Sequence record: PQ818763
Direction: 5' to 3' (one strand)
DNA from: Shigella phage ShigP1
Length of the DNA stretch: 64,000 bases
In this document: piece by piece, positions 1 through 64,000 of the stretch
How positions within the stretch are numbered: the first letter of the stretch is position 1
How the letters are laid out: every line of letters begins with the position of its first letter
Position numbers and translations under genes: made by a program
Notes under the pieces: model-generated
The model's database searches: none
What the model was told of the DNA's origin: nothing
Seen by the model: the letters and a program-made list of their open reading frames with translations, nothing else

Positions 1-429
1 GTTTTATATCTTTCGGCAAGTTTACTACATAAACCGACTATGTACTTTCATCATAAGATGAATCTCAAGCCGTTCACATCGTAAACGTTCACACTAAACC
101 TTATTGTTAAATAGCAATTTGCCACTTTTTAACCATTCACCGCCGCTCTCAATTGAGCGTTAATTCGTCGGGATTGCCTACCCTGATTAACTTCTTTCAC
201 CGTAGCACCATGTTAGCGATGACCGCCGCTACCCTTAACCGTGGGCGATTAGCTTAAGTCTTTGCGTGTACTCAATGAATCCGTTTATCAATGGTGACGT
301 TTCCAGTAAGGGAATGTAAAACTGTTTACCCTGATAATTTAGGGAGTTTTACGCCGTTTTATCTGGTATGCTTTCCGATGGTTATTATCATCAAGCATAT
401 TCAACCGATATAGGAGAATGTTTAAATTA

Positions 430-1372
430 TTAAAGAGCGGTAAATCTATCAGTGTGCTTTCTCACACTATGCAACTGTTAGCCGTTGTTACGCTTTTCAC
501 TGAAGCGATGATTTGCTTAGTGAGTGCTCATTATGAATCATGTTGTTTTCGCTGTCAACCGCTTTTTAATCTTTTTCGTCGTTCCCGCTATTGGGAGGAT
601 ATATCAATCAGCTTTATTTGATTGAAGATTAAGCGGTGAGGCTTAACTTATGACTCATGTTGTTAAAGAGCGTTTAGCCTTTTAAAGTGTCTGCTAATCA
701 CTGTCACATTGAAGGCTTACTGATTCATTAACAGGCCGCCTACACCTGAACTAATCGCTGCACTATGTGCCACCTTTCCCGCGATACGTTGATTTGGGAA
801 CTAGTTAGCGATGTTTTGCTAACTTGTGGTTAGTATGGACTACTTTAACCACGTTTGCAACTCTTTTTATCATCTTCTTTTAATTCCTTTCCCTTATCTC
901 GCGTGAATCTATGCGAAAGGGCAAGATGATAAGTCTGATTTGTCTTTCAGGGAATCTAGTGCGCTTTCAAGCATTAATCTTTTGAAAGTATCGAACAAAT
1001 AAGGCTTATTGATATTGCTTATTGTCCGCCTGCGTCACGTATGAATCAGGAATCAATTCTACCGATTAACTGAGCGCCTTATAGTAATGACGTCGCCGCC
1101 ACCCGTAAGACAAATCATATTTTTAAAGAGCGGGATTTTTTAAGTCATCGCTGACTATGCTCACTATATATCAGGCTGTTTTCGGTGTCAATACTCTTTT
1201 TAAGAATATTTTCACTTTCTAGCCTGATTTTTAAAGAGCGGGGCAAGTTTCCTTGCCTTGTATGTTTTACATCGTACCCGATGAAATGAAGTATACATTA
1301 ATCAGTGAGGGATGCAATAGGGTAAAACAAAATATTTTAAACTTTTTCACTATAGGAAGGTAAAAGAGCGGG
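430..1372. repeat. Five same-orientation copies of an 11-nt motif TTAAAGAGCGG (about 430, 663, 1123, 1231, 1363) in a 1.5 kb non-coding region
   Basis: Read directly: ttaaagagcgg at 430-440, 1123-1133, 1231-1241; ttaaagagcgt at 663-672; aaaagagcgg at 1363-1372. No long ORF across the region. Confidence 0.6.
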
Positions 1373-1471
1373 CGAACGTGATACATCATAGGAAAAGGCT
1401 TGTAAAGCGATAACAAGCGGCCTATAACGCATCACAATGAGCTAAAAGGGAGTAAGGTATACAATCACCTT

Positions 1472-1502
1472 AGAAAAGAAAAAAGCCTCATAGCGAGGCT
1501 TA
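1472..1502 (-). terminator. Hairpin (aagcctc / gaggctt) flanked by A/T runs, downstream of the minus-strand gene ending at 1578
   Basis: 7-bp inverted repeat at 1483-1501 with a T-run on the minus strand (A-run 1474-1484 on plus). Confidence 0.5.
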
Positions 1503-1577
1503 TAGGAAGGATTTAAAGCATCAGATAGATTATGACCATAGGCATGACTACGGCACAATACAGGAGAAAGATTAAGC

Positions 1578-1943
1578 CTATGGATTTACACATTGACCAT
1601 TACCGGACTCAATTTCATTCATGGACTCATCAAAGAGCGTCAACGATGAGCGCATCAAGTGATCTATCGTGATTTGTTTACCGGTAGTTTCATTTACCAG
1701 CAGAATAGCTTTGTTATCTGATTGCACATGATCAAAATCATTTACATGCAAAATAATAACTTTAGGTGACTGTTTACCAGTTTCGTAATTCTCTACGAGA
1801 TAGGTACACTGTAAACCGTCAACCGTATCAGGGGAGAATGTTGCAGCCTTAACGCTACCCATAGATGACAGCAGGACACCTAACAGGAGAACAACCAGAA
1901 AGAAGCCTACAAATACTTTCACTACAAACTTGATAACACCCAT
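1578..1943 (-). CDS. Membrane-anchored hypothetical protein (N-terminal hydrophobic segment)
   Basis: ORF of 121 aa; N-terminus VVKVFVGFFLVVLLLGVLL is signal-anchor-like; no recognisable catalytic motif. Confidence 0.4.
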   Translation of the reverse strand: MGVIKFVVKVFVGFFLVVLLLGVLLSSMGSVKAATFSPDTVDGLQCTYLVENYETGKQSPKVIILHVNDFDHVQSDNKAILLVNETTGKQITIDHLMRSSLTLFDESMNEIESGNGQCVNP

Positions 1944-2038
1944 GATAATAAACCTTTAGTTAGAGAATGTAAGAATACAGCATATCAGCAATGAACAGCA
2001 GGAAGGTCGCACCAAACAAGCAACGCCAAAAATAATCA

Positions 2039-2314
2039 CTATTCATCGTTGCTATTCTCGCCAAAAAATGCTACGCTAATCTGTTCCACTTCTTCCAGCG
2101 ACAGGAGAATCCCGCGTTGGGCTAAATACTTCCCAACAGTTAGATAATCTTGCACTAAACAGACAATAGGAAAGCGTATGTTTTGTATCTCACCTTTAGA
2201 AAGAAAAGACAAATAACCAGCGTCGACTGATTCATCAAAGGACAATGTAACGCCACCGTAATTATGCGTATCAATTAACGCAATAGTTTCATTTCCCATT
2301 GGTATCATCCCCAA
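2039..2314 (-). CDS. Hypothetical protein
   Basis: ORF of 91 aa, co-oriented with its neighbours; no motif recognised. Confidence 0.3.
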   Translation of the reverse strand: MGMIPMGNETIALIDTHNYGGVTLSFDESVDAGYLSFLSKGEIQNIRFPIVCLVQDYLTVGKYLAQRGILLSLEEVEQISVAFFGENSNDE

Positions 2315-2555
2315 TCAGACCATGATTAAGCAGGTTAGCCAGCGACAAATCACCGTCAATATAGATTGATCTGAAATCATCGCGGGTAATTTCGAAATCA
2401 GCAAAGGCTAGCCAATCTTTAAGAGGCTGATATTCCATCCTGCAAAAAGTGATAACAGGCAAGATTATCTGACCATCAAGTGTATTAAACTCGATAGATT
2501 GCCCACCAACAAAACAAGAAAAGCCGTTTGATAACTTAACTTCTTTGATAGCCAT
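2289..2555 (-). CDS. Hypothetical protein
   Basis: ORF of 88 aa, co-oriented; no motif recognised. Confidence 0.3.
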   Translation of the reverse strand: MAIKEVKLSNGFSCFVGGQSIEFNTLDGQIILPVITFCRMEYQPLKDWLAFADFEITRDDFRSIYIDGDLSLANLLNHGLIGDDTNGK

Positions 2556-2580
2556 TTTTACACTCCTGAAAATAGGTTAT

Positions 2581-3453
2581 TTACTTACTAGCCTTAATAC
2601 AGTTGGCTAAACTAACGTGAACGGTATAAACAGCGTTATTAGCGTTATTGTAAACAGTGGTAGCAATCATCGACTCATTGATCGGGCCATAACTCACTAG
2701 ATTGGTTACAGCTTTAACGTCTTCGTAACGTTGTACAGTGCCAAATGTAACCATATCCGAGTCACTATCGGTGCGCTTGAGAACTAGATCATTGTTAGGC
2801 TGATTGTCTAGTGTCTTAGACTGAAAGAGAACGCCATCATTAGTTACGTTGCTAAACTTCATTTTTAATACAATAGTACTTCCATCACTATCCGCACCGT
2901 TGCAAATCATCCAACCCTTATTGATGGAACTAGAGAAGACACTAGCGGCATCAGTTGCAGGAGTAGAACTAGCGATAGCTTTATCAGAAAGAGATGTGAC
3001 CAGTGCACTAACACCGATCGCTGCAACCAGTGCATAACTTGCCAGATTAACAGACTTCATAATCTTACTTGCAACAGTAGGCTTGATTGGCTGTTTCTTG
3101 TTTTTCTTATTCCATGCTTCAACCATGACAGACAAGCGGGATAATTCAGCTTTCACATCGCGGCATGACTCAGGCCAATCCTTCTGATTCCAGCTATCTA
3201 AATTTGCTTGAATGTAGCAATTAATAGCGTCCTGCATATTGGTAAAACCGTTCTCTTTGAACGTGCTTTCATCTTCACACTGTAAAGCGTTCGCAGTAGA
3301 GTTAATGATCAAGCAAGCCAGCATTACAGAGTTTTTGAATCCTTTACGTGCACTTTCGTTTTCCATCCACGCATCAGGACTACCAACGGTTAAGCCTAAA
3401 GAGGAAAGGCTTTCGTTTGCTTTGTTCAAGTGGTTAATCGCTACTTTAGACAT
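2581..3453 (-). CDS. Hypothetical membrane protein (single central TM helix)
   Basis: ORF of 290 aa; central hydrophobic stretch VNLASYALVAAIGVSALVTSL separates two hydrophilic domains. Confidence 0.45.
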   Translation of the reverse strand: MSKVAINHLNKANESLSSLGLTVGSPDAWMENESARKGFKNSVMLACLIINSTANALQCEDESTFKENGFTNMQDAINCYIQANLDSWNQKDWPESCRDVKAELSRLSVMVEAWNKKNKKQPIKPTVASKIMKSVNLASYALVAAIGVSALVTSLSDKAIASSTPATDAASVFSSSINKGWMICNGADSDGSTIVLKMKFSNVTNDGVLFQSKTLDNQPNNDLVLKRTDSDSDMVTFGTVQRYEDVKAVTNLVSYGPINESMIATTVYNNANNAVYTVHVSLANCIKASK

Positions 3454-4236
3454 TTGATATTCCTTATGGTTGATGAAAACTACAAACTACAATCGCAACT
3501 ATATAATAAAGGAAAAGGCTGTCAACCATTTATTTTCTAACTTTCCTATAACTCACTGAAAACTAAAGGGATTTAATTTACTAAACTTTCCATACTCAGA
3601 GAATCAGCTTACTTCTTATTGTTACTTTATAACACTACGGGTAACAGACCAACAGATCAGGACAAACGGGGATACAACAACCGCAGAACAGACCACGGGG
3701 AAACATAGGCAGATAGTGCGGTAGTAATATACCACTTAAATAATTGTATAACTCAAACATCAAAGACGTTCGCTACGCTCACAAAGGCACGCTGAAAAAA
3801 GAAAAGAATAAAAGCAATTATTAAAAGAATTACAATCATCCACTTAATTAATACATATATCATTATTGCACTCATAATCATTACTATTGAAACTATTTAC
3901 ATTCAAACTATGGGGGATGTGGGCTATTACTTATGGGTATTATTAGCCTCTTATGGTAGTGCCTGTACTAGTTTATACAGTGCTAGCCTTTCTCTCACTC
4001 TTTAAAGGGGAACTAAATAAACGGGTAGCTAATGAATAGGATGGTATACACGGGGGAATAATTACGGGGAGTAGGCACGGGGAAAGGTGGAACGTGGGAA
4101 TGGGCTTAAAGGCATTGCCAATAACCCTTTTTTTAAATGAGGACTCCCCCTTTTTAGGAAACGCGCGGCGAGCGGCTAGCCCCATTCGGTCAAATCAGAA
4201 TTTTAAACTCTTATATATAAGGTTGAAAGAGAACTT

Positions 4237-4401
4237 ATGTGGAAAATTAAGTTAATCATTAAGCAATTCAAATGTGATCATGAGTACTATCGGATACGCA
4301 AAGCTTACGGGGATGAAAGAGTTCACACCCTTTATAAGTCCACTTGGAGATGTAGTAAATGTGGAAAGCTTAAACACAGCACATGGATGGATAGGCCTTA
4401 A
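4237..4401 (+). CDS. Small Cys/His-rich (zinc-ribbon-like) protein, 54 aa, absent from the ORF track
   Basis: Manual translation MWKIKLIIKQFKCDHEYYRIRKAYGDERVHTLYKSTWRCSKCGK...; C-x-H ... C-x2-C spacing; lies inside the repeat-rich leader. Confidence 0.3.
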   Translation: MWKIKLIIKQFKCDHEYYRIRKAYGDERVHTLYKSTWRCSKCGKLKHSTWMDRP

Positions 4402-4614
4402 CGTGACATGGCCTTTATGTGATAGTGCCTTAATGTGAAGTAGTCATCAAAGATGACGTCCCCTTTATGTCTTAACTTTATCAGAGGGATGTATGACAGA
4501 AGATGAATACGGTAGCTTCTCTGAAGAAGACTACGAAAATGAATACAGGTATTCTCACGGGTGTTAATGTGAGGTGGCCTTTACGGGTATGTCTTATGAT
4601 GTGCCCTTTATACT
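4328..4614. repeat. Cluster of about 6-7 short direct repeats, (G)CCYTTTATGTGA and TTAATGTGARG variants, just upstream of the late module
   Basis: Read directly: ccctttat 4328-4335; gcctttatgtga 4411-4422; gccttaatgtgaag 4427-4440; cccctttatgtc 4460-4471; gtgttaatgtgagg 4561-4574; ggcctttacggg 4576-4587; gccctttatact 4603-4614. Confidence 0.5.
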
Positions 4615-4635
4615 CTTATTCAGAGGAGAAGAATT

Positions 4636-4890
4636 ATGAATTTAGTATTAGACTTTTTATCAGAGATGGTGCCTCGGTTCAGAACGGAGACATACGCTTT
4701 CGTGGTCAACAGTGACTCTGAAGAAGGGATGGAAGCTACTTGCTTAGGCCGTCTTGTTGATTTAGATGATGAAACAGATTTCGATATTACAATTGATGTA
4801 AGTAGTTTTGGTTGGCTCTTCTTCAGAGCATTCCGCACTTACAGAAAAGAAACATACAAAGATTACAGCAAGGGAGATACAAATGAATAA
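4636..4890 (+). CDS. Acidic hypothetical protein
   Basis: ORF of 84 aa; first plus-strand gene after the non-coding region. Confidence 0.4.
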   Translation: MNLVLDFLSEMVPRFRTETYAFVVNSDSEEGMEATCLGRLVDLDDETDFDITIDVSSFGWLFFRAFRTYRKETYKDYSKGDTNE

Positions 4891-5515
4891 TTTAATCCAA
4901 GCGATGGACCTTAACGATTACAATTCACAGCTATGTCGCTCTGGTTGTAGCTTACAGCATTTAGAAACTATGGGAAATGTTTCAGGATTGGCTGTACAAG
5001 ATTTATATAGTGGAAGTATTCTTAAACCAACTATTACGGAGAAGAAAGATATGATGAGTTTAGTAGAACAATACCGTGGACTTCAAGTCGGTACTATTGG
5101 TGATAAATATGAGAACTACTACAAAGATCGCTCAAAAGTACTTGAAGAAGTTGCACGGGCTAAGCCTTCTACTCTGGAAGTAGTTGAATACGAATCTACT
5201 AAACATGATCACCTCCCTGACTATGCTCGTGCAATGATTGAGATGATTGAAGAAGCTGAATACGAAATGCTCCATGATTATATTACCTCCAAAGATGAAT
5301 GGCATCGTGATGTTAGAATCGAAGAGGATGGTACAGAAACAATTACGTGGATTCACAAGAGTGAGCTAGTAGACGACGCACTGCGAGACTACGAAAAATT
5401 TTTGGTCGACGGCTCTATTCTTTTAGAGGAAGAGAAGGGTGCAGAACTTCCGTGGGAAGGTGAGACGATTGCTCTAGGTAAGATGTTTAACCTGTCCGTT
5501 GGTGATTGTAAGTAA
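4883..5515 (+). CDS. Hypothetical protein (start moved to internal Met)
   Basis: Internal ATG at 4883 preceded by AGGGAG; overlaps the upstream stop in an ATGAATAA arrangement. Confidence 0.45.
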   Translation: MNNLIQAMDLNDYNSQLCRSGCSLQHLETMGNVSGLAVQDLYSGSILKPTITEKKDMMSLVEQYRGLQVGTIGDKYENYYKDRSKVLEEVARAKPSTLEVVEYESTKHDHLPDYARAMIEMIEEAEYEMLHDYITSKDEWHRDVRIEEDGTETITWIHKSELVDDALRDYEKFLVDGSILLEEEKGAELPWEGETIALGKMFNLSVGDCK

Positions 5516-5571
5516 TATTTGCCTCCATTGGGAGGCTTTTTGTGTTGTTGATAATGTAGAAGGAGTATAAA

Positions 5572-6045
5572 ATGTTTGGAGAAAACGGAGAACTCACGCC
5601 TGCACAGGTAGCTGAGATTACAGGAAGATTACCCGGAGTAACGGAAGAACTCGAAAGCCGTGGTATGAACCCAAGCAATGGGAAGTTTCAAAAGGGAAAT
5701 AAATTCGGACGACCCAGAGGTAGTAGAGGTAAACTGACACAATTAATGTTGGACCGTGTTGCTGCAAGTCATTTGTCTCCTGATGAAGTGTTAATTCAAA
5801 TTTACGAAGATCCTAATATTCCACCCGATCTTAGATTCAAGGCTGCATCAAAAGTTGCAGATCTGGTATATCCTAAGGCGGCCTCTGTTGAAGTTAAGAT
5901 TGAGGAAGAGAATGTAATCAACGAAGAATCACTGAATGCACAAATCAAGGACTTCTTGACTGGAGCACTTGGTGTTGACGTTATGCCTCCAGAAGAAGAT
6001 AACTCTGAGGACGCTGAAAAGGGGGAGGAAGCGGACGAGAGTTAA
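5572..6045 (+). CDS. Candidate terminase small subunit
   Basis: 157 aa, immediately upstream of the large terminase; basic Gly-rich stretch GNKFGRPRGSRGK and acidic C-terminus; strong SD (GAAGGAG). Confidence 0.45.
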   Translation: MFGENGELTPAQVAEITGRLPGVTEELESRGMNPSNGKFQKGNKFGRPRGSRGKLTQLMLDRVAASHLSPDEVLIQIYEDPNIPPDLRFKAASKVADLVYPKAASVEVKIEEENVINEESLNAQIKDFLTGALGVDVMPPEEDNSEDAEKGEEADES

Positions 6046-6206
6046 GTAAAGGAAACAGGGAGCTGTCGAAGATCATCTGATTAATAATCTGAGGATTGTT
6101 ATAGTTTTATTGCCACGATGTTCTTTTGCAGTGTACCCTTGTAGTGGAGAGGGGAGGTTCTTTGACGAAGGGACTTTCCCTTTTCTATTTTTAAACTGGA
6201 GGAAGT

Positions 6207-7748
6207 ATGTCATTAGATAAACAAATTTATGAAGCTCTAACTGGTAACAACCTTAGTGTAGAGGAAAAGAAAGCACTATTGAATATGTTGAAAGAGCGTG
6301 ACCAATGGAGGAAGTATAATAAGATTTTGTCTTTCAAGGCGTATGACTTCCAAAAGAAATTTTATGCAGCAGGATTGAAGCATCGCTTTAGATTCTTGTG
6401 TGCAGCGAACCGTGTTGGTAAATCTTATAGCGAGGCATACGAGTTTGCTTGTCATGTCACAGGTCGCTACCCAACTTGGTGGACAGGGTATAAATTTAAA
6501 AGACCTATCTTAGCATGGGCAGTTGGTATTACAGGGGATTCCACAAGGAAAGTATTGCAAAAGGAGTTGTTTGGTACACCTATCGGAAAGGATACAAATT
6601 TATTAGGGACAGGTGTCATTCCTCGTGATGCTATCGTCATTGACACGATAGAACGAGATGGTAACAAACTTCAAATCGTACAAATCAAACATCAAAACGA
6701 AAGAGGAGAGTTTGACGGTTTAAGTACATTAGAATTCCGTTCAACCCAACAGGGTGAACACACATTGATGGGTGCAACAGTTGACTACATTTGGTTAGAC
6801 GAAGAAGATCCATACGAGTCTATGGCTATATTCGCACAGTGCGTCACACGTACACTCACAACTAAAGGTCTAGTTACAATTACAGCTACACCAGAGAACG
6901 GTTTAACTGAACTGGTAGATAAATTTATGAAAGGTGAAGGGGATGAGAACACAGGTTCTCTATATTTCCAGAACGCTTCTTGGTGGGATGCTCATGCAGA
7001 CCTAGGTGGACACATCACTGACCAAGATATAAAAGATATGACTGAAGGTATTCCAGCGTGGCAGTTAGAGATGCGTTCGAAAGGTATGCCATTGTTAGGA
7101 AGTGGTTTGATTTATGATGTATCGGATGACACAATTAAATGTGAACCATTCGAAATTCCTGATACGTGGAAACGTGTCTGTGCAATTGATATTGGTATTG
7201 ATCACCCAACTGCTGCTGTTTGGACAGCTTACGATGCAAACACGGATACTATCTATGTTTACGACTCATATAAAGAAGGTGGCTTTACTCCAGTGTATCA
7301 TGCTCCAGCTATTAATGGTCGTGGTCAGTGGATTCCTGTCATCCTACCGCATGATGCGGACAATATTGAGAAAGGTAGTGGTTCATCTGTTGCTCAATTC
7401 TATAAGAATGCAGGAGTTAACGTACAGAGTGAGACCTTCTACAACAAAATTGGAATGGATGGTAAAAAGAACTTCTTTGTAGAACCCGGAATCACAGATA
7501 TCCGAGAAAGAATGATGAGTGGACGCTTTAAAATCTTTAACACAGCTGCTAACGCTAAGCTATTCGAAGAGAAAGCTAGATATCACCGTAAGGTTGGTAA
7601 GATTATTAAAGAACATGATGACTTAATGGATGCAATGCGCTATTCAGCGTGCTCTGTTACACATCGTGGTCGCTCTAAACATGACGTTAGCTACGGAAGT
7701 GCTTCTCTGTATGAGGCAAACGTAAGCAGATGGAATCAGAGTTACTAA
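6207..7748 (+). CDS. terL: Terminase large subunit
   Basis: 513 aa; P-loop-like AANRVGKSY, Walker-B-like YIWLDEEDP, nuclease-domain acidic residues (AIDIGIDHP); followed by the portal gene. Confidence 0.85.
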   Translation: MSLDKQIYEALTGNNLSVEEKKALLNMLKERDQWRKYNKILSFKAYDFQKKFYAAGLKHRFRFLCAANRVGKSYSEAYEFACHVTGRYPTWWTGYKFKRPILAWAVGITGDSTRKVLQKELFGTPIGKDTNLLGTGVIPRDAIVIDTIERDGNKLQIVQIKHQNERGEFDGLSTLEFRSTQQGEHTLMGATVDYIWLDEEDPYESMAIFAQCVTRTLTTKGLVTITATPENGLTELVDKFMKGEGDENTGSLYFQNASWWDAHADLGGHITDQDIKDMTEGIPAWQLEMRSKGMPLLGSGLIYDVSDDTIKCEPFEIPDTWKRVCAIDIGIDHPTAAVWTAYDANTDTIYVYDSYKEGGFTPVYHAPAINGRGQWIPVILPHDADNIEKGSGSSVAQFYKNAGVNVQSETFYNKIGMDGKKNFFVEPGITDIRERMMSGRFKIFNTAANAKLFEEKARYHRKVGKIIKEHDDLMDAMRYSACSVTHRGRSKHDVSYGSASLYEANVSRWNQSY

Positions 7749-7809
7749 AGTAAGGGGGAGGTTTGTCCTCCCTTCTTTTATTTAAGCTATCAACCGAGGG
7801 AGAGAATCG

Positions 7810-10053
7810 ATGGCTAAGCAAAAATATAGTGAAGAGGTGTTGGACGAGTTACGTGTTGACCTTCAACGTCGTTTTAATTATGCTCAAGGCTACGTGGACA
7901 TGGCTGTTAAGGGCTATGCTCGTGAAGCTTGGGAATATTTCTATGGTAACTTACCTGCACCAGTAACTGCTGGCAGCTCTAGTTGGGTAGATCGTACTGT
8001 TTGGGAATCTGTTAACGGTACATTGCAAGATATTATTAACGTATTCTGTTCTGGTGATGAAGCAGTTACTTTCGTAGCTGACAACCAACAGGATTCTGAT
8101 GCTGCTGACGTAGCAACTAAATTAGTTAACCAAATTCTTCTGCGTGATAATCCGGGATACAATATTATCTCTTCTGCTGCACAAGAATGTCTGGTTACTC
8201 GTAACTCTTTTATCAAGTATTATTGGGATGAACAAACTTCTACTCAAACTGAAGAAGCTGAAGGTGTACCACCGGAAGCATTGGCTGCATATGTTCAGGG
8301 ATTAGAAGCTGGTGGACTCAAGAATCTGGAAATCTTCACTGAAGAAAATGAAGATGGTACAGTAGATGTTAAAGTTACTTACGAACAAACCGTTAAACGT
8401 GTGAAAGTTGAATATGTTCCTTCAGAGCAAATCTTTGTTGACGAACATGCTACCTCTTTTGCAGATGCACAATACTTCTGTCATCGTGTACGTCGTTCTA
8501 AAGAAGATCTGGTTGCTATGGGATTCCCTAAAGATGAGATTGAAGCATTTAACGACTGGACAGATACAATGGATACCACTCAATCTACAGTTGCTTGGTC
8601 TCGTACTGACTGGCGTCAGGATATTGATGCTGATATTGGTACAGATACCGAAGATATCGCTTCTATGGTTTGGGTTTATGAGCACTATATTCGTACTGGT
8701 GTTCTAGATAAGAATAAAGAGTCTAAACTCTATCAGGTTATTCAAGCTGGTGAGCATATCCTTCACACTGAAGAAGTAACTCACATTCCGTTTGTAACCT
8801 TCTGCCCGTATCCGATTCCGGGTTCCTTCTATGGTCAATCGGTCTATGACATTACGAAAGATATTCAAGATTTACGTACCGCGTTAGTTCGTGGTTATAT
8901 TGATAACGTCAACAATGCTAACTATGGTCGATACAAGGCTCTTGTTGGTGCATACGACCGTCGCTCTCTGCTTGATAACCGTCCCGGTGGAGTGGTTGAA
9001 ATGGAACGTCAGGACGCTATTGACCTGTTCCCATACCATAACCTACCTCAAGGTATTGACGGCCTCCTAGGCATGTCTGAGGAGCTTAAAGAGACACGTA
9101 CAGGTGTAACCAAACTAGGCATGGGTATCAACCCTGATGTGTTTAAGAATGATAACGCTTATGCAACCGTAGGCTTGATGATGAATGCTGCACAGAACCG
9201 TCTCCGTATGGTATGTCGTAACATTGCTCACAATGGTATGGTTGAATTGATGCGTGGTATTTACAACCTTATCAGAGAAAATGGTGAAGTTCCTATCGAG
9301 GTACAAACCCCTCGTGGTATGATTCAGGTAAATCCAAAACAATTACCAGCTCGTCACAATCTTCAAGTTGTTGTAGCTATCTCTCCTAACGAGAAAGCAG
9401 AACGTGCACAGAAACTGATTAGCTTGAAACAGCTGATTGCAGCAGATGCACAGTTAGCACCTCTCTTTGGTTTGGAGCAAGACCGTTACATGACTGCACA
9501 GATCTTTGAGTTGATGGGTATTAAAGATACTCATAAATATCTTCTGCCTCTGGAACAGTATCAGCCTCCAGAACCTTCTCCGATGGAAATCCTCCAGCTC
9601 GAGATGACTAAAGCACAGGTTGAGAACGTACAGGCTTCTTCTCAGAAGATGATTGCTGATGCATTCGACCAACGTGAACGTACTACATTCGAACAGCAGA
9701 AAGCTGCGGATGAATTAAGTCTACGTCAGGAAGAGTTGCAATTCAAGCAAGAAAATGCAGCAGATGCAATGACTCTGGAAAACCGTAAAGAAGATAACAA
9801 TGCTACTCTGGAACAAGCTAAGCACAAGTTAGCTCTTATGCAACAGCAGGTCCGTCAGTATGAATCTGTACTGAAAGAATTGCAGATGGTTATGTCTCAT
9901 CAGGTAGACCAAGAGAAGATTGTTCAGCAAGCTCGTGTTCAGGATAAAACTTTGGAACTCCAAAAGAAAGAAGCTAATGTAACTAAGAAAGAGCAACAAG
10001 CTTCTCTCAAAGATTCACGGATTCCAGGCAAACGTCTTGGAAGTAAAAACTAA
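7810..10053 (+). CDS. Portal protein
   Basis: 747 aa, directly downstream of terL and upstream of scaffold/capsid; SD GGGAGAG before the ATG. Assigned by synteny and size. Confidence 0.7.
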   Translation: MAKQKYSEEVLDELRVDLQRRFNYAQGYVDMAVKGYAREAWEYFYGNLPAPVTAGSSSWVDRTVWESVNGTLQDIINVFCSGDEAVTFVADNQQDSDAADVATKLVNQILLRDNPGYNIISSAAQECLVTRNSFIKYYWDEQTSTQTEEAEGVPPEALAAYVQGLEAGGLKNLEIFTEENEDGTVDVKVTYEQTVKRVKVEYVPSEQIFVDEHATSFADAQYFCHRVRRSKEDLVAMGFPKDEIEAFNDWTDTMDTTQSTVAWSRTDWRQDIDADIGTDTEDIASMVWVYEHYIRTGVLDKNKESKLYQVIQAGEHILHTEEVTHIPFVTFCPYPIPGSFYGQSVYDITKDIQDLRTALVRGYIDNVNNANYGRYKALVGAYDRRSLLDNRPGGVVEMERQDAIDLFPYHNLPQGIDGLLGMSEELKETRTGVTKLGMGINPDVFKNDNAYATVGLMMNAAQNRLRMVCRNIAHNGMVELMRGIYNLIRENGEVPIEVQTPRGMIQVNPKQLPARHNLQVVVAISPNEKAERAQKLISLKQLIAADAQLAPLFGLEQDRYMTAQIFELMGIKDTHKYLLPLEQYQPPEPSPMEILQLEMTKAQVENVQASSQKMIADAFDQRERTTFEQQKAADELSLRQEELQFKQENAADAMTLENRKEDNNATLEQAKHKLALMQQQVRQYESVLKELQMVMSHQVDQEKIVQQARVQDKTLELQKKEANVTKKEQQASLKDSRIPGKRLGSKN

Positions 10054-10062
10054 GGACGTCGA

Positions 10063-10299
10063 ATGAACATTAGACATCAATTTAATAAAGAGCACGCCGC
10101 CGCTTTGGCGGCTCTCAACCTTAACGGCAGTCTTGACGCAGCATTAGAGGCATTGAAAGAAAGACTCATGACAGAGATAGTTCAAACAGAACCTCATGAG
10201 AATAAGAAACGCGAAGATTGTTATCAAAAGTATAAAATGGTTGGTAGCTTAAAAGAGGTCATAAAAGCTGCTATCAATAGTGCAGGAGATGTTTCATAA
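10063..10299 (+). CDS. Small hypothetical protein
   Basis: 78-aa ORF with SD, between portal and scaffold. Confidence 0.45.
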   Translation: MNIRHQFNKEHAAALAALNLNGSLDAALEALKERLMTEIVQTEPHENKKREDCYQKYKMVGSLKEVIKAAINSAGDVS

Positions 10300-11375
10300 T
10301 GCCACAAGATAATTATATTGACCCGAACGATTTTAAATCTTTCCTCCAACTGGATGACCTGAAAGGTTCTTTCAAAGAAGAACTCGGTCGATTAGAATCT
10401 GAACAAGAACCAGAAGTGGACATTGACGATGAGTTCCCGGAAAAAGACGGTGACGATTTCGACTTTGATACCGACCTTCTCGGTGAAAGCGATGAGCTTA
10501 AGTTCGAAGATGAAGATGGTTGGGAAGATCGTGAAGAGGAAGGCGAAGTCGAAGAAGATGAAGACGAATCCTCTGAAGCAGAAGAACAAGAGGAAGAAGA
10601 TTCAAGCGATGCAGAGTATGAAGATGATTCTGCTGACGGTGAAGGTGAAGTCTTTGATGTAGACTACGAAACCGTTATCACCCTTCCTGATGGACGTGAG
10701 ATGACTATTGAAGAACTTTCTAATGGCTATCTTACTGGTGCTGATATGACAGAACGAGAATCAACTCTTCAGCGTCATATGGAAGCATTCGAGGAACGTG
10801 TAGTAGGTTTGAAGGATGTATTAGAACTAGCGTCTTTAGAAGCAGACCGAGTAATTGAAGATTATAACGGTTTTGATTGGGACAAGCTTGCAGTAGAAGA
10901 TCCTCAAGCATATGTTGAAAACAAACGTTTCCTAGAGAAGTACACAGCTCGCCGTCAACAGCTTGAACAGGCTCAGGTCCGTATTAAGCAGGAAGCAGCA
11001 GCTAAAGAGCAGGAAGCTTTCCAAGCCAAGAGTATTGAATGTGTTAATATTCTGAAACGCGAGATTCCAAATTGGGATGAAAACTTATATCAAAACTTAA
11101 TGCAATACGCAATTGACTTAGGTGCTACTGAAGAAGAAGTATTGAAGGAAAACCGTCCGTCTATTTTCCTAGCTCTCCATAAAGCATACCAATTTGATAA
11201 AGGTAAGCAACAGGTGATGGCTAAGATTAAACGTCCCGGTGCTCCACGCAAGGTTGTGAAGTCTGATGCTGCAAAGTCTCGCACTTCCAATAAGCCCGAC
11301 AACGCTAAGGTTGCCAAGGCATTCGCAGAGGGTCGCGTTAGTCACGAAGACGCATTCAAATTCCTCGTAGATTAA
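10299..11375 (+). CDS. Scaffolding protein (acidic, coiled-coil-like)
   Basis: 358 aa; strongly acidic N-terminal half (runs of E/D); located between portal and major capsid gene. Confidence 0.6.
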   Translation: MPQDNYIDPNDFKSFLQLDDLKGSFKEELGRLESEQEPEVDIDDEFPEKDGDDFDFDTDLLGESDELKFEDEDGWEDREEEGEVEEDEDESSEAEEQEEEDSSDAEYEDDSADGEGEVFDVDYETVITLPDGREMTIEELSNGYLTGADMTERESTLQRHMEAFEERVVGLKDVLELASLEADRVIEDYNGFDWDKLAVEDPQAYVENKRFLEKYTARRQQLEQAQVRIKQEAAAKEQEAFQAKSIECVNILKREIPNWDENLYQNLMQYAIDLGATEEEVLKENRPSIFLALHKAYQFDKGKQQVMAKIKRPGAPRKVVKSDAAKSRTSNKPDNAKVAKAFAEGRVSHEDAFKFLVD

Positions 11376-11415
11376 TCGACAAATTAATTATTAATAGTAT
11401 AGGAGCTAACATAAC

Positions 11416-12474
11416 ATGGCTAATCCAACTTTATTTGTATCGTATGACCAGAATGGTAAAAAACTTTCTTTTGCTAACTGGATTTCTGTTCTGTCCCCTC
11501 AGGATACCCCGTTCGTATCTATGACCGGTAAAGAGTCTATCAACCAGACTATCTTTAGCTGGCAGACCGATGCACTGGCAAGCGTTGACGGTAATAACGC
11601 ACACGTCGAAGGCTCTCGTGCTGAAGACGGTGAAATGAAACCGACTGTTATCAAATCTAACGTTACTCAGATTCTGCGTAAGGTTGTTCGTGTTTCTGAT
11701 ACTGCTAACACCACCGCTAACTACGGTCGTGGTCGTGAACTGATGTATCAGCTGGAGAAGAAAGGTAAAGAGATCAAGCGTGACCTCGAGAAAATCCTTC
11801 TGTCCGGTCAGGCTCGTACCGACGTTCTGGCTGACCAGTATCTGACTAACTCTGCAACTGATCCTGCTGTTGTTGGTCTGAATGACACCCATGCAGCTCG
11901 TAAGACTGGTGCATTCCAGTTCCTGTGTGCTCACGGTGGTCTGGCTGGTGGCGTTGTTGACAAGACCAAGAATGGTCCTGCTGACCCGGATACTGGTGCA
12001 GTGACTGTTAAAGTTGCACAGAATGCTTCTAACCCGACCACTAACATTGGTTTCGACGAAGCTGATATCTTTGATATGACTCTGCAACTGTATACCGCTG
12101 GTTCTGAAGCAGATATCATCATGATTAACCCGGCTCATGCTAAGATCTTCGCTGGTCTGCAAGAAAATACTCAGGGTTCACGTAAGCGTATCTTTGAGAA
12201 CACCAAGCAGTTCATCTACGAAGTTAATAGCATCACTGACCCGCTGGGCCAGAGCTACAAAATCATCGTTAACCGTTGGATGCCTACCGATGCAGTTTAC
12301 TTCTTCCGTAGCGCTGACTGGACTCAGATGGTTCTGCGTGCTCCGAAACGTACTGAACTAGCAAAAGATGGTTCTTACGAGAAGTGGATGATTGAAATGG
12401 AAGTTGGTCTGCGTCACCGCAACCCGTATGCTTCCGGCGTCCTGTTCACTGCTGCGGGAAAGGTGGCGGCGTAA
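11416..12474 (+). CDS. Major capsid protein
   Basis: 352 aa; follows the scaffold gene; strong SD (AGGAG); codon usage biased to T/C-ending codons typical of a highly expressed gene. Assigned by synteny. Confidence 0.7.
   Translation: MANPTLFVSYDQNGKKLSFANWISVLSPQDTPFVSMTGKESINQTIFSWQTDALASVDGNNAHVEGSRAEDGEMKPTVIKSNVTQILRKVVRVSDTANTTANYGRGRELMYQLEKKGKEIKRDLEKILLSGQARTDVLADQYLTNSATDPAVVGLNDTHAARKTGAFQFLCAHGGLAGGVVDKTKNGPADPDTGAVTVKVAQNASNPTTNIGFDEADIFDMTLQLYTAGSEADIIMINPAHAKIFAGLQENTQGSRKRIFENTKQFIYEVNSITDPLGQSYKIIVNRWMPTDAVYFFRSADWTQMVLRAPKRTELAKDGSYEKWMIEMEVGLRHRNPYASGVLFTAAGKVAA
12456..12462 (+). other. Candidate -1 programmed ribosomal frameshift site, slippery heptamer G_GGA_AAG
   Basis: In the capsid zero frame the codons are gcG GGA AAG, three codons before the stop; the -1 frame is open from 12396 and continues into the Big_2 ORF ending 12998. 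Confidence 0.55.
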
Positions 12475-12485
12475 CAGTAGACAGT

Positions 12486-12998
12486 GTGACTGTTAGCCCT
12501 GCGTCTTTAGCAAGTCTAGAGACAGGGGCTACTCGGCAGTTCACTGCAAGCGCGGAGAAAAGTGATGGTTCTACCGAAACAACTGGCTTTACTTGGTCAG
12601 TGACAGGGGGTGGTTCTATCACTCAGTCGGGTTTGTATACTGCTCCGAGTGCGTCTCAATCCACTGATGTATCCATTACTGCAACTTTAGAAGGTGTTTC
12701 TGGTACAGCAACCATTTCTGAAATTGTTGCTCCTGCTCCTACTATTGTAGCTAAGGGTCCAATTACGGGTAAAACTGGTGGTTCCTCCACTAATTTCACT
12801 ACCATGTTTACTGTAACTAACTCTGCTGCTGCGGATTACACGTTTGTTGTAACTCCTACAGAAGCCGGTACAGTAAGCGCCGCTGGTGCGTTAACCTTAG
12901 ATGCTGCTGCAAGTGGCGAAGTTACTGTTCAAGCAAGTTTGACAGCTGACCCGTCCATCAATGCAACATGCACTTTTACTGGTGTAACACCTACTTAA
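12486..12998 (+). CDS. Ig-like (Big_2) domain ORF, probably expressed as a C-terminal extension of the capsid protein by -1 frameshift
   Basis: Big_2-like pattern (VSPASLASLETGATRQFTASAE...TWSVTGGGSITQSGLYTAP); the only in-frame start is a GTG with no well-placed SD; the frame is contiguous with the slippery site. Confidence 0.5.
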   Translation: MTVSPASLASLETGATRQFTASAEKSDGSTETTGFTWSVTGGGSITQSGLYTAPSASQSTDVSITATLEGVSGTATISEIVAPAPTIVAKGPITGKTGGSSTNFTTMFTVTNSAAADYTFVVTPTEAGTVSAAGALTLDAAASGEVTVQASLTADPSINATCTFTGVTPT

Positions 12999-13005
12999 AA
13001 CTAGA

Positions 13006-13031
13006 CCCTGCCTTCGGGCGGGGTTTTTTCG
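13006..13031 (+). terminator. Rho-independent terminator (ccctgcc-UUCG-ggcgggg followed by TTTTTT)
   Basis: Hairpin with a UUCG loop and T-run, read directly downstream of the capsid/Big_2 unit. Confidence 0.7.
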
Positions 13032-13099
13032 TTTTAAGACCTATACAAGCTAGTGTGTAATGTATATTCTTTGTCTACATATAACAAGGAGGACAACCT

Positions 13100-13852
13100 A
13101 TGGCAATGCCAGATGTTCAATACCCCATCAATACCTATGGGTGGCTAAAGAAGGCCGTGGCCCTCTGGGCAGATAGGGACGATGACGAATTTGTTAATCA
13201 AATTCCAAACTTTATTAACTTTGCAGAGAAAGAGATTTATCGTAACTTACGTATTCCTCCTCTGGAAAAAGAAGTGTATTTAGATATTAAAGATGGAGTA
13301 GCTTATATTCCTCCTGATTACCTAGAAGCTCAATGGATGATGAGAGCCAAAGATGGTACAATCTTCCAAGTAACATCTCCTGAAGAGATTAGCTATCGTA
13401 GACAGCATGGAACAATTAACCCATCTCACTGGAATAACCAACCTGTCAACTTTGCTCGTTTCGGTAGTCGTTTCATTTTCTACCCTAGCATCGAAGCAGA
13501 TACTCCGTACTACCCTGATGATGGAAGCCCTTTGATTCCAGCAGAAAACTCAGTGATTCTTAGCTATTATGCAGACCCACCGGAATTCCATGAAGATACA
13601 GATACTAGTACTATTCTTACTATAGCACCAGAACTTCTTCTGTACTTCACCCTACGTCATGCTTGTCTCTTTGTTCAAGATGATAATGGTGTTCAGAAAT
13701 GGTCAGCATTAGGAAAAGCTATCCTTGATGAAATGGTAGAACAGAATAAGAAACAAGAGTACTCAGGTTCACCTATCGCAATTCCGAATAACATGACTCG
13801 ACTTCAGAGCAGCCTGCCTGATATTTATGGTATTCGTACTTCTCGTGTATAA
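13100..13852 (+). CDS. Virion structural protein (adaptor or tail component), function unassigned
   Basis: 250 aa with SD (AAGGAGG); sits between the capsid and tail fibre genes. Confidence 0.4.
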   Translation: MAMPDVQYPINTYGWLKKAVALWADRDDDEFVNQIPNFINFAEKEIYRNLRIPPLEKEVYLDIKDGVAYIPPDYLEAQWMMRAKDGTIFQVTSPEEISYRRQHGTINPSHWNNQPVNFARFGSRFIFYPSIEADTPYYPDDGSPLIPAENSVILSYYADPPEFHEDTDTSTILTIAPELLLYFTLRHACLFVQDDNGVQKWSALGKAILDEMVEQNKKQEYSGSPIAIPNNMTRLQSSLPDIYGIRTSRV

Positions 13853-13861
13853 GGAGATAAT

Positions 13862-16264
13862 ATGATCGTTTATAATAACCAAGCACCTGATGCAGTGAAT
13901 AACGTTGGGCAGTTTGGTGCTACTGAAGGCTCTATCGGGGCTTATAAGCAAGCAGCAGAATATGCAGCTGACTCCAAATATTGGGCACTGTTAGCAGAAT
14001 CTAAGTTTGGTACAATTGATGATTTAATCGCTGAAGTAGAACGTCTATATCAACAGGGTGTTCTGATGAAGCAGGATATTGAAGATCTTAAGCAGGATTT
14101 TAAGGATCAAGATGCTCGTTTGATGACTCTGATTGCCCAAACCAACGCAGCAGTATCGGATGCTAATAATGCCGTTGCTCTCATTAACCAAAAACTTATT
14201 GAAGTCCAGAATCAGCTTGATGTTCTGTTAGGAATGTCTGTTGATGTAACAACTCTCCCTCCGGGAACTCCGGCTACTGGCTCTTTTAATCCTAACACTG
14301 GTGTAATCTCTTTAGGTATTCCAGAAGGTGATCCCGGAAAAGATGGTTCTGTTAAGGATTTGGATACAGCACCTACAGGTGTTCCAGAGCTAGGTGATTT
14401 AGGTTTCTATGTTGACAAAGATGACAATACCGTCCACAAAACTACTCTAGATAACATTGCTAATTTAATCCCATCTGTTCGTTCTGTCTCTATTAACGGC
14501 GGTCCAGCTCTTGATGGAGAGGTTGCTCTAACACTTAACAAAGAGACGGTAGGTTTAGGGAATGTTCTGAACGTTGCTCAGTACAGTCGTCAAGAGATTA
14601 ATGACAAGTTTGATAAAACCACCAAGACATATCAATCTAAAGCAGAAGCTGATGCTGACGCTCAGTATCGCCAAGTTGGTGAGAAGGTCTTAGTTTGGGC
14701 AGCTACTAAGTATGAATTTTATACTGTTGCTGCTAACAAAACATTAACTCCTGTTAAAACTGAAGGTAGAATTCTTACTGTTAATTCCCGTTCTCCAGAC
14801 TCCAGTGGTAATATTGACATTACCATTCCAACAGGAAACCCTTCTCTATATCTTGGTGAGATGGTAATGTTCCCTTATGACCCAACGAAGAATATCTCCT
14901 ATCCGGGCGTTCTTCCAGCCGATGGTCGTCTAGTGTCTAAAGAGTCTGCTTCAGATTTAGGCCCATCCCTTGTCAGTGGACAACTTCCTGTTGTTTCTGA
15001 AACTGAATGGCAAGCAGGGGCTAAACAATACTTCTCTTGGGGTAAATTGGCAGATGGTATTACCGATGCAGATTCTACTAATTTTATCAACATTCGACTT
15101 CCTGATTGGACTGGAGGGGAGGCAATAAGAGCACCAGATTCTGATAAAGACTCTCAGTACAATGGGTCTGTACAGGCTCAGAAACCTTATGTTGTTACTG
15201 TAAATAACCAAGCTCCTGATGAGATTACTGGTAATGTGAACATCTCCAGATCAATTTTAGGTGCTGCCGCTTCTGGTACAAACTCTGATATAACATCCCT
15301 CACGGGACTCACTACAGCACTGTCTGTCACACAAGGAGGCACTGGAGCTAAAGACGCTGCTAGTGCTCGTTCTAATCTAGGTCTNNNNNNNNNNNNNNNN
15401 NNNNNNNNNNNNNNNNNNNNNNNNNNNNNNNNNNNNNNNNNNNNNNNNNNNNNNNNNNNNNNNNNNNNNNNNNNNNNNNNTGCTGCTAGTGCTCGTTCTA
15501 ATCTAGGGTTGGGAAGTGTTTCCACTCTGGATAATGTACCTATTGCTAATGGTGGGACAGGGGCTGGAGATGCTGCTGGTGCAAGGTTCAATATTGGAGC
15601 GCTAAGTAACACCCCAGCAAATTCAGGCGTAGGTGGTACTGGGGATCGTGTCCAACATGCCTCCGGGAACGGCCTGTTTACTTTAGACTTGTTTAACTGC
15701 TACTGGTATATGCAGCCAGAGGATACTAACTTCTGGATTGCCCACGGTGTGTCATATGCAGGGTCTGGTGGCGAAGCCTCACAATACGGTCGCATATCTT
15801 ACGCAATAAAGATTGCAGACGGAACAATAAAATATGTCCATTGTCTTACAAACAAAAACACCACTGTTGATGTAAACGGATTTATCAAAGCGGCATCTCC
15901 GGTAGTTCATATTTACTCCGACGGTCGATATGAGACGAACGAGGAATCTGAGGGGGTTAATGTCATTCGGCAAGGTGTTGGTGAGTACTTGATTACCGGT
16001 TGCCTTGGCTTAAACGCAGATGCAAAATGGGGAGGCATTGACGGCGGCTTTGAAATCCCTACTGACCGCAACAAACAACCTAGGGTTTGGCTGGACTATG
16101 AGATTAAAGAAGATGGTTCTATTTTAGTTAAAACCCATCACAGAACCCATCCAACCTCTCCGGTTTTTGCTAGAAATGAGATAGAAGGTTTTTCTGACGG
16201 TGATCCTATTGATATCCCGAGTGATGCTTTTATTTCAGTTCGTGTTGAAATGCCTTCTGAGTAA
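13862..16264 (+). CDS. Tail fibre protein with phage tail-fibre repeats (GGTGA..AA.AR.NLG); interrupted by an assembly gap
   Basis: 800 aa as read; repeated motifs TQGGTGAKDAASARSNLG and NGGTGAGDAAGARFNIG; N-terminal coiled-coil region. Confidence 0.65.
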   Translation: MIVYNNQAPDAVNNVGQFGATEGSIGAYKQAAEYAADSKYWALLAESKFGTIDDLIAEVERLYQQGVLMKQDIEDLKQDFKDQDARLMTLIAQTNAAVSDANNAVALINQKLIEVQNQLDVLLGMSVDVTTLPPGTPATGSFNPNTGVISLGIPEGDPGKDGSVKDLDTAPTGVPELGDLGFYVDKDDNTVHKTTLDNIANLIPSVRSVSINGGPALDGEVALTLNKETVGLGNVLNVAQYSRQEINDKFDKTTKTYQSKAEADADAQYRQVGEKVLVWAATKYEFYTVAANKTLTPVKTEGRILTVNSRSPDSSGNIDITIPTGNPSLYLGEMVMFPYDPTKNISYPGVLPADGRLVSKESASDLGPSLVSGQLPVVSETEWQAGAKQYFSWGKLADGITDADSTNFINIRLPDWTGGEAIRAPDSDKDSQYNGSVQAQKPYVVTVNNQAPDEITGNVNISRSILGAAASGTNSDITSLTGLTTALSVTQGGTGAKDAASARSNLGXXXXXXXXXXXXXXXXXXXXXXXXXXXXXXXXXAASARSNLGLGSVSTLDNVPIANGGTGAGDAAGARFNIGALSNTPANSGVGGTGDRVQHASGNGLFTLDLFNCYWYMQPEDTNFWIAHGVSYAGSGGEASQYGRISYAIKIADGTIKYVHCLTNKNTTVDVNGFIKAASPVVHIYSDGRYETNEESEGVNVIRQGVGEYLITGCLGLNADAKWGGIDGGFEIPTDRNKQPRVWLDYEIKEDGSILVKTHHRTHPTSPVFARNEIEGFSDGDPIDIPSDAFISVRVEMPSE
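15385..15480. other. Run of 96 N (assembly gap) inside the tail fibre gene, flanked by an identical 24-nt repeat
   Basis: gctgctagtgctcgttctaatctagg occurs on both sides of the N-run; the frame is preserved (96 = 32 codons). Confidence 0.95.
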
Positions 16265-16271
16265 TTTAACA

Positions 16272-16292
16272 ATGCTCCCTTCGGGGGGCTTT
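16272..16292 (+). terminator. Hairpin (ctccc-UUCG-ggggg) after the fibre gene; weak T-run
   Basis: Read directly; may be a terminator or a transcript-stabilising stem-loop. Confidence 0.4.
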
Positions 16293-16304
16293 AAGGAGAT
16301 TTAA

Positions 16305-18503
16305 ATGTCTAGAGAATTAATGCCCAAATCTGGTATAATGATGCCTCATGTGGTTGTAACCAGAGACGCGGCTGTTGTTGGGGTTTCTACTGTAGATGGA
16401 CAGGCTGGAGCTATTAACCTCACCGGAAAATATTTACAGAAAACCGACGCAGCTGCTACCTATCAAACTAAAACAGAGGGTGCATCTAAAGATTTTGTGC
16501 TGGATTCGATTCAACCTATTATGTCTGGTGCGCTGTTCCGAGAAGACCCTTGGGTTGTTAATGATACCCCATTCCGTTCTACTGGAGCTAATGGTGTAGA
16601 ATCAGTTGATATGATGAAAGTTACTACTGATAACTCAATCAAGATTGGTAGTTATGCCTCTTCAGTTCAAGGTGTAGAGATTCATTCTGCTGGTCGTCTT
16701 CAGGTTGTTGACCAGAATGACTCTGGGGTAGAAACTAAGTATCCAGTTTATTCTAAACGTTACCGTCCTGAGATTGAGGATTTGCCTTTTGCTGCAATTG
16801 GTTCTTATGTTAAAGACTCTAAAGGTCGTACGGTAGGTGTTACTCGTACAGGGATTAACTCTGATATCAAACAGCTCACACAGAAAGTTACTTTCACTCA
16901 ACCAGTAACTGTCCCTGATGCAGTTGGTGATTATGATGCGGTTACTTTGAGACAGCTTCGAAACAGTGGTGGTGGCTCTGGTGGTCCTACGATGAGCGGT
17001 ATCTCTAACTTTGGTATTGGTGATTTCCATTTACGTGACAGTCGAGCTTTTATTCCAGCTTTTGAGGTAACGTCAGACGGTCAGCTTCTTAATCGTTCAG
17101 AGTACCCAGATCTCTGGGCTTATGCACAGCTGTTATCCCCTATCTCAGATTCTGAATGGCTTAGTGATGCCCAAAAACGTGGACAGTACTCTACTGGTGA
17201 TGGTTCTACTACTTTCCGCGTTCCAGACCGCAACGGGGTTCAGGTCGGTTCTATTAGGGAGCTATTTGGTCGCGGTGATGGTGGTACATCATCCAACGAT
17301 GGTGTTATCTATGATTCTGCTGCACCTAATATCAAAGGTAAGGTCGCTGGTGTATCAGCCGGGACTTATGCAGGGATATTCGGGACGTATGTGCAAGATT
17401 CATTCTATACGGATAACAGTTTGTATCCGGCTGGTGGAGGGGACACTATACCTCCGGGGTCCGGTGCAGTTGATGGACGTAATAATACTCTAGTCTTCGA
17501 CGCAAGCCAGTCCAACCCAGTTTATGGTCGTTATAGTATCTCTGACAATATTATACCGAGAAACTTTGTGGGGGTTTGGACTATTCGTGCTCATGGTGGA
17601 TTTGTTGCTGCTAATACTTCTTGGTCTGTTATTAATAGTGACACCACACGACCTTCCAACGGAACGAAAGTTTCTAGTGGGTCAGTTGTCTCTGAGTATA
17701 AAATCGGTTCAGAAGTAGAAGCTTCTACTACTCTCAAAACTGATGCCTACATCAACGGAGCTTACTATGGAATCATTGACGTCTATAATAAAACTAAAGG
17801 AGTTACCAAGCAGTTAGCTTTCGACGATTCTGGTACACTGAATTCTGATAGGTATGTTTCTAGATTTGGCACTTTGATATCTTGGAGTGAAACAGGAGCT
17901 AGGAAAGGAACATTCTCCATGGACAACCAAGGGATAGGGTCTGACTTCTCCTTCAATTCCATACTAAGTGCTTCTCAAACATCTAGTGGGGGATACAAGA
18001 CCACCACTCATGTTGGCATGATTCACAACGACGCCGGAACTTTTGCCGATTCTTGCTGGCACGTTGCAGGTGATGAAGACAACAAATACGGTTGTCGCCT
18101 AACCCTTCGACCAAACAGGAATGAGATTTTCTATTATACTTGGCAACCCAGCTCTACTGGAACATATACCCTTGCCTTGAATCCTGTGTCAGATGAAAGG
18201 TTAAAACATAATATCCAAGATATTTCCCCTGAGAAAGCTATCAAGGCTATCAAAGGTTTGGATTTCAAATCGTTTGTGTACAACAGTGATGAACAAGGAA
18301 GAACTCGTCGCGGTGTTATTGCACAGCAAGCAGAAAAGGTAGAACCTCTTTATGTTAAGACTCGTAGGTTCCACGACAATGATGGTGTAGAGCAAGAACA
18401 GAAAGAGCTAGACTCAGCTCCTATGCTCCTTGATACTATGCAGGTTGTTCAAGACCTTCTGAAGCGTATTGAAGTTCTAGAAGCAAAACTAGCAGAGAGG
18501 TAA
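16305..18503 (+). CDS. Tail fibre/spike with C-terminal intramolecular-chaperone (peptidase S74-like) domain
   Basis: 732 aa; C-terminal SDERLKHNIQDISPEKAIKAIKGLDFKSFVY matches the conserved start of the auto-cleaving chaperone domain of phage tail spikes. Confidence 0.7.
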   Translation: MSRELMPKSGIMMPHVVVTRDAAVVGVSTVDGQAGAINLTGKYLQKTDAAATYQTKTEGASKDFVLDSIQPIMSGALFREDPWVVNDTPFRSTGANGVESVDMMKVTTDNSIKIGSYASSVQGVEIHSAGRLQVVDQNDSGVETKYPVYSKRYRPEIEDLPFAAIGSYVKDSKGRTVGVTRTGINSDIKQLTQKVTFTQPVTVPDAVGDYDAVTLRQLRNSGGGSGGPTMSGISNFGIGDFHLRDSRAFIPAFEVTSDGQLLNRSEYPDLWAYAQLLSPISDSEWLSDAQKRGQYSTGDGSTTFRVPDRNGVQVGSIRELFGRGDGGTSSNDGVIYDSAAPNIKGKVAGVSAGTYAGIFGTYVQDSFYTDNSLYPAGGGDTIPPGSGAVDGRNNTLVFDASQSNPVYGRYSISDNIIPRNFVGVWTIRAHGGFVAANTSWSVINSDTTRPSNGTKVSSGSVVSEYKIGSEVEASTTLKTDAYINGAYYGIIDVYNKTKGVTKQLAFDDSGTLNSDRYVSRFGTLISWSETGARKGTFSMDNQGIGSDFSFNSILSASQTSSGGYKTTTHVGMIHNDAGTFADSCWHVAGDEDNKYGCRLTLRPNRNEIFYYTWQPSSTGTYTLALNPVSDERLKHNIQDISPEKAIKAIKGLDFKSFVYNSDEQGRTRRGVIAQQAEKVEPLYVKTRRFHDNDGVEQEQKELDSAPMLLDTMQVVQDLLKRIEVLEAKLAER

Positions 18504-18505
18504 TA

Positions 18506-18525
18506 TAAGCCCCTTCGGGGGCTTT
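18506..18525 (+). terminator. Hairpin (agcccc-UUCG-ggggct) after the spike gene
   Basis: Perfect 6-bp stem with a UUCG loop followed by a T-rich stretch. Confidence 0.5.
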
Positions 18526-18595
18526 AGTAGTGAGTACCCTTAGTAAGTAATGAAACTAATATATCCCAAGAGGTTAATATATAGGAGACACTCAA

Positions 18596-18814
18596 ATGAA
18601 AATGATGAAACAAGCTGCATATGGTTTAATATGTTTAGGCGCAGGTGTTGTGGTATCCACCGCAGTTCCTGTAGGCGCAGTTCATCCATTAGTAACTGTC
18701 CCTGCTCCAGTAGAGAAGCTTAGCTCTCAATGCAAGCAGAGAACAATTCAAAATAACTTAGTTGTTATTTGCCCTGATGCTGAATCTAACGCTCTGAGAA
18801 AGATACTACCTTAA
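18596..18814 (+). CDS. Small membrane protein, holin candidate
   Basis: 72 aa; one hydrophobic helix AAYGLICLGAGVVVSTAVPVGAV; immediately upstream of the lysozyme gene. Confidence 0.3.
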   Translation: MKMMKQAAYGLICLGAGVVVSTAVPVGAVHPLVTVPAPVEKLSSQCKQRTIQNNLVVICPDAESNALRKILP

Positions 18815-18843
18815 TTTAAAGGGACTACAAAAGGAGGTTAGAA

Positions 18844-19335
18844 ATGGATAACGTCGCATTGCCACCTGTACAACTAAACTTAAGCCCAGCTGGAATGGAA
18901 TTCATCATGAAGCATGAGGGTATGAGAACAAAGGCTTATAAAGATTCCGCAGGTATCTGGACTATATGTGTAGGGGCTACGCGCGATATGAATGGTTATC
19001 CGGTTAGACAAGGATTAACGTATTCTATAGAGGATTGTCTAGCTCTGCTAGATAGAGACACACAAGACTCTGTTCGTGCTACTCAGAAGAACATAAAGGT
19101 TCCTTTACTAGTTCATGAGTTTGATGCACTCACTTCTTTCAACTTCAATGTTGGCAGTGGAGCTTTGAGCACATCTAAGTTAAGGAAGGTAATCAATGGA
19201 GATGTTAAGGGGGATGTTTATTCCGAATTTCTTCGTTGGGATAAAATAACGGTCAAGGGAGAGAAGCAGAGAAGTCAGGGTCTTCATAATAGAAGAGTTG
19301 CAGAAGCTAATCTTTACACCGAAGGTAAATATTAA
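18844..19335 (+). CDS. Lysozyme (GH24, T4-lysozyme-like muramidase)
   Basis: FIMKHEGMRTKAYKDSAGIWTICVGAT contains the Glu-8aa-Asp-5aa-Thr catalytic pattern of T4-type lysozymes. Confidence 0.8.
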   Translation: MDNVALPPVQLNLSPAGMEFIMKHEGMRTKAYKDSAGIWTICVGATRDMNGYPVRQGLTYSIEDCLALLDRDTQDSVRATQKNIKVPLLVHEFDALTSFNFNVGSGALSTSKLRKVINGDVKGDVYSEFLRWDKITVKGEKQRSQGLHNRRVAEANLYTEGKY

Positions 19336-19347
19336 TGGAGGTGCCTT

Positions 19348-20151
19348 TTGGCTATCGAAACTAATGCGGTAGTTATTACCGACTTAAACCCACTCTATCC
19401 TAGAGACAGGGATTACATCTACGAAGGGGCGGCTCAAATCCGCCTCATTAAACAAACGTTACAGAACACATTCCCCAATGTTACAGAACCGGTTGATATA
19501 GATTCTGACACCTTTAAGATTATGTCAGAGAAGCTCAAGTTTACTGGTGATGCAATGGATGTTGGTGGTCTTATGATCAATAACGTTACTCCGGGAACTG
19601 GTGACAAGGATGTTGTTACTAAAGGTCAGATGGAAGCGTTCATGAAGAACTGGATGGAGAATAAGCTCTATCGAATTGGTTCTTACTACATCACTGAAGA
19701 AGATATTAACCCCGGTGATTCTATCTCCTTAGGGTTTGGTTCTTGGGCTAAAGTGACTGGTGTCATTATGGGTACTGGTGTAGTAAACCCTGATGGTTCT
19801 GTCCCTAATGCTCAGAGAGTTGAGTTCCAAGCAGGTGGTACTGGTGGTCGTGTCTTCAATACCATTCGAACTGAGAACGTACCTCTGATGACAGTTAATG
19901 GCTCCAGCTTCTCTCTATCCAGTAACACTCACAGTCACAATATGGTGTTTGGTCGTGGAGATGCTAGTGGTCATAACAGCTCACCAAACTGGTATAGTCC
20001 GGGTGGTGGTTACAGTCAGAGAACTGATAGCGACACTCACACTCATACAATCTCTGGTAGTGTAAGTCTTGGTCGTGATGATATCTCTCGTCAACCTATT
20101 AACACTTTGCCACCATTCAGAGCAGCTCACATTTGGAGACGTATTAGCTAA
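19348..20151 (+). CDS. Tail fibre-like protein with His-x-His motifs (receptor-binding tip candidate); TTG start
   Basis: SSNTHSHNMV and SDTHTHTISG motifs resemble metal-binding HxH repeats of fibre tips; TTG start 4 nt after GGAGGTG. Confidence 0.45.
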   Translation: MAIETNAVVITDLNPLYPRDRDYIYEGAAQIRLIKQTLQNTFPNVTEPVDIDSDTFKIMSEKLKFTGDAMDVGGLMINNVTPGTGDKDVVTKGQMEAFMKNWMENKLYRIGSYYITEEDINPGDSISLGFGSWAKVTGVIMGTGVVNPDGSVPNAQRVEFQAGGTGGRVFNTIRTENVPLMTVNGSSFSLSSNTHSHNMVFGRGDASGHNSSPNWYSPGGGYSQRTDSDTHTHTISGSVSLGRDDISRQPINTLPPFRAAHIWRRIS

Positions 20152-20160
20152 GGAGGAATT

Positions 20161-23100
20161 ATGGCGCTGTATCCAATAAAGTCACTAGGTGCTGTAGGCG
20201 TTATCGCTGATCAGGCTCCGACAGACTTAGCTCCTAATGCTTTCACTAATGCTATAAATGCTCGATTTGTTGAGCAGAGAGTATTTAAGACGGGGGGCAA
20301 TGCCCCTCTTTCTTATGTAGATGAAGATAAGGATTTAACCCCTCTGTCTTTCGTTTCTATGCCTTTCGATTATTATAGCGCAGGTAATAGCTTTCTTGTT
20401 GTAGGTACGGATAAGAAGTTATATAAACTGACAGATGAAAGCTTGACTGATATTAGCCGTAAGGTTGCTACAGTCACTAAGAAGGCTTCTGCCTCAATTA
20501 AGATTTATCCAGTTGTTTCTCAGATTGTTCCTAAAGAATCAACTATCTCAATGAACTTCAATCAGACCAAGAATCTAGAGGTTTCTCTTCTCCCTGCTGA
20601 TGCTAACAACACTGATCTTATTTGGGAGGTTAGTAACTCATCCTATGGAAGTATTACGGTAGACCCTGGTGACTCTAAACTTGCTACTCTAACATCTTTT
20701 GAGAAAGAGGGTAATCTTGTAGTAACTATCTCTACTGCCAACGAATCCGTAGTGGCTCAGATTGCTGTTAATATTATCGATGGTGATTCAGGTATCTTCT
20801 TGAGTCAAGATACTGTTACAATTCGTAAAGGAGGGACTACTACTCTCACGGCTGTTACTGGCAAGACCCCTGTAACTTGGTCCAGCAATAATGCTTCTAT
20901 TGTATCCGTAACCCCTAACGCCAACTCTTTAACTGCTGTCATTACAGCGAATGGAGAAGGTAATGTAACAATCACTGCTGATAACGGAACTAAGACTGCT
21001 TCTTGTGAGGTTGTTTCCATCCCTCAGATTGATAGTATCTCTTTAAGCCAGTCAGATGTTACTGTGAGTAGAGGTTCTCAGTATATCTTAACTGCTACCC
21101 TTTCTCCTGCTAACGCCCCTAATCAAAATATTACTTGGACCTCTTCTAATCCAAATATTGCAACAGTATCAGGGACTAGCACACAAGGGACGATCAACGC
21201 TCTACTTGCTGGTTTTACTGAGATTACAGCTACCACTGAAGAAGGTAACAGAGTTGCTGTCTGTACTGTACGTGTGGATTTAGCTGGAAGGACAATGAGG
21301 ACAAGTGCTATGGCATTTGCTGCTCCTGTGTCAGAGCCAGTAGAAACTCAAGAGGAAGAAGTAGTAACTCCTCCTGAAAGTGAAGAGACGGTTTATTTTG
21401 CTGAGCCTACATCCGGTATTGATACGTCAGGGATGTACGAAGGTAATAACTTCTATGACTACTCTAACGTGAATGACATTGAAGGTTTTGCAAGAGCTTC
21501 TTTACTGGCAACCCCTTTGTCATCTGTAACCTTAGATGTTGTCAGCGCCTCACTTGATGTTGGTGAAGAGATTGTCATTACAGCTACGGCTTCTCCAGAA
21601 GGTGATTATTCTTATCAATGGTCTGTTGATAAAACTGGCTATGTTTCTACAACTTCAGTCACTGGTAAATCTATCAAACTGGTTGCTCTCCGTAAAGGGG
21701 AGATTAATGTAACTTGTACTGTTAGTCAGATGACTCAGAAAGATTACGATGCTTTTGATGACTATCCTTGGTATCACGCTGTTATCTCTAACTGTGCAGT
21801 TGCTACAACTCACTATGAAACTCCTCAGGTAAAAGAATTCGAATCAGAATACTTTGTAGATCTTCCGGGATGGGGTGAGCAAACAGTTGTTGATAATGAT
21901 GGAAACCCTTCAGTCAAGAAGTTTAACTGGAAATGTGAGAGAGTAAGATCTTTTAACAACCGTCTTTTTGCTCTGAATATGAGAGAGGCTAATGCTTCTG
22001 GTGTTACCACTAACTATCCACTTCGTCTTCGTTGGTCTAACTTTGCCAATGAGAACAAGGCTCCTACACTGTGGGATGACTTTGCCTATGATCGAGTTGT
22101 GTCTTCGGACTTAGCTTCTAATATCGTAGGACAGACTCAGGCTTTGGAAAATGGGTATGCTGGCTATATCGACTTAGCTGACTCTAACGGAAGCTTAATT
22201 GATATTCTACCCCTTAAAGATTACTTGTTCGTTTATACAGAGTTTGAAACGTATATTGGTTCTCCGACTAATAACACATACCAACCTCTGATGTTCAAGA
22301 AACTCTTTAATGACTCTGGTATCCTTGCCCCTGAGTGTGTGGTTGAAGTAGAAGGTAGCCACTTCGTAGTTACTCAGAACGATGTAATCTTACACAACGG
22401 TGCAACCAAGAAGTCAATTGCATCTAACCGTGTTAAGAACATGCTGATTAATGAGGTGTGTCTGGTTAATCCTCTAGCAACTCGAGTACACTTGCATCAG
22501 GATAAGAAAGAAGTTTGGGTTCTCTATGTAGGTCCGGGAGAGCCGAAAGAAAGCTTCGCTTGCACTAAAGCTGCTGTATGGAATTATGAGTTTGATACTT
22601 GGTCTTTCCGTACTATCCCTTATGCTCAATGTATCGGTCTAGTCGATCCTCCTGTTTTAGAGAGAGGGCCAATCTGGTCTGACTTCCAAGAGATCACTTG
22701 GGATGACCCATCTATCAAAGAGCTTGTTTGGAGAAAGGATGCAACAAACTTTAGACAGAGGGTTACGATAGTAGGTTCGTTCTTGAGGGGATTCTACCAA
22801 GTGGATGTAGGTGCTCTTGACTATTTCTATGACAGGTTAAATGATGTTGTTATAGAGAAGCCTCTGGAGATGAGGTTGGAGAGAACTGGTCTAGATTTTG
22901 ATAATGTGACGAATGAGTGGAATCAGAAGCATATTAACAGATTCCGTCCTCAGACAACTGGCTCAGGCACTTATACCTTTGAAGCTGGAGGTAGTCAATT
23001 CTCAAATGAATATGGACACCCACACACATCTAAGACTTATACAATTGGTGTTGACAGGCATGTCTCGGTGAGACTGAACCATCCATACCTTTTCTATAAT

Positions 23101-23178
23101 GTTATAGATAATGATGTTAACAGTAATGCTGCTATCAATGGGTTAACGATAGAGTTTGCTGTTGGCGGACGGAGATAA
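20161..23178 (+). CDS. Large tail protein with several Ig-like (Big_2) domains
   Basis: 1005 aa; at least three Big_2-like repeats between residues about 110 and 370; SD AAGGAGG. Confidence 0.55.
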   Translation: MALYPIKSLGAVGVIADQAPTDLAPNAFTNAINARFVEQRVFKTGGNAPLSYVDEDKDLTPLSFVSMPFDYYSAGNSFLVVGTDKKLYKLTDESLTDISRKVATVTKKASASIKIYPVVSQIVPKESTISMNFNQTKNLEVSLLPADANNTDLIWEVSNSSYGSITVDPGDSKLATLTSFEKEGNLVVTISTANESVVAQIAVNIIDGDSGIFLSQDTVTIRKGGTTTLTAVTGKTPVTWSSNNASIVSVTPNANSLTAVITANGEGNVTITADNGTKTASCEVVSIPQIDSISLSQSDVTVSRGSQYILTATLSPANAPNQNITWTSSNPNIATVSGTSTQGTINALLAGFTEITATTEEGNRVAVCTVRVDLAGRTMRTSAMAFAAPVSEPVETQEEEVVTPPESEETVYFAEPTSGIDTSGMYEGNNFYDYSNVNDIEGFARASLLATPLSSVTLDVVSASLDVGEEIVITATASPEGDYSYQWSVDKTGYVSTTSVTGKSIKLVALRKGEINVTCTVSQMTQKDYDAFDDYPWYHAVISNCAVATTHYETPQVKEFESEYFVDLPGWGEQTVVDNDGNPSVKKFNWKCERVRSFNNRLFALNMREANASGVTTNYPLRLRWSNFANENKAPTLWDDFAYDRVVSSDLASNIVGQTQALENGYAGYIDLADSNGSLIDILPLKDYLFVYTEFETYIGSPTNNTYQPLMFKKLFNDSGILAPECVVEVEGSHFVVTQNDVILHNGATKKSIASNRVKNMLINEVCLVNPLATRVHLHQDKKEVWVLYVGPGEPKESFACTKAAVWNYEFDTWSFRTIPYAQCIGLVDPPVLERGPIWSDFQEITWDDPSIKELVWRKDATNFRQRVTIVGSFLRGFYQVDVGALDYFYDRLNDVVIEKPLEMRLERTGLDFDNVTNEWNQKHINRFRPQTTGSGTYTFEAGGSQFSNEYGHPHTSKTYTIGVDRHVSVRLNHPYLFYNVIDNDVNSNAAINGLTIEFAVGGRR

Positions 23179-23184
23179 CAACAA

Positions 23185-23212
23185 GGGGCTTCGTGCCCCT
23201 TTTATTGTTTTG
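23185..23212 (+). terminator. Rho-independent terminator (ggggc-UUCGU-gcccc followed by TTTTATTGTTTT)
   Basis: Hairpin plus T-run, read directly. Confidence 0.6.
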
Positions 23213-23221
23213 GAGGAACTT

Positions 23222-24190
23222 ATGGGTGCAGGTGGTTTTCGTAAGAACACTGGTCGTAATAACACCACACTCCCGTACAACGTTGGGTTTCTCAATAATG
23301 TACAGGACACAGAAACATATAACGTAGCCGTATATGACGAGCTACAGAAAGTCAGCACAGCTACTAACCAAATGTTCCAAGCTATTGATGAGATTCACGA
23401 TGAGATTGATGTTCGTATCAAAGCCCTTCATGCGATGAACTTACAATTTGATGAGCTTGAGAATAGAATTACCACAGAGATAGAGACAGCTATTGCAGAT
23501 ATTCAAACACAGATGGGGAATCTCTCCACTGAAGATATTTGGGATAATTCTGTTCAACCTCCGGTAAAACTAGAAAGCACTGTATCTGGCTTTAAAACAA
23601 GTATTGAAGGTAACACAACTAAGATTCAAACGGTAGAAGGGATTGTTAACGACCAAGGTCAAGAGATTGCTTTAGTTCAGACAGAGATTCAAAATATTAA
23701 TGGAAGCCTATCTCAGTATATGAAGCTTTCTGAGTATGAAGCTACATGGGGTGTTAACTCTACAGTCAACGGAAGATATGCTGGGGTTAAGTTAACTAAC
23801 AATGGAACAAACAGCCAATTCCAAGTAACAGCTAACAAGTTTATTGTTGGTGATGGCAGCTCTGGTAACACCCCTTTTGTATTTGAGGGCGGAAGAGCTA
23901 GGATGGAATTCGCTGACATAAAGAACGTCAACATCACAACGGCTCAGATTGCCAACGCCAGAATCCAATGGGCACAGATAGATAACGTATCTATATCCAA
24001 TGCTCAGATTCAGAATTTATCAGCGGATAAAATCACTGCTGGTTCTATGTGGGGTTCTAACTGGAGACTTACCGTTGGGGGTGACTTTGTTATGGGTGGT
24101 ACAGGTGGGGCACAACTATGGATGAATGGAAACAGAATAGACTTCTACGATGGAAGTGGTGCTCTAAGAATTAGAATAGGGAGTTGGTAA
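23222..24190 (+). CDS. Structural protein, fibre/coiled-coil-like (start moved to internal Met after the terminator)
   Basis: ATG at 23222 preceded by GGAGGAA; the ORF-track start at 23156 would lie inside the upstream gene and terminator. Confidence 0.45.
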   Translation: MGAGGFRKNTGRNNTTLPYNVGFLNNVQDTETYNVAVYDELQKVSTATNQMFQAIDEIHDEIDVRIKALHAMNLQFDELENRITTEIETAIADIQTQMGNLSTEDIWDNSVQPPVKLESTVSGFKTSIEGNTTKIQTVEGIVNDQGQEIALVQTEIQNINGSLSQYMKLSEYEATWGVNSTVNGRYAGVKLTNNGTNSQFQVTANKFIVGDGSSGNTPFVFEGGRARMEFADIKNVNITTAQIANARIQWAQIDNVSISNAQIQNLSADKITAGSMWGSNWRLTVGGDFVMGGTGGAQLWMNGNRIDFYDGSGALRIRIGSW

Positions 24191-24191
24191 T

Positions 24192-25223
24192 ATGGCATAT
24201 GGAATATGGACACAACCAGTAGGGCCGGGGCCAGCAACCCCCGCTCCCTTGTTTATTGATAGCGGAAGTACTTTCCCTCAGTTCAAGAATAGCATAAGAG
24301 GGAGTTTTAACTTCAATGGAGCTGGGAGATCTTTCCCTATTAGTGGATGGGATGGTAGTGGTCAGATAGTTATTGTTCCCACTGGTTCTCTATGCTGGCA
24401 ATGGGAAGTCCCTCCTAACTTAGTCCCTGATGTTTATTGTGTAAATAACATCTATGTAGAAAATACCTCATCTTTTAGGGTGACTCTGAACCAGAATCCC
24501 GGCGGCAATCCTTTGTTTGACTGTGGATTCAACGTCTACCAGATTTGGCCTAGAGCTGATAGAAACTATGGGATAACTTTCTCAAATACAGCAGACTACT
24601 TTTCCATATCAGATGCTGGGGTTGTTGGTCAATGCATTTGGGCTTGGCAGGGGGTCATAAACAATGCCCTTCAGATACCAAATATCGGTGGGTTCAATAT
24701 GACCAATGCTGTTGTATTTGCTAATTGGTCTGATGGAGGACTTGGGCTGTCTTATACCTCTGATGATAGAGTTATTCGTGTCTACCAGAACAGACCTTAC
24801 GTAAACGGCAACACTAATGAGGGTGGTTCTGTGTTTGCTAGAATTGCAGTATTCTGCAATGGGGCAGGTGTTCCGGAACATAATGGAGGTTTAAATATCT
24901 ACTCTCCGGGAACCACTCAATGTGTATTTTCTACTAACAGAACACCTTTTACTGTGGATACTTTTATAGGCTCAGGAGGTGGTAACACTGGAATGGCGTA
25001 CCCTATGATACCTCTTACTTCTGGAATAGGTGCAATAAAAGGCCAAGGTAGTGGGTGGAGATACCAGCAAATGAGATCTCACACAATGAGTGGCTCTAGC
25101 ATAGGAACTGGTTATGGAAGGTACTTATTTCAGTGGAATCAAAATTACGACCTAGGGGCTGACACTGTTGTTAACTTATCAGTTCCTGTAATAAACGCAG
25201 CTAAGGTTTTTGCTGGACTATAA
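24192..25223 (+). CDS. Gly-rich structural protein
   Basis: 343 aa with SD; no catalytic motif recognised. Confidence 0.4.
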   Translation: MAYGIWTQPVGPGPATPAPLFIDSGSTFPQFKNSIRGSFNFNGAGRSFPISGWDGSGQIVIVPTGSLCWQWEVPPNLVPDVYCVNNIYVENTSSFRVTLNQNPGGNPLFDCGFNVYQIWPRADRNYGITFSNTADYFSISDAGVVGQCIWAWQGVINNALQIPNIGGFNMTNAVVFANWSDGGLGLSYTSDDRVIRVYQNRPYVNGNTNEGGSVFARIAVFCNGAGVPEHNGGLNIYSPGTTQCVFSTNRTPFTVDTFIGSGGGNTGMAYPMIPLTSGIGAIKGQGSGWRYQQMRSHTMSGSSIGTGYGRYLFQWNQNYDLGADTVVNLSVPVINAAKVFAGL

Positions 25224-25235
25224 CAAGGAGATATT

Positions 25236-26018
25236 ATGGCAATTAAAATGGGTATTGAAGAACTAGACCCAATGGTGCAACAGGCTTCAAAAAAGTATGG
25301 AATACCAGCTGCTTTGATTCATGCTGTAATCCAAAGAGAGTCTAGTGGACGTCCTAAGGTAGCCTCTGGAACTGGTCCTGTAGGTTTAATGCAGATCAGT
25401 AAAGGATTGGCTAAAGACTATGGATACAAACTGGAAGATAGACTGGACCCAGCAAAGAATATTGACATGGGTGCTCGTTATATCAGAGATAACTTAAAAG
25501 CTTTTAATGGCGATGTTAAGAAAGCAATGGTTGGTTATTCAGAAGGAACCGGTGGTGCTAGGCAGATGTTCGCTGGTAAGAAAGGGTTTACCCCTCAGGC
25601 TCTAGACTCAATGAACAACAAACACTTTCTTCCTTTTTACGGTGATGCAGCTTCTCAGATTGCTAACCCAATTGGAGCTTTACAAGCTGTTCAACCAGTC
25701 AATCAGTTTAATCCTGACTTGTTAGACAGAGAGAAGGCTGCACAAGCTCCCACTCAGGCAGAGATTGCTGCTTCTAAGACAGGCGCTTTAGGTGGTAATC
25801 CGGTAGAGTTTTACTCTGATGAAGTACAGGAAGGTGAAGACCAGAAGCCTCAACAGAACTTTGGTAATGCAGTATTAGGAGTAGCTGCTATGCTTGCTGG
25901 TAAACCTCCTACTTCTCAAACAGTTCAGAGAGCGAGTGCACCACATGCGGCAGGTTCTCAGTACAGTCCACAAACACAAGCAGTGCTTAGACGTTTGGCT
26001 AGCATTGGTGTTAAGTAA
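25236..26018 (+). CDS. Lytic transglycosylase (SLT domain), probably virion-associated
   Basis: ALIHAVIQRESSGRPKVASGTGPVGLMQIS carries the catalytic E-S and GLMQ motifs of the SLT family. Confidence 0.75.
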   Translation: MAIKMGIEELDPMVQQASKKYGIPAALIHAVIQRESSGRPKVASGTGPVGLMQISKGLAKDYGYKLEDRLDPAKNIDMGARYIRDNLKAFNGDVKKAMVGYSEGTGGARQMFAGKKGFTPQALDSMNNKHFLPFYGDAASQIANPIGALQAVQPVNQFNPDLLDREKAAQAPTQAEIAASKTGALGGNPVEFYSDEVQEGEDQKPQQNFGNAVLGVAAMLAGKPPTSQTVQRASAPHAAGSQYSPQTQAVLRRLASIGVK

Positions 26019-26037
26019 TAATCGTTAAGGAGGACTT

Positions 26038-27090
26038 ATGTCTTTATTTGGAAAATCAGCTTCTAGCAAAACCACAGTGGCTCCTTCCTCTCAGGTTGAT
26101 GCCCTGCTGAAGCAGATTGTTGCTAATGCTCAGAATATGCAGAACAACGATCCGGGATTCATCTCCCAACAGCTAGCTGGGTTTAATGGCAACCAACAGG
26201 GTGCTCTGAACAACTTAGCAGCTTCTACTACTCAGAAGCAATTGGCTGATATGTACACACCTCGTACACAGCAAGGGTTGGACCAACTAAATGCTCTTGC
26301 TCAACAATATCAGAATATTGTCAACGGTGGTGGTCTAACTGCTGAAGGTGTTAATAAGTTTAGTAAAGGGTTGAATAACTCAGCTCTTGCTCAGGCTACT
26401 AGCAAGGCAGCTTCTAATGTATCTCTTGGAAATGGTTCTGATTCAGGTTCCCTCCGTAGAGCTGCGGCTCAAGGGGCTGCTTTGAATGGTGCTAATACAA
26501 ACCTATCTCGTACCATCAACGGTAAGAACATGGGGATTAGTGCTCTTCAACAAGATCAGAACTTCCAGAGAGGTTTGCTTGGTGCTCAGTCTGGTCTAGC
26601 TGGACAGAATCTCAATCTTGGTGCACAAGGTGTTCAGGCAACTCAACAGGCTATTCAGAATCAGCTGATGGCTGGTAATCTACAACAGCAACAAGCTCAA
26701 GCTCAAGCGGATATTAACTGGCAAAATGCTATTGGCTCTCAGCAGTATGGGTGGAATCAGCTTAACAACCAACTTAATGTATTAAATAGTGTAAGCCCAA
26801 TGGCTGGGTACACGATTAAGAATGCTGCTCCGGGGGTTAATACTGGACAACAGCTCCTAGGTGCTGGTATCACTGGATTAGGTATTGCAGGTCGTATGGG
26901 TGCTTTCTCTCCTAATCAACAGACTCAGAATGCTTGGAGTTCCTATAACAACTCAGGTGGGCAATCTGGAATGGCTGGTCCTATGATTGGTGGTTCTAAT
27001 CTTTCTCAACAGAGAGGTCAGTCTAACTGGTTATCCACAGCAGGTAGTAATATCTTAGGTGGTGTCTTAGGGGCATTTGGAGCAAACTAA
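26038..27090 (+). CDS. Gln/Asn/Gly-rich virion protein (internal/ejection protein candidate)
   Basis: 350 aa, low-complexity Q/N/G/A-rich; strong SD. Confidence 0.4.
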   Translation: MSLFGKSASSKTTVAPSSQVDALLKQIVANAQNMQNNDPGFISQQLAGFNGNQQGALNNLAASTTQKQLADMYTPRTQQGLDQLNALAQQYQNIVNGGGLTAEGVNKFSKGLNNSALAQATSKAASNVSLGNGSDSGSLRRAAAQGAALNGANTNLSRTINGKNMGISALQQDQNFQRGLLGAQSGLAGQNLNLGAQGVQATQQAIQNQLMAGNLQQQQAQAQADINWQNAIGSQQYGWNQLNNQLNVLNSVSPMAGYTIKNAAPGVNTGQQLLGAGITGLGIAGRMGAFSPNQQTQNAWSSYNNSGGQSGMAGPMIGGSNLSQQRGQSNWLSTAGSNILGGVLGAFGAN

Positions 27091-27102
27091 AGGAGATTTG
27101 AT

Positions 27103-28071
27103 ATGGGACTTTTCGGAGGCGGGGGTAGTAAAACTACTTCCCAAATGATTCGCCCTGAATACATTCAACAGTATATTGACCAGCTTAACCAACAGATTGG
27201 TAATACTAGTTCAGGGGATTATGTCTATCGTGACAATGTAGGGTTTAATAACAATCAGACAGAGGCACTTAATAACCTAGCACAATCTGGCGCTTTGGGC
27301 ACTCTCTCACAGCAATACATGGATGCAGCAGGTCAAGGGTTAGGGTATCTGGATAATGCCTATAAAGGCTATCAGAGCCTCTCTGGACAAGGTGGGATTA
27401 CTGGAGAACAGATTGGTGCTCTCGCTGGTCAACTGTATGATGATGACGCTGTGCAAGCAGCCATTACAGCTAATAATGAACAGGTTCAACAGAACTTGGC
27501 ACGTAATGCTCTTCCTCAGTTAGCTCAACAGTATGCTGGTCAGCAGGGTTCAGGTGCTCGTATGGCTAAATCTTTTGCCCAAGGTGATGCTCTGAATCAG
27601 ATGCAAGGGCAAGCAACAGATATTACCAATAGTGCATATAACTCGGCTATCAGCCAAGCTGAAAGCATCCTCTCTGGTAATAGACAGAATCAGGCAGCTG
27701 CTCTCTCTGGTCTTTCTAATATTGGTTCTAACCTTTCTAACCTAGGTCAGCAGGGTGCTAATTTGTCTCAACAGCAAATAATGAATCAATGGAATGCAGG
27801 GTTGCAGCAACAACAGCAACAACAGAATGAATATGATAATGCCTACCAGAATGCTCAGAACGCAGCTAATTGGGGATGGCAAGATATCAATAACCAACTC
27901 GGTGCAGCAGGTGTACTTAACGGTGCTCTCGGACAAACTACAACTACTAAAACATCTGGTGGCAAAGGTGGTTTCCTTGGTGGAGCTATGAGTGGTGCAG
28001 CAGCTGGCTCTTCCTTTGGACCTTGGGGTGCATTAGCTGGGGGTGTAATCGGTGGGTTGGCTAGTACTTAA
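27103..28071 (+). CDS. Gln/Asn/Gly-rich virion protein, related in composition to the preceding gene
   Basis: 322 aa, same compositional bias; SD AAAGGAG. Confidence 0.4.
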   Translation: MGLFGGGGSKTTSQMIRPEYIQQYIDQLNQQIGNTSSGDYVYRDNVGFNNNQTEALNNLAQSGALGTLSQQYMDAAGQGLGYLDNAYKGYQSLSGQGGITGEQIGALAGQLYDDDAVQAAITANNEQVQQNLARNALPQLAQQYAGQQGSGARMAKSFAQGDALNQMQGQATDITNSAYNSAISQAESILSGNRQNQAAALSGLSNIGSNLSNLGQQGANLSQQQIMNQWNAGLQQQQQQQNEYDNAYQNAQNAANWGWQDINNQLGAAGVLNGALGQTTTTKTSGGKGGFLGGAMSGAAAGSSFGPWGALAGGVIGGLAST

Positions 28072-28084
28072 TTAGGAGATAAAT

Positions 28085-29740
28085 ATGCAACAGACAACTT
28101 ACGCTCAGGTCAGAAGTCGTGACCCGAGAAATACTTTCTATGGTGTTAATCCGGGAGCGGCTTCGGCCTCTCCTTATATGGCTAGACCTACTCAGACAGC
28201 AGATATTTCTATGTATCAACGTCCTGCTGTACCTTCATCTCTTGCGGGTCTTGTCTCTCAGGCAGAGGAAGATCAGAATGCTATGGTTAATCCGGGATTC
28301 CAGCAACGTCTTATGGAACAGCAGAATCAAGGAACTCCTACCAGTCTTCAGGGTATTGATATTGGAGCACCGGCCCCTGTATCAGCTAATCCTAACCTAT
28401 CCACTGATCAAGGTTTACAGGATGCTGGGCTTATGCCTAGTGGCCCTCTTCCGGTAACACCTCCTCCTAAACCACTAGAAGCTGGTCCTATGGAGTTTAC
28501 TCCTTCTCAGGTGGAACAGGCACAGGGTGTGATTAATACTCTTGCTCAAGGACAAGACACTGGTGATGGAATGGCTGCTGCTACTCGTGCTAAAGATCAG
28601 GAACGTGTTAACAACGATATCTTGCAAGTTGCGAAAGCTAAAGACCCTTCGGAAGCTTGGAACAAACTACAGAAAGAACCATTCTACCAAAACTCCAGTT
28701 TCTACACAGGTTTGATGGGTGTAGGTCTTTCCATTATGTCAGGTAAGTCTCCTATTGAAGCTTTCCAGATTGGTCAGGGAATGGCTAATCAAGATGAGAC
28801 TAAGAAGCAACTGGAAGCTAACCGTGATGCTCTGATTGAACAAGGCTTCTCTCAAGACTCGATTGCAGCTGCTATTGCTAACGGAGACCCGTCTCTACTG
28901 AAGATGAGAGCTGTAGACCCTGCTCAGAAAGAAGCGCTGTATGCTGCTCGTGAAGAACGACAAAATGCTGAATGGGATAGACGTCAACAGATTCAAGAGC
29001 AGACTATGCGTGAGCGTGCTGAGGAAACTCGTCGTGCTGCTGAAGAAAGGGCTAATATGAACTTTGAACGTCAGAAAGAGTTGATTGGGTATCGTGATCA
29101 AGTCAAGGCTGAACGTGCTGAACAAGCTGCTCAGAGTTTTAACTTTAACCCGAAAGAAGTTCGTCTTGCTCAGAATACAGCTGAAGGTACGGTTGCTAAG
29201 CAGTGGGCAGAGAAAGGTGGCCTGTTTAACCAGTCTAATAAAGACTTGGATTTGGCTGATAAGGCTGTTAAGGATAAAGACTATCAGACAGCTCGTTCTG
29301 CTTACATGCAAGCTATCATGAACTCCGCAAGGGCTGAAATCGGTGCTACTCGTTCTCTTACCGAAGAAGACTTGGGGCACTTTGCAGAAGACCCGTCAAT
29401 CTTCGTTCGTGTTGGCAACAAGTTTGCACTGAAGTCTGGATGGCGTCCTACTGATTCTGCTCTTGCTTATGCTCGTAAGCAAGCTAACGTTGGTCATACC
29501 TCTGCAATGAAAGGTGTTGCTGATGCTAAGAGAGCTACGATTGAAGCTTACATTGGTTCTGGTATGGATAAGAAGAGAGCTACTGCATTGGTCAACCGTG
29601 CAATCCCTTCTGGTGGTTTCTATGACCCTCTAGGTGTTTTCTCTGAACAAGCAGAAGAAGCGGTTGGTGGTGCAGCAACCAATCCTAAGCTTAATGGTGC
29701 TCTATCAGCTGTTGAAGATACGAGCTGGTTCACTCAATAA
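28085..29740 (+). CDS. Internal virion protein candidate
   Basis: 551 aa; Pro/Gln-rich N-terminus and charged helical C-terminus. Confidence 0.4.
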   Translation: MQQTTYAQVRSRDPRNTFYGVNPGAASASPYMARPTQTADISMYQRPAVPSSLAGLVSQAEEDQNAMVNPGFQQRLMEQQNQGTPTSLQGIDIGAPAPVSANPNLSTDQGLQDAGLMPSGPLPVTPPPKPLEAGPMEFTPSQVEQAQGVINTLAQGQDTGDGMAAATRAKDQERVNNDILQVAKAKDPSEAWNKLQKEPFYQNSSFYTGLMGVGLSIMSGKSPIEAFQIGQGMANQDETKKQLEANRDALIEQGFSQDSIAAAIANGDPSLLKMRAVDPAQKEALYAAREERQNAEWDRRQQIQEQTMRERAEETRRAAEERANMNFERQKELIGYRDQVKAERAEQAAQSFNFNPKEVRLAQNTAEGTVAKQWAEKGGLFNQSNKDLDLADKAVKDKDYQTARSAYMQAIMNSARAEIGATRSLTEEDLGHFAEDPSIFVRVGNKFALKSGWRPTDSALAYARKQANVGHTSAMKGVADAKRATIEAYIGSGMDKKRATALVNRAIPSGGFYDPLGVFSEQAEEAVGGAATNPKLNGALSAVEDTSWFTQ

Positions 29741-29807
29741 GACCTAAGTCCTGCCTTCTATAATGTATATAGGGGGTAGGACATTTTTATTTATAAAAGG
29801 AGACGTT

Positions 29808-32800
29808 ATGGCTAACATTAAACCGTGGGAAGAAGCTTCCAAAGCTCCTGCGTATCTGAATGCCTCTCCGGAGCAACAAGCTCAAATGAGAGAACAATAT
29901 AAGGCAGCAGGTGGCTCTATTCCTGAGGAACAGCCAGTAGCACAACCACAACAAGAAGAACGTGGTGCTATAGGTGAGTTTGCTCAAGGTGTGTCAAATG
30001 CTCTTCAATCTGGTGGTGCAAATATTGCAGCTAGTGCTGCTAAAGGTATTGGTGGTTTAGTTGAGATTGGTGAGAATCTAGCTGGAGCACAAACTAGTTA
30101 TGGTAAGCGTATCCAAGAGAACTCTCAGAATCTTCTGAAAGAACGTATGGATAAGATTGAGGATGGGATTGGTAAAACTGTAGGTCAGTATGCTGGCGTT
30201 GCTGGTGATATTGGTATGACTGTTGCTAACCCATTGGCTGCTGCTGCTATCATCGCAGGTCGTGAGACAGGTCGTGCATATGCAGACCAAACCCCTGAAG
30301 AGGGGGAAGATAAATCTATTCTAGATGCAGCCTTGGTTGGTGGTGCTAACTATGCGGCTCAGAGAATCCTTCCGGGCGCTGTTGGTACAGCTGAGTCCAC
30401 ACTTGGACGTATTGGTCAGAACGTTGCTACTAACGCAGTGGCTGGTGCTAAAGGTGGTGCTCTTGTAGGTGCTGCTGAAGCTCAGAACAAGCATGGAGAT
30501 GATACAACCTTTGCTAATGTATTAGAGGGTGCTATCGAAGAAGGTGCTATGGGTGCTGCATTCGGTGGTGCAGTTGGTGGGGTTCATGGTTTGATTAGCC
30601 GTCCGGATTCTGCTGTCTTCAAGAACACTCCAGAGTATGCGAAGACCGATATTGCTGCTGATGATGAACTGATTCGTAGTGCTAAGAATATTGATGAATT
30701 GAAAGAAGCTTACTCTAAAGCTGAAACTGCTAACGCTGCTTCTGCTCTGAACCTTCTGGATGAGAATGGATTCCGTATTACAGATGCTGTTGCTGTAGAT
30801 TCTCCTGCCGCTCAGCGTATTCTTAATACTGACCAAGCTCGTGCTGAGAAAGCTGCTTCCGTTCAGAAAGAACATTCCAACATTCCGGGCCTCAACCCTT
30901 TAGCTTCTCCTGCTAAGACTCGTGGTAAAGCATTCGCTGATAACGAGCACAACCAGAAGCAGGCTGTTGCTATGAAGGATGCAATGGCTGACTACACCAA
31001 AGACAACACGAAAGCTCTTACAGATGTTCTAGATAATCTAGACCGTGAATTAACCTCTCTCCGAGCTTCTGGTGATTTTACTGGTAGTCCGATTGATATT
31101 AAGAATCGTACACAAGCCGACCGTGACTTCATTGATGCTTACAAGACTTTCTATAATGAAGCAAATCGATTCAAAGCTCGTGATGGTGAAGACTTTAACA
31201 ACTTTGTAGAGAAAGCTGCTGAACTACAGAAGATGGCTGATAATGTTTCTCCAGAGATGAAGAAAGCTATTGGTGGGTTGAAGAAACTGAAAGGTATGCC
31301 TGAAGGTTTTAATCCTATTCAAGATGCTTACACTCTGAACAATACAGCTAAGTTCATGAGCAATCAAGACCGTGGTTGGACTTCCCTGACTGATGATGGA
31401 TTCCGTGAGGCTTCTTCACCTAGTCTGGTAATGAACACTCTTGGTGCTGCTAAGTATGCTCTGAATCGCTTCTCTTCTCAGCGTGCTCGCTCTCAACGTG
31501 TTAAGCAACAAGAATCTAACAGCGAAGCTATCCGCTCTCTTGCTCGTGGTGATTTGGAAGTTGCTCGTGCTAAATCTACTGCTGATGAAGCTCGTGCTAA
31601 AATGGAAGAAGAACCAGTTGTTGATGACATTAAATTTAAGACGCAAAATGACGTGGAAACCGAACCGGTTCGGGAGCCTTCTTCTAGTACTGTGACGGAA
31701 GAAAATCTTCCTTCTTCTGCTCCTCAAGAAACTCCTCTTACAGCTCGTGATTTAGTTGCGCAAAGACGCGCTATCCGTCAGGCTGAACAGCGTCGCGCTG
31801 AAGAAGAGGCATTGGCTGCTCAAGAAGCTCCGGTCGAACAAACTCCACAGGCTGAACCTCTCCCTGCTCGTAACCCTCTAGAGGAGCGTCGTGCAATGGA
31901 ACAGCAACGTGCTCAAGAAGAGGCCGCACAGGCTCCAGAACCAACCGTAGAGGAACCAACAGTCAAAGCTGAGCCATTACCTGCTCGTGCTCCTAAAGCT
32001 CCTAAGGAAGCTGTACAGGACGTTAAACCGGCAAGTGGTGTAGAACGTTTAGCTGCTATGTCTAGTGCTGCTCGTCAGGCTACTAAAGATCGTGCAGAAC
32101 GTTTTGCTCGTTCTCTGTACTCTAAGGCTGCTAAAGCTAAAGCTACTGCTGAAAACTTCTTGGCCTATAAAGGTGATCCTAAGGAACTGATGCGTCGTAT
32201 TCGTCAGGAAGATAATGCTATCAACACTGAACGTCATGAAGAAATGGCTCGTAACCAGCTGGCTTCTCAGCAAGGTATTGCTACTGCTAAGAACAACACT
32301 GTACGAACTAATTTTGCTGAGTGGGTTAAGGAACGTGGTCTGCCAGAAGACATTGCTACTAAGGCATTACGTGCTGAAGAGAAAGGTTTAGGTGGGAACG
32401 TAACTAACTTGGATAGTCTGAAACGTCGTGCTGAAAGGTTGTATCAGAAGCAGCGTGAGGATGAGTTTGATAGATTATATCAACAAGCTCTAGAAGAGAA
32501 CAAAGCTTTCGATAAGAAGGATGCTCCTAAACTGGTTGACCAGAAGAAAGAGCTTCAGTCTGAGATTGATGCTTTGATTGATTCAGAACCTTTACGTCCT
32601 GCTCAGAAAGATGCTATGCGTAAGCTGATGAATGACTTTGTAGATGGGAAGTTTAAATCTTCAGAGAAGGCTGGCAGGGAAGAGGCTTTGGAAGTTGGTC
32701 AGATGAAGGATATTTGGGATGGGTTTATTAACACCTACAACAGAGAAGTGAATGCCTTCAACAAAGCTAACAAGAACTCTCAGTACGAAGCTGCTGCTAA

Positions 32801-34229
32801 GCATTTACAGGCTCGTGAAGAACGTCTTGCTACTCTGAAAAACAAAGCTCAGGCTCGTTCAGATGCTAAGGCTGCTGTTGAGAATGAACGTAAAACTTTA
32901 GAGGCTATTGCAGCTCAGAAGAGTGAGATTGAGAAGATGATGGAAGGTTTACCTAAACCTGTTCGTGAGGCTCAGGAATCTCGTACATTGAAACAGTTGG
33001 CTGCTCACCATGACAAGAACTCTCCAGTTCCTCCAGAGAAGTTCCGTAGTTACATTGAACGTATCCACAACGCCGAGTCAGATTACCTTGATCGTCAGCG
33101 TCGTTTAACTGATGCAGAGGAAGATGCTCGTCAGGCCAAGTGGAACAAGATGTACGAGCAAGCGGAAGAGATGAACCGTAAGTTTGATGTGGACAAGAGA
33201 GTTAAGCGCAGTGAAGAGCTTAAAGCGGCCCAAGAGCGTGAGAATGATCTTATGGCAGTACAACGTCAACGTGATGACATTCATCGCCGCCTGATGCGTA
33301 CTATGGAAGATAAGGGCATATCTAGAGAGGATGCTGAAGCATTTGCTGGTTCCTATATGGATAACCGTTATGCACTTCTTGAGAAGCCTATGACTCCTAC
33401 TGAACATCAGAATGCTCGTTCTCGTATCGAAGCTGATGTTGAGAAGTTTGCTAAGAAGTACGAATCAATGACTCCTATCGAGAAAGAGATTGTTAAGGTT
33501 ACTGGAGATACTGAAGGTAAGCTTGATAACTTGGATGCGGATACTAGGAAGGCTATTGAGGAGGCTCAGAAGGTTGACTCTGATATTAAGAAACTGCAAG
33601 AGGAAGAATTGGAGATGGAGAAGATTCGTTCTGCTCTGCCTGATGATGAAAAATCTCAAGCAAATTCTGATATCTTGGAAAGCATTAAACAACAGGAAGA
33701 GGTCTTTGCTGATAAAGTAGAGAAAGCTTTCTTGAGTGGGAAGAGCTTGGATGAGTTGGCTAGTGTGGCTGAAGTTTTAGACAGGGTTCATGGTGCAGAT
33801 AAGGCTGGTAACAACCGTCGCTTTGTACGTGCATTGCAGACTGCTGCTGAAAACAAGAAGAAGTATGGTGATAATCCAGTAGCTTGGTTTAGTGCTGATG
33901 ATTACTCTGCCATTGCTAAACTTGGTGCTTCTTCCGCAGGTGGTAACAAATCCAGAGCACTGGAGAAGATCTTTGGTTCTACAGCTGAACAGGCTAAGAG
34001 TAAGTTGCTTGGTAGGGATGATGTAGCGAAGATGAGACGTGTAATTGAAGAGAACCCTGATATTAAGATTCCTTCTTACAAGACAACGAATCGTACTGAG
34101 TACTTGAAGTTCTTGGAGAAGTTTAATGACGAAGGGAAGCCGAAGATTAAACGTGGCTCATTGTCAGAGAAGCTTGAACGCAGTAAGCGTCAATCGAGAC
34201 TCCGTGTAAGAGTTCGACCTAAGGAGTGA
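29808..34229 (+). CDS. Very large internal/ejection protein (Ala/Glu/Lys/Arg-rich, coiled-coil)
   Basis: About 1473 aa from the ATG at 29808 (SD AAAGGAGA); long charged helical repeats; last gene of the late module. Confidence 0.5.
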   Translation: MANIKPWEEASKAPAYLNASPEQQAQMREQYKAAGGSIPEEQPVAQPQQEERGAIGEFAQGVSNALQSGGANIAASAAKGIGGLVEIGENLAGAQTSYGKRIQENSQNLLKERMDKIEDGIGKTVGQYAGVAGDIGMTVANPLAAAAIIAGRETGRAYADQTPEEGEDKSILDAALVGGANYAAQRILPGAVGTAESTLGRIGQNVATNAVAGAKGGALVGAAEAQNKHGDDTTFANVLEGAIEEGAMGAAFGGAVGGVHGLISRPDSAVFKNTPEYAKTDIAADDELIRSAKNIDELKEAYSKAETANAASALNLLDENGFRITDAVAVDSPAAQRILNTDQARAEKAASVQKEHSNIPGLNPLASPAKTRGKAFADNEHNQKQAVAMKDAMADYTKDNTKALTDVLDNLDRELTSLRASGDFTGSPIDIKNRTQADRDFIDAYKTFYNEANRFKARDGEDFNNFVEKAAELQKMADNVSPEMKKAIGGLKKLKGMPEGFNPIQDAYTLNNTAKFMSNQDRGWTSLTDDGFREASSPSLVMNTLGAAKYALNRFSSQRARSQRVKQQESNSEAIRSLARGDLEVARAKSTADEARAKMEEEPVVDDIKFKTQNDVETEPVREPSSSTVTEENLPSSAPQETPLTARDLVAQRRAIRQAEQRRAEEEALAAQEAPVEQTPQAEPLPARNPLEERRAMEQQRAQEEAAQAPEPTVEEPTVKAEPLPARAPKAPKEAVQDVKPASGVERLAAMSSAARQATKDRAERFARSLYSKAAKAKATAENFLAYKGDPKELMRRIRQEDNAINTERHEEMARNQLASQQGIATAKNNTVRTNFAEWVKERGLPEDIATKALRAEEKGLGGNVTNLDSLKRRAERLYQKQREDEFDRLYQQALEENKAFDKKDAPKLVDQKKELQSEIDALIDSEPLRPAQKDAMRKLMNDFVDGKFKSSEKAGREEALEVGQMKDIWDGFINTYNREVNAFNKANKNSQYEAAAKHLQAREERLATLKNKAQARSDAKAAVENERKTLEAIAAQKSEIEKMMEGLPKPVREAQESRTLKQLAAHHDKNSPVPPEKFRSYIERIHNAESDYLDRQRRLTDAEEDARQAKWNKMYEQAEEMNRKFDVDKRVKRSEELKAAQERENDLMAVQRQRDDIHRRLMRTMEDKGISREDAEAFAGSYMDNRYALLEKPMTPTEHQNARSRIEADVEKFAKKYESMTPIEKEIVKVTGDTEGKLDNLDADTRKAIEEAQKVDSDIKKLQEEELEMEKIRSALPDDEKSQANSDILESIKQQEEVFADKVEKAFLSGKSLDELASVAEVLDRVHGADKAGNNRRFVRALQTAAENKKKYGDNPVAWFSADDYSAIAKLGASSAGGNKSRALEKIFGSTAEQAKSKLLGRDDVAKMRRVIEENPDIKIPSYKTTNRTEYLKFLEKFNDEGKPKIKRGSLSEKLERSKRQSRLRVRVRPKE

Positions 34230-34235
34230 TAAAAG

Positions 34236-34272
34236 AAAAGCCCTCAAGGAGAAATCCAAGAGGGCTTTATTA
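34236..34272. terminator. Bidirectional terminator between the convergent late (+) and early/middle (-) modules
   Basis: agccctc ... gagggct stem flanked by an A-run upstream and a T-run downstream. Confidence 0.6.
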
Positions 34273-34273
34273 T

Positions 34274-34639
34274 TTAACGTCCCCAATCTTTATTGGTAAA
34301 CGTTTTTAGTCGGTGACAGTTCGCACAAAGTGTTTGAAGATTTTCTTCTCTATTATCTTTGTGATTACCGTTTATGTGATCTACATCTAATTGACAAGTG
34401 TGTTTAGGGACGAAACCACACAACTCGCACACTTCTTTCTTAAAGTCTACGTATGGCGATTTATATCGTCTAGTACGTTCTCTGTGTGCATCCATATTCT
34501 CGTACTCTCTTTTATTGCAAGGAGAGCACAAAGGTGCAAACTTTCCACCACCTTTTGATTTCTGAGGGTTCTTGTTGCACAAAACACAAAGACCACGAAC
34601 ATTAGATGGCTCTGTTTTTCTAAACCTCCATGTTCCCAT
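34274..34639 (-). CDS. HNH endonuclease
   Basis: CELCGFVPKHTCQLDVDHINGNHKDNREENLQTLCANCHRLKT is a canonical HNH motif. Confidence 0.8.
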   Translation of the reverse strand: MGTWRFRKTEPSNVRGLCVLCNKNPQKSKGGGKFAPLCSPCNKREYENMDAHRERTRRYKSPYVDFKKEVCELCGFVPKHTCQLDVDHINGNHKDNREENLQTLCANCHRLKTFTNKDWGR

Positions 34640-34695
34640 TAATCCTCCTTGAAGGGGCTTTATTTGTTTCTATATGCTAGAATCCATCAAATTCA

Positions 34696-34956
34696 TCATA
34701 CATCCCAATTTTCTTCTTCGAAGTCAATCATATAGACCTCCCAATCATCTGCAAATAAATCACCCTGAGATGGAATCCATCCGGGCTGAATAATACCTTG
34801 AGCGTTCTTTAAGACCAAATATGGGGCAAAACGGTATTGACCTACAGTATCAACTTTATCACCTACTTTAAAAATGAACTGGTTTGCACCATTCCAACCA
34901 GAGCGGGTAATCTTTTTCCCTTCTTTTACTTTCTCAAGTGCTAAACTAAAATCCAT
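34696..34956 (-). CDS. DUF2829-like small protein (Tad2-like anti-Thoeris candidate)
   Basis: 86 aa; MDFSLALEKVKEGKKITRSGWNGANQFIF... fits the N-terminal pattern I recall for DUF2829 phage proteins (from memory, not searched). Confidence 0.45.
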   Translation of the reverse strand: MDFSLALEKVKEGKKITRSGWNGANQFIFKVGDKVDTVGQYRFAPYLVLKNAQGIIQPGWIPSQGDLFADDWEVYMIDFEEENWDV

Positions 34957-34964
34957 TTGTTCTC

Positions 34965-35192
34965 CTAGATTAAATCATAATACTTAATAATATCAGAGAG
35001 TTTGAACTCTCGAATCTCATCCTTCTCTACATCAATCGCTGTCATAATCCAACAAGGTTTGCCACCGTTATGAAAACGGGAGCTAGCAACGGAGGTTCGG
35101 AGTGGAATAACGGACCGGTCAGCGATCTCACCTCTCCAATTGCGATAGCGAAAGCGAAGCACTTGTTGCGTAGATTTTTGATCATCACTCAT
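34965..35192 (-). CDS. Hypothetical protein (start moved to internal Met)
   Basis: Internal ATG at 35192 chosen because the track ORF overlaps the upstream gene by about 150 nt. Confidence 0.35.
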   Translation of the reverse strand: MSDDQKSTQQVLRFRYRNWRGEIADRSVIPLRTSVASSRFHNGGKPCWIMTAIDVEKDEIREFKLSDIIKYYDLI

Positions 35193-35586
35193 TTCCTTTT
35201 TTGAATTGTTTTCTTGCATCATTTTCCATCTTAGTTTTAATCTTATGACAAGGGTCTTTACACAGAACCTGAAAACCTTCTTTCTCACATAGAGCACGAG
35301 AGATGATTTCATCCCAAGTTGCTTCATGGTCAAGAGGAACTATAGGCTCTATGTGGTCAATAGCCATATCCTTTACAGGGTGGTCAGAACCACACATGGC
35401 ACACTTGAAGTGCATTGCCAGTCTACCTGTCTTTGGATTAATCTTCTGCTCTGTCTTGGCGTCTGCTAGTGCATCGAACATGGGCTTCCACTTTCTAGTC
35501 AGAGAACGAATCCCGGACTTGATGAAAGAGTTGTAACGAGCTTCAGTCCACATTCCACTACAGCGAGTCTTCTCAGACTTCGCCAT
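35185..35586 (-). CDS. HNH-family nuclease
   Basis: HFKCAMCGSDHPVKDMAIDHIEPI...LCKDPCHKIK shows CxxC...DH...CxxCH spacing. Confidence 0.55.
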   Translation of the reverse strand: MAKSEKTRCSGMWTEARYNSFIKSGIRSLTRKWKPMFDALADAKTEQKINPKTGRLAMHFKCAMCGSDHPVKDMAIDHIEPIVPLDHEATWDEIISRALCEKEGFQVLCKDPCHKIKTKMENDARKQFKKGNE

Positions 35587-35752
35587 AATCAGCTTCTTCC
35601 CAAACTCGTTTGTTTACACGATGGCTCACCTTACCCTCACGAGGAATACGACCAGTTCTCTGATCAAACAGTTGATGTTTAATCTTTTGGTCTTTACGAG
35701 ATTCACGATTGGAGGAGTTTTCATCATATGAACGATAATCAAATTTACCCAT
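35573..35752 (-). CDS. Small basic protein, about 59 aa, absent from the ORF track
   Basis: Manual translation MGKFDYRSYDENSSNRESRK...; its stop overlaps the start of the downstream gene. Confidence 0.3.
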   Translation of the reverse strand: MGKFDYRSYDENSSNRESRKDQKIKHQLFDQRTGRIPREGKVSHRVNKRVWEEADYGEV

Positions 35753-35765
35753 TATAATATCCTTA

Positions 35766-36584
35766 TTACCAAGATTTATCTAACCATGTCCAGTCGAACA
35801 GGTCTTCCGGAGTCTGACCAACAAAGAGCAGCCGAGCATTCTCAAGCATCTTCTCTTCATCTTCAGTATCGAACTTCTTATAATATTCCATTCGTACTAT
35901 ATGATACATGGTCCACTTATCTGTAACACCAGCCAATAGTTTAGCTGCTGCTTTCTTCCCTATTCCTTGACGTCGAAGCTGGAGCTTACCACCCCACATA
36001 ACTTCTTCACGTTCTCCACATCCGGGGATATTATCTGTACCATCTCCAATCAACATTTGATAGAAGAAGTTTTGCCATGAAACTAAATCAGATACATAGT
36101 GAGGAGGAACCTCTTTCTGTCTTTCTCCACAAGCCCAACGGTAGTGCCATCCGGGAGTTATCAACAAATCCTTGTCTCTAGTACAGATGATAGTGTTTTT
36201 ATCCCTACGTTGCCTTTCAGCTAGTGCATCATCAGCCTCTCTCCCAAATACATCTATGTATTCATATTTACCTTTAATGTAATCACCAACATTTTGCCAG
36301 TGAAAAGGTCTTTCTCCGGGAGGTCTGTTTGCCTTGTAGTCTTGCTGCTTAGCAACATCAAAACGGAAATTACCACCTTCGCTGAAGTAGAACACAACCT
36401 TACTACAACCTGATCGAGCTATGATTGTATCAATCTTATACTGAAGTCGTTCAATCATGAAATTGTAATCAACTGGAACACGTCCTGTGTCAAGAAAGGG
36501 ATGCTCCTGAGTAAGAGCACCCACTTCATATCGAAGAACGTCAGCATCCACTATAGCTACCTCAGGGAGCTTAACGTCTTCCAT
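35766..36584 (-). CDS. 5'-3' exonuclease / flap endonuclease (FEN, PIN-like)
   Basis: IVDADVLRY, YKANRP, GREADDALA, DKDLL and GDGTDNIPG motifs typical of 5'-3' exonucleases. Confidence 0.8.
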   Translation of the reverse strand: MEDVKLPEVAIVDADVLRYEVGALTQEHPFLDTGRVPVDYNFMIERLQYKIDTIIARSGCSKVVFYFSEGGNFRFDVAKQQDYKANRPPGERPFHWQNVGDYIKGKYEYIDVFGREADDALAERQRRDKNTIICTRDKDLLITPGWHYRWACGERQKEVPPHYVSDLVSWQNFFYQMLIGDGTDNIPGCGEREEVMWGGKLQLRRQGIGKKAAAKLLAGVTDKWTMYHIVRMEYYKKFDTEDEEKMLENARLLFVGQTPEDLFDWTWLDKSW

Positions 36585-36585
36585 A

Positions 36586-37112
36586 TTATTCTCCTAACAG
36601 CTTACGGATTTCATTGCGGAAGTTATCATACTCTTCAGGGTATTCAAACCCACACTCAAGAAGGGCGTAGTGAACAACCTTCAACAAATCCTGAACCTTA
36701 TTCTTATCTTTGTGTCGATAAGCGTATTTGATCATATTGGTTTGTTGGAAGTTCAACTGAGGGTTTGCATGGTAAAACTCAACAGGCTGAATGATTTTAG
36801 ATTCAGGGTTATAGTGTGCACCCCCAACCATAGTGTCTAAAGCTGGACTTCTTTTGCTGGTTTGTTCAGTTGTAGGCTTAAAACTGACTACAGGAACAGA
36901 GGAATAAATTGGATACTCTTCACCTACTGGCGGCTTTACTATCAACCTTTTCATTGCATACCGAATTTCTGTATCAGCAGAACACGAAGAGATTTCTTCA
37001 ACAGATTTACGATAGCTATCAATAACTGCACGTAACATAGAAATCGTTCTGGTCTTATCTCTTAATTTGTGACACAGATCAGCAATCTCTTCTTCCATAA
37101 GGTTAAACTTAT

Positions 37113-37122
<10 letters not shown>
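36586..37122 (-). CDS. Hypothetical protein
   Basis: 178 aa; no motif confidently recognised. Confidence 0.4.
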
Positions 37123-38608
<1,486 letters not shown>

Positions 38609-38609
<1 letters not shown>

Positions 38610-38869
38610 TATTCTATTCCACGCTCTTTCAGAGCTTCTAACAATCCATTGTGATTGGCAGCACATTCTGTGTACTGGTCCTGATACCACTCCAACGTAG
38701 TGGCTAATGCTTTTCCTTGAGCACTTTCTAAAAGAGGCAGGTCAACCCTACATTCAGCTTTTAGGTTTGTTGGTAAGGGCATTGATTGCCTGCTGTTGTC
38801 GCTCGTTGAACAAGCTGACATACTCATCACTAGCGCAGACATTATAAAAAACTGGTTTAGTTTTCTCAT
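38609..38869 (-). CDS. Outer-membrane spanin (o-spanin lipoprotein) candidate, overlapping the i-spanin out of frame
   Basis: MRKLNQFFIMSALVMSMSAC has a lipoprotein-like signal and Cys; embedded in the 3' part of the neighbouring gene in another frame (Rz/Rz1-type arrangement). Confidence 0.45.
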
Positions 38870-39104
38870 AATGCATCTCTTTATAAACGGTTTCCGTGTT
38901 CTTCTTCCAGTTAGATAAACCGGTAAGAACTCTCTGAGCAACTTCATCAGCTGCTCTACTTCTTTCAATCTCTAACTCTTGCTGGTGCTTCTCTTTGTCC
39001 AGATTACTGCTGTCTGTTTGATATTCGTTAAACTTCATACCACCAAAGAATACAAGAGCTGAGAAAACGATAAACCCTAAGTTATCACTTAATGTGTTTT
39101 GCAT
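38754..39104 (-). CDS. Inner-membrane spanin (i-spanin) candidate
   Basis: N-terminal TM helix LGFIVFSALVFFGG followed by a charged helical domain; start at ATG 39104 (SD GGAGA) because the track start lies within the upstream terminator. Confidence 0.5.
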   Translation of the reverse strand: MQNTLSDNLGFIVFSALVFFGGMKFNEYQTDSSNLDKEKHQQELEIERSRAADEVAQRVLTGLSNWKKNTETVYKEMHYEKTKPVFYNVCASDEYVSLFNERQQQAINALTNKPKS

Positions 39105-39117
39105 GTTGTCTCCAACG

Positions 39118-39146
39118 AAAAAAGCCACCCGGAGGTGGCTAAGCTA
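39118..39146 (-). terminator. Rho-independent terminator (agccacc / ggtggct with T-run on the minus strand)
   Basis: Perfect 7-bp stem followed by TTTTTT on the minus strand, downstream of the SSB-like gene. Confidence 0.6.
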
Positions 39147-39161
39147 TAACAAGGAGAGTTA

Positions 39162-39908
39162 TTAGAATGGGCTATCGTTGTCGTCTTCGTAAGTAGAAGC
39201 AGGCTCTTTATCAATCGTAGGGATTGAAGGAGTAGCTTCTTTCTGCTCTGTTTCAGAAGCACGAGTAATTTCACGACCAGCCAGAGGCATGTTCTTAGCG
39301 TCATTAGCTTGAGTAAGCAGGTTGCGCTGGAACGGGAACATCAGTTGATAGGATGCTACGTTCTCATCGGTTTCAGCATACGGTTCGAAGAATACCAGAG
39401 GACTACGAGCTTCACCAACTGCTGCACGATATTTGGTTGGGATTGGAGAAATGGTCTTGATGGAGTTTTTAACTTCACCAGATTTGTTAGTATAAGAGTT
39501 AACCAGAATGTTAACAGGCTGACCTAACAGAACATCCTTGAACCAAGACAGATCACCTTTCAGTGCTTGAATACTTGGGTCAATCATTTTGCAAAGATCA
39601 AGAATACCAGAGTTCTTAGCTCGTGGGTTTACATCATAGCTCTTGAACTGGCAAGCTGGACGTGGTTCTAATGCCTTACCATCGGAATCTTTACCAGTAG
39701 CATCAACACCAATCAGCTCGAAAGCTAAATCCATACGGAAAGCCGGATTCTTAGGAGTTACTGCTTTGGTCTTCGGGTCAATCCAAGGGTCACGATTGTG
39801 AACACCCAAACCTACTACACGAACGATACGTGCTTCGTATTCACCATCAGGGATTACATCGTAGTTGGATTTACGGGAAGCAGTTGCGATAGTTGGAATC
39901 ATAGACAT
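39162..39908 (-). CDS. Single-stranded DNA-binding protein candidate (acidic C-terminal tail ending in Phe)
   Basis: 248 aa; C-terminus ...TYEDDNDSPF resembles the acidic, aromatic-terminated tail of SSBs; located in the replication module. Confidence 0.45.
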   Translation of the reverse strand: MSMIPTIATASRKSNYDVIPDGEYEARIVRVVGLGVHNRDPWIDPKTKAVTPKNPAFRMDLAFELIGVDATGKDSDGKALEPRPACQFKSYDVNPRAKNSGILDLCKMIDPSIQALKGDLSWFKDVLLGQPVNILVNSYTNKSGEVKNSIKTISPIPTKYRAAVGEARSPLVFFEPYAETDENVASYQLMFPFQRNLLTQANDAKNMPLAGREITRASETEQKEATPSIPTIDKEPASTYEDDNDSPF

Positions 39909-40324
39909 ATTTTAATTTCCTTATTTAATTTGAAAGATTGTTGCTCTCTTTGAGCGGTTATGTATAGTATACATTACGCTTATACCGATAAGAGTACTAT
40001 ATAATATAAGTATCTTTGGTAGTAGATATAACACACTAGTAATGTATATATTGTATAGCTGATAAAGTTATTGCAGGCTTGTATATTGGGCAATTCACAG
40101 AATCCCTTGCAAGTACCGAAGGGCAGGAGCCACCTGCGAGATAAAAATAGAGAATTAAGGAATCCTTGATTTAGGTTGTAGGGACTCCTAGGGACTTTGA
40201 TTCTCTATTTAAAAGAATATTAATTACTTATTACCTAAATAATTAACTAACCTACTTAAACCAAATTCAAGAATAATAGATAAAAAGATTATTCCTAAGA
40301 AAGCTAAAAAGTAAAGGATATAAG
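39909..40324 (-). promoter_or_regulatory. ORF-free AT-rich region of 416 bp with an 11-bp inverted repeat and a short direct repeat; candidate promoter/operator or origin
   Basis: aaatagagaat (40145-40155) and attctctattt (40200-40210) are reverse complements; tagggact is duplicated between them. Confidence 0.35.
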
Positions 40325-40552
40325 TTACCATTCAAGTAAACCTTTAAAGTTAGTTTGTTCTACTATCCTCTGATAACGAAGATTAGAATCAGCTTGTTTC
40401 TTTAACATCTCATTATATTGATCTCTGATAGAGTCTTTATAAACTACAGGTTCTTTAAATACTGAGATCTTCTTTTTCTCAGAGTTAGATAGTACATCCA
40501 TCACAGGTAAGATCTCCGAGAAGGGACAGTGATAACAAACGAGACTGCTCAT
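40325..40552 (-). CDS. Small hypothetical protein
   Basis: ORF of 75 aa; no motif recognised. Confidence 0.3.
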   Translation of the reverse strand: MSSLVCYHCPFSEILPVMDVLSNSEKKKISVFKEPVVYKDSIRDQYNEMLKKQADSNLRYQRIVEQTNFKGLLEW

Positions 40553-40700
40553 CGCTATACAGTTGATCTATCTCTTCTTTAAGTTTTGCTAACTCAATGA
40601 AATTGATAAGTTGACCATGTTCAAGACAGTCTGTTTTTAGTATAAATAAAACTTCAGCGTTTGTTGAATCTTCACTTGAGTATTTATCAATGTATTCCAT
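40485..40700 (-). CDS. Small hypothetical protein
   Basis: ORF of 71 aa; no motif recognised. Confidence 0.3.
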   Translation of the reverse strand: MEYIDKYSSEDSTNAEVLFILKTDCLEHGQLINFIELAKLKEEIDQLYSDEQSRLLSLSLLGDLTCDGCTI

Positions 40701-40702
40701 TT

Positions 40703-40924
40703 TTATGCCACATCTCCTTGTTTGTTGTTAATAACATCCAGTGCTGTGTAAGGTTTACCTGTTCCTAAGTATTCCAGAACTGGAGGATTCTTCTTTTCTT
40801 CAGCGACTACATAAGGTGTGATCTTTCCTTTCAGTACAGCCTGAGATGCTTTAGCACTATCTTCAGATGTGTGAATAGTAGTAAGCCCTTTCTTCCCAAT
40901 TCTATAAGTGTGAACCCAAATCAT
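40703..40924 (-). CDS. Small hypothetical protein
   Basis: ORF of 73 aa; its start overlaps the upstream stop (ATGA). Confidence 0.35.
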   Translation of the reverse strand: MIWVHTYRIGKKGLTTIHTSEDSAKASQAVLKGKITPYVVAEEKKNPPVLEYLGTGKPYTALDVINNKQGDVA

Positions 40925-41088
40925 ACTTCTTCCTCATATTCCCAATTTCTTTCATAATACCCAGAGTTGTAGTTTAGGGCGCACTTCTCGGCCTCTTCTA
41001 TGTCGTCGGTGTTTAGGATATTCACCCACCCTCCAGCTTCATCAAAACCTTCTTCTTCCTCGTTAATCCATACACTATATTTCTTCAT
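40921..41088 (-). CDS. Small acidic protein, about 55 aa, absent from the ORF track
   Basis: Manual translation MKKYSVWINEEEEGFDEAGGW...; ATGA overlaps at both ends. Confidence 0.35.
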   Translation of the reverse strand: MKKYSVWINEEEEGFDEAGGWVNILNTDDIEEAEKCALNYNSGYYERNWEYEEEV

Positions 41089-41495
41089 CGAATCACCAAA
41101 GGCTCTTCAGAGTACACAGGAGCGGCTATTTCTACAGGAGGTGCTGCCCTAAGGTCATTAAGTCTTACGCCCTTCAGCATACCGTCTAGGTGGTCCTTTT
41201 TGGGGATTCCAACAGGGAAGTCGTCAATCCAGATATCGACGAAGAAACCTAGCTGTCGACAGACCTCATCCTTCTGCACACCATTACAAAAGATAATAGG
41301 AATCTGCAAACACTCTGCATCAATCTTAATGTCGTGGTTATCGTACCCATTAGGCTCTGCAAAGCGATAAGTTACAAAGCGTACATCGTAGCCCTTTTCT
41401 TGCATTAATGCCACCACAGAGCGCCACAGCTTTTTATCTGAGGTGTAAGTGTCATCGTAATCTAAACCAATATTCATGTCAAATCCTTTAGACAA
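41085..41495 (-). CDS. HAD-superfamily phosphatase candidate (nucleotidase-like)
   Basis: N-terminal IGLDYDDTYT fits HAD motif I (DxDxT). Confidence 0.4.
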   Translation of the reverse strand: MSKGFDMNIGLDYDDTYTSDKKLWRSVVALMQEKGYDVRFVTYRFAEPNGYDNHDIKIDAECLQIPIIFCNGVQKDEVCRQLGFFVDIWIDDFPVGIPKKDHLDGMLKGVRLNDLRAAPPVEIAAPVYSEEPLVIR

Positions 41496-41523
41496 GAAAA
41501 GCCGCCCGAAGGCAGCTTCTTAT
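41496..41523 (-). terminator. Hairpin with T-run on the minus strand
   Basis: gctgcc-UUCG-ggcggc followed by TTTTCTT on the minus strand; one mismatch in the stem. Confidence 0.4.
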
Positions 41524-41700
41524 TTAACTGTTCACTTTAGCTTCAAGTGTTTCGTTTTCAATACTCAAGTCAATCACTACACCAGTAAGCTCAACGACTG
41601 CTTGGCGAAGGGCATCTTTACCCATAGAGTGTACTTGAGATAAGAAGAAAGCTTTACCTTCTTCAGTGGATAGGGTTTCTTTTAATTCAGAAGCAGTCAT
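41524..41700 (-). CDS. Small hypothetical protein, 58 aa, absent from the ORF track
   Basis: Manual translation MTASELKETLSTEEGKAFFLSQVHSMGKDALRQ... Confidence 0.3.
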   Translation of the reverse strand: MTASELKETLSTEEGKAFFLSQVHSMGKDALRQAVVELTGVVIDLSIENETLEAKVNS

Positions 41701-41709
41701 TGATATTCC

Positions 41710-41904
41710 TTATGTTATGTTATAAATTCGCATGATTGTACCACCATTGGCTTCAATAGCAGCAACCATTTGGTTTCGTTCTTCATCCGTGTAAACTAAC
41801 ACACTTCTAAACTCGCCTGTTGCATCAGTATAAAGGATGTTATATTTTGGAGGCGGTTTACGGTAAATACCTTCCATCACTCTTTCTCCTCTCGTTCTTT
41901 CCAC
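41710..41904 (-). CDS. Small hypothetical protein
   Basis: 64-aa ORF; the true start may be the internal Met at about 41877. Confidence 0.3.
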   Translation of the reverse strand: MERTRGERVMEGIYRKPPPKYNILYTDATGEFRSVLVYTDEERNQMVAAIEANGGTIMRIYNIT

Positions 41905-42060
41905 AGTTCGGCTAGCTCTAGATAGAACTCAGCCTCATCAAGACGACCTTGTTCATTACAGATGGCGCTCTGACGATAACACCAATCCGATGGCATCTCT
42001 TCCACTTCAATCTCCTTGTTACGAACCAATCAATAAGAATAGTTCATTCGTCTTATTTAT

Positions 42061-42255
42061 TCACTCTACCAATGCAGGTACTTCTATCATTTTAACTGTG
42101 AATGTCTTGTTTGGAAACTTTCGAACTAGCTCTGCTGCTTTGGTTATTGCTAAGTTCTCTGTCTCAAAGATACACAGTTGACCATTTAACGCTACGAGAG
42201 TGGAGCCACCACTGAAGACGGCCCAAGATTCATAATAACCACGAACACTCATCAC
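42061..42255 (-). CDS. Small hypothetical protein
   Basis: ORF of 64 aa. Confidence 0.3.
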   Translation of the reverse strand: MMSVRGYYESWAVFSGGSTLVALNGQLCIFETENLAITKAAELVRKFPNKTFTVKMIEVPALVE

Positions 42256-42620
42256 TCAACCTCAATATTATATAGAGTTTTCAGTGTATCTTTAATCCAA
42301 GCACGTCGTTTTGGATTCTTATGATGTGCCCCGTTTTCCCTATCTCTAAAATATTGATCACATCCGAATGGGTATGTTGGGTCAAAAAACTTTTCTTGAT
42401 TAAACATATTCTTCATGTCGTCAATATCTAAATGCTTTGTGAAATAGTAATACCTCTTATAACAGCGAAAGTTGAAGCATAATCCTTGATCTTCACTAAA
42501 CCATTTTGGATAAATTCCAGTCTTAGCTATTTCATAATATTGGAGGAGGAAATCCTCCATCCCCCTCTCTTTAGCTAAACATCTCAATGTTCTGTAGATG
42601 ATATTGGTTTCTTTCATCAC
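42252..42620 (-). CDS. Hypothetical protein
   Basis: 122 aa, overlaps its neighbours by 4 nt. Confidence 0.4.
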   Translation of the reverse strand: MMKETNIIYRTLRCLAKERGMEDFLLQYYEIAKTGIYPKWFSEDQGLCFNFRCYKRYYYFTKHLDIDDMKNMFNQEKFFDPTYPFGCDQYFRDRENGAHHKNPKRRAWIKDTLKTLYNIEVE

Positions 42621-42625
42621 TCACC

Positions 42626-44470
42626 TTAGTGTGTATGCATCCAGTTAAGTCCAATCTGACAATCAGATGCCAGAGGACATTCCATATTCAGATACTCGCC
42701 AGCTTTCTTAACACAAAGCTCGGTGTGCTCTTTGAGTTTCTGTACATCATTACGGTTTACTGAGAATTGACCTTCATCGTGCATATCAATTACCTTAGCA
42801 CAACGAACCTTATCTTTCTCAATCCACTTGTTAAGGAACATCATAGCATATTTCATAACAACAGCACCAGCACATTGCAGGAGTGTGTTAAGGGCTTTAT
42901 GAACCATAACCTTACCAGTGGCATCCCGTCTCATTGTAATCTTACGACCATCAACTCCAATCAAGTATCCTTGAGCAGCTTTCTCTGTCATACGATCAAT
43001 GAGGATTGCAATACATGGGTTCTCTGCTAAGAAACGTGCTCGCATCACTGAACCTTCGTCAGCCCCACCACCTACAATTGAACCAAGCTTAGCATCACCA
43101 GCACCATAGTTGAATGCGTAGATAAACGTCTTAGCGTTGTCACGAGTAGGAAGACCAGCAAGTTTCTGGTTGTGGGAGTGGATATCACCTTCAAGGAGAA
43201 TATCACGATACATAATAGCAGAAGCTAAACCACGTTCTGCCAGAGCTTTCTTAGCTGGGTTGTTCTCTTCAATTGCCTCAGCAAGCATATCCCTACACTC
43301 TTTAATGAGGTAGTGAGCGAGCATACGAAGTTCAAGTCCAGAACCATCATACCCTAAGAATACTTCTTTACCAGCGGGTATGTAATATTTGTAAGCACCT
43401 ATAGGTTTATCTTTCTTCCCCGGCTTACCTTTCTCGTAAATTACGTTAGTACCTTTTCGTATATAACAACCATCAGGAACAACGTTAGTAATAACGAAAG
43501 GACGAGAGTGATCACTGTCTGAGTTATAGTCAGACTCAAACAGACTGCGACACTCGTGACCAAACAAACCACGGGAGGGAATATTAACCACGATACGATG
43601 TTTGAATCGAAAAGTCGGCGTAGCGCAGCTGTTAGCTTCTGCCGAAAGTTTACCATCTTCGCGTTCCTTTGCTATGAGTCCACTGATAAGACCTAGCCTG
43701 TGAGCCGCTACAACGCGTCTCTTAAGCAAACTTCCAACACTCCCTAGTTCACCCCCTAGCCCTTCTTCAAGAGTCTCCTCGAGGTTTGTAGGAGCTGTAG
43801 GCCACTTGTTTGATGTGGCTAATGCTTTCTTAATCTCATCAAACGTTACAGGATTACGGCGATTAGGGTTCAATCCCAAACCAAACACGTAAGCTTTCAT
43901 GTAGTTCTTAGTTTTAAACCTGAAGTGCTTTTCTAAGAACTTCTTAATATCAGCGTCAACCATCTCGGCTGTCTGCTTTTGCTTAGCATTGCCTCGCATC
44001 CAAGCAGTATACCATGCTTGGTATGTTCCATACTTTCTCATATCTTTCTTAATTTCGAAAGTATTCCAAGGCTTCTTAGATACGTTAAACTCTGGAGGAA
44101 GAAAGCCCTCATCCATAAGAGCTTCTTTAACTCGTGCATCCTTCGATGGGTCAAAGTCTACATATTCGACACAGGTGAAAGCTCCACCAATGTCTTCTCT
44201 CTTCAGTCCAACCCTATCACAATAAGCTTGAGGCCACTTCTGCAAAGCCCCTGACTTCTTAAATGGCTTCATGTAAGTAGAGCCATCTAATCTCATCTTA
44301 GGTAAGAGAGGAATCAACTCTCTGTCAATATTAACAATAATCTCTTTAAGGAGGTGAACATACCACCGAGCATTTCTTCGGTTGAAACTCACTCCGTGCT
44401 TTGCTTGCTTAGAGATTATATCAGCGACAGTCATCTCTGTCAAAAATGGAAGAGCGTCCGGGTTGCTCAC
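42626..44470 (-). CDS. DNA polymerase, family A, polymerase domain only
   Basis: Motif A LGYDGSGLELRMLAHY, motif B RDNAKTFIYAFNYGAG, motif C VIDMHDEGQF; no exonuclease motifs in this ORF. Confidence 0.85.
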   Translation of the reverse strand: MSNPDALPFLTEMTVADIISKQAKHGVSFNRRNARWYVHLLKEIIVNIDRELIPLLPKMRLDGSTYMKPFKKSGALQKWPQAYCDRVGLKREDIGGAFTCVEYVDFDPSKDARVKEALMDEGFLPPEFNVSKKPWNTFEIKKDMRKYGTYQAWYTAWMRGNAKQKQTAEMVDADIKKFLEKHFRFKTKNYMKAYVFGLGLNPNRRNPVTFDEIKKALATSNKWPTAPTNLEETLEEGLGGELGSVGSLLKRRVVAAHRLGLISGLIAKEREDGKLSAEANSCATPTFRFKHRIVVNIPSRGLFGHECRSLFESDYNSDSDHSRPFVITNVVPDGCYIRKGTNVIYEKGKPGKKDKPIGAYKYYIPAGKEVFLGYDGSGLELRMLAHYLIKECRDMLAEAIEENNPAKKALAERGLASAIMYRDILLEGDIHSHNQKLAGLPTRDNAKTFIYAFNYGAGDAKLGSIVGGGADEGSVMRARFLAENPCIAILIDRMTEKAAQGYLIGVDGRKITMRRDATGKVMVHKALNTLLQCAGAVVMKYAMMFLNKWIEKDKVRCAKVIDMHDEGQFSVNRNDVQKLKEHTELCVKKAGEYLNMECPLASDCQIGLNWMHTH

Positions 44471-44486
44471 TTTATACTCCTTTAAA

Positions 44487-44900
44487 TTATTGGTAAAGTA
44501 AATCTGTAAATGCTTGGTTATCTTCTACTACATCCAAGGATGTGGAATCAACAGCATATGTTCTCATTGCTGCATTTGTTTGTGCCCAAGTAGGTGGAGA
44601 ATAAGAAGACCTAACCTCACGAGGCTGCTCTCTGACTAGATGGGCCACAACCCTCTGATTAGCAACTTCTTCTCTTTCTCTAATAGCCCTCTGGATATAG
44701 GCCAGCTTCATGCCCCAAGCTTCTTCAAACTCTTGAGGATGCTTATCACTGATAACCACATACTGACGTTCAGGAATACCAGAGCGAATCTCTGATAATA
44801 ACTCATGGAATAAATCTAGTTCATGTTCAGTGAGATTCATTTCAATATCATCCCACTTAAGAACTAGGAAACGGTTTTGGTGTCTAGCTGGTAATGGCAT
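44487..44900 (-). CDS. Hypothetical protein
   Basis: ORF of 137 aa. Confidence 0.4.
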   Translation of the reverse strand: MPLPARHQNRFLVLKWDDIEMNLTEHELDLFHELLSEIRSGIPERQYVVISDKHPQEFEEAWGMKLAYIQRAIREREEVANQRVVAHLVREQPREVRSSYSPPTWAQTNAAMRTYAVDSTSLDVVEDNQAFTDLLYQ

Positions 44901-44903
44901 TCT

Positions 44904-45059
44904 ACTCCACCTCTACTTCAATGTAAGTTCTCTCGCCAACGTCATCTTTTAAGACCCATGCCTTGGCATCTTCTTCAGACTTAAAAGCTTTCACAACGCT
45001 GTATCCCCCTTCCCATTCATCACCGACCCAGCGCTGTCCTACGTAAATGTATTCTTTCA
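44904..45059 (-). CDS. Small hypothetical protein, 51 aa, absent from the ORF track
   Basis: Manual translation MKEYIYVGQRWVGDEWEGGYSVVKAFKSEEDAKAW... Confidence 0.3.
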
Positions 45060-45063
45060 TCAC

Positions 45064-45348
45064 TCAACCTTTCGGGAATGGCATTAAAAACTCTACAGCA
45101 GATTTGATTTCGTTATTGATTCGTGAATCACGGTAAGAGATAAACTTACCTTTGCTGTCACGTAACATCACATGGGTTCTGGCTGTTTTGTGAGGAAGCA
45201 AAGTGATACTGGTTGGTATAGTATCAATTCCTACAGAGCATGAATTAATAGTCTTACTCTCTACTAGCAGATAAGACCAAGTACGCGGTTTCTGCTCCGG
45301 ACGGTTGGGGTATGTGTCTCGAATCTGTACCATAGCTAACTTATTCAT
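45064..45348 (-). CDS. Small protein, paralogue 1 of a tandem pair
   Basis: C-terminal region KTARTHVMLRDSKGKFISY...AVEFLMPFPKG is shared with the adjacent gene. Confidence 0.45.
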   Translation of the reverse strand: MNKLAMVQIRDTYPNRPEQKPRTWSYLLVESKTINSCSVGIDTIPTSITLLPHKTARTHVMLRDSKGKFISYRDSRINNEIKSAVEFLMPFPKG

Positions 45349-45349
45349 G

Positions 45350-45604
45350 TTAAACTCCTTTAGGGAATGGGATGAGATTTTCTACTGCAACACGGAAAGA
45401 TTTTTCTACATCTTTGTTTTTATAAGAAATGAATTTACCATCAGCACCACGAAGGATTACATTAGTGCGAGCTGTTTTTGGGTTAATCTCAATCATCCGT
45501 TCGATGATCTTGTTTGATTTGTTGTGGTGGTTAGTGAAAGTCCACTTAACAATCTTGCCATCTCTGGTTACATCAAAAATATTTACGATTTTTACAATAG
45601 ACAT
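45350..45604 (-). CDS. Small protein, paralogue 2 of a tandem pair
   Basis: KTARTNVILRGADGKFISY...AVENLIPFPKG; same motif order as 45064-45348. Confidence 0.45.
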   Translation of the reverse strand: MSIVKIVNIFDVTRDGKIVKWTFTNHHNKSNKIIERMIEINPKTARTNVILRGADGKFISYKNKDVEKSFRVAVENLIPFPKGV

Positions 45605-45631
45605 ATTTATTACCTAAGAAGTTTATTTTGG

Positions 45632-45670
45632 TTTATATAAAAGAAAAGGCCACCCATTTGGGTAGCCTCA
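45632..45670 (-). terminator. Hairpin with T-run on the minus strand
   Basis: ggctacccaaatgggtggcc followed by TTTTCTTTT on the minus strand. Confidence 0.5.
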
Positions 45671-45672
45671 TA

Positions 45673-45990
45673 TTACGATGAGCTTAAAGCCCCTTTGCGT
45701 GCTCCAGCTGCTTTTCCAGCTCGATCACCACTTTTGCCGCCGTTTGAACGGTTTGAGCTGACTGATTCAACACGTAAGTTGCTTGACGCATTAGAGCCTC
45801 CAGACTTGACAGCTCGTTTGTGTCCAACATCTTTACCTCTGACAGCAGCTTTTCCATCGCGCTTTTCAACGATGCGACGTGCACGGTGGCGCTGAGCATC
45901 TCCGCTCTTGCTCCCAACGCCTGTTTCACCACGGGCAATTGCGGTACGTCTTTCTTGTGCATAATCTCTCTTTCCTACATGGTCTGCCAT
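45673..45990 (-). CDS. Basic Gly/Lys/Arg/Ser-rich low-complexity protein (KGG-repeat-like or nucleic-acid-binding)
   Basis: Frame chosen over two overlapping shadow ORFs by codon periodicity (G-first, T/A-third codons) and a strong SD (AAGGAG, 6 nt spacing). Confidence 0.4.
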   Translation of the reverse strand: MADHVGKRDYAQERRTAIARGETGVGSKSGDAQRHRARRIVEKRDGKAAVRGKDVGHKRAVKSGGSNASSNLRVESVSSNRSNGGKSGDRAGKAAGARKGALSSS

Positions 45991-46046
45991 TTAGAACTCC
46001 TTAATATATCAGTGTACACTAAGGAGTATACATTATAAGTTACTGT

Positions 46047-46784
46047 TTAAGCTTTCTTTTCCATTGCTTTAACAATCGCCTTACAGAAACCAGAACGAAC
46101 AATATCATCTGATTCACCATCTACAATCTCAGCAAACTCATACAGATCGTGTTCATCAATAAAGTTAGTAGCCCAAGTTAGACCACTCTCTCGACCACGC
46201 ATATCATGCTGGTTTGTATCACCCATACAGAACAATTGAGAGGTTTCTCCCAATCGAGTCATGATGGAGAAGGCTTCATCCTTAGTTGTATTCTGGAACT
46301 CATCTACGATAACAATGGCATCATTGAAAGAGCGACCACGGAGATATTCCAGAGGTACAAATTCAATGTTACCATTTCCGATTTGGCATTCATAGAATCC
46401 CTTACCGTATCGCTGAGTAATAACATCAATGATAGGCATCAGGTATGGTTCAAACTTCTCACGCATTCCTCCCGGAAGTAACCCAAGAGAGTTACCCATG
46501 CCAACTGAAGGTCGACTCAGGATGATCTTCTGAATCTTACCACTCTTCAGTGCATCGATAACCGTGGAAGTGATTACAAAGGTCTTACCACAGCCCGCAG
46601 GAGCGTCTGTGAACACAACTTGTTTAGTCTTAATAGCATTGAGTAGCTCAGACTGAAACTGGTTCTGAGGGACTACAGGCTTTGCTAAAACCACCTCTTC
46701 ATACTCTCGCTTACCTTTACGAGTAACAAGTGCTTCCCGACGAAGGTCTTTCCGTGATTCTTTCCGTGATTGACGACGACTCAT
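46047..46784 (-). CDS. phoH: PhoH-like ATPase
   Basis: Walker A DAPAGCGKTF and the overall PhoH pattern (IVDEFQN, MGDTNQHD). Confidence 0.8.
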   Translation of the reverse strand: MSRRQSRKESRKDLRREALVTRKGKREYEEVVLAKPVVPQNQFQSELLNAIKTKQVVFTDAPAGCGKTFVITSTVIDALKSGKIQKIILSRPSVGMGNSLGLLPGGMREKFEPYLMPIIDVITQRYGKGFYECQIGNGNIEFVPLEYLRGRSFNDAIVIVDEFQNTTKDEAFSIMTRLGETSQLFCMGDTNQHDMRGRESGLTWATNFIDEHDLYEFAEIVDGESDDIVRSGFCKAIVKAMEKKA

Positions 46785-46966
46785 TTACGCTCTCCAATTT
46801 CTTCGTAATGACATTCAGTAGTTAAACAATCTTTACAGATTGCTGTGTAAACCCTGACGTTAGTAAATCGTTTGTTCTTCCCTTTGGTTGGAGAGCCTTT
46901 AGCAAGCTCTCTGATAACCTTGTTACTTAAGTGAAGGTTTGTCCCTTCACATCTAGAGCACTTCAT
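46781..46966 (-). CDS. Small zinc-ribbon protein
   Basis: CSRCEG ... CKDCLTTEC (two CxxC pairs) in 61 aa. Confidence 0.4.
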   Translation of the reverse strand: MKCSRCEGTNLHLSNKVIRELAKGSPTKGKNKRFTNVRVYTAICKDCLTTECHYEEIGERK

Positions 46967-47282
46967 GGTTCATATCTTTATGAAGTCTATAAACAGCTGT
47001 CGCCATACAAGCAACAGCTTCATTATGCGGGAGATGCATACCTGTAGAACCATCCCAATCCCTGAACTCATTGTCAAAGACTCCGGTAGGCTCTTGATAC
47101 AAGGCTTGCAACTCCACTAGATCATTAGCAACTTGTTGCCATTTATCATCAGACCAGATAGGGTCATCCAACCAGTAATACAAATAGGAATGGATGATCA
47201 ATTGCCTTCTGTGCCGATTAATTACTTCAGCGGGACTTATCTCACTTCCATTTGAAGTCCTAAATGTATTACTGTCAATCAT
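46953..47282 (-). CDS. Hypothetical protein
   Basis: ORF of 109 aa. Confidence 0.4.
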   Translation of the reverse strand: MIDSNTFRTSNGSEISPAEVINRHRRQLIIHSYLYYWLDDPIWSDDKWQQVANDLVELQALYQEPTGVFDNEFRDWDGSTGMHLPHNEAVACMATAVYRLHKDMNHEVL

Positions 47283-47533
47283 TTCACAACCTTAAATTTG
47301 AATGTTGTTGGGTGATAATAATGCAACCTGTTGATGGTGTGCTTGATTTCAAGGTATGTCCTACAGGAGTGGCACATAACATGAGACAAACCAGTCACAG
47401 GATTGGGCTTAAAATTGATGATAGGCTTCTCTTTCTTACAGAAGCTACAGACTTTCTTTTCCATCTTTTCTCCAGTGGTCAACGAATTGCTGAAACACTT
47501 TATGGTCGAATGTGAAACCTCGAGCAATCCCAC
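47279..47533 (-). CDS. Small Cys-rich protein
   Basis: CSFCKK ... CHSCRTY motifs. Confidence 0.35.
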   Translation of the reverse strand: MGLLEVSHSTIKCFSNSLTTGEKMEKKVCSFCKKEKPIINFKPNPVTGLSHVMCHSCRTYLEIKHTINRLHYYHPTTFKFKVVK

Positions 47534-47678
47534 ACTCTACGAAAGTAGAAGGCATATAGTCTACATCATCTTTAGATGTATGACCATAAACTTGAATAAG
47601 CTTTTTAATCTTATCCTTCTCTCTTCGAGGAAGCATTCTAAATGCCTCCTGAATATCTGTAATATGTTTGATTTTCAT
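47445..47678 (-). CDS. Small hypothetical protein
   Basis: ORF of 77 aa. Confidence 0.3.
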   Translation of the reverse strand: MKIKHITDIQEAFRMLPRREKDKIKKLIQVYGHTSKDDVDYMPSTFVECGIARGFTFDHKVFQQFVDHWRKDGKESL

Positions 47679-47694
47679 CAGAAAGCCTCTGATA

Positions 47695-48351
47695 TTAACT
47701 CTCCAAAGTTTTCTTCAGAGCTGCCCACGAGATTGGGTAGAGTTTAGCCATCTCTTCATCTAGAGATTTAGCAAACACTCGAACTTCATATTGAGCGTGA
47801 GAGGAGAGTCGCTGACGACACAACTCAAACCAGCCGTACAAAGAACCGGTCCACACCCACTCAGTGATCATCCCCTGAGGAAGAACAAATCGAGCTTGCT
47901 CTGGTGCAATAAATTCAATCAACTTGTCATATGCTGCTAGAGAAGCTTCATATGAATCGTTAATCAGCATTAATGCTTCAGCTCGCTCTCCGTCGATGAG
48001 TTGAACCCCTGAACCTGCATGGAGGTCCGAAGGTCTCGCAAAAATCTCTTTAGGGATGAAGACTTCAACTGCTCCATCTTTATACCGCCGGGACATTTCG
48101 TTCCACGAGAATCCAACCTGATGCTTCTGTAGTTGACGAGCGATTGCAATTGGAGCCTTACAACGAAAGGACACTTGTGGATGACGGAACGGAGTGCAGT
48201 GTTTCTCTCTAGCCAAGAAGTTAATCAGCCGAGTATCACGATCATTCAAATCACCCTCTCGTACAACACCAAAAGAAACTCTTGCAGCATTAACAACAGT
48301 TTTATCACTGCCCATAGCTTCAATCAATGTTGCTTGCAATTGTTCATTCAT
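47695..48351 (-). CDS. thyX: ThyX-family (flavin-dependent thymidylate synthase) homologue with a non-canonical active-site motif
   Basis: HCTPFRH, ARQL, SRRY, EQARFVLP and AQYEVR align with ThyX blocks, but the RHR signature reads KHQ (ARQLQKHQVGFS). Confidence 0.65.
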   Translation of the reverse strand: MNEQLQATLIEAMGSDKTVVNAARVSFGVVREGDLNDRDTRLINFLAREKHCTPFRHPQVSFRCKAPIAIARQLQKHQVGFSWNEMSRRYKDGAVEVFIPKEIFARPSDLHAGSGVQLIDGERAEALMLINDSYEASLAAYDKLIEFIAPEQARFVLPQGMITEWVWTGSLYGWFELCRQRLSSHAQYEVRVFAKSLDEEMAKLYPISWAALKKTLES

Positions 48352-48823
48352 ACTTCAACTTCTCCTTGTTATAAGCAATCTCTGCTTCTTCTGGAGTATG
48401 GAAAGTTCCTAAATGCTTAGTCTTTCCGTTAACTCCGATGATAGCTCTGAATTTTGTACCACTAGCCGTCTCTCTGATGTAAACACCCATTGGGAGTTTT
48501 CCAGCTTTTCCGGCTCTGTTGTATTGTTTTCTGTTATGACAGTTTGTAGATGGGTCAACATCTCTTAGGTTTTTAAGAGAGTCATCCAGTTTAATCTGGT
48601 TGATGTGATCAATCTCAAACTCAGGCATCTTTCCATAAGAGAAAAACCAAGCTAATCGACATGCTCTGTAAGATTTCCCTTCATAATAGATGTACCTGTA
48701 GCCTAATGTTGAGATACACCCAGCAATATTCCCTGATACTCTCCGACCTTTAGTGTTCTTCCACCTAAAGATTCCAGTATCAGGGTCATATGCTAGGTCT
48801 TCTTTTATCTTATCAGTTAACAC
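48344..48823 (-). CDS. HNH homing endonuclease with AP2 DNA-binding domain
   Basis: EIDHINQIKLDDSLKNLRDVDPSTNCHN (HNH_3) and GVYIRETASGTKFRAIIGVNGKTKHLGTFHTPEEAEIAY (AP2). Confidence 0.75.
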   Translation of the reverse strand: MLTDKIKEDLAYDPDTGIFRWKNTKGRRVSGNIAGCISTLGYRYIYYEGKSYRACRLAWFFSYGKMPEFEIDHINQIKLDDSLKNLRDVDPSTNCHNRKQYNRAGKAGKLPMGVYIRETASGTKFRAIIGVNGKTKHLGTFHTPEEAEIAYNKEKLKYE

Positions 48824-49088
48824 CTAAAGCTGTATCCAAAAATGCTTTCAGGTTTGCTTCGGTTTGCATACCAGAGAGGCTATAGTGTGCACCACTGTTA
48901 CGGTTAGGTACAACGAAAGCAGGGATGCTACGAACCCCGTACTTAACAGCTTGTTCACGACCATCACCTTCAAGGATGTTAATCTCTTCCACTTCTACAT
49001 CAAACTCCTTAACAACCTTCTCAAAGGTAGGAGCCATTGCTTTACATGGAGCACACTGATCGCTATAAAACTTAATTACTTTAGACAT
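48813..49088 (-). CDS. Thioredoxin-like protein (CAPC active site)
   Basis: FYSDQCAPCKAMAP and a cis-Pro region (SIPAF) in 91 aa. Confidence 0.7.
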   Translation of the reverse strand: MSKVIKFYSDQCAPCKAMAPTFEKVVKEFDVEVEEINILEGDGREQAVKYGVRSIPAFVVPNRNSGAHYSLSGMQTEANLKAFLDTALGVN

Positions 49089-49096
49089 GTAAATCC

Positions 49097-49277
49097 TTAT
49101 GCAGTCAGGAGGTGAAGCAGGAATGGGATAACAACAGCTACGATAACCATGACAGTTGATGCTGTTTGAATCTCACCTTTCTTATCAGGAGTTTCTTCAA
49201 TAAGCTTACCAGAAGCCCAATAAATACCACCACCAATAAAGATAGCCCAAATACCCCATACGATTGCTGATAACATA
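49097..49277 (-). CDS. Small two-TM membrane protein, 59 aa, absent from the ORF track
   Basis: Manual translation MLSAIVWGIWAIFIGGGIYWASGKLIEETPDKKGEIQTASTVMVIVAVVIPFLLHLLTA. Confidence 0.3.
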
Positions 49278-49337
49278 TATCTATATCCTTATAAATAAGT
49301 TCGCCCCACCTCGGGTTAGGAGACAGGGCGGAGGTTT

Positions 49338-49916
49338 TTAGTAAGACACGTCACCACTTGAATGGGACATGTTGCTCTTGACGAAGTAGCAATACTTGCC
49401 AAGACCTTCATTTATTTCTTGAAGCATACTCTGGTCAACTGGATAAGTGGCTAAATCGCCATCAAACTCATCCATCTTCTCAATAATACACATCAATGTC
49501 ATGCACATATCAGAGAGCATACCGTCCATGTCTAGATCAGCATTACCCTCTGAGAACCAAGCATGAGATAGGTAGTTAGCTGCTGTAGCGTCCACTTTAA
49601 CACAGTGGTAACGCATACGTTCAGCAATACGATCTCCTACTTGTCGTGCGTAATCTTCCAGCTCATCAAACATACCATGAACACCCTGAAATCCTGAACC
49701 AGAGACGTTCCAGTGGTAGTTTTTAGCTTTGATATGCAAGAGTTCCATGTTAGCTTGTAAGCAGCTCAGGATGTGTTCTAGGCTGTTTCCACTAATCATA
49801 CCTTGCATCGTTTCAAGGCGAGAGATTGATAGGTCGGACCGGTCTAACATATTGTAGCTGTCACGACCAATCTCAGGTAAATCAAAGACATTCTTATGCA
49901 TTTGGGTTTTCTCCAT
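49338..49916 (-). CDS. Dps-like ferritin-fold protein
   Basis: KNYHWNVSGSGFQGVHGMFDELEDY...DRIAERM aligns with the Dps ferroxidase-site region ([20 protein letters not shown]...AER in E. coli Dps, from memory). Confidence 0.65.
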   Translation of the reverse strand: MEKTQMHKNVFDLPEIGRDSYNMLDRSDLSISRLETMQGMISGNSLEHILSCLQANMELLHIKAKNYHWNVSGSGFQGVHGMFDELEDYARQVGDRIAERMRYHCVKVDATAANYLSHAWFSEGNADLDMDGMLSDMCMTLMCIIEKMDEFDGDLATYPVDQSMLQEINEGLGKYCYFVKSNMSHSSGDVSY

Positions 49917-57893: not shown

Positions 57894-59924
57894 TTAACCT
57901 CTATTCAATGAACATTTAGGAGAATTACAATAAACTTGATTCATAGAACCAAGCGTACAACTTTCAGCATCGCGCCACGGAATCTGCTTAAAACACTCTG
58001 AGCAGTATCCGAGGGTTGACCACATTGCTTTGGTGAAGTCAGTGCTTCGGTTTCCGTCGAAGCTGACGACAGTTTTGCGGAGAGCTGTTCGTGATTCAGG
58101 AAACACACCTGCTTTCTCAGCAGGTTCCTCCTTTTTTGGCTTAGTTGAGATTGCAAAAATACTGTTGCTACGTTTCTCAACATAAGCATCAACAACATCC
58201 TCCAGAGTGATGCCTGTCTGTTTCGCTGAGGAAGGTAATACAGTCATACGACCGATCATATCTTCAGTTACACGTAAAGCGAATTCAGGACGACGGGCGT
58301 TTGTTGTATCTGTTGCTTTAATCCAGACATAACCATCTTTGATCGTAGCATTAGACACTTTCTTCTTTACTTCTACAGCGCAGACTTTACAGATATCTTC
58401 ACCACGAAGACGACTAAGTTCATCATCGAACTCATTCTCTGTTTTAACTTCACCGCAGATTTCACAAACACCAATAGGAGTTTCCTCCTCTTCTTCCTCT
58501 TTAGGTTTAGTCAAACCTTCCAGACATTCAGGATGCCAATAGCACTGATATGCGAAGACTGCTTTAGGTGCATCCTTCCAATCAATGTGCTTATCACAAC
58601 CACCACAATCACCATGAGAGTGCGCTTCCCAGAATTTACGAGTGATAGTAACACCATTCTTGTTGACGAAACTATCATTCATATCAAAAGGGATATCATC
58701 ATCGAAGTCAGCAGTAGTTGACTCAGGCTCCTTTTTCTCCAGAGATGGGTCAACAAAACGACCTGCTGTGATCACTAAACGGACCATAGCATTGACTTCG
58801 GAGATGCAGGATACTGTCCCACGGTAAACAATTTTAGGGTCTTTCAGGGCATCCTGATAAGCCTTAATGTCTACGTTATGAACATCACCTTCGATATACT
58901 CTTGAGATTTCTCATCGTAGATATAACCAATCATCTTACCACGAGAAGGAACAGCACCGGCAGTTGCATAAGGAACAAACTCATGCGGAGTGATTTCCAC
59001 AGTCATATCGCGGCGAATATCAATGTTTCGATCGCTTGCGATTTTGTTTTGACTTACCACTGCGTTTCTTCGACGAACGTCTGCCGCTGTCACACCCGGC
59101 TTCGTGTCGTAAGGATTGCTTGTACTGCTTTTTGAGGAACTTTGATAGTTGCTTTGGCTGTAATTGTTCGAGTAGTAATTGCCCCAACGATTGACTACCG
59201 TAAAAACCGGAAGCTCGTGGGCGACCTCTTCAACCAGTGTCATGCTGTTATTAGACATGTCAAAGATATACTCTGTACCAACTTTACACTCAAAATGCTC
59301 ATCAATACGGTTCTTGTGAGACTTCGAACGCTTCAGAATCCACATCAGCATATCTTCTTCAGAAGCGCCAAACCAATCTCTGTTACAACGTGCGAGATGG
59401 AAAGGACGCTCTTCGTTACGAATGATATGAAGGCGGTTATCAGAAGCATCATGCCAGATTAAGGTGAAAGCACCATCCAGCTTTTGAATAGTCTCTGCTG
59501 CACCAATAGTGTTAATAGAGTGGCAGATGTTCTCACTATCTACCTCGAAGTTTTTACTGTCAGGTAACAGGTCTTGGTCCATCAAGGTTCCATTATGAAC
59601 CAGAGTGATGTTACCATGTTGGAAAGGATGGGCGTTCTTGGCGTTAACTGCACCTTTCGTTGCATGACGACTGTGACCAACAATCCATGAAGGTGCTACA
59701 GTGTAAGCTGTTTCACCAGTGGTGTGCTTCTTGTACTCATCTTGTAGGATGAATGCGAAAGAAGGAAGAGCTTCTTTATAAGTGAAGACTTCCTTAGTAC
59801 TTTTACGCTGACCAAAGATACCGGAGGAATGTTGTCCTCGGAATACTCCAGCATAAAAGAGTTGGTTAAATACGTCTAAATCAGTGCTTGACAGATTACC
59901 GCCAGCTAATACGATGCCACAAAT
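57894..59924 (-). CDS. Class-II (Ntn) glutamine amidotransferase domain fused to a Cys-rich C-terminal domain; probable non-AUG (ATT) start
   Basis: Manual upstream translation gives (K)I-CGIVLAGG...FRGQHSSGIF...VGHSRHATKGAVNAKNAHPF...LVHNGTL...SDSEN, the class-II GATase signature with catalytic Cys 2 codons after a stop; AGGTGG lies 8 nt before the ATT. Confidence 0.65.
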   Translation of the reverse strand: MCGIVLAGGNLSSTDLDVFNQLFYAGVFRGQHSSGIFGQRKSTKEVFTYKEALPSFAFILQDEYKKHTTGETAYTVAPSWIVGHSRHATKGAVNAKNAHPFQHGNITLVHNGTLMDQDLLPDSKNFEVDSENICHSINTIGAAETIQKLDGAFTLIWHDASDNRLHIIRNEERPFHLARCNRDWFGASEEDMLMWILKRSKSHKNRIDEHFECKVGTEYIFDMSNNSMTLVEEVAHELPVFTVVNRWGNYYSNNYSQSNYQSSSKSSTSNPYDTKPGVTAADVRRRNAVVSQNKIASDRNIDIRRDMTVEITPHEFVPYATAGAVPSRGKMIGYIYDEKSQEYIEGDVHNVDIKAYQDALKDPKIVYRGTVSCISEVNAMVRLVITAGRFVDPSLEKKEPESTTADFDDDIPFDMNDSFVNKNGVTITRKFWEAHSHGDCGGCDKHIDWKDAPKAVFAYQCYWHPECLEGLTKPKEEEEEETPIGVCEICGEVKTENEFDDELSRLRGEDICKVCAVEVKKKVSNATIKDGYVWIKATDTTNARRPEFALRVTEDMIGRMTVLPSSAKQTGITLEDVVDAYVEKRSNSIFAISTKPKKEEPAEKAGVFPESRTALRKTVVSFDGNRSTDFTKAMWSTLGYCSECFKQIPWRDAESCTLGSMNQVYCNSPKCSLNRG

Positions 59925-60003
59925 TTTCTAATCCACCTGAAGGGTAAACCCTTTCATCTAATTAACCTTTAAATTGTGCCCCTTTATCAGAGGCACCCAT
60001 TGA

Positions 60004-61107
60004 TTACAGCGCTTGCTCTAACTGATTTTCCAGATGGTCTGGAATGTACCCTGTGATATTGCTATCACTGTGACCTGACTCACGTAGTAAGTCAAAAATA
60101 GCACGGATACGCTGTTCTGGAGCGTGTCTTACTTGAGATAGGTCTGCTGTACGAAGCATAACCAAAATCTCTTGGTACAAGTTGTTAGCGTTCCCTCGGA
60201 CATACCCAAGGAAGCCATAGAAGTCTGACATAAGACGTAAGTCAACAAGAGCCTCTCCGTTGGAGTTGGTTCGACGTAAACGAATACGACCAGACTGTTC
60301 TACTTCATGAGAACGGCAATACAAAACATCACGGGCCATACAATATCCTGAATGCAAATCAGATTCATCCAGATTGTAATCCAGAGGAAGGTAAGGAAGC
60401 ATTGGGGCAAATCGTACAGTATTTAAGTGCTCAATAAACTGATCATTGCTCATATCTGCGTTATCTAAAGCCAGCTTCTTCAACATCAAGAAGCGGTTAA
60501 CCAGATTGAGAAGTTGACCACGTTTCCACTTAGGCTCACTGATACGGAACTCAATTGAACCGTATTGGGCAAGTGGCAGAAGGTTCAGAGATGTATATTT
60601 ATCCCATGAACGAACCAGACGGTTGAAGAATTCTTCACCATCGTAGTTAAATGCGTCAGAGGCATTCATTACCTGTGCTTGTACCACTGCAAACGCAGGG
60701 CAGAAATTGCTACGGTAACGATGGTAGCCTGAACACTTGAACAGCATCTTTTCATAGAAGGTCCAAGCAAGGATGGTCTTCTTGAGGATATTACTATCAG
60801 CATCCCTCATATCCATATGAACGTGAGTAGAGCAACGCCAAGTCCCCTCGGCGTGCGATTCAGCTACTGCTTCACTCAGGTTGTTGATAGCGTCTAACAA
60901 CTCCTGTCCGTTGTAAGGTCGTGAACATACCATTTCACAACCGTTACGCAGGGAACCATCCTCTGTGCAATCCCACATATCTGCTTCGATATGTTCAGAA
61001 CCTTCGAGTTCAAGTTCAATACCGACACCGCACTGAAGTGCAATTGAACTATGCGCCTCAGTTAAACGACCTTCTCGATATCCAAAAGTTTGCGCTACAG
61101 TTGTCAT
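60004..61107 (-). CDS. Amidoligase-like protein, paralogue A (glutamine-synthetase/GCS2-like motif set)
   Basis: GIELELEG, STHVHMD and YGSIEFRIS occur in the same order as the equivalent motifs in 61731-62537; family assignment is from memory. Confidence 0.45.
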   Translation of the reverse strand: MTTVAQTFGYREGRLTEAHSSIALQCGVGIELELEGSEHIEADMWDCTEDGSLRNGCEMVCSRPYNGQELLDAINNLSEAVAESHAEGTWRCSTHVHMDMRDADSNILKKTILAWTFYEKMLFKCSGYHRYRSNFCPAFAVVQAQVMNASDAFNYDGEEFFNRLVRSWDKYTSLNLLPLAQYGSIEFRISEPKWKRGQLLNLVNRFLMLKKLALDNADMSNDQFIEHLNTVRFAPMLPYLPLDYNLDESDLHSGYCMARDVLYCRSHEVEQSGRIRLRRTNSNGEALVDLRLMSDFYGFLGYVRGNANNLYQEILVMLRTADLSQVRHAPEQRIRAIFDLLRESGHSDSNITGYIPDHLENQLEQAL

Positions 61108-61721
61108 AACGAATCCACCAACGTAATATTATAATTGCTAAGGTTTTCAGAGATGTGATGAAAATGCTCCAGAAGTCGCATCGGTTGTTGACCATAAGAG
61201 TCACGAGGTGCTTCCAGATCTACCTGACCTACCAGTGCACCTTTATAATGCACTTTACCATCTGTAGGATTGATGTAAATATAACGAGTAACCAATCCAT
61301 CAAATTCAGGATTGAACAGACTGTAAACCATTTCACCAGAGATCGAACGACCAATTCCCGGAGCGTTTCGAATCTTGTTACCCATCAAACCCTTCGCTCT
61401 CTGACGAACAGGGTTGATATGAGTCCAGCTTACAGTGTTACCGTTATGGAACAGATAACCAACATCAGGTGATTCAAGAATCAAGGTTGGGTCGAACACT
61501 GGAATATTCATCGTAGTGTTTCGGAGATTTCCATGCTCGTTCTTGTACCACTGCTCTACAACAAAATACAGAGCCTGTTCTGCTTCATGCGAGAAGTCAT
61601 CGCTGCGGAAGTTACCGCTCTGCTCAACACCAATCACAAAACACGGAAGGTTGATATTGCCTGCTCGTTTAGCAATCCATGTACCATTATAGTAATGAGA
61701 AAAATCAGCTACTAAGCTCAC
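61104..61721 (-). CDS. Hypothetical protein within the ligase cluster
   Basis: 205 aa; ATGA overlap with the downstream gene. Confidence 0.4.
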   Translation of the reverse strand: MSLVADFSHYYNGTWIAKRAGNINLPCFVIGVEQSGNFRSDDFSHEAEQALYFVVEQWYKNEHGNLRNTTMNIPVFDPTLILESPDVGYLFHNGNTVSWTHINPVRQRAKGLMGNKIRNAPGIGRSISGEMVYSLFNPEFDGLVTRYIYINPTDGKVHYKGALVGQVDLEAPRDSYGQQPMRLLEHFHHISENLSNYNITLVDSL

Positions 61722-61730
61722 GATAACCTC

Positions 61731-62537
61731 TTATGCTACCTGAAGGAGTTTGATCTGCTGGTCAGCTTCTTTAACGTTGTTCCCGTTAATGATTTCATGA
61801 AGCTTCTCAATCGGAAGGCGAGAGTGCAATGCCATCAGGGTGGACATATCACACTGCTGAACAACCTTGTCAACCTGATCGTAAACAAACTTACGGTTTT
61901 CACGATCACTAATCCAGAAGTTAGACAGAGAACGGTATTCAATACCATAGTCTTTATAACGGATTGCAGATGCTTTACCGTAGAGTTCTTTACGGCGAGT
62001 ATCTTTGTCCATAATTACTGCTGGGAGAGACAGGAAGTAGTCACACAACACACCCAGCATCATCTGAGTTTGCAGAGTGATATCCAAAGCACCAACTACG
62101 CCAAGATGTACGTGACCACCGGCAGTACGAAGTCCCTTATTCTGAGAAGTCGGGGATGGGTTTTTCTGACCAGTGAAGGCGTTGAAATCAGGAGTGCACC
62201 CGAAGATGAACGCTGATTCGTTAAAGGTCTTCATCTCTTCTTCAGTGAAGATGTGAGAGCTAACACCCGGAGCTGTTTCCATGTCCAGTTTGTTCAGGAC
62301 ATTATTGGTGAGATCAATACCACGTTGCATGTTATCGTTAAACGCTTCAAAACCGCTCTGTGGGTCAATATCAAACTCAGCCAGTACGTTGTCCTCTTGG
62401 AGACGAACATCCTTAGCCAGAGCGATCTTATCGTCCTTAGAGCAGCCTAATAAACCGGCTACAGAAGTGATGATACCATTACTAGTACGAACGAACATTT
62501 CAGGGTCAGAGCCGATGAGGAATTTGCGCTTAGTCAT
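61731..62537 (-). CDS. Amidoligase-like protein, paralogue B
   Basis: IGSDPEMF, GGHVHLG and YGIEYRSLS motifs. Confidence 0.45.
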   Translation of the reverse strand: MTKRKFLIGSDPEMFVRTSNGIITSVAGLLGCSKDDKIALAKDVRLQEDNVLAEFDIDPQSGFEAFNDNMQRGIDLTNNVLNKLDMETAPGVSSHIFTEEEMKTFNESAFIFGCTPDFNAFTGQKNPSPTSQNKGLRTAGGHVHLGVVGALDITLQTQMMLGVLCDYFLSLPAVIMDKDTRRKELYGKASAIRYKDYGIEYRSLSNFWISDRENRKFVYDQVDKVVQQCDMSTLMALHSRLPIEKLHEIINGNNVKEADQQIKLLQVA

Positions 62538-63501
62538 TGTAATACTCCACTAGTTCAGAAAAGAGAGATGAGATTGTGTTACCAACTTCTTCAAGAGTAA
62601 GACCGGAATCTGCTCCAGTTCTTTGAATCAGTCGGGATGTAAAGTTTTGTACCGTAATGTTTCCCAACTTGTCGTCTATTGCTTCACGTTTGTGACCATA
62701 ACAGTTGGACCAGAGTCTTAACCACTCTGACATTGTTTCATACTCGTCTGGGTCTTGATCTTTAGCACGAGCAAATCTTCGTAAGGCATCTTGGTTGTGG
62801 TTACGAACATAACCATTCTCATTGTCGCCAACACCGAAGGGGTTTTGAACCCATACTTGCTTCGTATATTCATCAGAGTCTACAACCAAAGGAAGGAAAG
62901 CTGCTGCTGACATATTGTTGTTAATAACAATAGAGGTGCTCTCGCTACTCCCATTGGCTCTTCCTCGTTGAGACCACCCACCGAAGAAGTCACGACCCAA
63001 CCCAGCTAACACTAGAGCGATGCCGATGCGTTTACGCTTCAGCCACTCTTCCCTGTCTTCAATTCCTTCTGCTAGGAAATCCATTCCACGATATTGCCCT
63101 TCCAGAATACTACGGAAGAGCATAAGTCCTGTGAAGATCTGATCTGCTGGATGCTCACGAAGATTGACAGCAACACTGTTCGCTGAAGTGATAGTAAATA
63201 CATCACGATAGCAAGACATAGAATTCATAATGTCTGCTGTTTCAATCAAGTTCTTTTCAATATCAGATGGAACATGACCATGAAAAGAGTGGGTCCAGTA
63301 ATTCAACATCTCCAATTGCAAGTTAATGTCACGGTTGAAGCGTTTATGGCGCCCATCTTCCATTACACATTCGTCATTAACATCATATACGACTTGACCT
63401 TGCATGTAGTTGTGGATACCGAAGCACCCACGACCTAAGAACTTCTGTTCCCCTAAATCCTGTTGAAGATTAAGAGGTACGATCGTTGTGGAGATTGACA
63501 T
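62530..63501 (-). CDS. Hypothetical protein within the ligase cluster
   Basis: 323 aa; 8-nt overlap with the downstream gene. Confidence 0.4.
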   Translation of the reverse strand: MSISTTIVPLNLQQDLGEQKFLGRGCFGIHNYMQGQVVYDVNDECVMEDGRHKRFNRDINLQLEMLNYWTHSFHGHVPSDIEKNLIETADIMNSMSCYRDVFTITSANSVAVNLREHPADQIFTGLMLFRSILEGQYRGMDFLAEGIEDREEWLKRKRIGIALVLAGLGRDFFGGWSQRGRANGSSESTSIVINNNMSAAAFLPLVVDSDEYTKQVWVQNPFGVGDNENGYVRNHNQDALRRFARAKDQDPDEYETMSEWLRLWSNCYGHKREAIDDKLGNITVQNFTSRLIQRTGADSGLTLEEVGNTISSLFSELVEYYND

Positions 63502-63511
63502 AACTAACCTT

Positions 63512-64000
63512 TTATTTTCCTAAAAATAATCCGCTCATAATACCATCCCACTCAGAGGACGGAATCACTGAATACTCCGAACTTTGGTCCAGAGTTCCAC
63601 TACTAAATCGCTGAATGATGTTGTAGATGTTGAACAGGTCTTTAGCCTCGGCACGAATGCCGTAGATTAACCTGTTAGCTGTTTTCTCATTTTTAGACAC
63701 GCGACGGGTAAAGTTAACCAAAAGATTATCACCTTTAAGTGTCTCTGACCCGTCTTTTACTAGATCGGGGTGCATCACTGGCAAGAACATTGAGTTGTTA
63801 ACTCGTAATTCTGCTGTTTCATCATTCTCGTAATGAATCCACTTAAAGTCTTCATCACGGAAATGACCGCATCCATCTCTATATGACTGTTGACGCCAAG
63901 GCACTTGAAATGCTTCAGCGTATTTATCAGCCATGCCGACTGTAAATAGCGACGCTGGGAAGATACAAGCATCCCAATCGTTACCAACCAGAGTTGCTTT
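63512..64000 (-). CDS. Hypothetical protein, probably truncated at the window edge
   Basis: The frame stays open upstream of the track Met to position 64000 with no SD before that Met. Confidence 0.35.
   Translation of the reverse strand, partial: KATLVGNDWDACIFPASLFTVGMADKYAEAFQVPWRQQSYRDGCGHFRDEDFKWIHYENDETAELRVNNSMFLPVMHPDLVKDGSETLKGDNLLVNFTRRVSKNEKTANRLIYGIRAEAKDLFNIYNIIQRFSSGTLDQSSEYSVIPSSEWDGIMSGLFLGK

What the first reader, a model, noticed from the sequence alone, without database searches (positions are those of the whole stretch)
1578..3453. Antisense four-gene island bounded by repeat-rich non-coding DNA
Four minus-strand ORFs, two with predicted membrane anchors and none with recognisable enzymatic motifs, sit between the two non-coding regions and upstream of the late module. 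Position, membrane topology and lack of essential-function signatures fit an accessory cassette such as superinfection exclusion, host-envelope modification or a toxin/immunity pair.
Basis: inference. Interest (0 to 1): 0.45.

Follow-up and report, generated by a model that had tools for sequence, protein, structure and literature searches.

The report
Terminal early envelope operon of a kuravirus
The flagged island is the last transcription unit at the right end of a phiEco32-like coliphage genome: a dispensable, fast-evolving early operon of five small genes, three of whose products go to the cell envelope, which most likely blocks secondary infection, although no function has been tested.

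Summary
Window 1578-3453 carries tightly packed minus-strand genes that are conserved in 76-93 phage records and under purifying selection (dN/dS 0.02-0.47). There are five genes, not four: a conserved 28-aa membrane micro-ORF (1960-2046) was missed.

The window is a circularly permuted Kuravirus genome, and the island equals phiEco32 genes 125-128. The 193-bp terminal repeat maps to 3985-4177. In the virion the island is therefore the last unit at the right end, not upstream of the late genes.

The island is self-contained, with a conserved sigma-70 promoter (3525-3498) and an intrinsic terminator (1501-1483).

Products:
- a bitopic inner-membrane protein with a periplasmic 8-stranded beta-barrel and an invariant cysteine pair;
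- a Sec-secreted 88-aa beta-barrel (pLDDT 94) with its own invariant cysteine pair;
- a membrane micro-peptide;
- two small acidic cytoplasmic proteins.

The database labels "terminase" and "polymerase" are spurious. The cassette is absent from the 68-kb clade, relocated in another clade, and evolves 5-20 times faster than its flank, so it is accessory. The best guess, unproven, is periplasmic superinfection exclusion, with the ejected SLT transglycosylase as a possible target.

The parts
3498..3525 (-). Sigma-70 promoter of the island: TTGACA, 16-nt spacer, TATAGT (11 of 12 consensus positions), with an A-rich upstream stretch
   Evidence: Consensus scan. The promoter is conserved across Kuravirus, Nieuwekanaalvirus and Suseptimavirus loci, and more strongly than the coding DNA downstream. 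The SU10 paper reports one sigma-70 promoter upstream of the orthologous gene.
2581..3453 (-). Gene 1, orthologue of phi32_128 (290 aa). Bitopic inner-membrane protein: cytoplasmic helical N-domain, K-rich linker, one TM helix, periplasmic beta-barrel.
   Evidence: It is 96% identical to phi32_128 (P0021).
3091..3453 (-). N-domain of gene 1 (aa 1-121), phrog_15368. A promiscuous N-terminal module, absent from many kuraviruses.
   Evidence: PHROG match to aa 1-121. It occurs as a standalone ~120-aa gene in Klebsiella, phAPEC8-like, Pantoea and Yersinia phages (146 records). About 43 representative clusters carry it fused to varied C-termini. The AF2 model is low-confidence and helical.
2989..3057 (-). 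TM segment of gene 1 (aa 133-155). In the 163-aa short forms it is an N-terminal signal peptide or anchor ending in AIA|S.
   Evidence: Hydropathy. NLASYA...GVSA is invariant, and the short forms start just before it.
2584..2946 (-). Periplasmic domain of gene 1 (aa 170-290): 8-stranded meander beta-barrel with invariant Cys184 and Cys285
2289..2555 (-). Gene 2, orthologue of phi32_127 (88 aa, pI 4.4, cytoplasmic). Mislabelled 'polymerase'.
   Evidence: It occurs only in Gordonclarkvirinae, at 47-100% identity. There are no PDB or Pfam hits.
2039..2299 (-). Gene 3, orthologue of phi32_126 (86 aa from ATG 2299, pI 4.2, cytoplasmic)
   Evidence: The PHROG match starts at residue 6 of the 91-aa ORF. 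The ATG overlaps the stop of gene 2. It is found in 77 records, all Gordonclarkvirinae.
1960..2046 (-).
   Evidence: It is intact in 9 of the first 11 relatives, with dN/dS 0.10-0.32. It is annotated in Bas90, Bas87 and Bas88.
1578..1943 (-). Gene 5, orthologue of phi32_125 (121 aa). Signal peptide aa 1-33 (nt 1845-1943), cleavage at VKA|A. The mature product is an 88-aa secreted beta-barrel with invariant Cys46 and Cys118. Mislabelled 'terminase'.
1473..1501 (-). Intrinsic terminator of the island: 7-bp GC-rich stem (AAGCCUC/GAGGCUU), 5-nt loop, U-run
   Evidence: A terminator is annotated at the same place in SU10 and SU7.
3985..4177 (.). Direct terminal repeat, present as one collapsed copy. 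The physical right end of the virion DNA lies at about 4177 and the left end at about 3985.
   Evidence: blastn of the phiEco32 193-bp DTR gives 92.8% identity over 195 columns. The YF01 paper describes ~190-bp DTRs in this phage group.
1163..1191 (-). Context: the first of the strong early sigma-70 promoters (TTGACA, 17-nt spacer, TATAGT) in the spacer downstream of the island. It drives the next early unit, not the island.
   Evidence: It is duplicated as a 34-nt module at 525-558. The SU10 paper places three sigma-70 promoters in this spacer.

Best explanation
Shown. The island is the right-terminal early transcription unit of a phiEco32-like Kuravirus, orthologous to phi32_125-128 and SU10 CDS121-125. 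It begins about 530 nt inside the right terminal repeat. It has its own consensus sigma-70 promoter and intrinsic terminator, and it encodes five small proteins.

Inferred from sequence and models.
- Host RNA polymerase transcribes the unit as soon as this end of the DNA is in the cell.
- Gene 1 inserts into the inner membrane with its helical N-domain in the cytoplasm and an 8-stranded beta-barrel in the periplasm.
- Gene 5 is exported by Sec, cleaved after VKA, and folds into a free 88-aa periplasmic beta-barrel. Each barrel carries one invariant cysteine near its first strand and one at or near its last strand. I read each pair as a probable disulfide closing the barrel; that bond was not measured on the models.
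- The 28-aa micro-protein sits in the membrane.
- The two 86-88-aa acidic proteins stay in the cytoplasm.
- The phage factor gp79 shuts off sigma-70 transcription in the middle phase, so expression is confined to early infection.

Most likely function (hypothesis). The tethered barrel, micro-peptide and secreted barrel form a non-essential periplasmic module. It makes the already-infected cell refractory to further genome delivery, which is superinfection exclusion in the manner of T4 Sp/Imm. One candidate target is the ejection proteins of incoming kuraviruses, including the SLT lytic transglycosylase encoded at window 25236-26018.
For: Identity and position:
- The window is 96.5% identical to Kuravirus genomes.
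- It is colinear with phiEco32 74553-77076.
- The DTR maps to 3985-4177.

Autonomous unit:
- Promoter with 11 of 12 consensus positions, and a terminator.
- The promoter is conserved across three genera.
- Promoter and terminator are described for SU10 and phiEco32.
- Early genes are sigma-70 dependent and shut off by gp79.

Real genes: dN/dS 0.02-0.47.

Periplasmic targeting:
- Interchangeable signal peptides with a conserved A|A junction.
- The short 163-aa forms of gene 1 begin with the hydrophobic segment and end it in AIA|S.
- A K-rich stretch precedes the TM on the N-terminal side.
- Both domains have invariant Cys pairs.

Accessory and co-inherited:
- The trio is present in 12 related loci (in MLP3 the micro-ORF is only weakly detected) and absent as a set in LAMP and Bas93.
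- Identities of the two barrels rank-correlate at rho 0.92.
- dN is 5-20 times that of flanking gp124.
- The cassette and its promoter sit inside the early region, not at the terminus, in EcoN5.
- It is absent from 5,426 E. coli genomes.

Plausible target: an SLT domain at E 1.7e-24 in the ejection-protein block of this window. The SU10 ejection protein gp20 is described as a transglycosylase.
Against: - No experiment bears on function.
- There is no sequence relation to any known exclusion protein or lysozyme inhibitor in Pfam, PHROGs, NCBIfam or PADLOC.
- The fold matches are generic: the top hits are de novo designed barrels, and the PliC and PhiA scores are modest.
- The two cytoplasmic proteins and the N-domain are unexplained by this model.
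- It is not established which genome end enters first.
- The model of the gene 1 N-terminal half is unreliable (pLDDT 40-50).
- The correlation between the two barrels could reflect linkage alone.
- I did not find a kuravirus exclusion phenotype in the papers I searched.
Confidence: 0.4

Rival explanations
1. Host-envelope remodelling for the phage's own benefit rather than exclusion of other phages. The periplasmic barrels would bind a host envelope component, such as the O-antigen/LPS assembly machinery, an outer-membrane receptor or a periplasmic hydrolase. The aim would be to mask receptors on infected cells and debris, as T5 Llp does, or to stabilise the envelope until lysis.
For: It rests on the same periplasmic targeting and accessory nature as the main model. 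Gordonclarkvirinae depend on O-antigen as receptor. The cassette occurs only in virulent phages of E. coli and Shigella.
Against: No lipobox is present, so neither protein is an outer-membrane lipoprotein like Llp or Cor (by inspection). There is no glycosyltransferase or acetyltransferase signature. The fast divergence of the barrels among phages that share the same host species fits a phage-encoded target better than a conserved host one.
Confidence: 0.2
2. Anti-defence or host-takeover operon. As probably the first DNA to enter, the unit would encode inhibitors of host immunity. The two small acidic proteins or the promiscuous N-domain would act as a restriction inhibitor or other counter-defence, analogous to T7 gene 0.3 (Ocr) at the leading end.
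For: - The unit has a terminal position and a sigma-70 promoter.
- Its small products have pI 4.2 and 4.4.
- The N-domain is spread across unrelated virulent enterobacterial phages and fused to variable C-termini, some ending in an SSB-tail-like EIPF.
- Gordonclarkvirinae are remarkably RM-resistant with no known restriction inhibitor.
Against: The BASEL paper describes Gordonclarkvirinae as a group, and Bas86-93 specifically, as pronouncedly RM-resistant. Yet Bas87, Bas88, Bas90 and Bas93 share no single island gene. There is no PADLOC or Pfam anti-defence hit. This model does not explain the three envelope-targeted products, which are the conserved core of the cassette.
Confidence: 0.2
3. 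Lysis-timing control. A bitopic protein with a large periplasmic domain plus a small secreted periplasmic partner resembles T4 holin T and antiholin RI. The pair could sense superinfection and delay lysis.
For: The architecture is analogous: one TM helix with a periplasmic domain carrying a conserved cysteine pair, plus a small secreted protein.
Against: - The genes are early and sigma-70 dependent, and the lysis genes are reported in the left-hand late module.
- There is no PHROG or Pfam holin or antiholin hit.
- The signal peptide is strongly hydrophobic (best 12-residue Kyte-Doolittle window 3.38) and does not look like a Gly/Ala-rich SAR domain.
- Phages lacking the cassette still lyse, since Bas93 and LAMP are viable isolates.
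Confidence: 0.08
4. Toxin/immunity pair, or structural or replication proteins as the database labels 'terminase' and 'polymerase' suggest.
For: Only the labels support this: phrog_13168 'terminase' and phrog_14176 'polymerase', plus matching GenBank annotations.
Against: The labelled PHROG families have the same length as these proteins, and the genes occur only in Gordonclarkvirinae. Pfam finds no terminase or polymerase domain at E<=1. The 'terminase' is a signal-peptide-bearing 88-aa beta-barrel, and the orthologous region carries an annotated large terminase at the position of window 6207-7748. The 'polymerase' is only 88 aa. No TA family matches.
Confidence: 0.03

Closest known systems
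phiEco32 genes 125-128 and SU10 CDS121-125 (right-end early operon of Kuravirus)
   Same: They are orthologous gene for gene, with 87-98% aa identity for genes 125, 126 and 128 and 66% for gene 127. Order, orientation, sigma-70 promoter, terminator and distance to the 193-bp DTR are all the same.
   Different: Nothing essential differs. This phage carries a different allele of gene 127 and lacks the ~220-bp insert (SU10 CDS123) that phiEco32 and SU10 have between genes 126 and 127. I found no assigned function in the literature searched.
T4 Spackle (Sp) and Imm superinfection exclusion proteins
   Same: These are early-expressed, small, non-essential proteins of a virulent coliphage that act from the inner membrane or periplasm against incoming phage. 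From my own knowledge, Sp is a signal-peptide-bearing periplasmic protein that inhibits the gp5 lysozyme of superinfecting T4. Here the analogous candidate target would be the ejected SLT transglycosylase.
   Different: No sequence relation was found: PHROG and Pfam searches return only kuravirus-specific families. From my own knowledge, Sp is helical, whereas these domains are beta-barrels. An exclusion phenotype is not demonstrated here.
PliC/MliC and Brucella PhiA periplasmic muramidase-inhibitor barrels
   Different: There is no Pfam MliC match. The scores are no better than for many unrelated barrels such as de novo designs, Cap15, lipocalins and outer-membrane barrels. Inhibitory activity is untested.
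T7 gene 0.3 / T5 pre-early genes (leading-end early units)
   Same: Each is a short, promoter-proximal unit at a genome terminus, transcribed by host RNA polymerase before the rest of the genome is expressed, and it carries dispensable genes directed at the host (my own knowledge for T7 and T5; for this island).
   Different: Here the conserved core is envelope-targeted rather than cytoplasmic anti-restriction. It is not established which end of kuravirus DNA enters first.

Membership tests
phiEco32-type right-terminal early operon (phi32_125-128) | Orthology and synteny of the genes with phi32_125-128 | tested here: met
   tblastn identities to phiEco32 are 87% (125), 94% (126), 66% (127), 93% (128 C-part) and 98% (128 N-domain), in the same order and strand.
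phiEco32-type right-terminal early operon (phi32_125-128) | Location next to the right direct terminal repeat | tested here: met
   The DTR maps to 3985-4177, 532 nt from the start codon of gene 1.
phiEco32-type right-terminal early operon (phi32_125-128) | Own sigma-70 promoter and downstream terminator | tested here: met
   Consensus promoter at 3525-3498 and terminator at 1501-1483. This agrees with the SU10 paper. Transcription itself was not measured here.
T4 Sp / Imm and other known superinfection-exclusion families (Sie, Cor, Llp, Sim) | Sequence membership in the family profile | tested here: not met
   Pfam at E<=1 gives nothing relevant. PHROGs at E<=0.01 gives only kuravirus-specific families or families of unknown function.
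T4 Sp / Imm and other known superinfection-exclusion families (Sie, Cor, Llp, Sim) | Early expression and envelope location | tested here: met
   This is met at the level of sequence features only: a sigma-70 promoter, signal peptides, a TM helix and invariant Cys pairs.
T4 Sp / Imm and other known superinfection-exclusion families (Sie, Cor, Llp, Sim) | Expression blocks infection by a second phage | not testable with these tools
   This needs plating, DNA-entry or double-infection assays.
MliC/PliC lysozyme inhibitors | Match to the Pfam MliC profile | tested here: not met
   No Pfam hit at E<=1 for either barrel protein.
MliC/PliC lysozyme inhibitors | Periplasmic 8-stranded beta-barrel fold | tested here: inconclusive
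Terminase (label of phrog_13168) | Terminase small- or large-subunit domain | tested here: not met
   There is no Pfam terminase hit. The protein has a signal peptide and folds as an 88-aa beta-barrel. The annotated large terminase lies at the position of window 6207-7748.
DNA polymerase B (label of phrog_14176) | Polymerase B domain | tested here: not met
   The protein is 88 aa. It has no Pfam hit at E<=1 and no significant PDB sequence hit (best E 0.58).
Spanins (Rz/Rz1) or holin/antiholin | Lipobox in the secreted partner, coiled-coil periplasmic domain, position in the late lysis cassette | tested here: not met
   No lipobox is seen at the cleavage region (by inspection). The periplasmic domains are beta-barrels. 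The unit is an early operon, and the lysis module is reported on the left arm.
Cap15-like TM plus beta-barrel effectors | Cytoplasmic nucleotide-binding barrel behind N-terminal TM helices | tested here: not met

The most novel reading that the evidence does not exclude
The membrane-tethered barrel, the 28-aa membrane peptide and the secreted barrel would together form a previously undescribed three-part superinfection-exclusion system of virulent podophages. It would neutralise the ejection proteins of incoming phages in the periplasm, for example the SLT transglycosylase. It would use a protein family unrelated to any known exclusion factor and would diversify in step with its phage-encoded target. 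A separate open possibility is that the promiscuous N-domain (phrog_15368), with its SSB-tail-like partners, is a new early counter-defence module shared by many enterobacterial phages.
Probability: 0.25. Interest if true: 0.6.

Novelty: new variant of a known kind. Interest (0 to 1): 0.4.

Why it matters
Kuraviruses are abundant, broad-host-range coliphages and are being considered for therapy, yet their early genes are almost all uncharacterised.

- **Cocktail design.** If this cassette excludes secondary infection, it affects how related phages can be combined in cocktails.
- **A new protein family.** It would add a beta-barrel family to the short list of known exclusion mechanisms in virulent phages.
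- **A ready experiment.** A natural deletion clade (Bas93, LAMP) sits beside Bas90 in a public collection, which gives an immediate test system.
- **Annotation clean-up.** The 'terminase' and 'polymerase' labels attached to these genes are wrong. They recur across the annotated kuravirus records seen here and in PHROGs, and should be removed.

Tried and rejected
- **Sequence families.** Pfam, NCBIfam and PADLOC gave no hit for any of the four proteins (one sub-threshold Pfam hit only). PHROGs gave only kuravirus-specific or unknown-function families.
- **Solved structures by sequence.** Nothing significant for any protein or profile.
- **Are the two barrels homologous?** hhalign found no relation (probability 0.1). 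I can only claim the same fold class.
- **Are genes 2 and 3 paralogues?** BLASTP found no alignment.
- **Internal start at Met132.** I looked for an internal translation start that would make a short secreted form of gene 1. There is no Shine-Dalgarno sequence upstream, so I dropped this idea.
- **Small ORFs upstream of the promoter (3622-3881).** They are broken by stops in relatives, so they are non-coding.
- **Rfam on 1-5000.** Nothing credible.
- **Host or prophage copies of the island.** None in 5,426 E. coli genomes. In plasmids, only two weak N-domain hits.
- **Domain fusions of the N-domain.** The partners have no Pfam domain, apart from one DUF5983, and only unknown-function PHROGs.
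- **Primary phiEco32 papers.** Savalia 2008 and Pavlova 2012 are not held in the library. Promoter statements therefore rest on secondary descriptions.
- **Literature search.** No functional data were found for genes 125-128.
Full report
**What the window is.** Megablast of window 1-8000 finds 99 phage records. The best are 96.5% identical over 98% of the query, and nearly all are Escherichia phages of the genus Kuravirus, subfamily Gordonclarkvirinae. The flagged region is colinear with phiEco32 positions 74553-77076, which is the extreme right end of that 77,554-bp linear genome. It corresponds to genes phi32_125 to phi32_128 and to SU10 CDS121-125. The 193-bp direct terminal repeat of phiEco32 maps once to window 3985-4177, at 92.8% identity. 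The window is therefore a circular permutation in which the two physical ends are joined. In the virion the island is not upstream of the late module. It is the last transcription unit at the opposite end of the chromosome, and its first start codon lies 532 nt inside the repeat.

**Checking the observation.** The four minus-strand ORFs exist at the stated coordinates. The second one starts at ATG 2299, giving 86 aa, rather than at the upstream TTG 2314. The PHROG profile match begins at residue 6 of the longer ORF, and the ATG overlaps the stop of the preceding gene by 11 nt.
- All four are real genes. tblastn finds orthologues in 93 records (gene 1 C-part), 76 (gene 2), 77 (gene 3) and 86 (gene 5), all in Escherichia or Shigella Gordonclarkvirinae.
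- Pairwise dN/dS against ten relatives is 0.02-0.47.
- A fifth gene was missed. It is a 28-aa hydrophobic micro-ORF at 1960-2046(-), with the sequence MNSDYFWRCLFGATFLLFIADMLYSYIL. It starts at the stop of gene 3, is intact in 9 of the first 11 relatives, has dN/dS 0.10-0.32, and is annotated in three BASEL phages.
- By contrast, the small ORFs between the island and the terminal repeat (3622-3881) are interrupted by stops in relatives, so they are not genes.

**Cis elements.** A sigma-70 promoter with 11 of 12 consensus positions (TTGACA, 16-nt spacer, TATAGT; 3525-3498, minus strand) lies just upstream of gene 1. An intrinsic terminator (7-bp GC-rich stem, 5-nt loop, U-run; 1501-1483, minus strand) lies 77 nt after gene 5.
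- The promoter, with an A-rich upstream stretch, is conserved across Kuravirus, Nieuwekanaalvirus (EP335) and Suseptimavirus (SU7). It is better conserved than the coding DNA downstream of it.
- The SU10 paper describes exactly this arrangement for SU10 and phiEco32. There is one sigma-70 promoter upstream of the last gene, a terminator after CDS121, and three more sigma-70 promoters in the long spacer beyond.
- Two of those further promoters are visible at 1191-1163 and 558-530 as a duplicated 34-nt module.
- Early phiEco32 genes are transcribed by the host sigma-70 holoenzyme and are shut off by phage gp79 in the middle phase.
- The island is therefore a self-contained early operon.

**The products.**
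- **Gene 5 (121 aa)** has an N-terminal hydrophobic segment followed by VKA|A. Across homologues, three unrelated signal-peptide versions precede the same invariant A-A junction and a conserved 88-aa mature part. One version is the textbook MKIKFAVCAALFAVSSVSHA|A. The mature part has two invariant cysteines. AlphaFold2 models the mature part with mean pLDDT 93.9 and pTM 0.82 as a 7-8-stranded meander beta-barrel.
- **Gene 1 (290 aa)** has a helical N-domain (aa 1-121), a lysine-rich linker, an invariant TM segment (aa 133-155) and a C-terminal domain with invariant Cys184 and Cys285. The C-terminal domain is modelled at pLDDT about 67-87 as eight beta-strands. The N-terminal half is unreliable, at pLDDT 40-50.
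- **Short forms of gene 1.** Many kuraviruses carry a 163-aa form that begins at the hydrophobic segment and ends it in AIA|S, which looks like a signal peptide.
- **Topology.** The lysine-rich N-side, the signal-peptide-like short forms and the conserved cysteine pairs together place both barrels in the periplasm. I infer that each cysteine pair forms a disulfide closing the barrel. The cysteines sit near the first strand and at or near the last strand, but I could not measure their distance on the models.
- **Genes 2 and 3** (88 and 86 aa, pI 4.4 and 4.2) have no hydrophobic segment, no family or PDB match, and no similarity to each other.

**The database labels.** PHROGs and several GenBank records call gene 5 'terminase' and gene 2 'polymerase' or 'DNA polymerase B'. 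These PHROG families have the same length as the kuravirus proteins, and the genes occur only in Gordonclarkvirinae. Pfam finds no such domains at E<=1. The 'terminase' is a secreted 88-aa barrel. The orthologous region in relatives carries an annotated large terminase at the position of window 6207-7748. The labels are propagated errors.

**Accessory nature.** Across 14 related loci, the flanking early gene phi32_124 stays 94-100% identical. Its dN is 0.001-0.038. The island genes diverge far more.
- Identity ranges are 43-96% for the gene 1 barrel, 55-97% for gene 5, and 42-98% and 49-97% for genes 3 and 2 where they are present.
- dN reaches up to 0.5, and dS is often saturated.
- Gene content varies. 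The N-domain of gene 1 is present or absent, genes 2 and 3 are present, absent or replaced by other small genes, and the 68-kb clade (LAMP, Bas93) lacks genes 1, 3, 4 and 5 altogether.
- In EcoN5 the whole cassette, with a degenerate copy of its promoter, sits inside the early region, downstream of the phi32_122-124 homologues instead of at the terminus. The record coordinates of IMEP8 and Bas94 suggest the same arrangement.
- The tethered barrel, micro-peptide and secreted barrel are inherited as a set. In MLP3 the micro-ORF is only weakly detected. The identities of the two barrels to the window rank-correlate at rho 0.92 over 12 loci, although linkage alone could produce that.
- The island has no counterpart in 5,426 complete E. 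coli genomes.

**The N-domain.** The first 121 residues of gene 1 (phrog_15368) occur as standalone genes of about 120 aa in Klebsiella T1-like phages, phAPEC8-like myophages, and Pantoea and Yersinia phages (146 records). An exhaustive profile search of 1.84 billion representatives found 48 clusters. Five contain the barrel. About 43 contain the N-domain, nearly always at the N-terminus, joined to variable C-termini of up to 563 aa in total. Many partners carry AHAEALEMN-type repeats and end in ...EIPF or DLPF, which recalls the SSB C-terminal tail. One such gene lies in the early region of a phage-like Klebsiella contig. The partners have no informative Pfam or PHROG match. The role of this module is open.

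**Most likely mechanism.** The following steps are shown or well supported: early sigma-70 transcription from a terminal promoter, export of two barrels to the periplasm, a membrane micro-peptide, dispensability, and rapid diversification. From there I infer a function. I think the envelope trio most likely makes the infected cell refractory to further genome delivery, in the manner of T4 Sp/Imm. One concrete candidate target is the ejection-protein set of incoming kuraviruses. SU10 releases five ejection proteins, one of them described as a transglycosylase. This window encodes a 260-aa SLT-domain protein (E 1.7e-24) at 25236-26018, followed by four large ORFs with no known domain. I put about 0.4 on this family of explanations. 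The anatomy and the identification I would put at about 0.9.

**Rivals.**
- **Envelope remodelling or receptor masking** for the phage's own benefit (0.2) cannot be separated from exclusion without experiments.
- **Anti-defence** (0.2) is attractive, because Gordonclarkvirinae are reported to be remarkably RM-resistant with no known inhibitor and the unit is terminal. However, the paper reports pronounced RM resistance for Gordonclarkvirinae as a group and for Bas86-93 specifically, and Bas87, Bas88, Bas90 and Bas93 share no single island gene. No island gene can therefore be the general explanation.
- **Lysis-timing control** (0.08) fits the architecture loosely. It conflicts with the early timing, the barrel fold and the viability of clades that lack the cassette.
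- **Toxin/immunity, structural or replication roles** (0.03) have no support.

**Novelty and verdict.** The genes have been known as hypothetical ORFs since the phiEco32 genome was published, and the promoter and terminator are described. The following points come from this analysis, and I did not see them in the literature I could search:
- the fifth gene;
- the periplasmic barrel pair with conserved cysteine pairs;
- the modular N-domain;
- the autonomy and mobility of the cassette;
- the correction of the misleading labels.

If the cassette is an exclusion module, it is a new protein family doing a known job. Interest is moderate. The finding is not surprising in kind, but it yields a sharp hypothesis that is cheap to test in a publicly available phage set.

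Noticed in passing
window 430-440, 663-673, 1123-1133, 1231-1241, 1361-1371 (+ strand): An 11-nt motif, TWAAAGAGCGK, occurs 5 times in 64 kb against 0.17 expected. All copies lie in the spacer left of the island and all on the + strand. Three to six copies lie in the same spacer of ten of the eleven Gordonclarkvirinae loci then in hand, including the clade that lacks the island. It looks iteron-like and could mark an origin or regulator sites. Its function is unknown.
   Followed up: partly
window 3985-4177: A single collapsed copy of the 193-bp direct terminal repeat shows that the window is a circular permutation of a linear genome. The physical ends lie between the island and the + strand genes.
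   Followed up: yes
window 525-558 and 1158-1191 (- strand promoters at 558-530 and 1191-1163): A duplicated 34-nt module carries two sigma-70 promoters, each matching 11 of 12 consensus positions. They point leftward into the main early region, downstream of the island's terminator.
   Followed up: partly
window 3091-3453 (-); proteins P0149-P0202: The N-domain of gene 1 (phrog_15368) is a promiscuous N-terminal module found in many virulent enterobacterial phages. Its fusion partners carry AHAEALEMN-type repeats and often end in ...EIPF or DLPF, which resembles the SSB C-terminal tail.
   Followed up: partly
L011 (EcoN5) 2084-3594; the record coordinates of IMEP8 and Bas94 suggest the same: In this clade the cassette, with a degenerate copy of its promoter, sits inside the early region, downstream of the phi32_122-124 homologues instead of at the terminus. 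It has therefore moved as a unit.
   Followed up: partly
window 1578-1943, 2289-2555, 4808-5515 and their homologues: Propagated mislabels appear in PHROGs and GenBank: 'terminase' on a secreted 88-aa barrel, and 'polymerase' or 'DNA polymerase B' on an 88-aa acidic protein. The label 'ABC transporter / OppA' on the left-end ORF also looks implausible, but I did not test it.
   Followed up: partly
protein P0145 versus window 1960-2046: In one kuravirus lineage the micro-ORF peptide (MIRDYFWRVLF...) is fused in frame to gene 5 and serves as its signal peptide. This suggests that the micro-ORF and the gene 5 leader are evolutionarily interchangeable.
   Followed up: no
window 4398-4417 and 4564-4583 (+): A 20-nt direct repeat (TTAAYGTGA..TGGCCTTTA) lies upstream of the left-end + strand genes. 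It resembles the phage sigma (gp36) promoter consensus tAATGTAtA quoted for phiEco32.
   Followed up: no
window 3665-4083 (+): Four copies of MACGGGGR, plus one TACGGGGA, cluster within 420 bp at and just inside the terminal repeat. The total count is not above chance for the whole window (4 against 2.5 expected), but all copies lie here. They may be sites related to packaging or the genome end.
   Followed up: partly
window 25236-26018 (+) and 26038-34229 (+): A 260-aa SLT transglycosylase-domain protein is followed by four large ORFs (350, 322, 551 and 1488 aa) with no Pfam domain. These correspond to the ejection-protein block described for SU10. An HNH endonuclease gene lies at 34274-34639(-).
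   Followed up: partly
BFVD entries A0A097EXN9 (phage 121Q) and A0A142IIM1 (SEGD1): Uncharacterised proteins of about 100-126 aa from jumbo coliphages show weak fold similarity to the secreted barrel of gene 5 (Foldseek E 2e-4 and 1e-2, TM-score to the query 0.58 and 0.49, at about 14-20% identity).
   Followed up: no

Follow-up and report, generated by a model that had tools for sequence, protein, structure and literature searches.

A conserved array of short same-orientation repeats near the left genome end of phiEco32-like phages

Between gene 1 and gene 4, near the left end of the genome, phiEco32-like phages carry an array of short repeats that share the core CCTTWA and run in one orientation. 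We followed this array from the Shigella phage ShigP1 (sequence record PQ818763), of which a stretch of 64,000 nucleotides, referred to here as the window, was analysed. The array is real, statistically significant and far above chance; it is a conserved and apparently unannotated cis element whose general kind is known. Judged from sequence, its best explanation is a set of conserved cis-acting recognition sites in the same orientation. Our tentative first choice for their role, to which we give a probability of roughly 0.3, is that of an operator or roadblock for a phage protein, possibly gp1, which would control the left-end operon.

Left-end context of the array

Positions 3000-9000 of the window are 95-98% identical to many Escherichia phages of the genus Kuravirus (EK5, SU10, ES17, phiEco32 and others). 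Nucleotide 1 of phiEco32 and position 1 of SU10 align to window position 3985, and the SU10 and ES17 records open at ~3985. As these starts coincide and a direct terminal repeat (DTR) of 193 bp is reported in phiEco32, SU10 and YF01 (PMC4281155, PMC9965538), the window is, by sequence comparison, a circularly permuted assembly of a Kuravirus genome of the phiEco32/SU10 type. The left physical end of the genome is at 3985 and its right end at 3984 or lower; the left-end genes follow the DTR (Table 1). The repeat region at 4328-4614 is 344-630 bp from the left physical end; the array itself starts 218 bp inside the DTR boundary and spans 218-435 bp from the right DTR boundary. The DTR has a conserved repeat family of its own, ACGGGG, separate from the CCTTWA array, so that packaging is not obviously dependent on the latter.

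Table 1. Features of the left genome end in the window (positions are those of the window).
Feature	Position	Strand	Basis or remark
Direct terminal repeat, single copy in the permuted assembly	3985..4177	+	Alignment with phiEco32 and SU10
Conserved sigma-70-like promoter candidate of the left-end operon, GTCAAA-17 bp-TATATA	4189..4217	+	Cross-genus alignments
Gene 1, 54-aa basic protein with a CxH...CxxC zinc-ribbon-like pattern	4237..4401	+	Translation; PHROG 7696, function unknown
Outlying unit CCCTTTATA inside the gene 1 coding sequence	4328..4336	+	Pattern match
Sub-array A: three contiguous 16-bp units GCCTTAACGTGACATG, GCCTTTATGTGATAGT, GCCTTAATGTGAAGTA	4395..4442	+	Pattern match, Tandem Repeats Finder
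Inserted palindrome GTCATC-AAA-GATGAC	4443..4457	+	18-bp insertion relative to phiEco32
Unit CCCTTTATG	4461..4469	+	Pattern match; 31 bp before the small-ORF start codon
Accessory 24-aa acidic ORF MTEDEYGSFSEEDYENEYRYSHGC, splits the array	4493..4567	+	Translation
Sub-array B: degenerate GTGTTAATGTGAGG (4561-4574), GCCTTTACG (4577), degenerate GTCTTATGA (4592-4600), CCCTTTATA (4604)	4561..4612	+	Pattern match and degenerate units
Gene 4, 84 aa, acidic, first gene downstream of the array	4636..4890	+	PHROG 12698, function unknown
Gene 5, 210 aa, acidic	4883..5515	+	PHROG 12176
Terminator-like hairpin	5521..5546	+	Between gene 5 and P6
Late promoter P6 element TAATGTAGA	5552..5560	+	Match to published P6
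Gene 6	5572..6045	+	No Pfam or PHROGs assignment
Large terminase	6207..7748		Local map

The left-end block runs in the order promoter, gene 1, array, (small ORF), gene 4, gene 5. The promoter candidate is nearly invariant between genera in the alignments, is listed as a potential sigma-70 promoter in SU10 Table S2, and its equivalent is annotated as a promoter in the record of phage 4E8; a sigma-70 consensus scan of positions 3400-5700 missed it. Gene 1 directly precedes the array in 18 of 18 phages. Searches of Pfam, PHROGs and NCBIfam gave no function for gp1, its homologues form a single cluster in a large protein database, and its single-sequence AlphaFold model is poor (pLDDT 70.6), with nothing found by Foldseek against the PDB (best E = 7). 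Gene 4 was detected by tblastn in 93 phage records, all of them E. coli/Shigella phiEco32-like phages. The "ABC transporter" label of gene 5 comes from PHROG 12176 only and finds no support in Pfam or NCBIfam, and neither gp5 nor gp6 matched a PDB sequence.

The earlier note on this DNA had placed the repeats immediately upstream of the late module and near the small terminase gene. The first placement does not hold, as the late module truly starts at P6 (TAATGTAgA; PMC8948821 Table S3, also SU10 Table S2), past genes 4 and 5 and the terminator. Gene 6, which resembles the small terminase of PaP3 by profile comparison (PMC9965538), is not adjacent to the array but 960 bp downstream of it, with the same two genes and the terminator in between.

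Units, spacing and significance

The unit pattern SCCTTWAYR, that is S-CCTT(T/A)A-YR, matches at 4328, 4395, 4411, 4427, 4461, 4577 and 4604, bearing out the earlier count of about seven related short repeats in some 290 bp. All seven matches within 4328-4612 are on the plus strand, with none on the minus strand there. Over both strands of the whole 64-kb window the pattern occurs 15 times, compared with an expectation of 6.8 +/- 2.4 that reached 15 in no shuffle, and the eight copies in the other 63.7 kb are scattered on both strands at about the chance number. Seven units in 285 bp stand against a maximum of two per 300 bp in 300 first-order Markov simulations. Tandem Repeats Finder independently of the pattern reports a period-16 array at 4394-4438 with the consensus GGCCTTAATGTGACAG. 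Altogether the window holds 7-9 units at a period of 14/16 bp; two degenerate units, GTGTTAATGTGAGG at 4561 and GTCTTATGA at 4592, complete the list, and with them both the count of about seven and the two consensus forms given for the family prove accurate.

The array falls into two clusters, 4395-4469 and 4561-4612, with the 24-codon ORF (4493-4567) in between. The copy at 4328 is read in the frame of gene 1 as ACC CTT TAT AAG, is found only in Kuravirus sensu stricto relatives and is probably incidental; the copy at 4395 shares bases with the stop codon of gene 1. The description of the repeats as lying between the zinc-ribbon ORF and the plus-strand genes thus fits most of the units, but not the first of these two, which is within gene 1, nor strictly the second. 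The distance from CCTTWA to the ATG is 31 bp both for the small ORF (4462 to 4493) and for gene 4 (4605 to 4636). The palindrome GTCATC-AAA-GATGAC is missing from the equivalent of 4443-4457 in phiEco32 and is present at other array positions in KarlSchell, KBNP1711 and JacquesWildberger. In sub-array B, the block GGCCTTTACGGGTAGGTCTTATGATGTGCCCTTTATAC is conserved among the Kuravirus relatives.

Conservation among relatives

The comparison covered 18 Gordonclarkvirinae, the homologous region being taken from 17 phages besides the window, and included the genera Kuravirus, Suseptimavirus (SU7, EK010, ECBP2) and Nieuwekanaalvirus (KBNP1711). In all 18 phages, 4-8 CCTTWA units in one orientation lie in the interval from the stop codon of gene 1 to the start of gene 4, and every genome has a contiguous run of at least three same-orientation units at the same locus; the run orthologous to sub-array A counts 3-5 units throughout (18/18). 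When hexamers were ranked de novo, without a prior pattern, CCTTTA came out top or tied for top in 18 of 18 spacers. Neighbouring units are 14-16 bp apart in 62 of 95 cases, and the step depends on the core: after CCTTAA the next unit follows at 16 bp in 28 of 35 cases, whereas CCTTTA units are mostly 14 bp long. The unit can be written S-CCTT(T/A)A-YR-TGR plus a variable tail, and the pooled consensus is a-n-n-t-g-S-CCTTWA-Y-R-t-G-a.

When 11 arrays were aligned, identity was 97% in the core columns against 81% in the inter-core columns (Mann-Whitney p = 4e-5), a comparison that is partly circular because the aligner anchors on the cores. BLAST, at a sensitivity of ~65-70% identity, aligned the distant genera only in the initial ~290 bases of the query, which hold gene 1 and its upstream region, and not over the array, and yet these genera keep the array although their spacers no longer align. 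Inserts between units differ by phage (a small acidic ORF, a block of ~80 bp, a GTCATC-N3-GATGAC palindrome), modules of up to ~180 bp are tolerated, and the inserted modules are flanked by units, with indel and module boundaries coinciding with units. The small acidic ORF is present in phiEco32 (in a longer form), KarlSchell, FH3 and 1-6af and absent from SU10, Paul, SU7 and others. The last unit is 23-56 bp from the gene 4 start, varying between genera. As core, orientation and local spacing are kept while the spacers diverge, it is these that are under selection, and not total length or copy number. The earlier note had named a lack of conservation in related phages as speaking against its proposal; the array is kept across the subfamily, in all 18 phages, and this point does not tell against it.

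Beyond the subfamily, a search of IMG/VR for related loci returned only phiEco32 and NJ01. A scan of IMG/VR with a three-unit pattern gave 35 loci, KBNP1711 and 34 unrelated ones that are perfect tandem repeats with identical spacers and therefore a different kind of thing. In the record of Salmonella phage 7-11, the first 2.5 kb contain neither CCTTWA or a comparable array nor genes 1-5, the first gene of that record being the gene 6 homologue, and the first 1.5 kb of the LUZ24 record likewise contain no CCTTWA or comparable array.

Promoter, coding and RNA features of the repeat region

The middle/late promoter element of phiEco32 has been defined experimentally as tAATGTAtA (PMC8948821, PMC12276001), and six gp36 promoters are published, those of phiEco32 genes 6, 13, 26, 40, 58 and 68 (P6, P13, P26, P40, P58, P68). 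Promoters of this kind have a single element with AATGTA centred near -11.5, and their transcripts, which depend on gp36 holoenzyme, start 6-8 bp downstream. In the window they are found at 5552, 13058, 29761, 39968(-), 46027(-) and 50263(-). Compared with this element, the window units read TAACGTGAC, TTATGTGAT, TAATGTGAA and TAATGTGAG, none of them with AATGTA; the hexamer is found in 0 of the 18 arrays, five of which do not have even AATGT. The late promoters suggested earlier are not supported: the six known promoters are elsewhere and the late module is ~940 bp downstream. On consensus, conservation and the published promoter maps we rejected a gp36 late promoter. The two other roles suggested earlier, operator sites and a packaging site, both agree with the layout of the region. 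Within 4300-4640 the consensus scan of 3400-5700 found no TTGACA-(16-18 bp)-TATAAT-like match, and a sigma-70 promoter was also rejected.

SU10, Paul, SU7 and others do not retain phi32_2 and phi32_3, the ORFs annotated across the repeats in phiEco32, or the window ORFs 4274-4438 and 4503-4715, and coding across the repeats was discarded on this ground; the sole recurring ORF in the repeat region is the 24-aa ORF between the clusters. No Rfam family matched the array region at E <= 1, its fold has a z-score of only -2.0, and the consensus fold of eight relatives is weak (-12 kcal/mol, covariation term -0.01), which led us to set aside a known RNA family or a conserved RNA structure. Host-factor sites (a CRP half-site TGTGA, IHF, a sigma-32 -10 element, a T4 MotA box), sought by eye, fit few units and are not conserved in the relatives.

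Discussion

In the operator or roadblock model that we put first, a small sequence-specific phage protein would bind cooperatively along the units on DNA, cooperativity being suggested by the tandem arrangement of the units, and the bound array would set the share of transcription from the promoter inside the DTR boundary that gets through to genes 4 and 5 and to the optional small ORF. As binder, the basic zinc-ribbon-like gp1, encoded immediately upstream, would be the best candidate, and the control may extend to translation of genes 4 and 5. Here we infer protein binding, the identity of the binder and the transcriptional output, all three. Consistent with such a role, the array is embedded in the operon, downstream of a promoter-like site and of gene 1, a unit stands 31 bp before both start codons in the window, and the inserted ORFs are flanked by units. 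Co-inheritance points the same way, gene 4 being confined to phiEco32-like records and the first 2.5 kb of 7-11 being free of genes 1-5 and of the array alike. Against it, direct repeats at a 14-16-bp spacing do not keep helical phase, and most classical operators are palindromes. Also unfavourable are the variable distance from the last unit to gene 4 between genera, the low-confidence gp1 model that has no structural neighbours, and the family searches, none of which gives a function; no repressor-like or ribbon-helix-helix gene was identified for the array.

The nearness of the array to the DTR and the parallel with the SRL repeats of T7 would fit a function at the DNA end equally well. It is possible, although not probable, that the repeats are a genome-end array like the SRL of T7 and T3, a platform for concatemer processing, packaging initiation or DNA entry; in one variant the units would be candidate sites for the PaP3-like small terminase gp6. 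In T7, about 12 copies of CCTAAAG at 13-bp spacing occupy nt 175-340, just inside the 160-bp terminal repeat, with a similar arrangement in T3, and the array described here also begins a short way (218 bp) inside the DTR boundary. Small-terminase regions typically have several sites in one orientation (lambda cosB R sites, P1 pac hexamers), and the terminase genes lie 1-1.6 kb downstream of the array. The array is nevertheless separated from the DTR by a promoter and a whole gene, has no matching array across the DTR as T7 has in its SRR and SRL, and tolerates its large inserts between units, while the DTR possesses a conserved repeat family of its own, which could serve the terminase. Left of the DTR, the search for an SRR-like partner gave a faint likeness at 3925-3965 (CTTATGGGTAT, GCCTCTTATGGTAGTGCC) that is not conserved in five relatives. 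The left DTR boundary, at which GCT meets AGCCTTTC, weakly resembles a unit, but 4E8 and KarlSchell have AGCCTCTC there and lack this AGCCTTT likeness. LUZ24, which is grouped with PaP3 (PMC3517423), is a DTR phage without such an array in the first 1.5 kb of its record. On balance the regulatory and the genome-end explanations fit about equally, and we keep the regulatory one as first choice. That the array and the co-inherited gp1 form an unrecognised nucleoprotein device at the genome end, which would make it the second case, independent of the first, of the "SRL" type known from T7, we regard as unlikely.

The remaining explanations account for less of what is observed. CCUUWA in the intercistronic RNA between genes 1 and 4 might bind a protein or act in the manner of a translation enhancer; all units are on the transcribed strand, near ribosome-binding sites and within what is presumably a polycistronic transcript, and gp1, small and zinc-ribbon-like, could act like the zinc-finger translational activator Com of Mu. 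An exact TTAACTTTA is at 4472-4480, upstream of the Shine-Dalgarno sequence of the small ORF, and we take it to match the "epsilon" enhancer of T7 gene 10. With no Rfam match, an unremarkable fold z-score, a weak consensus fold and a covariation of about 0, we consider this RNA-level motif rather improbable. Very improbable is the use of the units as promoters, whether as weak variants for the gp36 sigma factor or as sites for another form of RNA polymerase. The units TAATGTGAA (4430) and TAATGTGAG (4564) match tAATGTAtA at 7 of 9 positions and retain AATG, the bases that gp36 touches in the cryo-EM structure, and the 23-56 bp from unit to ATG are within the range of known gp36 promoters (20-42 bp). 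However, the AATGTA hexamer is missing from every array, the orthologous units in relatives read TTAACATGA, TTAATATGA or TTGGTATGA, so that the likeness to TAATGT is not conserved, and the upstream TAAGACCTA common to P13 and P26 is absent from the array units. Moreover, the phiEco32 array has the same two TAATGT units and only six gp36 promoters are published for that phage, and 3-5 elements at 14-16-bp spacing cannot all serve as promoters. Iterons are typically direct repeats of ~15 bp that share one orientation, but a replication origin here is scarcely credible, as no AT-rich unwinding region is adjacent (GC 0.39-0.41 across 4300-4800), no initiator-like gene is beside the array, the neighbouring proteins being small and without assigned function, and the replication genes are tens of kb away on the other strand. 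To an absence of function, the repeats being leftovers of tandem duplication or microhomology "linkers" for module recombination, we give the least credence of all: the copy number does vary from 4 to 8 and indel and module boundaries do fall at units, but the core is retained across genera whose spacers no longer align, and no genome has fewer than three contiguous same-orientation units at the locus.

We did not find the array described in the literature on SU10, SU7, YF01, 7-11, promoter inference and the gp79/gp36 structure; the primary phiEco32 papers (Savalia 2008, Pavlova 2012) were outside this search and may mention repeats. The regulatory table for SU10 deals with the upstream regions of CDS1, CDS5 and CDS6 and does not include the spacer between genes 1 and 4. 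A literature search for SRL/SRR repeats of the T7 type and for CCTAAAG repeats gave nothing useful.

phiEco32 is a reference system for phage-encoded sigma factors and for the takeover of host RNA polymerase, and its left-end block (genes 1-5) has neither an assigned function nor an assigned regulation. A cis element so strongly conserved points to an unrecognised DNA- or RNA-binding activity, and as its six-base cores could be scrambled without touching any gene, it offers an easy handle. Should the array and gp1 indeed form a device at the genome end, it could gate the expression or the entry of left-end anti-host genes or mark the end at which concatemers are processed. Spurious ORF calls, phi32_2 and phi32_3 among them, are accounted for by the array. 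Kuraviruses serve in phage therapy and engineering, where payloads or deletions might be placed at exactly this site; the array is best treated as a probable functional element.

Comparison with known repeat systems

The gp36 promoters belong to the same phage group, and two window units share TAATGT with tAATGTAtA. The "stoperators" of mycobacteriophage L5, orientation-dependent repressor sites inside operons, and the tandem operators of the ribbon-helix-helix proteins omega, ParR and MetJ are, like the array, asymmetric same-orientation sites between genes or tandem units; the stoperators of L5 are dispersed genome-wide, whereas the array is a single cluster. The small-terminase sites of lambda cosB (R3-R2-R1), P1 pac (hexamers) and SPP1 (pacL/pacR) consist of several short sites within 100-250 bp near a DNA end, on the side of the terminase gene. 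The array differs from these in being farther from the cut site, with a gene included, and in not being adjacent to terS.

The SRL and SRR repeats of T7 and T3 differ from the array in several respects. They abut the terminal repetition on both sides of the concatemer junction, whereas the array is 218 bp off and on one side only, and T7 has repeat copies inside the terminal repeat itself. Unlike the SRL of T7, the array lies between operon genes, is interrupted by an ORF and is preceded by a promoter and gene 1, and its core CCTTWA is different from CCTAAAG, with no homology between the two. To our knowledge the SRL arrays of T7 have no established function, so that the resemblance names a class and not a mechanism. 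The resemblance itself is of several kinds. T7 and T3 are likewise coliphage podoviruses with short exact terminal repeats, and the head-to-tail array of a short core that defines the SRL/SRR of the T7 group is what we find here (CCTTWA, at 14 and 16 bp). In both, a core of 6-7 bp, pyrimidine and then A-rich, recurs head-to-tail at a non-helical period (13 vs 14/16 bp), and both are found no more than a few hundred bp inside the left repeat. As the array is compact and conserved and is found in a tractable coliphage with well-studied transcription, the function of an end-proximal array could be testable here, and if it is functionally related to the SRL of T7 and T3, it would provide another system, besides T7 and T3, for studying the role of these repeats.

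Terminal repeat and left genome end

At the two edges of the 193-bp terminal repeat the sequence reads ACAGTGCT/AGCCTTTC on the left, which is kept in five relatives, and GAGCGGCT/AGCCCCAT on the right (the first slash in each marks the edge). As GCT/AGCC recurs at both, the sequence suggests a terminase nicking motif common to the two edges. Within the repeat lie four further short repeats, CACGGGGGAA, TACGGGGAG, CACGGGGAAA and ACGTGGGAA, forming an ACGGGG(A/G) family that is distinct from the CCTTWA array and is also kept by the divergent phage 4E8. This is probably the family that the earlier note had placed in the first non-coding region, and it is a better candidate than the CCTTWA array for a terminase recognition element.

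The promoter-like GTCAAA-17-TATATA is nearly invariant between genera, and phage 4E8 carries it twice through duplication. Located just inside the terminal repeat, it implies that the left genome end would have an inward-reading host-polymerase promoter of its own, in addition to the known early promoters of the right end.

Features of the terminal repeat, the array and the gp36 (phiEco32 sigma factor) promoters
Feature	Window position	Remarks
Terminal-repeat boundaries	3982-3988 and 4175-4181	Common reading GCT/AGCC
ACGGGG(A/G) repeats	4045-4103	Within terminal repeat; four copies, ~13-16-bp spacing
GTCAAA-17-TATATA, promoter-like	4189-4217	Immediately inside terminal repeat
GTCATC-N3-GATGAC palindrome	4443-4457	In relatives' loci: L007 ~1145-1160; L009 ~830-845; L018 ~800-815
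Highly acidic 24-aa ORF with preceding element	4472-4567	MTEDEYGSFSEEDYENEYRYSHGC
TAAGACCTA upstream of P13 and P26 elements	13035-13043 and 29738-29746	
Extra exact TAATGTATA copies	1292-1300 (-) and 40040-40048 (+)	Outside six published gp36 promoters

gp36 promoters and neighbouring genes

In both P13 and P26, which are late promoters, TAAGACCTA stands exactly 14 nt 5' of TAATGTATA; it is absent from P6 and from the middle promoters. TAAGACCTA may be the reported -35-region contact of the gp36 C-terminal domain. One extra TAATGTATA copy, at 40040, stands back-to-back with P40. Since the start codon of gene 6 lies only 11 nt past the end of the P6 element (5552-5574), P6 transcripts starting 6-8 nt past the element would be nearly leaderless, losing the AGGAG ribosome-binding site.

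Gene 5 (4883-5515) encodes an acidic product of 210 aa, for which the label "ABC transporter" is widespread in relatives and derives from PHROG 12176. No support for this label came from Pfam, NCBIfam or PDB, and it looks like a propagated mis-annotation. Further along, 96 consecutive N (15385-15480), masked or unresolved, fall within an 800-aa ORF (13862-16264).

Inserts in the array

The position of the palindrome within the array differs from phage to phage, which would fit a mobile mini-element or an additional dyad binding site. Only some of the relatives have the 24-aa acidic ORF, and the phiEco32 version is 22 codons longer. The ORF has a good Shine-Dalgarno sequence; ahead of it, at 4472-4480, stands an exact TTAACTTTA, a match to the "epsilon" translational enhancer of T7 gene 10.

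Follow-up and report, generated by a model that had tools for sequence, protein, structure and literature searches.

Known capsid frameshifts and capsid Ig-like domains

A −1 frameshift in the capsid gene is already known for relatives of ShigP1, having been described for phiEco32 (Savalia 2008), SU10 (2014), Privateer (2021) and YF01 (2023). The phiEco32 report is taken here as relayed by sources that cite it (PMC7881722; the RefSeq record of phage Paul). The SU10 paper states that the shift occurs at GGGAAAG 'as in phiEco32' (PMC4281155), RefSeq gives the capsid CDS of phage Paul (NC_070992) as a joined one, citing PMID 18294652, and the YF01 paper describes the frameshift across the group (PMC9965538). 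PMC4281155, PMC7881722, PMC9965538 and the annotation of Paul in RefSeq all identify GGGAAAG as the place where the shift occurs; PMC10386132 and PMC13370021 contain nothing on a Kuravirus capsid frameshift.

In Privateer virions the capsid protein forms two bands, and mass spectrometry detected the minor one (PMC7881722). For SU10, proteomics gave 78.1% coverage of gp9 (23 peptides) and 50.29% coverage of '9+10' (22 peptides) (PMC4281155). These two coverages amount to about the same number of residues, so that few or no peptides need derive from the Ig part, and we regard the SU10 proteomic support for a long form as weak. Cryo-EM and SDS-PAGE of SU10 revealed no long isoform and no extra density (PMC9965538; SU10 cryo-EM study), in keeping with the SU10 record, where a 1-nt insertion shuts the −1 frame after 11 codons.

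Privateer and J3S are Proteus phages, phiEco32-like prolate podophages outside Kuravirus. Their homologous major capsid protein (MCP; 57% identity) likewise ends at GGGAAAG, but their −1 extension carries I-set and Big_2 Ig-like domains, other Ig subtypes that as a whole cannot be aligned with the extension of ShigP1.

Further afield, T7, T3 and K1F also use a −1 frameshift near the 3′ end of the capsid gene to make a minor, longer, co-assembling protein (10A/10B). T7 gene 10 has a different slip site and a short 10B tail. The MCPs of these phages belong to another family than that of ShigP1, which is Pfam SU10_MCP; the likeness is one of function, not of membership. Shifting of the 10A/10B type runs at about 10% and has been used in phage display (PMC7881722, PMC9965538, PMC13370021). 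The G/GT shift of lambda concerns a tail assembly chaperone rather than a capsid protein. It takes place at the same G_GGA_AAG heptamer without a strong stimulator, so the heptamer alone is enough in E. coli; its rate is quoted as about 3.5% (PMC9965538). Capsid Ig-like domains are also displayed by other routes: phi29 gp8 carries an in-frame Big_2-type Ig domain on the capsid surface in every subunit, whereas the dose in ShigP1 would be set by recoding, and T4 Hoc is a separate decoration protein, as against the recoded capsid fusion proposed for ShigP1.

Beside this literature the additions made by our analysis are modest: a conserved hairpin pair downstream of the heptamer with two apparently covarying base pairs, the weak points of the SU10 proteomics and a possible non-canonical shift site in Aeromonas phages.

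The ShigP1 capsid locus and its probable shift site

The window (the whole 64,000-nt stretch of ShigP1 DNA that was analysed) has 98-99.5% nucleotide identity to phiEco32, SU10 and their relatives over positions 11416-12998. Its genes run in the order portal, small ORF, scaffold, MCP(+Ig), terminator, adaptor and tail fibre, matching the SU10, phiEco32 and Paul annotations. The capsid protein matches the Pfam SU10_MCP (PF17236) with an E-value of 9e-77 and shares about 99% identity with SU10 gp9 (structure PDB 7Z45) across 352 aa. With both the capsid family and the gene order of the Kuravirus capsid module present, the stretch holds the capsid gene of a Kuravirus (a phiEco32/SU10-like prolate podophage of E. 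coli). A tRNA scan of the window found no tRNA genes. The features of the locus are collected in Table 1.

Table 1. Features of the ShigP1 capsid locus (positions of the window)
Feature	Coordinates	Strand	Details
Shine-Dalgarno (SD) AGGAG of the major capsid gene	11401..11405	+	10 nt 5′ of the ATG; anti-SD duplex −6.5 kcal/mol
Major capsid protein (MCP) gene, zero frame	11416..12474	+	ORF; 352 aa, 38.7 kDa, HK97 fold; stop TAA 12472-12474
Slippery heptamer G_GGA_AAG	12456..12462	+	X_XXY_YYZ; register computed
−1 extension	12462..12998	+	178 sense codons + TAA, counted from the re-read G at 12462
Hairpin H1 (candidate)	12472..12495	+	Folding; 7 bp, UAACAGU/ACUGUUA, 10-nt loop; 9 nt after the heptamer, takes in the MCP stop
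Ig-like domain 1 (Big_2)	12477..12722	+	Extension residues ~6-87; Pfam 6-83; AlphaFold2 strands E6-E85
GTG annotated as start of a free 'Ig domain protein' (phiEco32 gp12)	12486..12488	+	Probably not a real start
Hairpin H2 core	12496..12529	+	RNAalifold consensus; 10 bp; extendable to 12488-12541, excluding H1
Ig-like domain 2	12735..12995	+	Extension residues ~92-178; AlphaFold2 E94-E176, pLDDT 96-98
Intrinsic terminator ending the capsid transcription unit	13003..13036	+	10-bp stem, 6 GC pairs, T-run

Codon GCG-347 contributes its last base as the first G of the heptamer, and the zero frame, GC[G GGA AAG] GTG GCG GCG TAA, therefore fits X_XXY_YYZ exactly. The original prediction had noted this heptamer three codons before the capsid stop, with the −1 frame open across it for 178 codons and a 527-aa fusion in place of 352 aa; recomputation puts three sense codons between heptamer and stop and returns the same values throughout. 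The −1 frame is open from 12396, immediately after a TGA at 12393-12395, to the TAA at 12996-12998, and the fusion (349 + 178 = 527 aa) has a computed mass of 55.6 kDa. The terminator lies directly 3′ of the −1 extension, not 3′ of the 352-aa ORF, and is annotated at the equivalent place in the SU10 and Paul records.

The bare heptamer occurs nine times in the window against an expected 6.9 ± 2.3, without enrichment, and we dropped its frequency as an argument; significance is carried by register, position and the length of the −1 ORF. The 40 long ORFs of the window contain 40 X_XXY_YYZ heptamers in register; the −1 run that follows them has a median of 5 codons and a second-longest value of 22, against 178 at the capsid site, the sole one of the 40 that takes a long ORF beyond its zero-frame stop.

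None of the 21 other Kuravirus-type sequences examined (compared were L001-L009, L016, L024-L032 and L042) departs from GGGAAAG or from its register, and neither does J3S, where the heptamer directly adjoins the MCP stop (GGGAAAG TAA). Relatives conserve the extension protein beginning with the codon that follows the heptamer (GKGGGVTVDSVTVSP...), with the amino-acid pattern GKG[GS]G?VTV[DE]S/T[VI]TVSP counted from the heptamer. Taken as a set, the Kuraviruses (phiEco32 gp11/gp11-12, SU10 gp9/gp9-10, Paul gp009/gp010, YF01 gp8) share with ShigP1 the gene, the heptamer, the codon, the Ig extension and the terminator, and no difference is material. The extension of ShigP1 is of the short phiEco32 type, at 178 codons versus 545 in Paul, and the long isoform of YF01 is 892 aa versus 527 aa. 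The 178-codon −1 frame is intact in ShigP1 and 20 other Kuravirus-type sequences, SU10 with its broken frame being the exception.

The extension scores against the Pfam Big_2 (PF02368) at residues 6-83 (E 2.1e-5; 24.8 bits against a cut-off of 22.8), and its AlphaFold2 model has a pLDDT of 96.7, with two well-packed beta-sandwiches. The first domain thus combines a score above the gathering threshold with an Ig-like beta-sandwich; the profile matches this domain only, and the second, with no Pfam match, is Ig-like by the beta-sandwich of the model. Leptospira LigA, through its tandem Big_2 domains, is the top Foldseek match of the model (E 6e-11); alignments to tandem Ig proteins span two domains, and a match to the phi29 capsid protein is listed at E 3e-4, with 28% identity over 108 columns. 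As modelled, the extension is a real folded protein of two tandem Ig-like domains. The Big_2 Ig-like domain originally proposed for the capsid C terminus is therefore borne out by profile and model. As for the programmed −1 frameshift itself, the locus has an in-register heptamer kept in relatives and an open, conserved −1 frame devoid of its own start; register, the unique 178-codon outlier and the invariant heptamer all support that prediction.

Proposed routes to a probable long capsid protein

We consider it very probable that a minority of the MCP is made as a 527-aa Ig-tagged form by −1 ribosomal frameshifting at GGGAAAG. The slippage mechanism, the co-assembly and the function of the Ig-like domains are what we infer. 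Most ribosomes would read the zero frame to its end and release the 352-aa MCP; a minority, with GGA in the P site and AAG in the A site, would slip back one base, tRNA-Gly moving in tandem from GGA to GGG and tRNA-Lys from AAG to AAA. Shifted ribosomes would then read GGT GGC GGC GTA ... as far as 12995. The predicted product would consist of the whole HK97-fold body, a short Gly-rich linker and, at the C terminus, two tandem Big_2-type Ig-like domains. It would co-assemble with the short form, so that some of the capsid subunits would bear outward-facing Ig-like domains; the most plausible role of these would be weak adhesion to carbohydrate or surface material. A longer capsid species in virions is described in the literature for relatives.

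A possible objection is that the Ig ORF is a separate gene that starts at GTG 12486, by initiation or by termination-reinitiation, and yields a free 170-aa, 16.6-kDa decoration protein. Most database records annotate it in this way, the MCP stop is only 11 nt from the GTG, a distance that could permit reinitiation, and the authors of the SU10 cryo-EM study allowed that gp10 might be a minor capsid protein in its own right, only loosely bound. The start itself speaks against it. No start codon precedes this GTG in the −1 ORF, the next ATG lies 332 nt beyond the MCP stop, and the 22 nt 5′ of the GTG contain no SD-like match; the best anti-SD duplex before it reaches −4.8 kcal/mol, at −22, against −6.5 to −11.4 kcal/mol at five real gene starts. 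In nine relatives (L006, L007, L008, Paul, L024-L026, L032 and L042) the GTG is replaced by ATA or GTA, and the earliest start codon of their −1 ORF comes 35-332 nt 3′ of the MCP stop, inside the Ig domain; in J3S the first one comes 179 nt 3′ of that stop. That independent translation was unlikely had first been argued from the GTG-only start and its want of a suitable SD, and these replacements strengthen the case.

The segment before the GTG is itself kept as protein. The eight codons from heptamer to GTG are conserved in relatives, and wherever the extension is intact this stretch differs in length only by an insertion of 3 nt, which keeps the frame. Gene callers have chosen at least four different starts for the Ig ORF across relatives, 13 of 21 within the Big_2 domain. 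Finally, 7-11-like phages have in-frame MCP-Ig paralogues, from which it follows that the Ig domain works when joined to the MCP. We conclude that a free protein from this GTG is improbable.

The two products would differ in their peptides. The GTG-initiated protein is predicted to begin (M)TVSPASLASLETGATR, that is (f)Met-TVSPAS..., while the tryptic peptide GGGVTVDSVTVSPASLASLETGATR of the extension is encoded 5′ of the GTG. The test proposed at first, a junction peptide, needs correction for trypsin: cleavage after K349 falls at the shift point, so that no tryptic peptide spans the junction. With chymotrypsin the predicted junction peptide is TAAGKGGGVTVDSVTVSPASL, and Asp-N would also yield one that spans it.

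Less likely again, and in our judgement very doubtful, is that the extension is a decaying remnant and that the phage has ceased to make or need the long form, like the SU10 stock that was sequenced. SU10 virions are normal, prolate and infectious without the long form, which implies that the Ig domains are dispensable in the laboratory; the SU10 record has its frame-breaking insertion, and GC3 is 0.29 in the extension versus 0.46 in the MCP. Set against these points are the frame kept in ShigP1 and in 20 other Kuravirus-type sequences, the compact two-domain model, and a module that has become longer rather than lost in Paul and YF01 (545 codons). Moreover, in 16 aligned Kuravirus-type sequences the third positions of the extension vary at least as much as those of the rest of the capsid gene, while the frame is open and the protein alignable.

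Slippage by RNA polymerase rather than the ribosome would give the same protein, so that sequence cannot formally separate the two, but we give this practically no credence: productive transcriptional slippage requires much longer homopolymer runs than the three bases (GGG, AAA) that are the longest at the site, and a perfect tandem-tRNA heptamer in codon register is relevant to ribosomal slippage only.

With −1 ribosomal frameshifting as the preferred reading, the right product to annotate is a minor capsid protein of 527 aa. In GenBank and RefSeq, most records instead give a free 'Ig domain containing protein' or 'hypothetical protein', its start chosen arbitrarily, and not a joined capsid CDS; these phages are therapeutic candidates against E. 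coli. Through the long isoform, Ig-like domains would sit on the prolate capsid in an amount governed by recoding, which bears on ideas of mucus or surface adherence, and the shift site is relevant to capsid display, as with 10B of T7 and K1F. Neither the adherence nor the display implication is new.

Candidate RNA elements around the site

Hairpin H1 is a candidate weak frameshift stimulator, as judged from sequence. All seven of its pairs are invariant while its loop varies (12 distinct sequences), so it offers no covariation information. H2 has 100% of its cells paired in 12 distinct sequences, and in two neighbouring pairs both partners differ between sequences (UA/GC/AU and GC/UG), but a partner-slide control at −1 scores about the same; it begins 33 nt after the heptamer, too distant to serve by itself as a classical stimulator. 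Downstream of the heptamer, the 58-nt fold is not more stable than its shuffles (z = −0.25), there is no SD-like stimulatory sequence upstream near the heptamer, and a synonymous-site scan for a hidden RNA element gave no clear dip in third-position diversity 3′ of the site. With no convincing stimulatory element found, shift efficiency is possibly low, and from the same heptamer acting unaided in lambda G/GT we infer a few per cent. Conceivably, the two conserved hairpins at 12472-12529 adjust how often the shift occurs in Kuraviruses.

The stem-loop of Mirzaei et al. (CUGCUGC...GCGGCGG), which encloses the heptamer, does fold. We do not class it as a classical stimulator because its 5′ arm would lie behind or inside a ribosome sitting on the heptamer.

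Capsid-Ig arrangements in more distant phages

A second, in-frame MCP-Big_2 paralogue adjoins a short MCP in Salmonella phage SeKF_80, phage PKM.Lu.22.1 and the metagenomic sequence L035, with the same C-terminal fusion point. We take them as independent, 'Rosetta stone' evidence in favour of the capsid-Ig fusion. These fusions came from inspecting loci, not from a protein search with the extension; that search returned only gene-caller fragments of 110-305 aa from the database, none with an MCP domain. Two distant MCP relatives have other heptamers at the same spot: C_CCA_AAA in L038, with a 213-codon −1 extension that is Ig-like by sequence pattern only, and A_AAA_AAG in L015. We tentatively raise the possibility, though we think it rather unlikely, that a low dose of Ig-tagged capsid subunit is an ancestral requirement of this MCP family, satisfied interchangeably by canonical −1 frameshifting on three or more different heptamers, by a non-canonical G_GUA_AAG in Aeromonas Lahexavirus-like phages, and by capsid gene duplication with in-frame Ig fusion in 7-11-like phages.

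Two minor observations concern other sequences. The cut contig L043 has a 3′ end similar to that of the in-frame fusions, the start of its MCP falling outside the contig sequence. The possible G_GUA_AAG shift site of the Aeromonas Lahexavirus-like phages is unannotated in the one annotated record inspected, and the LAh phage paper makes no mention of a frameshift; a shift at this candidate site would give the predicted crossing peptide ...LKV/EGK-GVSAPTGVTVSPATN.

Capsid locus and probable shift site

The window belongs to a Kuravirus genome. By nucleotide comparison, 125 phage records match the 1583 bases at 11416-12998, with identities of 99.5% for PH444, 99.3% for EK5, 98.4% for phiEco32 and 98.0% for SU10; annotated SU10, phiEco32 and Paul show the same gene order as the window (see table). 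The major capsid protein (MCP) falls in Pfam family SU10_MCP (E 9e-77) and shares ~99% identity with SU10 gp9, for which a structure within the prolate head has been solved (PDB 7Z45 and related entries). Antisense to the MCP gene lies a 243-aa ORF with a TTG start (11431-12162, minus strand), most likely a by-product of MCP codon bias. The tail-fibre gene (13862-16264, 800 aa) contains 96 N at 15385-15480 with the peptide motif AASARSNLG on both sides, apparently a masked stretch or an assembly gap in a repeated segment.

Coordinates of capsid-module genes, downstream hairpins and capsid paralogues (window positions unless a relative's locus, L019 or L021, is named)
Feature	Position	Setting
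Portal gene	7810-10053	first in capsid-module gene order, small ORF next
Scaffold gene	10299-11375	between small ORF and MCP gene
MCP gene	11416-12474	followed by Ig-like ORF and terminator
Adaptor-like gene	13100-13852	after terminator, before tail-fibre gene
First hairpin, 7 bp	12472-12478 with 12489-12495	begins 9 nt past heptamer
Second hairpin, 10 bp	12496-12507 with 12519-12529	directly 3' of first hairpin
SeKF_80 capsid paralogues	L019 2484-3422 and 3501-5270	Salmonella phage, OR863363
PKM.Lu.22.1 capsid paralogues	L021 3501-4445 and 4522-6858	

The original prediction was of a probable -1 programmed frameshift adding a Big_2 Ig-like domain to the MCP, and every element of its observation proved correct on recomputation. 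The zero frame reads ACT GCT GC[G GGA AAG] GTG GCG GCG TAA, with the slippery heptamer GGGAAAG at 12456-12462 and the stop three sense codons later at 12472-12474. No stop interrupts the -1 frame between 12396 and the TAA at 12996-12998, so that a slip gives 349 + 178 = 527 residues (computed mass 55.6 kDa) and its absence 352 (38.7 kDa). The extension scores only just over the Pfam threshold for Big_2. Upstream of nucleotide 12804 the -1 ORF has one start codon only, GTG 12486, which lacks a Shine-Dalgarno sequence. GGGAAAG by itself is not unusually frequent (9 copies, 6.9 expected). The 40 long ORFs of the window contain 40 in-register X_XXY_YYZ heptamers in total. The median run of open -1 frame after them is 5 codons; it reaches 178 at the MCP site and no more than 22 at any other.

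By the established rules of -1 frameshifting, the P-site tRNA-Gly would re-pair with GGG in place of GGA and the A-site tRNA-Lys with AAA in place of AAG, with no loss of pairing in either. Transcriptional slippage could also yield the long form, but is unlikely given runs of only three bases at the site. The lambda G/GT shift uses the same heptamer as the MCP. Its rate is quoted as ~3.5% (PMC9965538); simple arithmetic with assumed rates of 3.5-10% and the 715 capsid subunits of the SU10 head, known from structural work, gives roughly 25-70 long subunits per head.

Conservation of the junction and possible stimulators

We gathered 21 other Kuravirus-type junctions from GenBank phages, IMG/VR and metagenomes, using search patterns derived from the capsid protein and not from the heptamer. 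GGGAAAG is kept in register in all 21. Conservation of the -1 translation begins at the first codon past the heptamer (GKGGGVTVDSVTVSPAS / GKGSGGVTVDTITVSPSS), and, SU10 excepted, a 3-nt insertion is the single length change between heptamer and Ig domain. Three points contradict independent or re-initiated translation of the Ig ORF from GTG 12486: it lacks a Shine-Dalgarno sequence, coding is conserved upstream of it, and the GTG itself is not conserved, the position being ATA in relative L006 and GTA in KBNP1711 (L008), Paul and relatives L007, L024-L026, L032 and L042. In relatives without the GTG, the -1 ORF has its first start 35-332 nt beyond the MCP stop, inside the Ig domain. Two observations contradict the idea that the extension is a decaying remnant: leaving SU10 aside, the other 20 Kuravirus-type sequences all have an unbroken frame, and the module has expanded in Paul and YF01. 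We are highly confident that -1 frameshifting at the MCP heptamer produces the long isoform, an interpretation supported by the conservation, the unconserved GTG and the in-frame paralogues described below.

With 22 homologues as input, AlphaFold2 models the extension at very high confidence (mean pLDDT 96.7) as two consecutive beta-sandwich domains (residues ~5-87 and 92-178). Foldseek against the PDB ranks the tandem Big_2 pair of Leptospira LigA first (E 6e-11), and its hits also include the Ig-like nozzle domains of SU10 and the phi29 capsid protein (listed E 3e-4; 28% identical across 108 columns). Database proteins for this ORF use at least four different internal start codons, with the annotated start within the Big_2 domain in 13 of 21, scatter that we attribute to gene callers handling an ORF without a start of its own. 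The extension (12462-12995) differs from the capsid gene (11416-12471) in GC3 (0.29 vs 0.46) and GC2 (0.65 vs 0.42); this contrast, with the variable extension length and Ig subtype in relatives, suggests exchange or acquisition of the Ig module independently of the capsid body.

No SD-like sequence occurs within 20 nt upstream of the heptamer. Past the shift site, a conserved hairpin region spans 12472-12541. The first hairpin includes the MCP stop codon and is invariant across 12 distinct sequences, with a variable loop. In the second, every cell (100%) is paired, and two neighbouring base pairs show changes in both partners (UA/GC/AU and GC/UG); 12506, a synonymous Ser third position, covaries with 12520, the second position of a variable codon, as U-A, G-C or A-U by lineage. 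Perhaps three independent events lie behind this signal, a partner-slide control at -1 scores similarly for covariation, the 58-nt downstream fold gains no stability over shuffled sequence (z = -0.25), and third-position diversity does not drop at the hairpin region. We thus regard the hairpins as a possible but unproven candidate stimulator. The stem-loop suggested by Mirzaei et al. is another one, which encloses the heptamer (PMC4281155).

Published record and the SU10 exception

The MCP frameshift is already known in this genus. Mirzaei et al. (2014) described GGGAAAG in SU10 CDS9 and fusion with the Ig-like CDS10, 'as in phage phiEco32' (PMC4281155). Corban et al. (2021) reported the same signal in Proteus phage Privateer, where two capsid bands were seen and mass spectrometry detected the minor form, and stated that the product is seen in phiEco32 and SU10 (PMC7881722). 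The YF01 paper places short and long isoforms throughout the Kuravirus-like group (PMC9965538), and RefSeq Paul carries a joined CDS noted 'Frameshift at GGGAAAG; Frameshift in PhiEco32 major capsid protein product as well (PMID: 18294652)'. Our additions are minor: the downstream hairpins, a critique of the SU10 evidence, the observation that trypsin cleavage falls exactly at the long-form junction, and a survey of alternative routes.

The SU10 proteomic table lists gp9 at 78.1% coverage (23 peptides) and the '9+10' fusion at 50.29% (22 peptides) (PMC4281155), or ~275 vs ~265 residues; the fusion entry possibly includes no Ig-domain peptide and may be explicable by gp9 peptides alone. SU10 cryo-EM and SDS-PAGE did not find the long form. 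The SU10 record (L001 ~4079-4082; KM044272 ~8428-8431) has one extra base 22 nt past the MCP stop, ACTGTCTACTGTT vs AGTGT-GACTGTT, so that the -1 frame ends after 11 codons and the Ig ORF falls in the zero frame behind the stop; the YF01 authors had already remarked on this closure (PMC9965538). SU10 thus shows that a prolate, infectious particle can be built in the laboratory without the extension.

Proposed routes to an Ig-tagged capsid in distant relatives

Our survey shows what appears from sequence to be the same product reached by three heptamers, a possible non-canonical Aeromonas site, or gene duplication. In Proteus phage J3S (MCP 57% identical), GGGAAAG directly abuts the stop, and the 169-codon -1 extension carries I-set and Big_2 domains with no start codon for 179 nt. 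The more distant relatives L038 and L015 have MCP identities of 49-55%. Metagenomic L038 (49%) has C_CCA_AAA at 4038-4044, three bases upstream of the MCP stop, and a 213-codon extension with an Ig-like sequence pattern. L015 has A_AAA_AAG at 4421-4427, 3 nt upstream of the stop; its -1 tail is only 42 codons, non-Ig and Lys/Pro/Val-rich, followed by a terminator.

Aeromonas-type loci (L010-L013, L033, L034, L039 and L020, which is LAh_9, NC_048776) have no canonical heptamer at the MCP 3' end. The last 12 nt of the gene, compared in the zero frame, conserve CUG/UUG AAG GUA AAG (GCG/CCC) UAA. Their -1 frame has no stop for 61 nt upstream and 266-509 nt downstream, with Big_2 or I-set domains starting at the first codon past the stop and the first start codon (TTG or GTG) 44 nt downstream, within the domain. 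An unannotated -1 shift on G_GUA_AAG, through A-site A_AAG slippage, is probable in these phages. Only a 75-aa 'tail protein' is annotated here in LAh_9, and the LAh phage paper mentions no frameshift (PMC7033617).

The 7-11-like SeKF_80 and PKM.Lu.22.1 and metagenomic L035 do not frameshift. Each has a short capsid gene adjoining a second capsid paralogue, in which the SU10_MCP domain is in-frame with Big_2 at the homologous C-terminal position; in 7-11-like prolate podophages the short paralogue is 312-314 aa and the long 585-778 aa. L043, a cut contig seen at its 3' end only, resembles this arrangement and probably also has tandem paralogues. Duplication seems to replace frameshifting in supplying a minor Ig-tagged subunit in 7-11-like phages, a substitution that we found described in no paper. 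The in-frame fusions are independent evidence that the Ig module works covalently joined to the capsid protein.

Follow-up and report, generated by a model that had tools for sequence, protein, structure and literature searches.

The only run of Ns in the window, by which we mean the whole 64-kb stretch of PQ818763 analysed here, is probably a gap left by short-read assembly or scaffolding, its length being arbitrary or an estimate. On comparison with related sequences, and with a probability of about 0.8, it would hide some 252 nt, and the long-tail-fibre protein that it interrupts would comprise 852 residues rather than the 800 of the translation as it stands. The gene family is well known and the N-run in it an artefact; a preliminary description of this DNA was right to treat the run as an assembly gap at a repeat: its 96 Ns lie between exact copies of one sequence, and no fewer than four further public assemblies break down here as well. 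That description had given the flanking sequence as 24 nt from 15357. Its claims that the flanks are identical and encode AASARSNLG are borne out, while the direct repeat in fact measures 26 nt (GCTGCTAGTGCTCGTTCTAATCTAGG) and starts at 15356, its two copies occupying 15356-15381 and 15482-15507. The features around the gap are as follows.

15334-15381, plus strand: direct-repeat copy R1, 48 nt, encoding QGGTGAKDAASARSNLG; R2 shares its final 26 nt exactly
15382-15384, plus strand: TCT directly 3' of R1, which fits the long-form GGTCTAAGC and not the short-form junction GGGTTGGG
15385-15480, no strand: 96-N assembly or scaffolding gap, predicted true content about 252 nt
15481-15507, plus strand: one T, then those 26 nt of repeat copy R2 that are visible; this T fits the AAAAAT found before R2 in long-form relatives
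15550-15597, plus strand: degenerate further copy of the module-start motif, GGTGAGDAAGARFNIG, with a 69% copy at 15572-15597

The two 26-nt copies start 126 nt (42 codons) apart, and both are in frame with the open reading frame at 13862-16264. The repeat greatly exceeds chance expectation: when up to three mismatches are allowed, the 26-mer occurs at these two sites only in the 64 kb. It was matched in none of 100 dinucleotide-preserving shuffles, and the exact 26-mer was absent from IMG/VR, JGI metagenomes and GTDB genomes; a protein-guided scan of IMG/VR returned a best identity of 91%. The bases preceding the 26-mer differ between the copies, R1 having GAC and the R2 of long-form relatives AAAAAT (that is, AAAAAT followed by GCTGCT). 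In BLAST comparisons of the left flank, the alignment reaches base 1523 only in long-form relatives and ends at base 1520 in short forms.

Since 96 is divisible by three, the reading frame remains open across the Ns. As the frame would be kept by chance in one case out of three, this gives no evidence that the length of 96 is real; we have counted it against our reading all the same, since a mask true to length would preserve the frame in the same way.

The interrupted gene and its neighbours

The window holds most of a Kuravirus genome and is approximately 97% identical, genome-wide, to the closest phage records. Kuravirus belongs to the Gordonclarkvirinae and comprises phiEco32/SU10-like podoviruses of E. 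coli. The gene carrying the N-run and the genes on either side of it are listed below.

13100-13852, plus strand: tail adaptor gene (PF24175 SU10_adaptor, E 2.5e-29)
13862-16264, plus strand: long-tail-fibre gene coding for the proximal subunit, orthologous to SU10 gp12 (assigned from the open reading frame, a PDB match, PF25670 and synteny)
16305-18503, plus strand: distal subunit of the long tail fibre, 732 aa, with an intramolecular chaperone at its C-terminus (PF13884 Peptidase_S74, E 2.4e-14; synteny with SU10 gp13)

As it stands, the interrupted reading frame has 800 codons, of which 32 are translated as X. Its residues 1-507 align end to end with residues 1-507 of PDB 7z47_D (1079 bits), the 786-aa 'putative tail fiber' of SU10, and its last 134 residues match the family PF25670 Phage_tail_C_2 over profile positions 1-133 of 133 (E 3.1e-60). 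Annotated Kuravirus 'tail fiber protein' genes are 99.3-99.6% identical to it. No match to the Pfam family Phage_fiber_2 (PF03406) was obtained, whether on the window fragments (E up to 0.1) or on the intact orthologue (E up to 0.01), and none of the repeat families of Pfam matched either of these. The window and SU10 have a gene order in common, running from the adaptor through the proximal fibre, the distal fibre with its S74 intramolecular chaperone and the holin to the endolysin.

In SU10, the long tail fibre has gp12 as its proximal protein, which is docked on the adaptor and has been resolved in its first 90 residues only, leaving the module region described below outside the structure; by cryo-EM the proximal half-fibre of the virion is a trimer, and the fibre, once completed by the distal gp13, measures 700 A and has a single elbow (PMC9509320). 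BASEL describes the protein upstream of the distal subunit as a long proximal fibre, places the receptor-binding domains, RBD1 (Gp12-like) and RBD2 (T5-like), on the distal T-shaped subunit, and finds this layout of proximal and T-shaped distal subunits in both Tequintavirus and Gordonclarkvirinae (PMC11990801). As judged from homology and synteny, the window gene is thus the proximal subunit of the Kuravirus long tail fibre; the distal, receptor-binding one is the product of the gene that follows. For the distal-fibre protein of the window itself, no identical protein is on record.

Since the gene is an orthologue of SU10 gp12, the N-run falls in the structural, virion-proximal half-fibre. 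The preliminary description had suggested that repeat number might affect host range. This link is weak: in a proximal subunit that anchors the fibre to the virion, with the receptor-binding domains assigned to the distal subunit (PMC9509320, PMC11990801), any such effect is speculative.

Modules, relatives and the predicted content of the gap

Orthologues of the gene share a conserved N-terminal part of 491 aa, followed by modules whose array varies. All modules start with GGTG, usually continued by A..A..AR.NLG (consensus GGTGA..A..AR.NLG). Short modules are of 30 aa, while long ones are of 62-68 aa and contain an insert bearing a conserved WG(C). The arrays, with module sizes in residues in brackets, are as follows.

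SU10: [30], protein of 786 aa
Ec3-ASingh and KM01: [30][27], 758 aa
MN03, Bas90 and three ENA sewage scaffolds: [30][64][30][27], 852 aa
PGN6866 and others: [64][30][30], 880 aa
Bas94: [64][30][30][30], with three 30-aa modules in succession, 882 aa
phiEc_1, after trimming of its overlap: [30][64][30][30][30][27], 912 aa
Logan contig L015: three modules of the long kind (64, 66 and a third left uncut), 925 aa

Kuravirus fibres thus range in length from 758 to 925 aa. That module number varies, as previously suggested for repeat copies, is seen even among near-identical relatives, at 758, 852 and 912 aa.

In the lineage of the window, modules 1 and 3 start with near-identical 48-nt stretches of DNA that lie 282 nt apart and are 96% identical in MN03 and 100% identical in Bas90. 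The four motif copies of an intact orthologue are spaced by 90, 192 and 90 nt and are 60-96% alike over 48 nt only; copies other than the near-identical pair are 60-67% alike. Tandem Repeats Finder detected no array at this locus in the intact MN03 gene, and phiEc_1 alone possesses an identical array of 3 x 90 nt. We thus rejected a classical, VNTR-like DNA tandem repeat, for which head-to-tail copies should be alike at a level of about 70% or more: MN03 yields no such array, and only two 48-nt stretches are near-identical. The earlier supposition that the assembler had met a tandem repeat that it could not resolve is not upheld. As read from the intact relatives, the DNA of the locus forms no tandem array: the direct repeat is dispersed, with 234 nt of unique sequence between its copies.

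The near-identical relatives occur in a long form of 2559 nt (852 aa) and a short form of 2277 nt (758 aa), which differ by exactly one 282-nt period. Long-form orthologues (MN03 gp020, YP_010674078; SkaterBoy_Bas90_0008; EC.W2-6; EC.W14-3; EC.W8-1; ev_rybdy8; and the ENA sewage scaffolds MUNK22-1) resemble the window in flanks of 99.3-99.9% nucleotide identity, in the presence of both repeat copies and in their junction bases, but are complete, with 252 nt in place of the 96 N. Short-form orthologues (Ec3-ASingh, KM01, YW01, EcM-vB1, EcK-vB and EcP-vB) likewise have flanks 99.1-99.8% identical to those of the window, but contain a single repeat copy, with exact in-frame loss of one 282-nt period. 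The window itself has two repeat copies and the junction bases of the long form. Its flanks come closest to two ENA sewage scaffolds, L017 and L022, from which they differ at 4 of 2307 comparable nt. Both scaffolds have 252 nt at the site of the gap, differing at 3-4 positions from MN03 and Bas90, and splicing these 252 nt into the window gives an unbroken reading frame of 852 codons.

The spacing of 126 nt has no counterpart in these comparisons. In the 22 phage records with a match over most of the query, the copies are spaced by 0, 282, approximately 293 or 372 nt, and a spacing of 126 nt is likewise absent from 12 intact fibres outside the window lineage (10 metagenome or genome contigs, Bas94 and VTCCBPA_211). 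Nor can 42 codons be composed from any sum of module sizes (30 and 62-68 aa). With no relative spaced in this way and no sum of modules to account for it, the length of the N-run is, on this comparative evidence, not biological. It was correctly noted before that the true length of the fibre cannot be read from the window: the 800-aa translation with its 32 X should not be taken as fibre length, which is likely to be 852 aa and can be restored from relatives.

The exact hidden sequence we infer from the long-form relatives. The 252 nt most likely code for the end of module 1 (13 aa), a single 64-aa module and the beginning of module 3 (7 aa), such that coding through the gap would most likely read ...L / SSIATLNTIPIAN GGTGATTVDAARSNLSIDRVDQASGESRLLSPNKETYLFVDNNGWGCYSTSPGRVGDLALGVER GGTGAKN / AASARSNLG, with slashes at the edges of the gap. 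The hidden DNA would thus most likely consist mainly of unique sequence, with one degenerate 64-aa module and no stack of identical repeats. The preliminary description had expected additional repeats under the Ns and had named unique sequence there as the outcome that would speak against it; the predicted content comes close to the latter.

Other assemblies and other accounts of the gap

Assemblies that break at this locus do so in several ways. Firstly, the ENA scaffold VATA22-2_SAMN26286753_METAG-scaffold_23 (hereafter L031), a 76.5-kb Kuravirus sequence, is interrupted in the orthologous gene, at the same motif, by 100 N; this gap is out of frame, with AGATGCTGCT duplicated on its flanks. 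Unlike the window, L031 has a C-terminal region of the SU10 type, and its left flank is approximately 92% identical. Secondly, FS2B was deposited as two contigs which meet at the repeat locus; one of these, MW929183, reads R-U-R-U-R, that is, three repeat copies at 282-nt spacing with identical U segments between them. Thirdly, the 'complete genome' of ev_rybdy3 begins and ends in the repeats, with the gene split and U absent. Lastly, phiEc_1 was linearised inside its threefold identical 90-nt array and retains an untrimmed, exact overlap of 85 nt. The repeat is thus a recurrent trap in Kuravirus assemblies, one that yields split contigs, genomes linearised within the gene and, possibly, collapsed 758-aa 'short forms'. 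Comparisons of fibre length across public Kuravirus genomes therefore need to be checked at the level of reads.

A layout of repeat, unique sequence and repeat would form a loop in an assembly graph, and would also be a substrate for in-frame deletion or duplication. The assembler of the window probably halted at both copies and bridged them with 96 N. Why it halted we can only infer, and one point must be counted against the repeat as the cause: an exact repeat of 26 nt should not by itself halt a modern assembler working with k above approximately 27, and the cause may instead be a mixed population or low coverage.

A mixed population is one alternative. In it, long and short alleles would coexist, having arisen from recombination or slippage between the two copies R1 and R2, and leaving the assembler with a bubble that it could not resolve and an intermediate estimate of the gap. 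The 96 N do fall between the offset of the short form, which is negative, and that of the long form (252). Long and short genes can also be very close: short forms differ from the long-form Bas90 at 4-6 nt in 2277, the lowest value being that of KM01, and they show two types of junction, GAC and AAT. These few differences and two junction types suggest that the 282-nt indel is recent and probably recurrent, unless some of the short forms are assembly collapses, and such collapses could equally explain the public short forms. The junction bases in the window, moreover, give the long-form path only. We regard this account as unlikely, and note that it would be compatible, as the cause of the gap, with an assembly gap that hides 252 nt.

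A larger claim along the same lines would be that of a real and recurrent length switch, in which recombination or slippage between R1 and R2, at repeats of 26-48 nt, gains or loses a 94-aa [30][64] cassette at an appreciable rate, with Kuravirus populations, the sequenced one among them, mixing 758-aa and 852-aa alleles. This we put forward as a doubtful proposal with a small chance of being right. If it were true, phages would possess alleles differing in their reach through O-antigen or capsule layers. Independently of any switch, the module array of the proximal fibre varies between close relatives, and such variation could alter the reach of the fibre.

The gap may, alternatively, hide a different number of modules, whether through a further [30][64] period, giving R-U-R-U-R, or through added 30-aa modules; taken strictly, this is the repeat number that the preliminary description saw as hidden by the gap. 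The three copies at 282-nt spacing in FS2B contig MW929183 speak for it, as do the trimmed array of phiEc_1, the three consecutive 30-aa modules of Bas94 and the overall spread of Kuravirus fibre lengths. However, the arrangements in FS2B and phiEc_1 lie at the ends of contigs or records and may be artefacts of a loop, while the extra modules of phiEc_1 are downstream of R2, where the window is fully sequenced and has a single copy. Furthermore, all 11 of the 11 intact records and scaffolds that have both copies at an identity of at least 99% contain exactly one 282-nt period. A different module number thus appears quite improbable. As extra copies are nonetheless shown or apparent in FS2B and phiEc_1, 252 nt is to be read as the most probable content of the gap and not as a certain one.

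That the 96 N are true to length, masking real bases (through low coverage, contamination screening or deliberately) in a fibre with a novel 42-aa spacing, is very improbable: while 96 is divisible by three, leaves the frame open and is no conventional placeholder (10, 50 or 100), the spacing is absent from all relatives examined, the 13 aa that end module 1 and the 7 aa that start module 3 would leave 12 aa unexplained, and the analogous gap of L031, being out of frame, is clearly not length-true.

Homology and mosaicism along the fibre

SU10 gp12 (chain D of PDB 7z47, 7z4a, 7z4b and 7z4f) is like the window protein in its N-terminal 507 aa, its PF25670 domain and its first module, GGTGAKDAASARSNLGL, but its array is minimal, with a single 30-aa module, and its pre-terminal region of 265 aa is a different one. 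Residues 247-471 are also homologous to the T5-like L-shaped tail fibre protein (PDB 8hqz chain d; E 3e-48), although that protein belongs to a siphovirus virion and has another N-terminal anchor and another C-terminal region.

Over its full length, the C-terminal stretch of 260 aa shows 70-74% identity to the C-terminal part of prophage tail fibres of approximately 430 aa from Enterobacter, E. coli and Salmonella, and the two of these fibres that were inspected (P0005 and P0007) bear the same motif modules. A large protein search with these 260 aa brought up mainly such prophage fibres of ~430 aa, along with fragments, but not one Kuravirus protein of full length. An AlphaFold2 model of the same region, built from a 32-sequence alignment, had a mean pLDDT of 48, which is too poor for inference.

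Exchange between fibre genes at conserved motifs has reportedly been described by Tetart et al. (1998), Sandmeier (1994) and Haggard-Ljungquist et al. (1992), in T-even gp37/gp38 and in the mosaic fibres of P2, Mu and P1. By analogy, the variation of Kuravirus fibres appears to resemble such exchange. As in those systems, the fibre contains several occurrences of a short, conserved coding motif, which is found at the end-points of indels and at break-points of homology; here, however, the motif is a different one (GGTGA..AR.NLG) and it lies in the proximal subunit rather than in an adhesin. DNA homology with fibre genes of the SU10/phiEco32 type stops at query positions 507-513, or 15591-15597 of the window, which is the end of the third motif copy. 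More generally, the module motif coincides with mosaic junctions, both as end-points of indels and as break-points of homology between lineages.

Record breaks at the fibre repeat

The repeat of the proximal fibre gene, in which the 96-N assembly gap of ShigP1 lies (window 15385-15480), is the break or linearisation point in three public Kuravirus records:

FS2B (MW929182 and MW929183; L025/L026): deposited as two contigs
ev_rybdy3 (PQ819470; L027/L028): both record ends within repeats
phiEc_1 (LC768462; L029/L030): exact 85-nt terminal overlap retained

One FS2B contig contains the path R-U-R-U-R, where R is the 48-nt direct-repeat copy and U the 234-nt inter-repeat segment, while the other begins with approximately 38 nt of unrelated sequence. 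The position of the record ends in ev_rybdy3 leaves its fibre gene split and the inter-repeat segment absent. The terminal overlap of phiEc_1 sits inside an identical 3 x 90-nt array.

A related Kuravirus, represented by the independent metagenome scaffold ENA VATA22-2_SAMN26286753_METAG-scaffold_23 (L031), has a comparable gap. Within the orthologous fibre gene, its 100-N run (L031:3876-3975) falls at the motif where the window gap also lies and is bordered on both sides by a duplicated AGATGCTGCT; as a consequence, the gene caller returns only a 281-aa C-terminal fragment.

Short and long forms of the fibre gene

The short-form fibres of Ec3-ASingh and KM01 (L002 and L004; 758 aa) differ from the long form of Bas90 (L003; 852 aa) by four to six substitutions and an exact 282-nt indel, and two junction types, GAC and AAT, occur among short-form genes. 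Given the small number of substitutions and the two junction types, the short forms either arose by deletions that are recent and recurrent or, in several deposited genomes, are products of assembly collapse.

Mosaicism of the proximal fibre

The third GGTG...AR.N(I/L)G copy (window 15550-15597) is also the site of a mosaic junction: the pre-terminal region comes in two alternative versions, of about 210 and 265 aa. DNA homology to proximal fibre genes of the SU10/phiEco32/IME267/Bas91 type stops at the end of this copy and returns only in the final ~135 codons. The C-terminal 260 aa (window 15482-16261) match, over their full length and with 70-74% identity, the C-terminal parts of ~430-aa "phage tail fiber proteins" encoded by Enterobacter, E. 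coli, and Salmonella prophages, and NSDITSL..GGTG modules were also found in the two prophage sequences inspected (P0005 and P0007). This C-terminal similarity suggests a cassette that has been exchanged horizontally and that may itself contribute to binding.

Further features of the window

ARAGORN found no tRNA or tmRNA genes in window 1-64000. The 732-aa distal fibre protein (16305-18503, +) had no exact match in a large protein-to-contig index; on this basis the receptor-binding subunit of ShigP1 is, judged by its sequence, a new variant. Between the Ig-like protein and adaptor genes, L031 carries an HNH_3 endonuclease gene (L031:1115-1627), whereas at the corresponding place in the window there is just a 101-nt spacer (12999-13099). 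The N-terminal part of the proximal fibre contains a further repeat, which is shared with MN03 and codes for KQDIEDL KQDFKDQ:

window 14069-14108: 21-nt imperfect tandem duplication, AAGCAGGATATTGAAGATC / AAGCAGGATTTTAAGGATC

Follow-up and report, generated by a model that had tools for sequence, protein, structure and literature searches.

The window, the whole stretch of 64,000 nucleotides analysed here, is the DNA of a Kuravirus (Gordonclarkvirinae; phiEco32/SU10-like E. coli podophages), and the record closest to it is that of vB_EcoP_IMEP8, at about 95% identity. Rightward late and structural genes extend as far as 34229, and a leftward block, running from 63934 to 34274, encodes a sigma factor, a dNMP kinase and a 5'-3' exonuclease. 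A small gene for a Tad2-like protein is next to last in this leftward block (34274..63934) and is followed by an HNH endonuclease gene and the terminator at 34231..34268, such that the distal position proposed for it in the initial annotation is correct. The features of the locus are these:

34696..34956, minus strand: complete ORF for the Tad2-like protein, ATG start, 86 codons plus stop (ORF list, translation)
34735..34956, minus strand: Tad2-like/DUF2829 domain, residues 1-74 (PF11195, PDB sequence alignments, AlphaFold2, Foldseek, residue conservation)
34699..34734, minus strand: tail outside the domain, YMIDFEEENWDV, residues 75-86 (DNA alignments with L004, Bas88, L007 and Bas91)
34957..34967, minus strand: ribosome-binding region TAGGAGAACAA, immediately 5' of the ATG (sequence read directly)
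about 34717..34964, minus strand: variable cassette (pairwise blastn, multiple alignment, annotated relatives)
34274..34639, minus strand: HNH endonuclease gene between the Tad2-like gene and the terminator (PF01844 E=8.8e-9; PHROG HNH families)
34231..34268, minus strand: intrinsic terminator AAAGCCCUC...GAGGGCUUUUCUUUU, which closes the leftward unit and faces a convergent 1488-aa gene on the plus strand

The ORF at 34696..34956 is translated as MDFSLALEKVKEGKKITRSGWNGANQFIFKVGDKVDTVGQYRFAPYLVLKNAQGIIQPGWIPSQGDLFADDWEVYMIDFEEENWDV. The initial annotation had placed an 86-residue product at 34696-34956 without giving a strand; the reading frame is indeed there, ATG-initiated, 86 codons long and on the minus strand, and the N-terminal pattern that had been quoted for it (MDFS-LALE-VKEGKK-TRSGWNG) agrees with the translation. 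A Shine-Dalgarno sequence, TAGGAG, lies 5-10 nt 5' of the ATG and overlaps the stop codon (TAG) of the upstream WYL-like gene. Because the TAG in the ribosome-binding region is the stop of the WYL-like gene, the two genes probably undergo coupled translation. The terminator at 34231..34268 received no call in the terminator scan, given its long loop, and was established by folding instead (-19.2 kcal/mol, z = -4.84, with none of 200 shuffles as good). A sigma-70 promoter scan returned 10 sites, with 7.0 +/- 2.4 expected, and no promoter was read from it.

The protein almost certainly belongs to the Tad2 family (DUF2829, PF11195). This family call, made in the initial annotation, is upheld by the PF11195 profile, by matches to every solved Tad2, by the predicted fold and by conservation of the key ligand-contact residues. 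Pfam PF11195 (Tad2-like, formerly DUF2829) matches at E=1.7e-24, scoring 86.5 bits where the cutoff is 25, and residues 1-74 align with profile positions 1-72 of 73. PHROGs 1048 and 872, both labelled as of unknown function, match with E of about 1e-21 to 1e-23. A phmmer search of PDB sequences returned Tad2 proteins exclusively (E 2.5e-12 to 1.2e-10), namely SptTad2 8WJD, ModTad2 8V3E/9EIB, HgmTad2 (that is, AcrIIA7) 8KBI, SPO1 Gp34.65 8SME/8WJE and AcrIIA7 9KZR. NCBIfam holds no match for the Tad2-like protein or for its upstream neighbour. An exhaustive HMMER search of 1.84 billion representatives gave 3,349 related clusters at E<=1e-3, and the family statistics rest on this search; a word-indexed homolog search gave 4 close relatives only. 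The exact 86-residue sequence is absent from a 15-billion-protein collection and from every public collection searched.

The AlphaFold2 monomer model, built with 59 aligned sequences, has a pLDDT of 89 and a pTM of 0.75, with the last residues disordered. It consists of a helix (3-11), strands at 16-18, 27-31, 36-38, 41-43, 46-50 and 56-58, a second helix (64-68) and a final strand (72-74). When the model is compared with the PDB by Foldseek, the best 24 matches are all Tad2 structures at a probability of 1.00, and the next match has E=0.35; the TM scores to the Tad2 structures are 0.72-0.77 when normalised by the query and up to 0.88 when normalised by the target. AlphaFold2 and Foldseek thus agree on a Tad2 fold, with its N-terminal helix, its antiparallel beta-sheet and its short helix before the C-terminal strand, in which the alpha-2 helix of the strand2-strand3 loop is absent.

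The Tad2-like gene is an accessory cassette outside the kuravirus core. The cassette sequence is not shared with the closest relatives, IMEP8 and Bas91, where two very small ORFs of 53 and 35 codons, unrelated to it, stand in its place, and this alternative two-ORF cassette is present in 66 phage records. The 5' edge of the cassette lies directly after the upstream stop codon, and the 3' edge lies within the conserved end ...GAAAATTGGGATGTATGA / ...GAAGAAAATTGGGATGTATGA. By tblastn, a Tad2-like gene occupies the slot in only seven other distinct kuraviruses (Bas86, Bas87, Bas88, NC-B, TH43, E20-1 and EK010), where the homologs are 88-89 residues long, are 63-69% identical to the window protein, have a loop that is 13 residues longer and are annotated as 'hypothetical protein'. 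The short-loop form occurs elsewhere only in three metagenomic contigs with the same gene neighbourhood (P0001, 75 aa, 95% identity). This patchy distribution is typical of counter-defence genes, by analogy with tad2 in SPO1-like phages. The cassette DNA was found in none of 5,426 complete E. coli genomes, and so a prophage donor was not found among them. The GC content of the cassette, 0.386, is within one standard deviation of the window mean (0.422 +/- 0.036) and gives no compositional sign of recent foreign origin.

Immediately around the Tad2-like gene lie genes for two HNH endonucleases, for a 59-aa protein of unknown function and for a small protein with a faint WYL match. The gene was initially described as lying near other counter-defence candidates, and this is borne out only in part: the block also contains genes for a Macro-domain protein and a SLOG (YAcAr) protein, at a distance of 2-4 kb upstream, and none of the immediate neighbours is an established counter-defence gene. 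The HNH gene at 34274..34639 is present in the window and in IMEP8 and absent from Bas91 and Bas88. It has been inserted into the operon terminator, and a remnant of the left arm, AAAGCCCCTT, lies upstream of it (about 34640..34665) and now leads into AAGGAGGA, the ribosome-binding site of the HNH gene, which is itself followed by an intact terminator. The HNH gene belongs to the genomic context and not to the sponge. The WYL-like gene that immediately precedes the Tad2-like gene (34968..35222, minus strand, in an ORF that extends to 35333) has a sub-threshold WYL match (E=1.1e-3, 19.4 bits, cutoff 21.8) and belongs to phrog_3715, function unknown. It is conserved in all kuraviruses examined, and the faint WYL match recurs in the metagenomic relatives. 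The second HNH endonuclease (35185..35586, minus strand; phrog_3106, E=1.7e-39) is conserved in relatives, and its 3' end overlaps the WYL-like frame when this is extended to a TTG start and lies 34 nt from the likely ATG start of the WYL-like ORF.

The Macro-domain protein has 173 residues (38169..38690, minus strand; PF01661 E=1.3e-10) and falls in PHROG 335, which is labelled 'phosphatase'. In the PDB it is closest in sequence to 5M3I, 5M31/5M3E and 7OMU (E 1e-25 to 1e-27), which we take to be macrodomains of DarG antitoxins, and the gene is a candidate anti-DarT or ADP-ribose-removing counter-defence gene. The SLOG-family YAcAr protein has 130 residues (37113..37505, minus strand; PF10686 E=6.4e-7, 29.5 bits, cutoff 28.2), is annotated as 'GTP-binding domain' (phrog_289) in relatives and has no PDB sequence match. 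Type I ThsA senses its ligand with a SLOG fold, and a free-standing copy in a phage could therefore bind nucleotide signals or process them. Both genes are conserved in kuraviruses and are plausible as ADP-ribose-related counter-defence candidates.

The residues that bind the ligand in Tad2 are known from the SPO1 protein, in which the 1''-3' gcADPR pocket lies between protomers of a homotetramer and the contacts are made by W25, W73, N26 and D79; T78, I63 and T65 are close to the adenine, and waters are held by D67, H71 and S76 (10.1101/2023.05.01.538930). In HgmTad2, the mutants W21A/N22A and S90A/T92A/D93A were used to disable gcADPR binding (PMC10680739). The HMMER alignment indicates that the window protein keeps the primary contacts together with S76 (SPO1 W25 is W21, N26 is N22, W73 is W60, S76 is S63 and D79 is D66). 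The secondary contacts differ (I63 is L49, T65 is N51, D67 is Q53, H71 is Q57 and T78 is G65), and the states N51, Q53, Q57 and G65 differ from those of every solved Tad2. These secondary-contact states bear on specificity and do not define the family. Among the 139 nearest representative domains, the primary positions are nearly invariant (W21 in 137, N22 in 135, W60 in 137, S63 in 131 and D66 in all 139), as are D71 (137/139) and W72 (138/139). The unusual states are those of the majority in this neighbourhood (N51 in 89, Q53 in 97, Q57 in 80, Q64 in 79 and G65 in 82 of the 139), and by its sequence the protein is a member of a large 'KNAQG..QPGW.PSQGD' subgroup that has no solved structures.

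One experimentally verified protein shares much of this pocket. A homolog of 159 residues from a prophage of E. coli AIEC_UM149 is active against type I Thoeris (Yirmiya et al. preprint, Suppl. Table 12; 10.1101/2023.05.01.538930). Of the tested proteins it gives the strongest BLAST match (42% identity, 65.5 bits), and it reads ...LVLKNSQNRLATWVPSIGDLMAEDW, with N, Q and G as at N51, Q53 and G65 of the window protein. Because this verified type I inhibitor carries glycine at the position of T78, a glycine there is compatible, by analogy, with blocking of 3'cADPR signalling. The likeness extends to the host species, E. coli, and to the KN.Q...W.PS.GD pocket variant, with the 42% identity spanning the domain. 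The AIEC_UM149 homolog differs from the window protein in its 75-residue N-terminal extension, its longer central loop, its lack of the window protein's Q57 and Q64 and its place in a prophage rather than in a lytic podophage.

Other members of the family can be compared in the same way. SPO1 Tad2 (Gp34.65; PDB 8SME/8SMF/8SMG/8WJE), the founding Thoeris anti-defence 2 sponge, which binds 1''-3' gcADPR, resembles the window protein in Pfam domain, predicted fold, size (89 versus 86 residues) and the equivalents of W25/N26/W73/S76/D79, and it too is encoded by an accessory gene found in only some members of its phage group. The two proteins are only 37% identical, T65/D67/H71/T78 are replaced by N/Q/Q/G in the window protein, and the hosts differ (E. 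coli, not Bacillus). The loop of the window protein is 9 residues shorter than that of SPO1 Tad2, without the alpha-2 helix and the stacking of F44, and there is an extra 12-residue tail. The best Foldseek matches are to ModTad2/MoTad2 (PDB 8V3E, 9EIB; TM 0.73-0.77 query-normalised, 0.88 target-normalised), a His-ADPR and cUMP sponge that is 38% identical to the window protein and has the core residues in common. ModTad2 differs in its PSVSD motif, in a longer insertion after strand 2 that makes a second pocket and in being inactive against type I Thoeris. HgmTad2 (AcrIIA7; PDB 8KBI-8KBM) and SptTad2 (8WJD) are dual sponges for gcADPR and cyclic dinucleotides that have the gcADPR core (W21/N22, S..D) in common with the window protein; at 101-104 residues, they differ in having a cyclic-dinucleotide pocket, made by a long insertion between strands 2 and 5 which the window protein lacks. 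The Tad2-like genes of the seven kuraviruses share with the window gene the slot after the WYL-like gene at the end of the leftward unit, the flanks and the identical core ...NAQGI.QPGW.PSQGDLFADDWE. They differ in a longer loop, GGYEVEEALPGS.YEKADI.G, and in a normal stop after ...DDWEIL.

The core of the window protein is compact. The spacing from GWNG to W..S..D is 36 residues, compared with 40-49 in Bas88 and the tested homologs that were compared (SPO1, ModTad2, M. bastinii, R. callidus, Nitrosospira and E. coli UM149, a set that leaves out the 104-residue HgmTad2 and the 101-residue SptTad2), and its central loop is the shortest among these tested proteins. In SPO1 Tad2 the strand2-strand3 loop forms helix alpha-2, which is part of a V-shaped dimer interface (10.1101/2023.05.01.538930). 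The equivalent loop of the window protein is shortened and is modelled by AlphaFold2 as a short beta-hairpin. An M. bastinii homolog of 81 residues, also short-looped, is verified as active. The second pocket of HgmTad2 and SptTad2, for cGG or cGAMP, is built from the long insertion between strands 2 and 5 and includes R31, S47, F70 and N85 of HgmTad2 (PMC10680739). This insertion is missing in the window protein, and the alignments with HgmTad2 and SptTad2 break in two around it; a second, cyclic-dinucleotide pocket is therefore unlikely. Such a pocket was rejected for the window protein on the missing HgmTad2-type insertion and the 36-residue spacing.

The best explanation of the gene, and a probable one, is that it encodes a compact, single-domain Tad2 sponge that sequesters an ADP-ribose-derived signal made by TIR proteins, most probably 3'cADPR. 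The protein would be a product of the leftward, non-structural unit and, by analogy with the solved Tad2 proteins, would assemble as a homotetramer. Pockets at the protomer interfaces would be lined by W21/N22, from the loop after strand 1, and by W60/S63/D66, from the loop and helix before the last strand, and would bind and sequester, uncleaved, an ADP-ribose-derived alarm molecule from a host TIR-domain protein. The most probable ligand would be 3'cADPR (1''-3' gcADPR), the signal of type I Thoeris, such that ThsA, the effector, would stay inactive and infection could go ahead. This ligand is favoured because the primary contacts are conserved and because the E. coli relative is verified. 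Sponging of a signal, whatever its identity, is highly probable; that 3'cADPR is a ligand of this particular protein has roughly even chances, and the ligand cannot be assigned from sequence. We infer the oligomeric state, the ligand identity and the in vivo anti-Thoeris activity of the window protein by analogy.

A Tad2-fold sponge could instead have a target other than 3'cADPR, such as His-ADPR, N7-cADPR, cUMP/cCMP, a CBASS cyclic dinucleotide or an undescribed TIR signal, and this is rather unlikely. Tad2 homologs collectively inhibit CBASS, Pycsar and Thoeris types I, II and IV, with ligands that include 3'cADPR, His-ADPR, N7-cADPR, cUMP/cCMP and cyclic dinucleotides (PMC12393519). Their specificity varies and is not predictable from trees, which are unreliable for such short proteins, and individual sponges can be highly specific, as with MoTad2, which inhibits type II Thoeris and not type I (PMC12393519). 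Moreover, of 84 sponge homologs tested from the Acb2, Tad1 and Tad2 families taken together, 19 were inactive against all seven systems assayed (PMC12393519). To this breadth are added the N51/Q53/Q57/G65 pocket variant, for which there is no solved structure, and phmmer scores that do not tell binders of the type I signal from those of the type II signal (48.8 versus 45.1-50.2 bits). Against another target, the closest tested relative, AIEC_UM149, which has N/Q/G in common with the window protein, inhibits type I Thoeris; the HgmTad2-type insertion for cyclic dinucleotides is long, whereas the window core is the shortest of the proteins compared; and the cUMP pocket of MoTad2 lies at the same kind of interface. 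In a more specific form, which must be considered improbable, the compact 'KNAQG...QPGW.PSQGD' pocket would recognise a TIR- or ADPR-derived signal other than 3'cADPR, possibly one undescribed in Enterobacteria, perhaps alongside the Macro and SLOG proteins. If a distinct ligand is indeed bound, the Tad2-like protein and the conserved kuravirus Macro-domain (DarG-like) and SLOG proteins might form a multi-layer toolkit against ADP-ribose-based immunity.

The C-terminus of the window protein departs from that of its relatives. An insertion of 1 nt at about 34732-34733 (window GAGGTCTATATGA versus GAGATCT-TATGA) removes the TGA stop of the closest relatives and joins the Tad2-like frame to an 11-codon mini-ORF, adding YMIDFEEENWDV. 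P0001 and Bas88 end in ...DDWEIL*, and their TGA overlaps the ATG of the mini-ORF MIDFEEENWDV*. The mini-ORF is what remains, at the 3' end, of the small gene that fills the slot in Bas91, where gp21 ends in ...SEENWDV*. The AlphaFold2 pLDDT is below 50 at residues 81-83 of the tail. The initial annotation had counted the whole Trp-rich acidic C-terminus as characteristic of DUF2829; this applies only up to residue 74, since ...GDLFADDWEV is the family motif, and residues 75-86 are a frameshift fusion. A second, independent read-through to the same NWDV* end, with different indels, is found in the metagenomic relative L007/P0003 (99 aa; Logan SRR21291490 contig, 560..680), and the junction region seems to be indel-prone. 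Extensions of 10-30 residues at the C-terminus are common among family members and, together with the read-through in L007, suggest that the tail is probably tolerated. The 1-nt insertion may also be a sequencing error.

That the gene is a decaying or neutral copy, in which the tail from the 1-nt insertion and the shortened central loop impair tetramer formation or ligand binding, is very improbable. It would fit with a fusion that is unique to the window genome, the closest relatives stopping at ...DDWEIL*, and with the missing dimer-helix loop of SPO1 Tad2. All of the invariant family residues are intact, however, and the domain is modelled with confidence. P0001, an independent relative from metagenomic data (95% identity), has the same short loop and stops normally, and loops as short or shorter are found in 45 of the 139 neighbours. 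Frequent 10-30-residue extensions and the independent read-through in L007 argue likewise against decay.

An anti-CRISPR function, like that of AcrIIA7, a DUF2829 protein originally described as inhibiting Cas9, could be suggested by the common Pfam domain and by the sequence matches to AcrIIA7 entries 8kbi and 9kzr. Against it, E. coli to our knowledge has no type II-A CRISPR-Cas. This reading was rejected as not credible for the window protein, given that the AcrIIA7 label is irreproducible: in the hands of Li et al., neither AcrIIA7/HgmTad2 nor other Tad2 homologs gave any inhibition of SpyCas9 (PMC10680739).

With a Tad2 sponge as the preferred reading, the gene leaves the understanding of the Tad2 family unchanged, and adds lytic E. 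coli podophages to the putative carriers of Tad2-type sponges. Kuravirus is a phage group in which the family had not been discussed earlier, and no paper was found in the literature that ties Kuravirus, Gordonclarkvirinae or phiEco32 to Thoeris, Tad2 or DUF2829. The kuravirus slot forms a series, with about 66 phages that carry two tiny ORFs, seven that carry a long-loop Tad2 and the window, which carries a minimal short-loop Tad2 with a tail. With this series it could be examined whether Thoeris-type signalling restricts kuravirus host range, which bears on phage-therapy cocktails. The window protein is among the smallest Tad2 cores and has an uncharacterised pocket variant, and is therefore a convenient candidate for structural work on specificity. 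At the other extreme of size, two proteins from the representative search, P0006 (2877 aa) and P0022 (2004 aa), have 9-13 separate Tad2-like domain matches each, indicating tandem DUF2829 arrays in some genomes.
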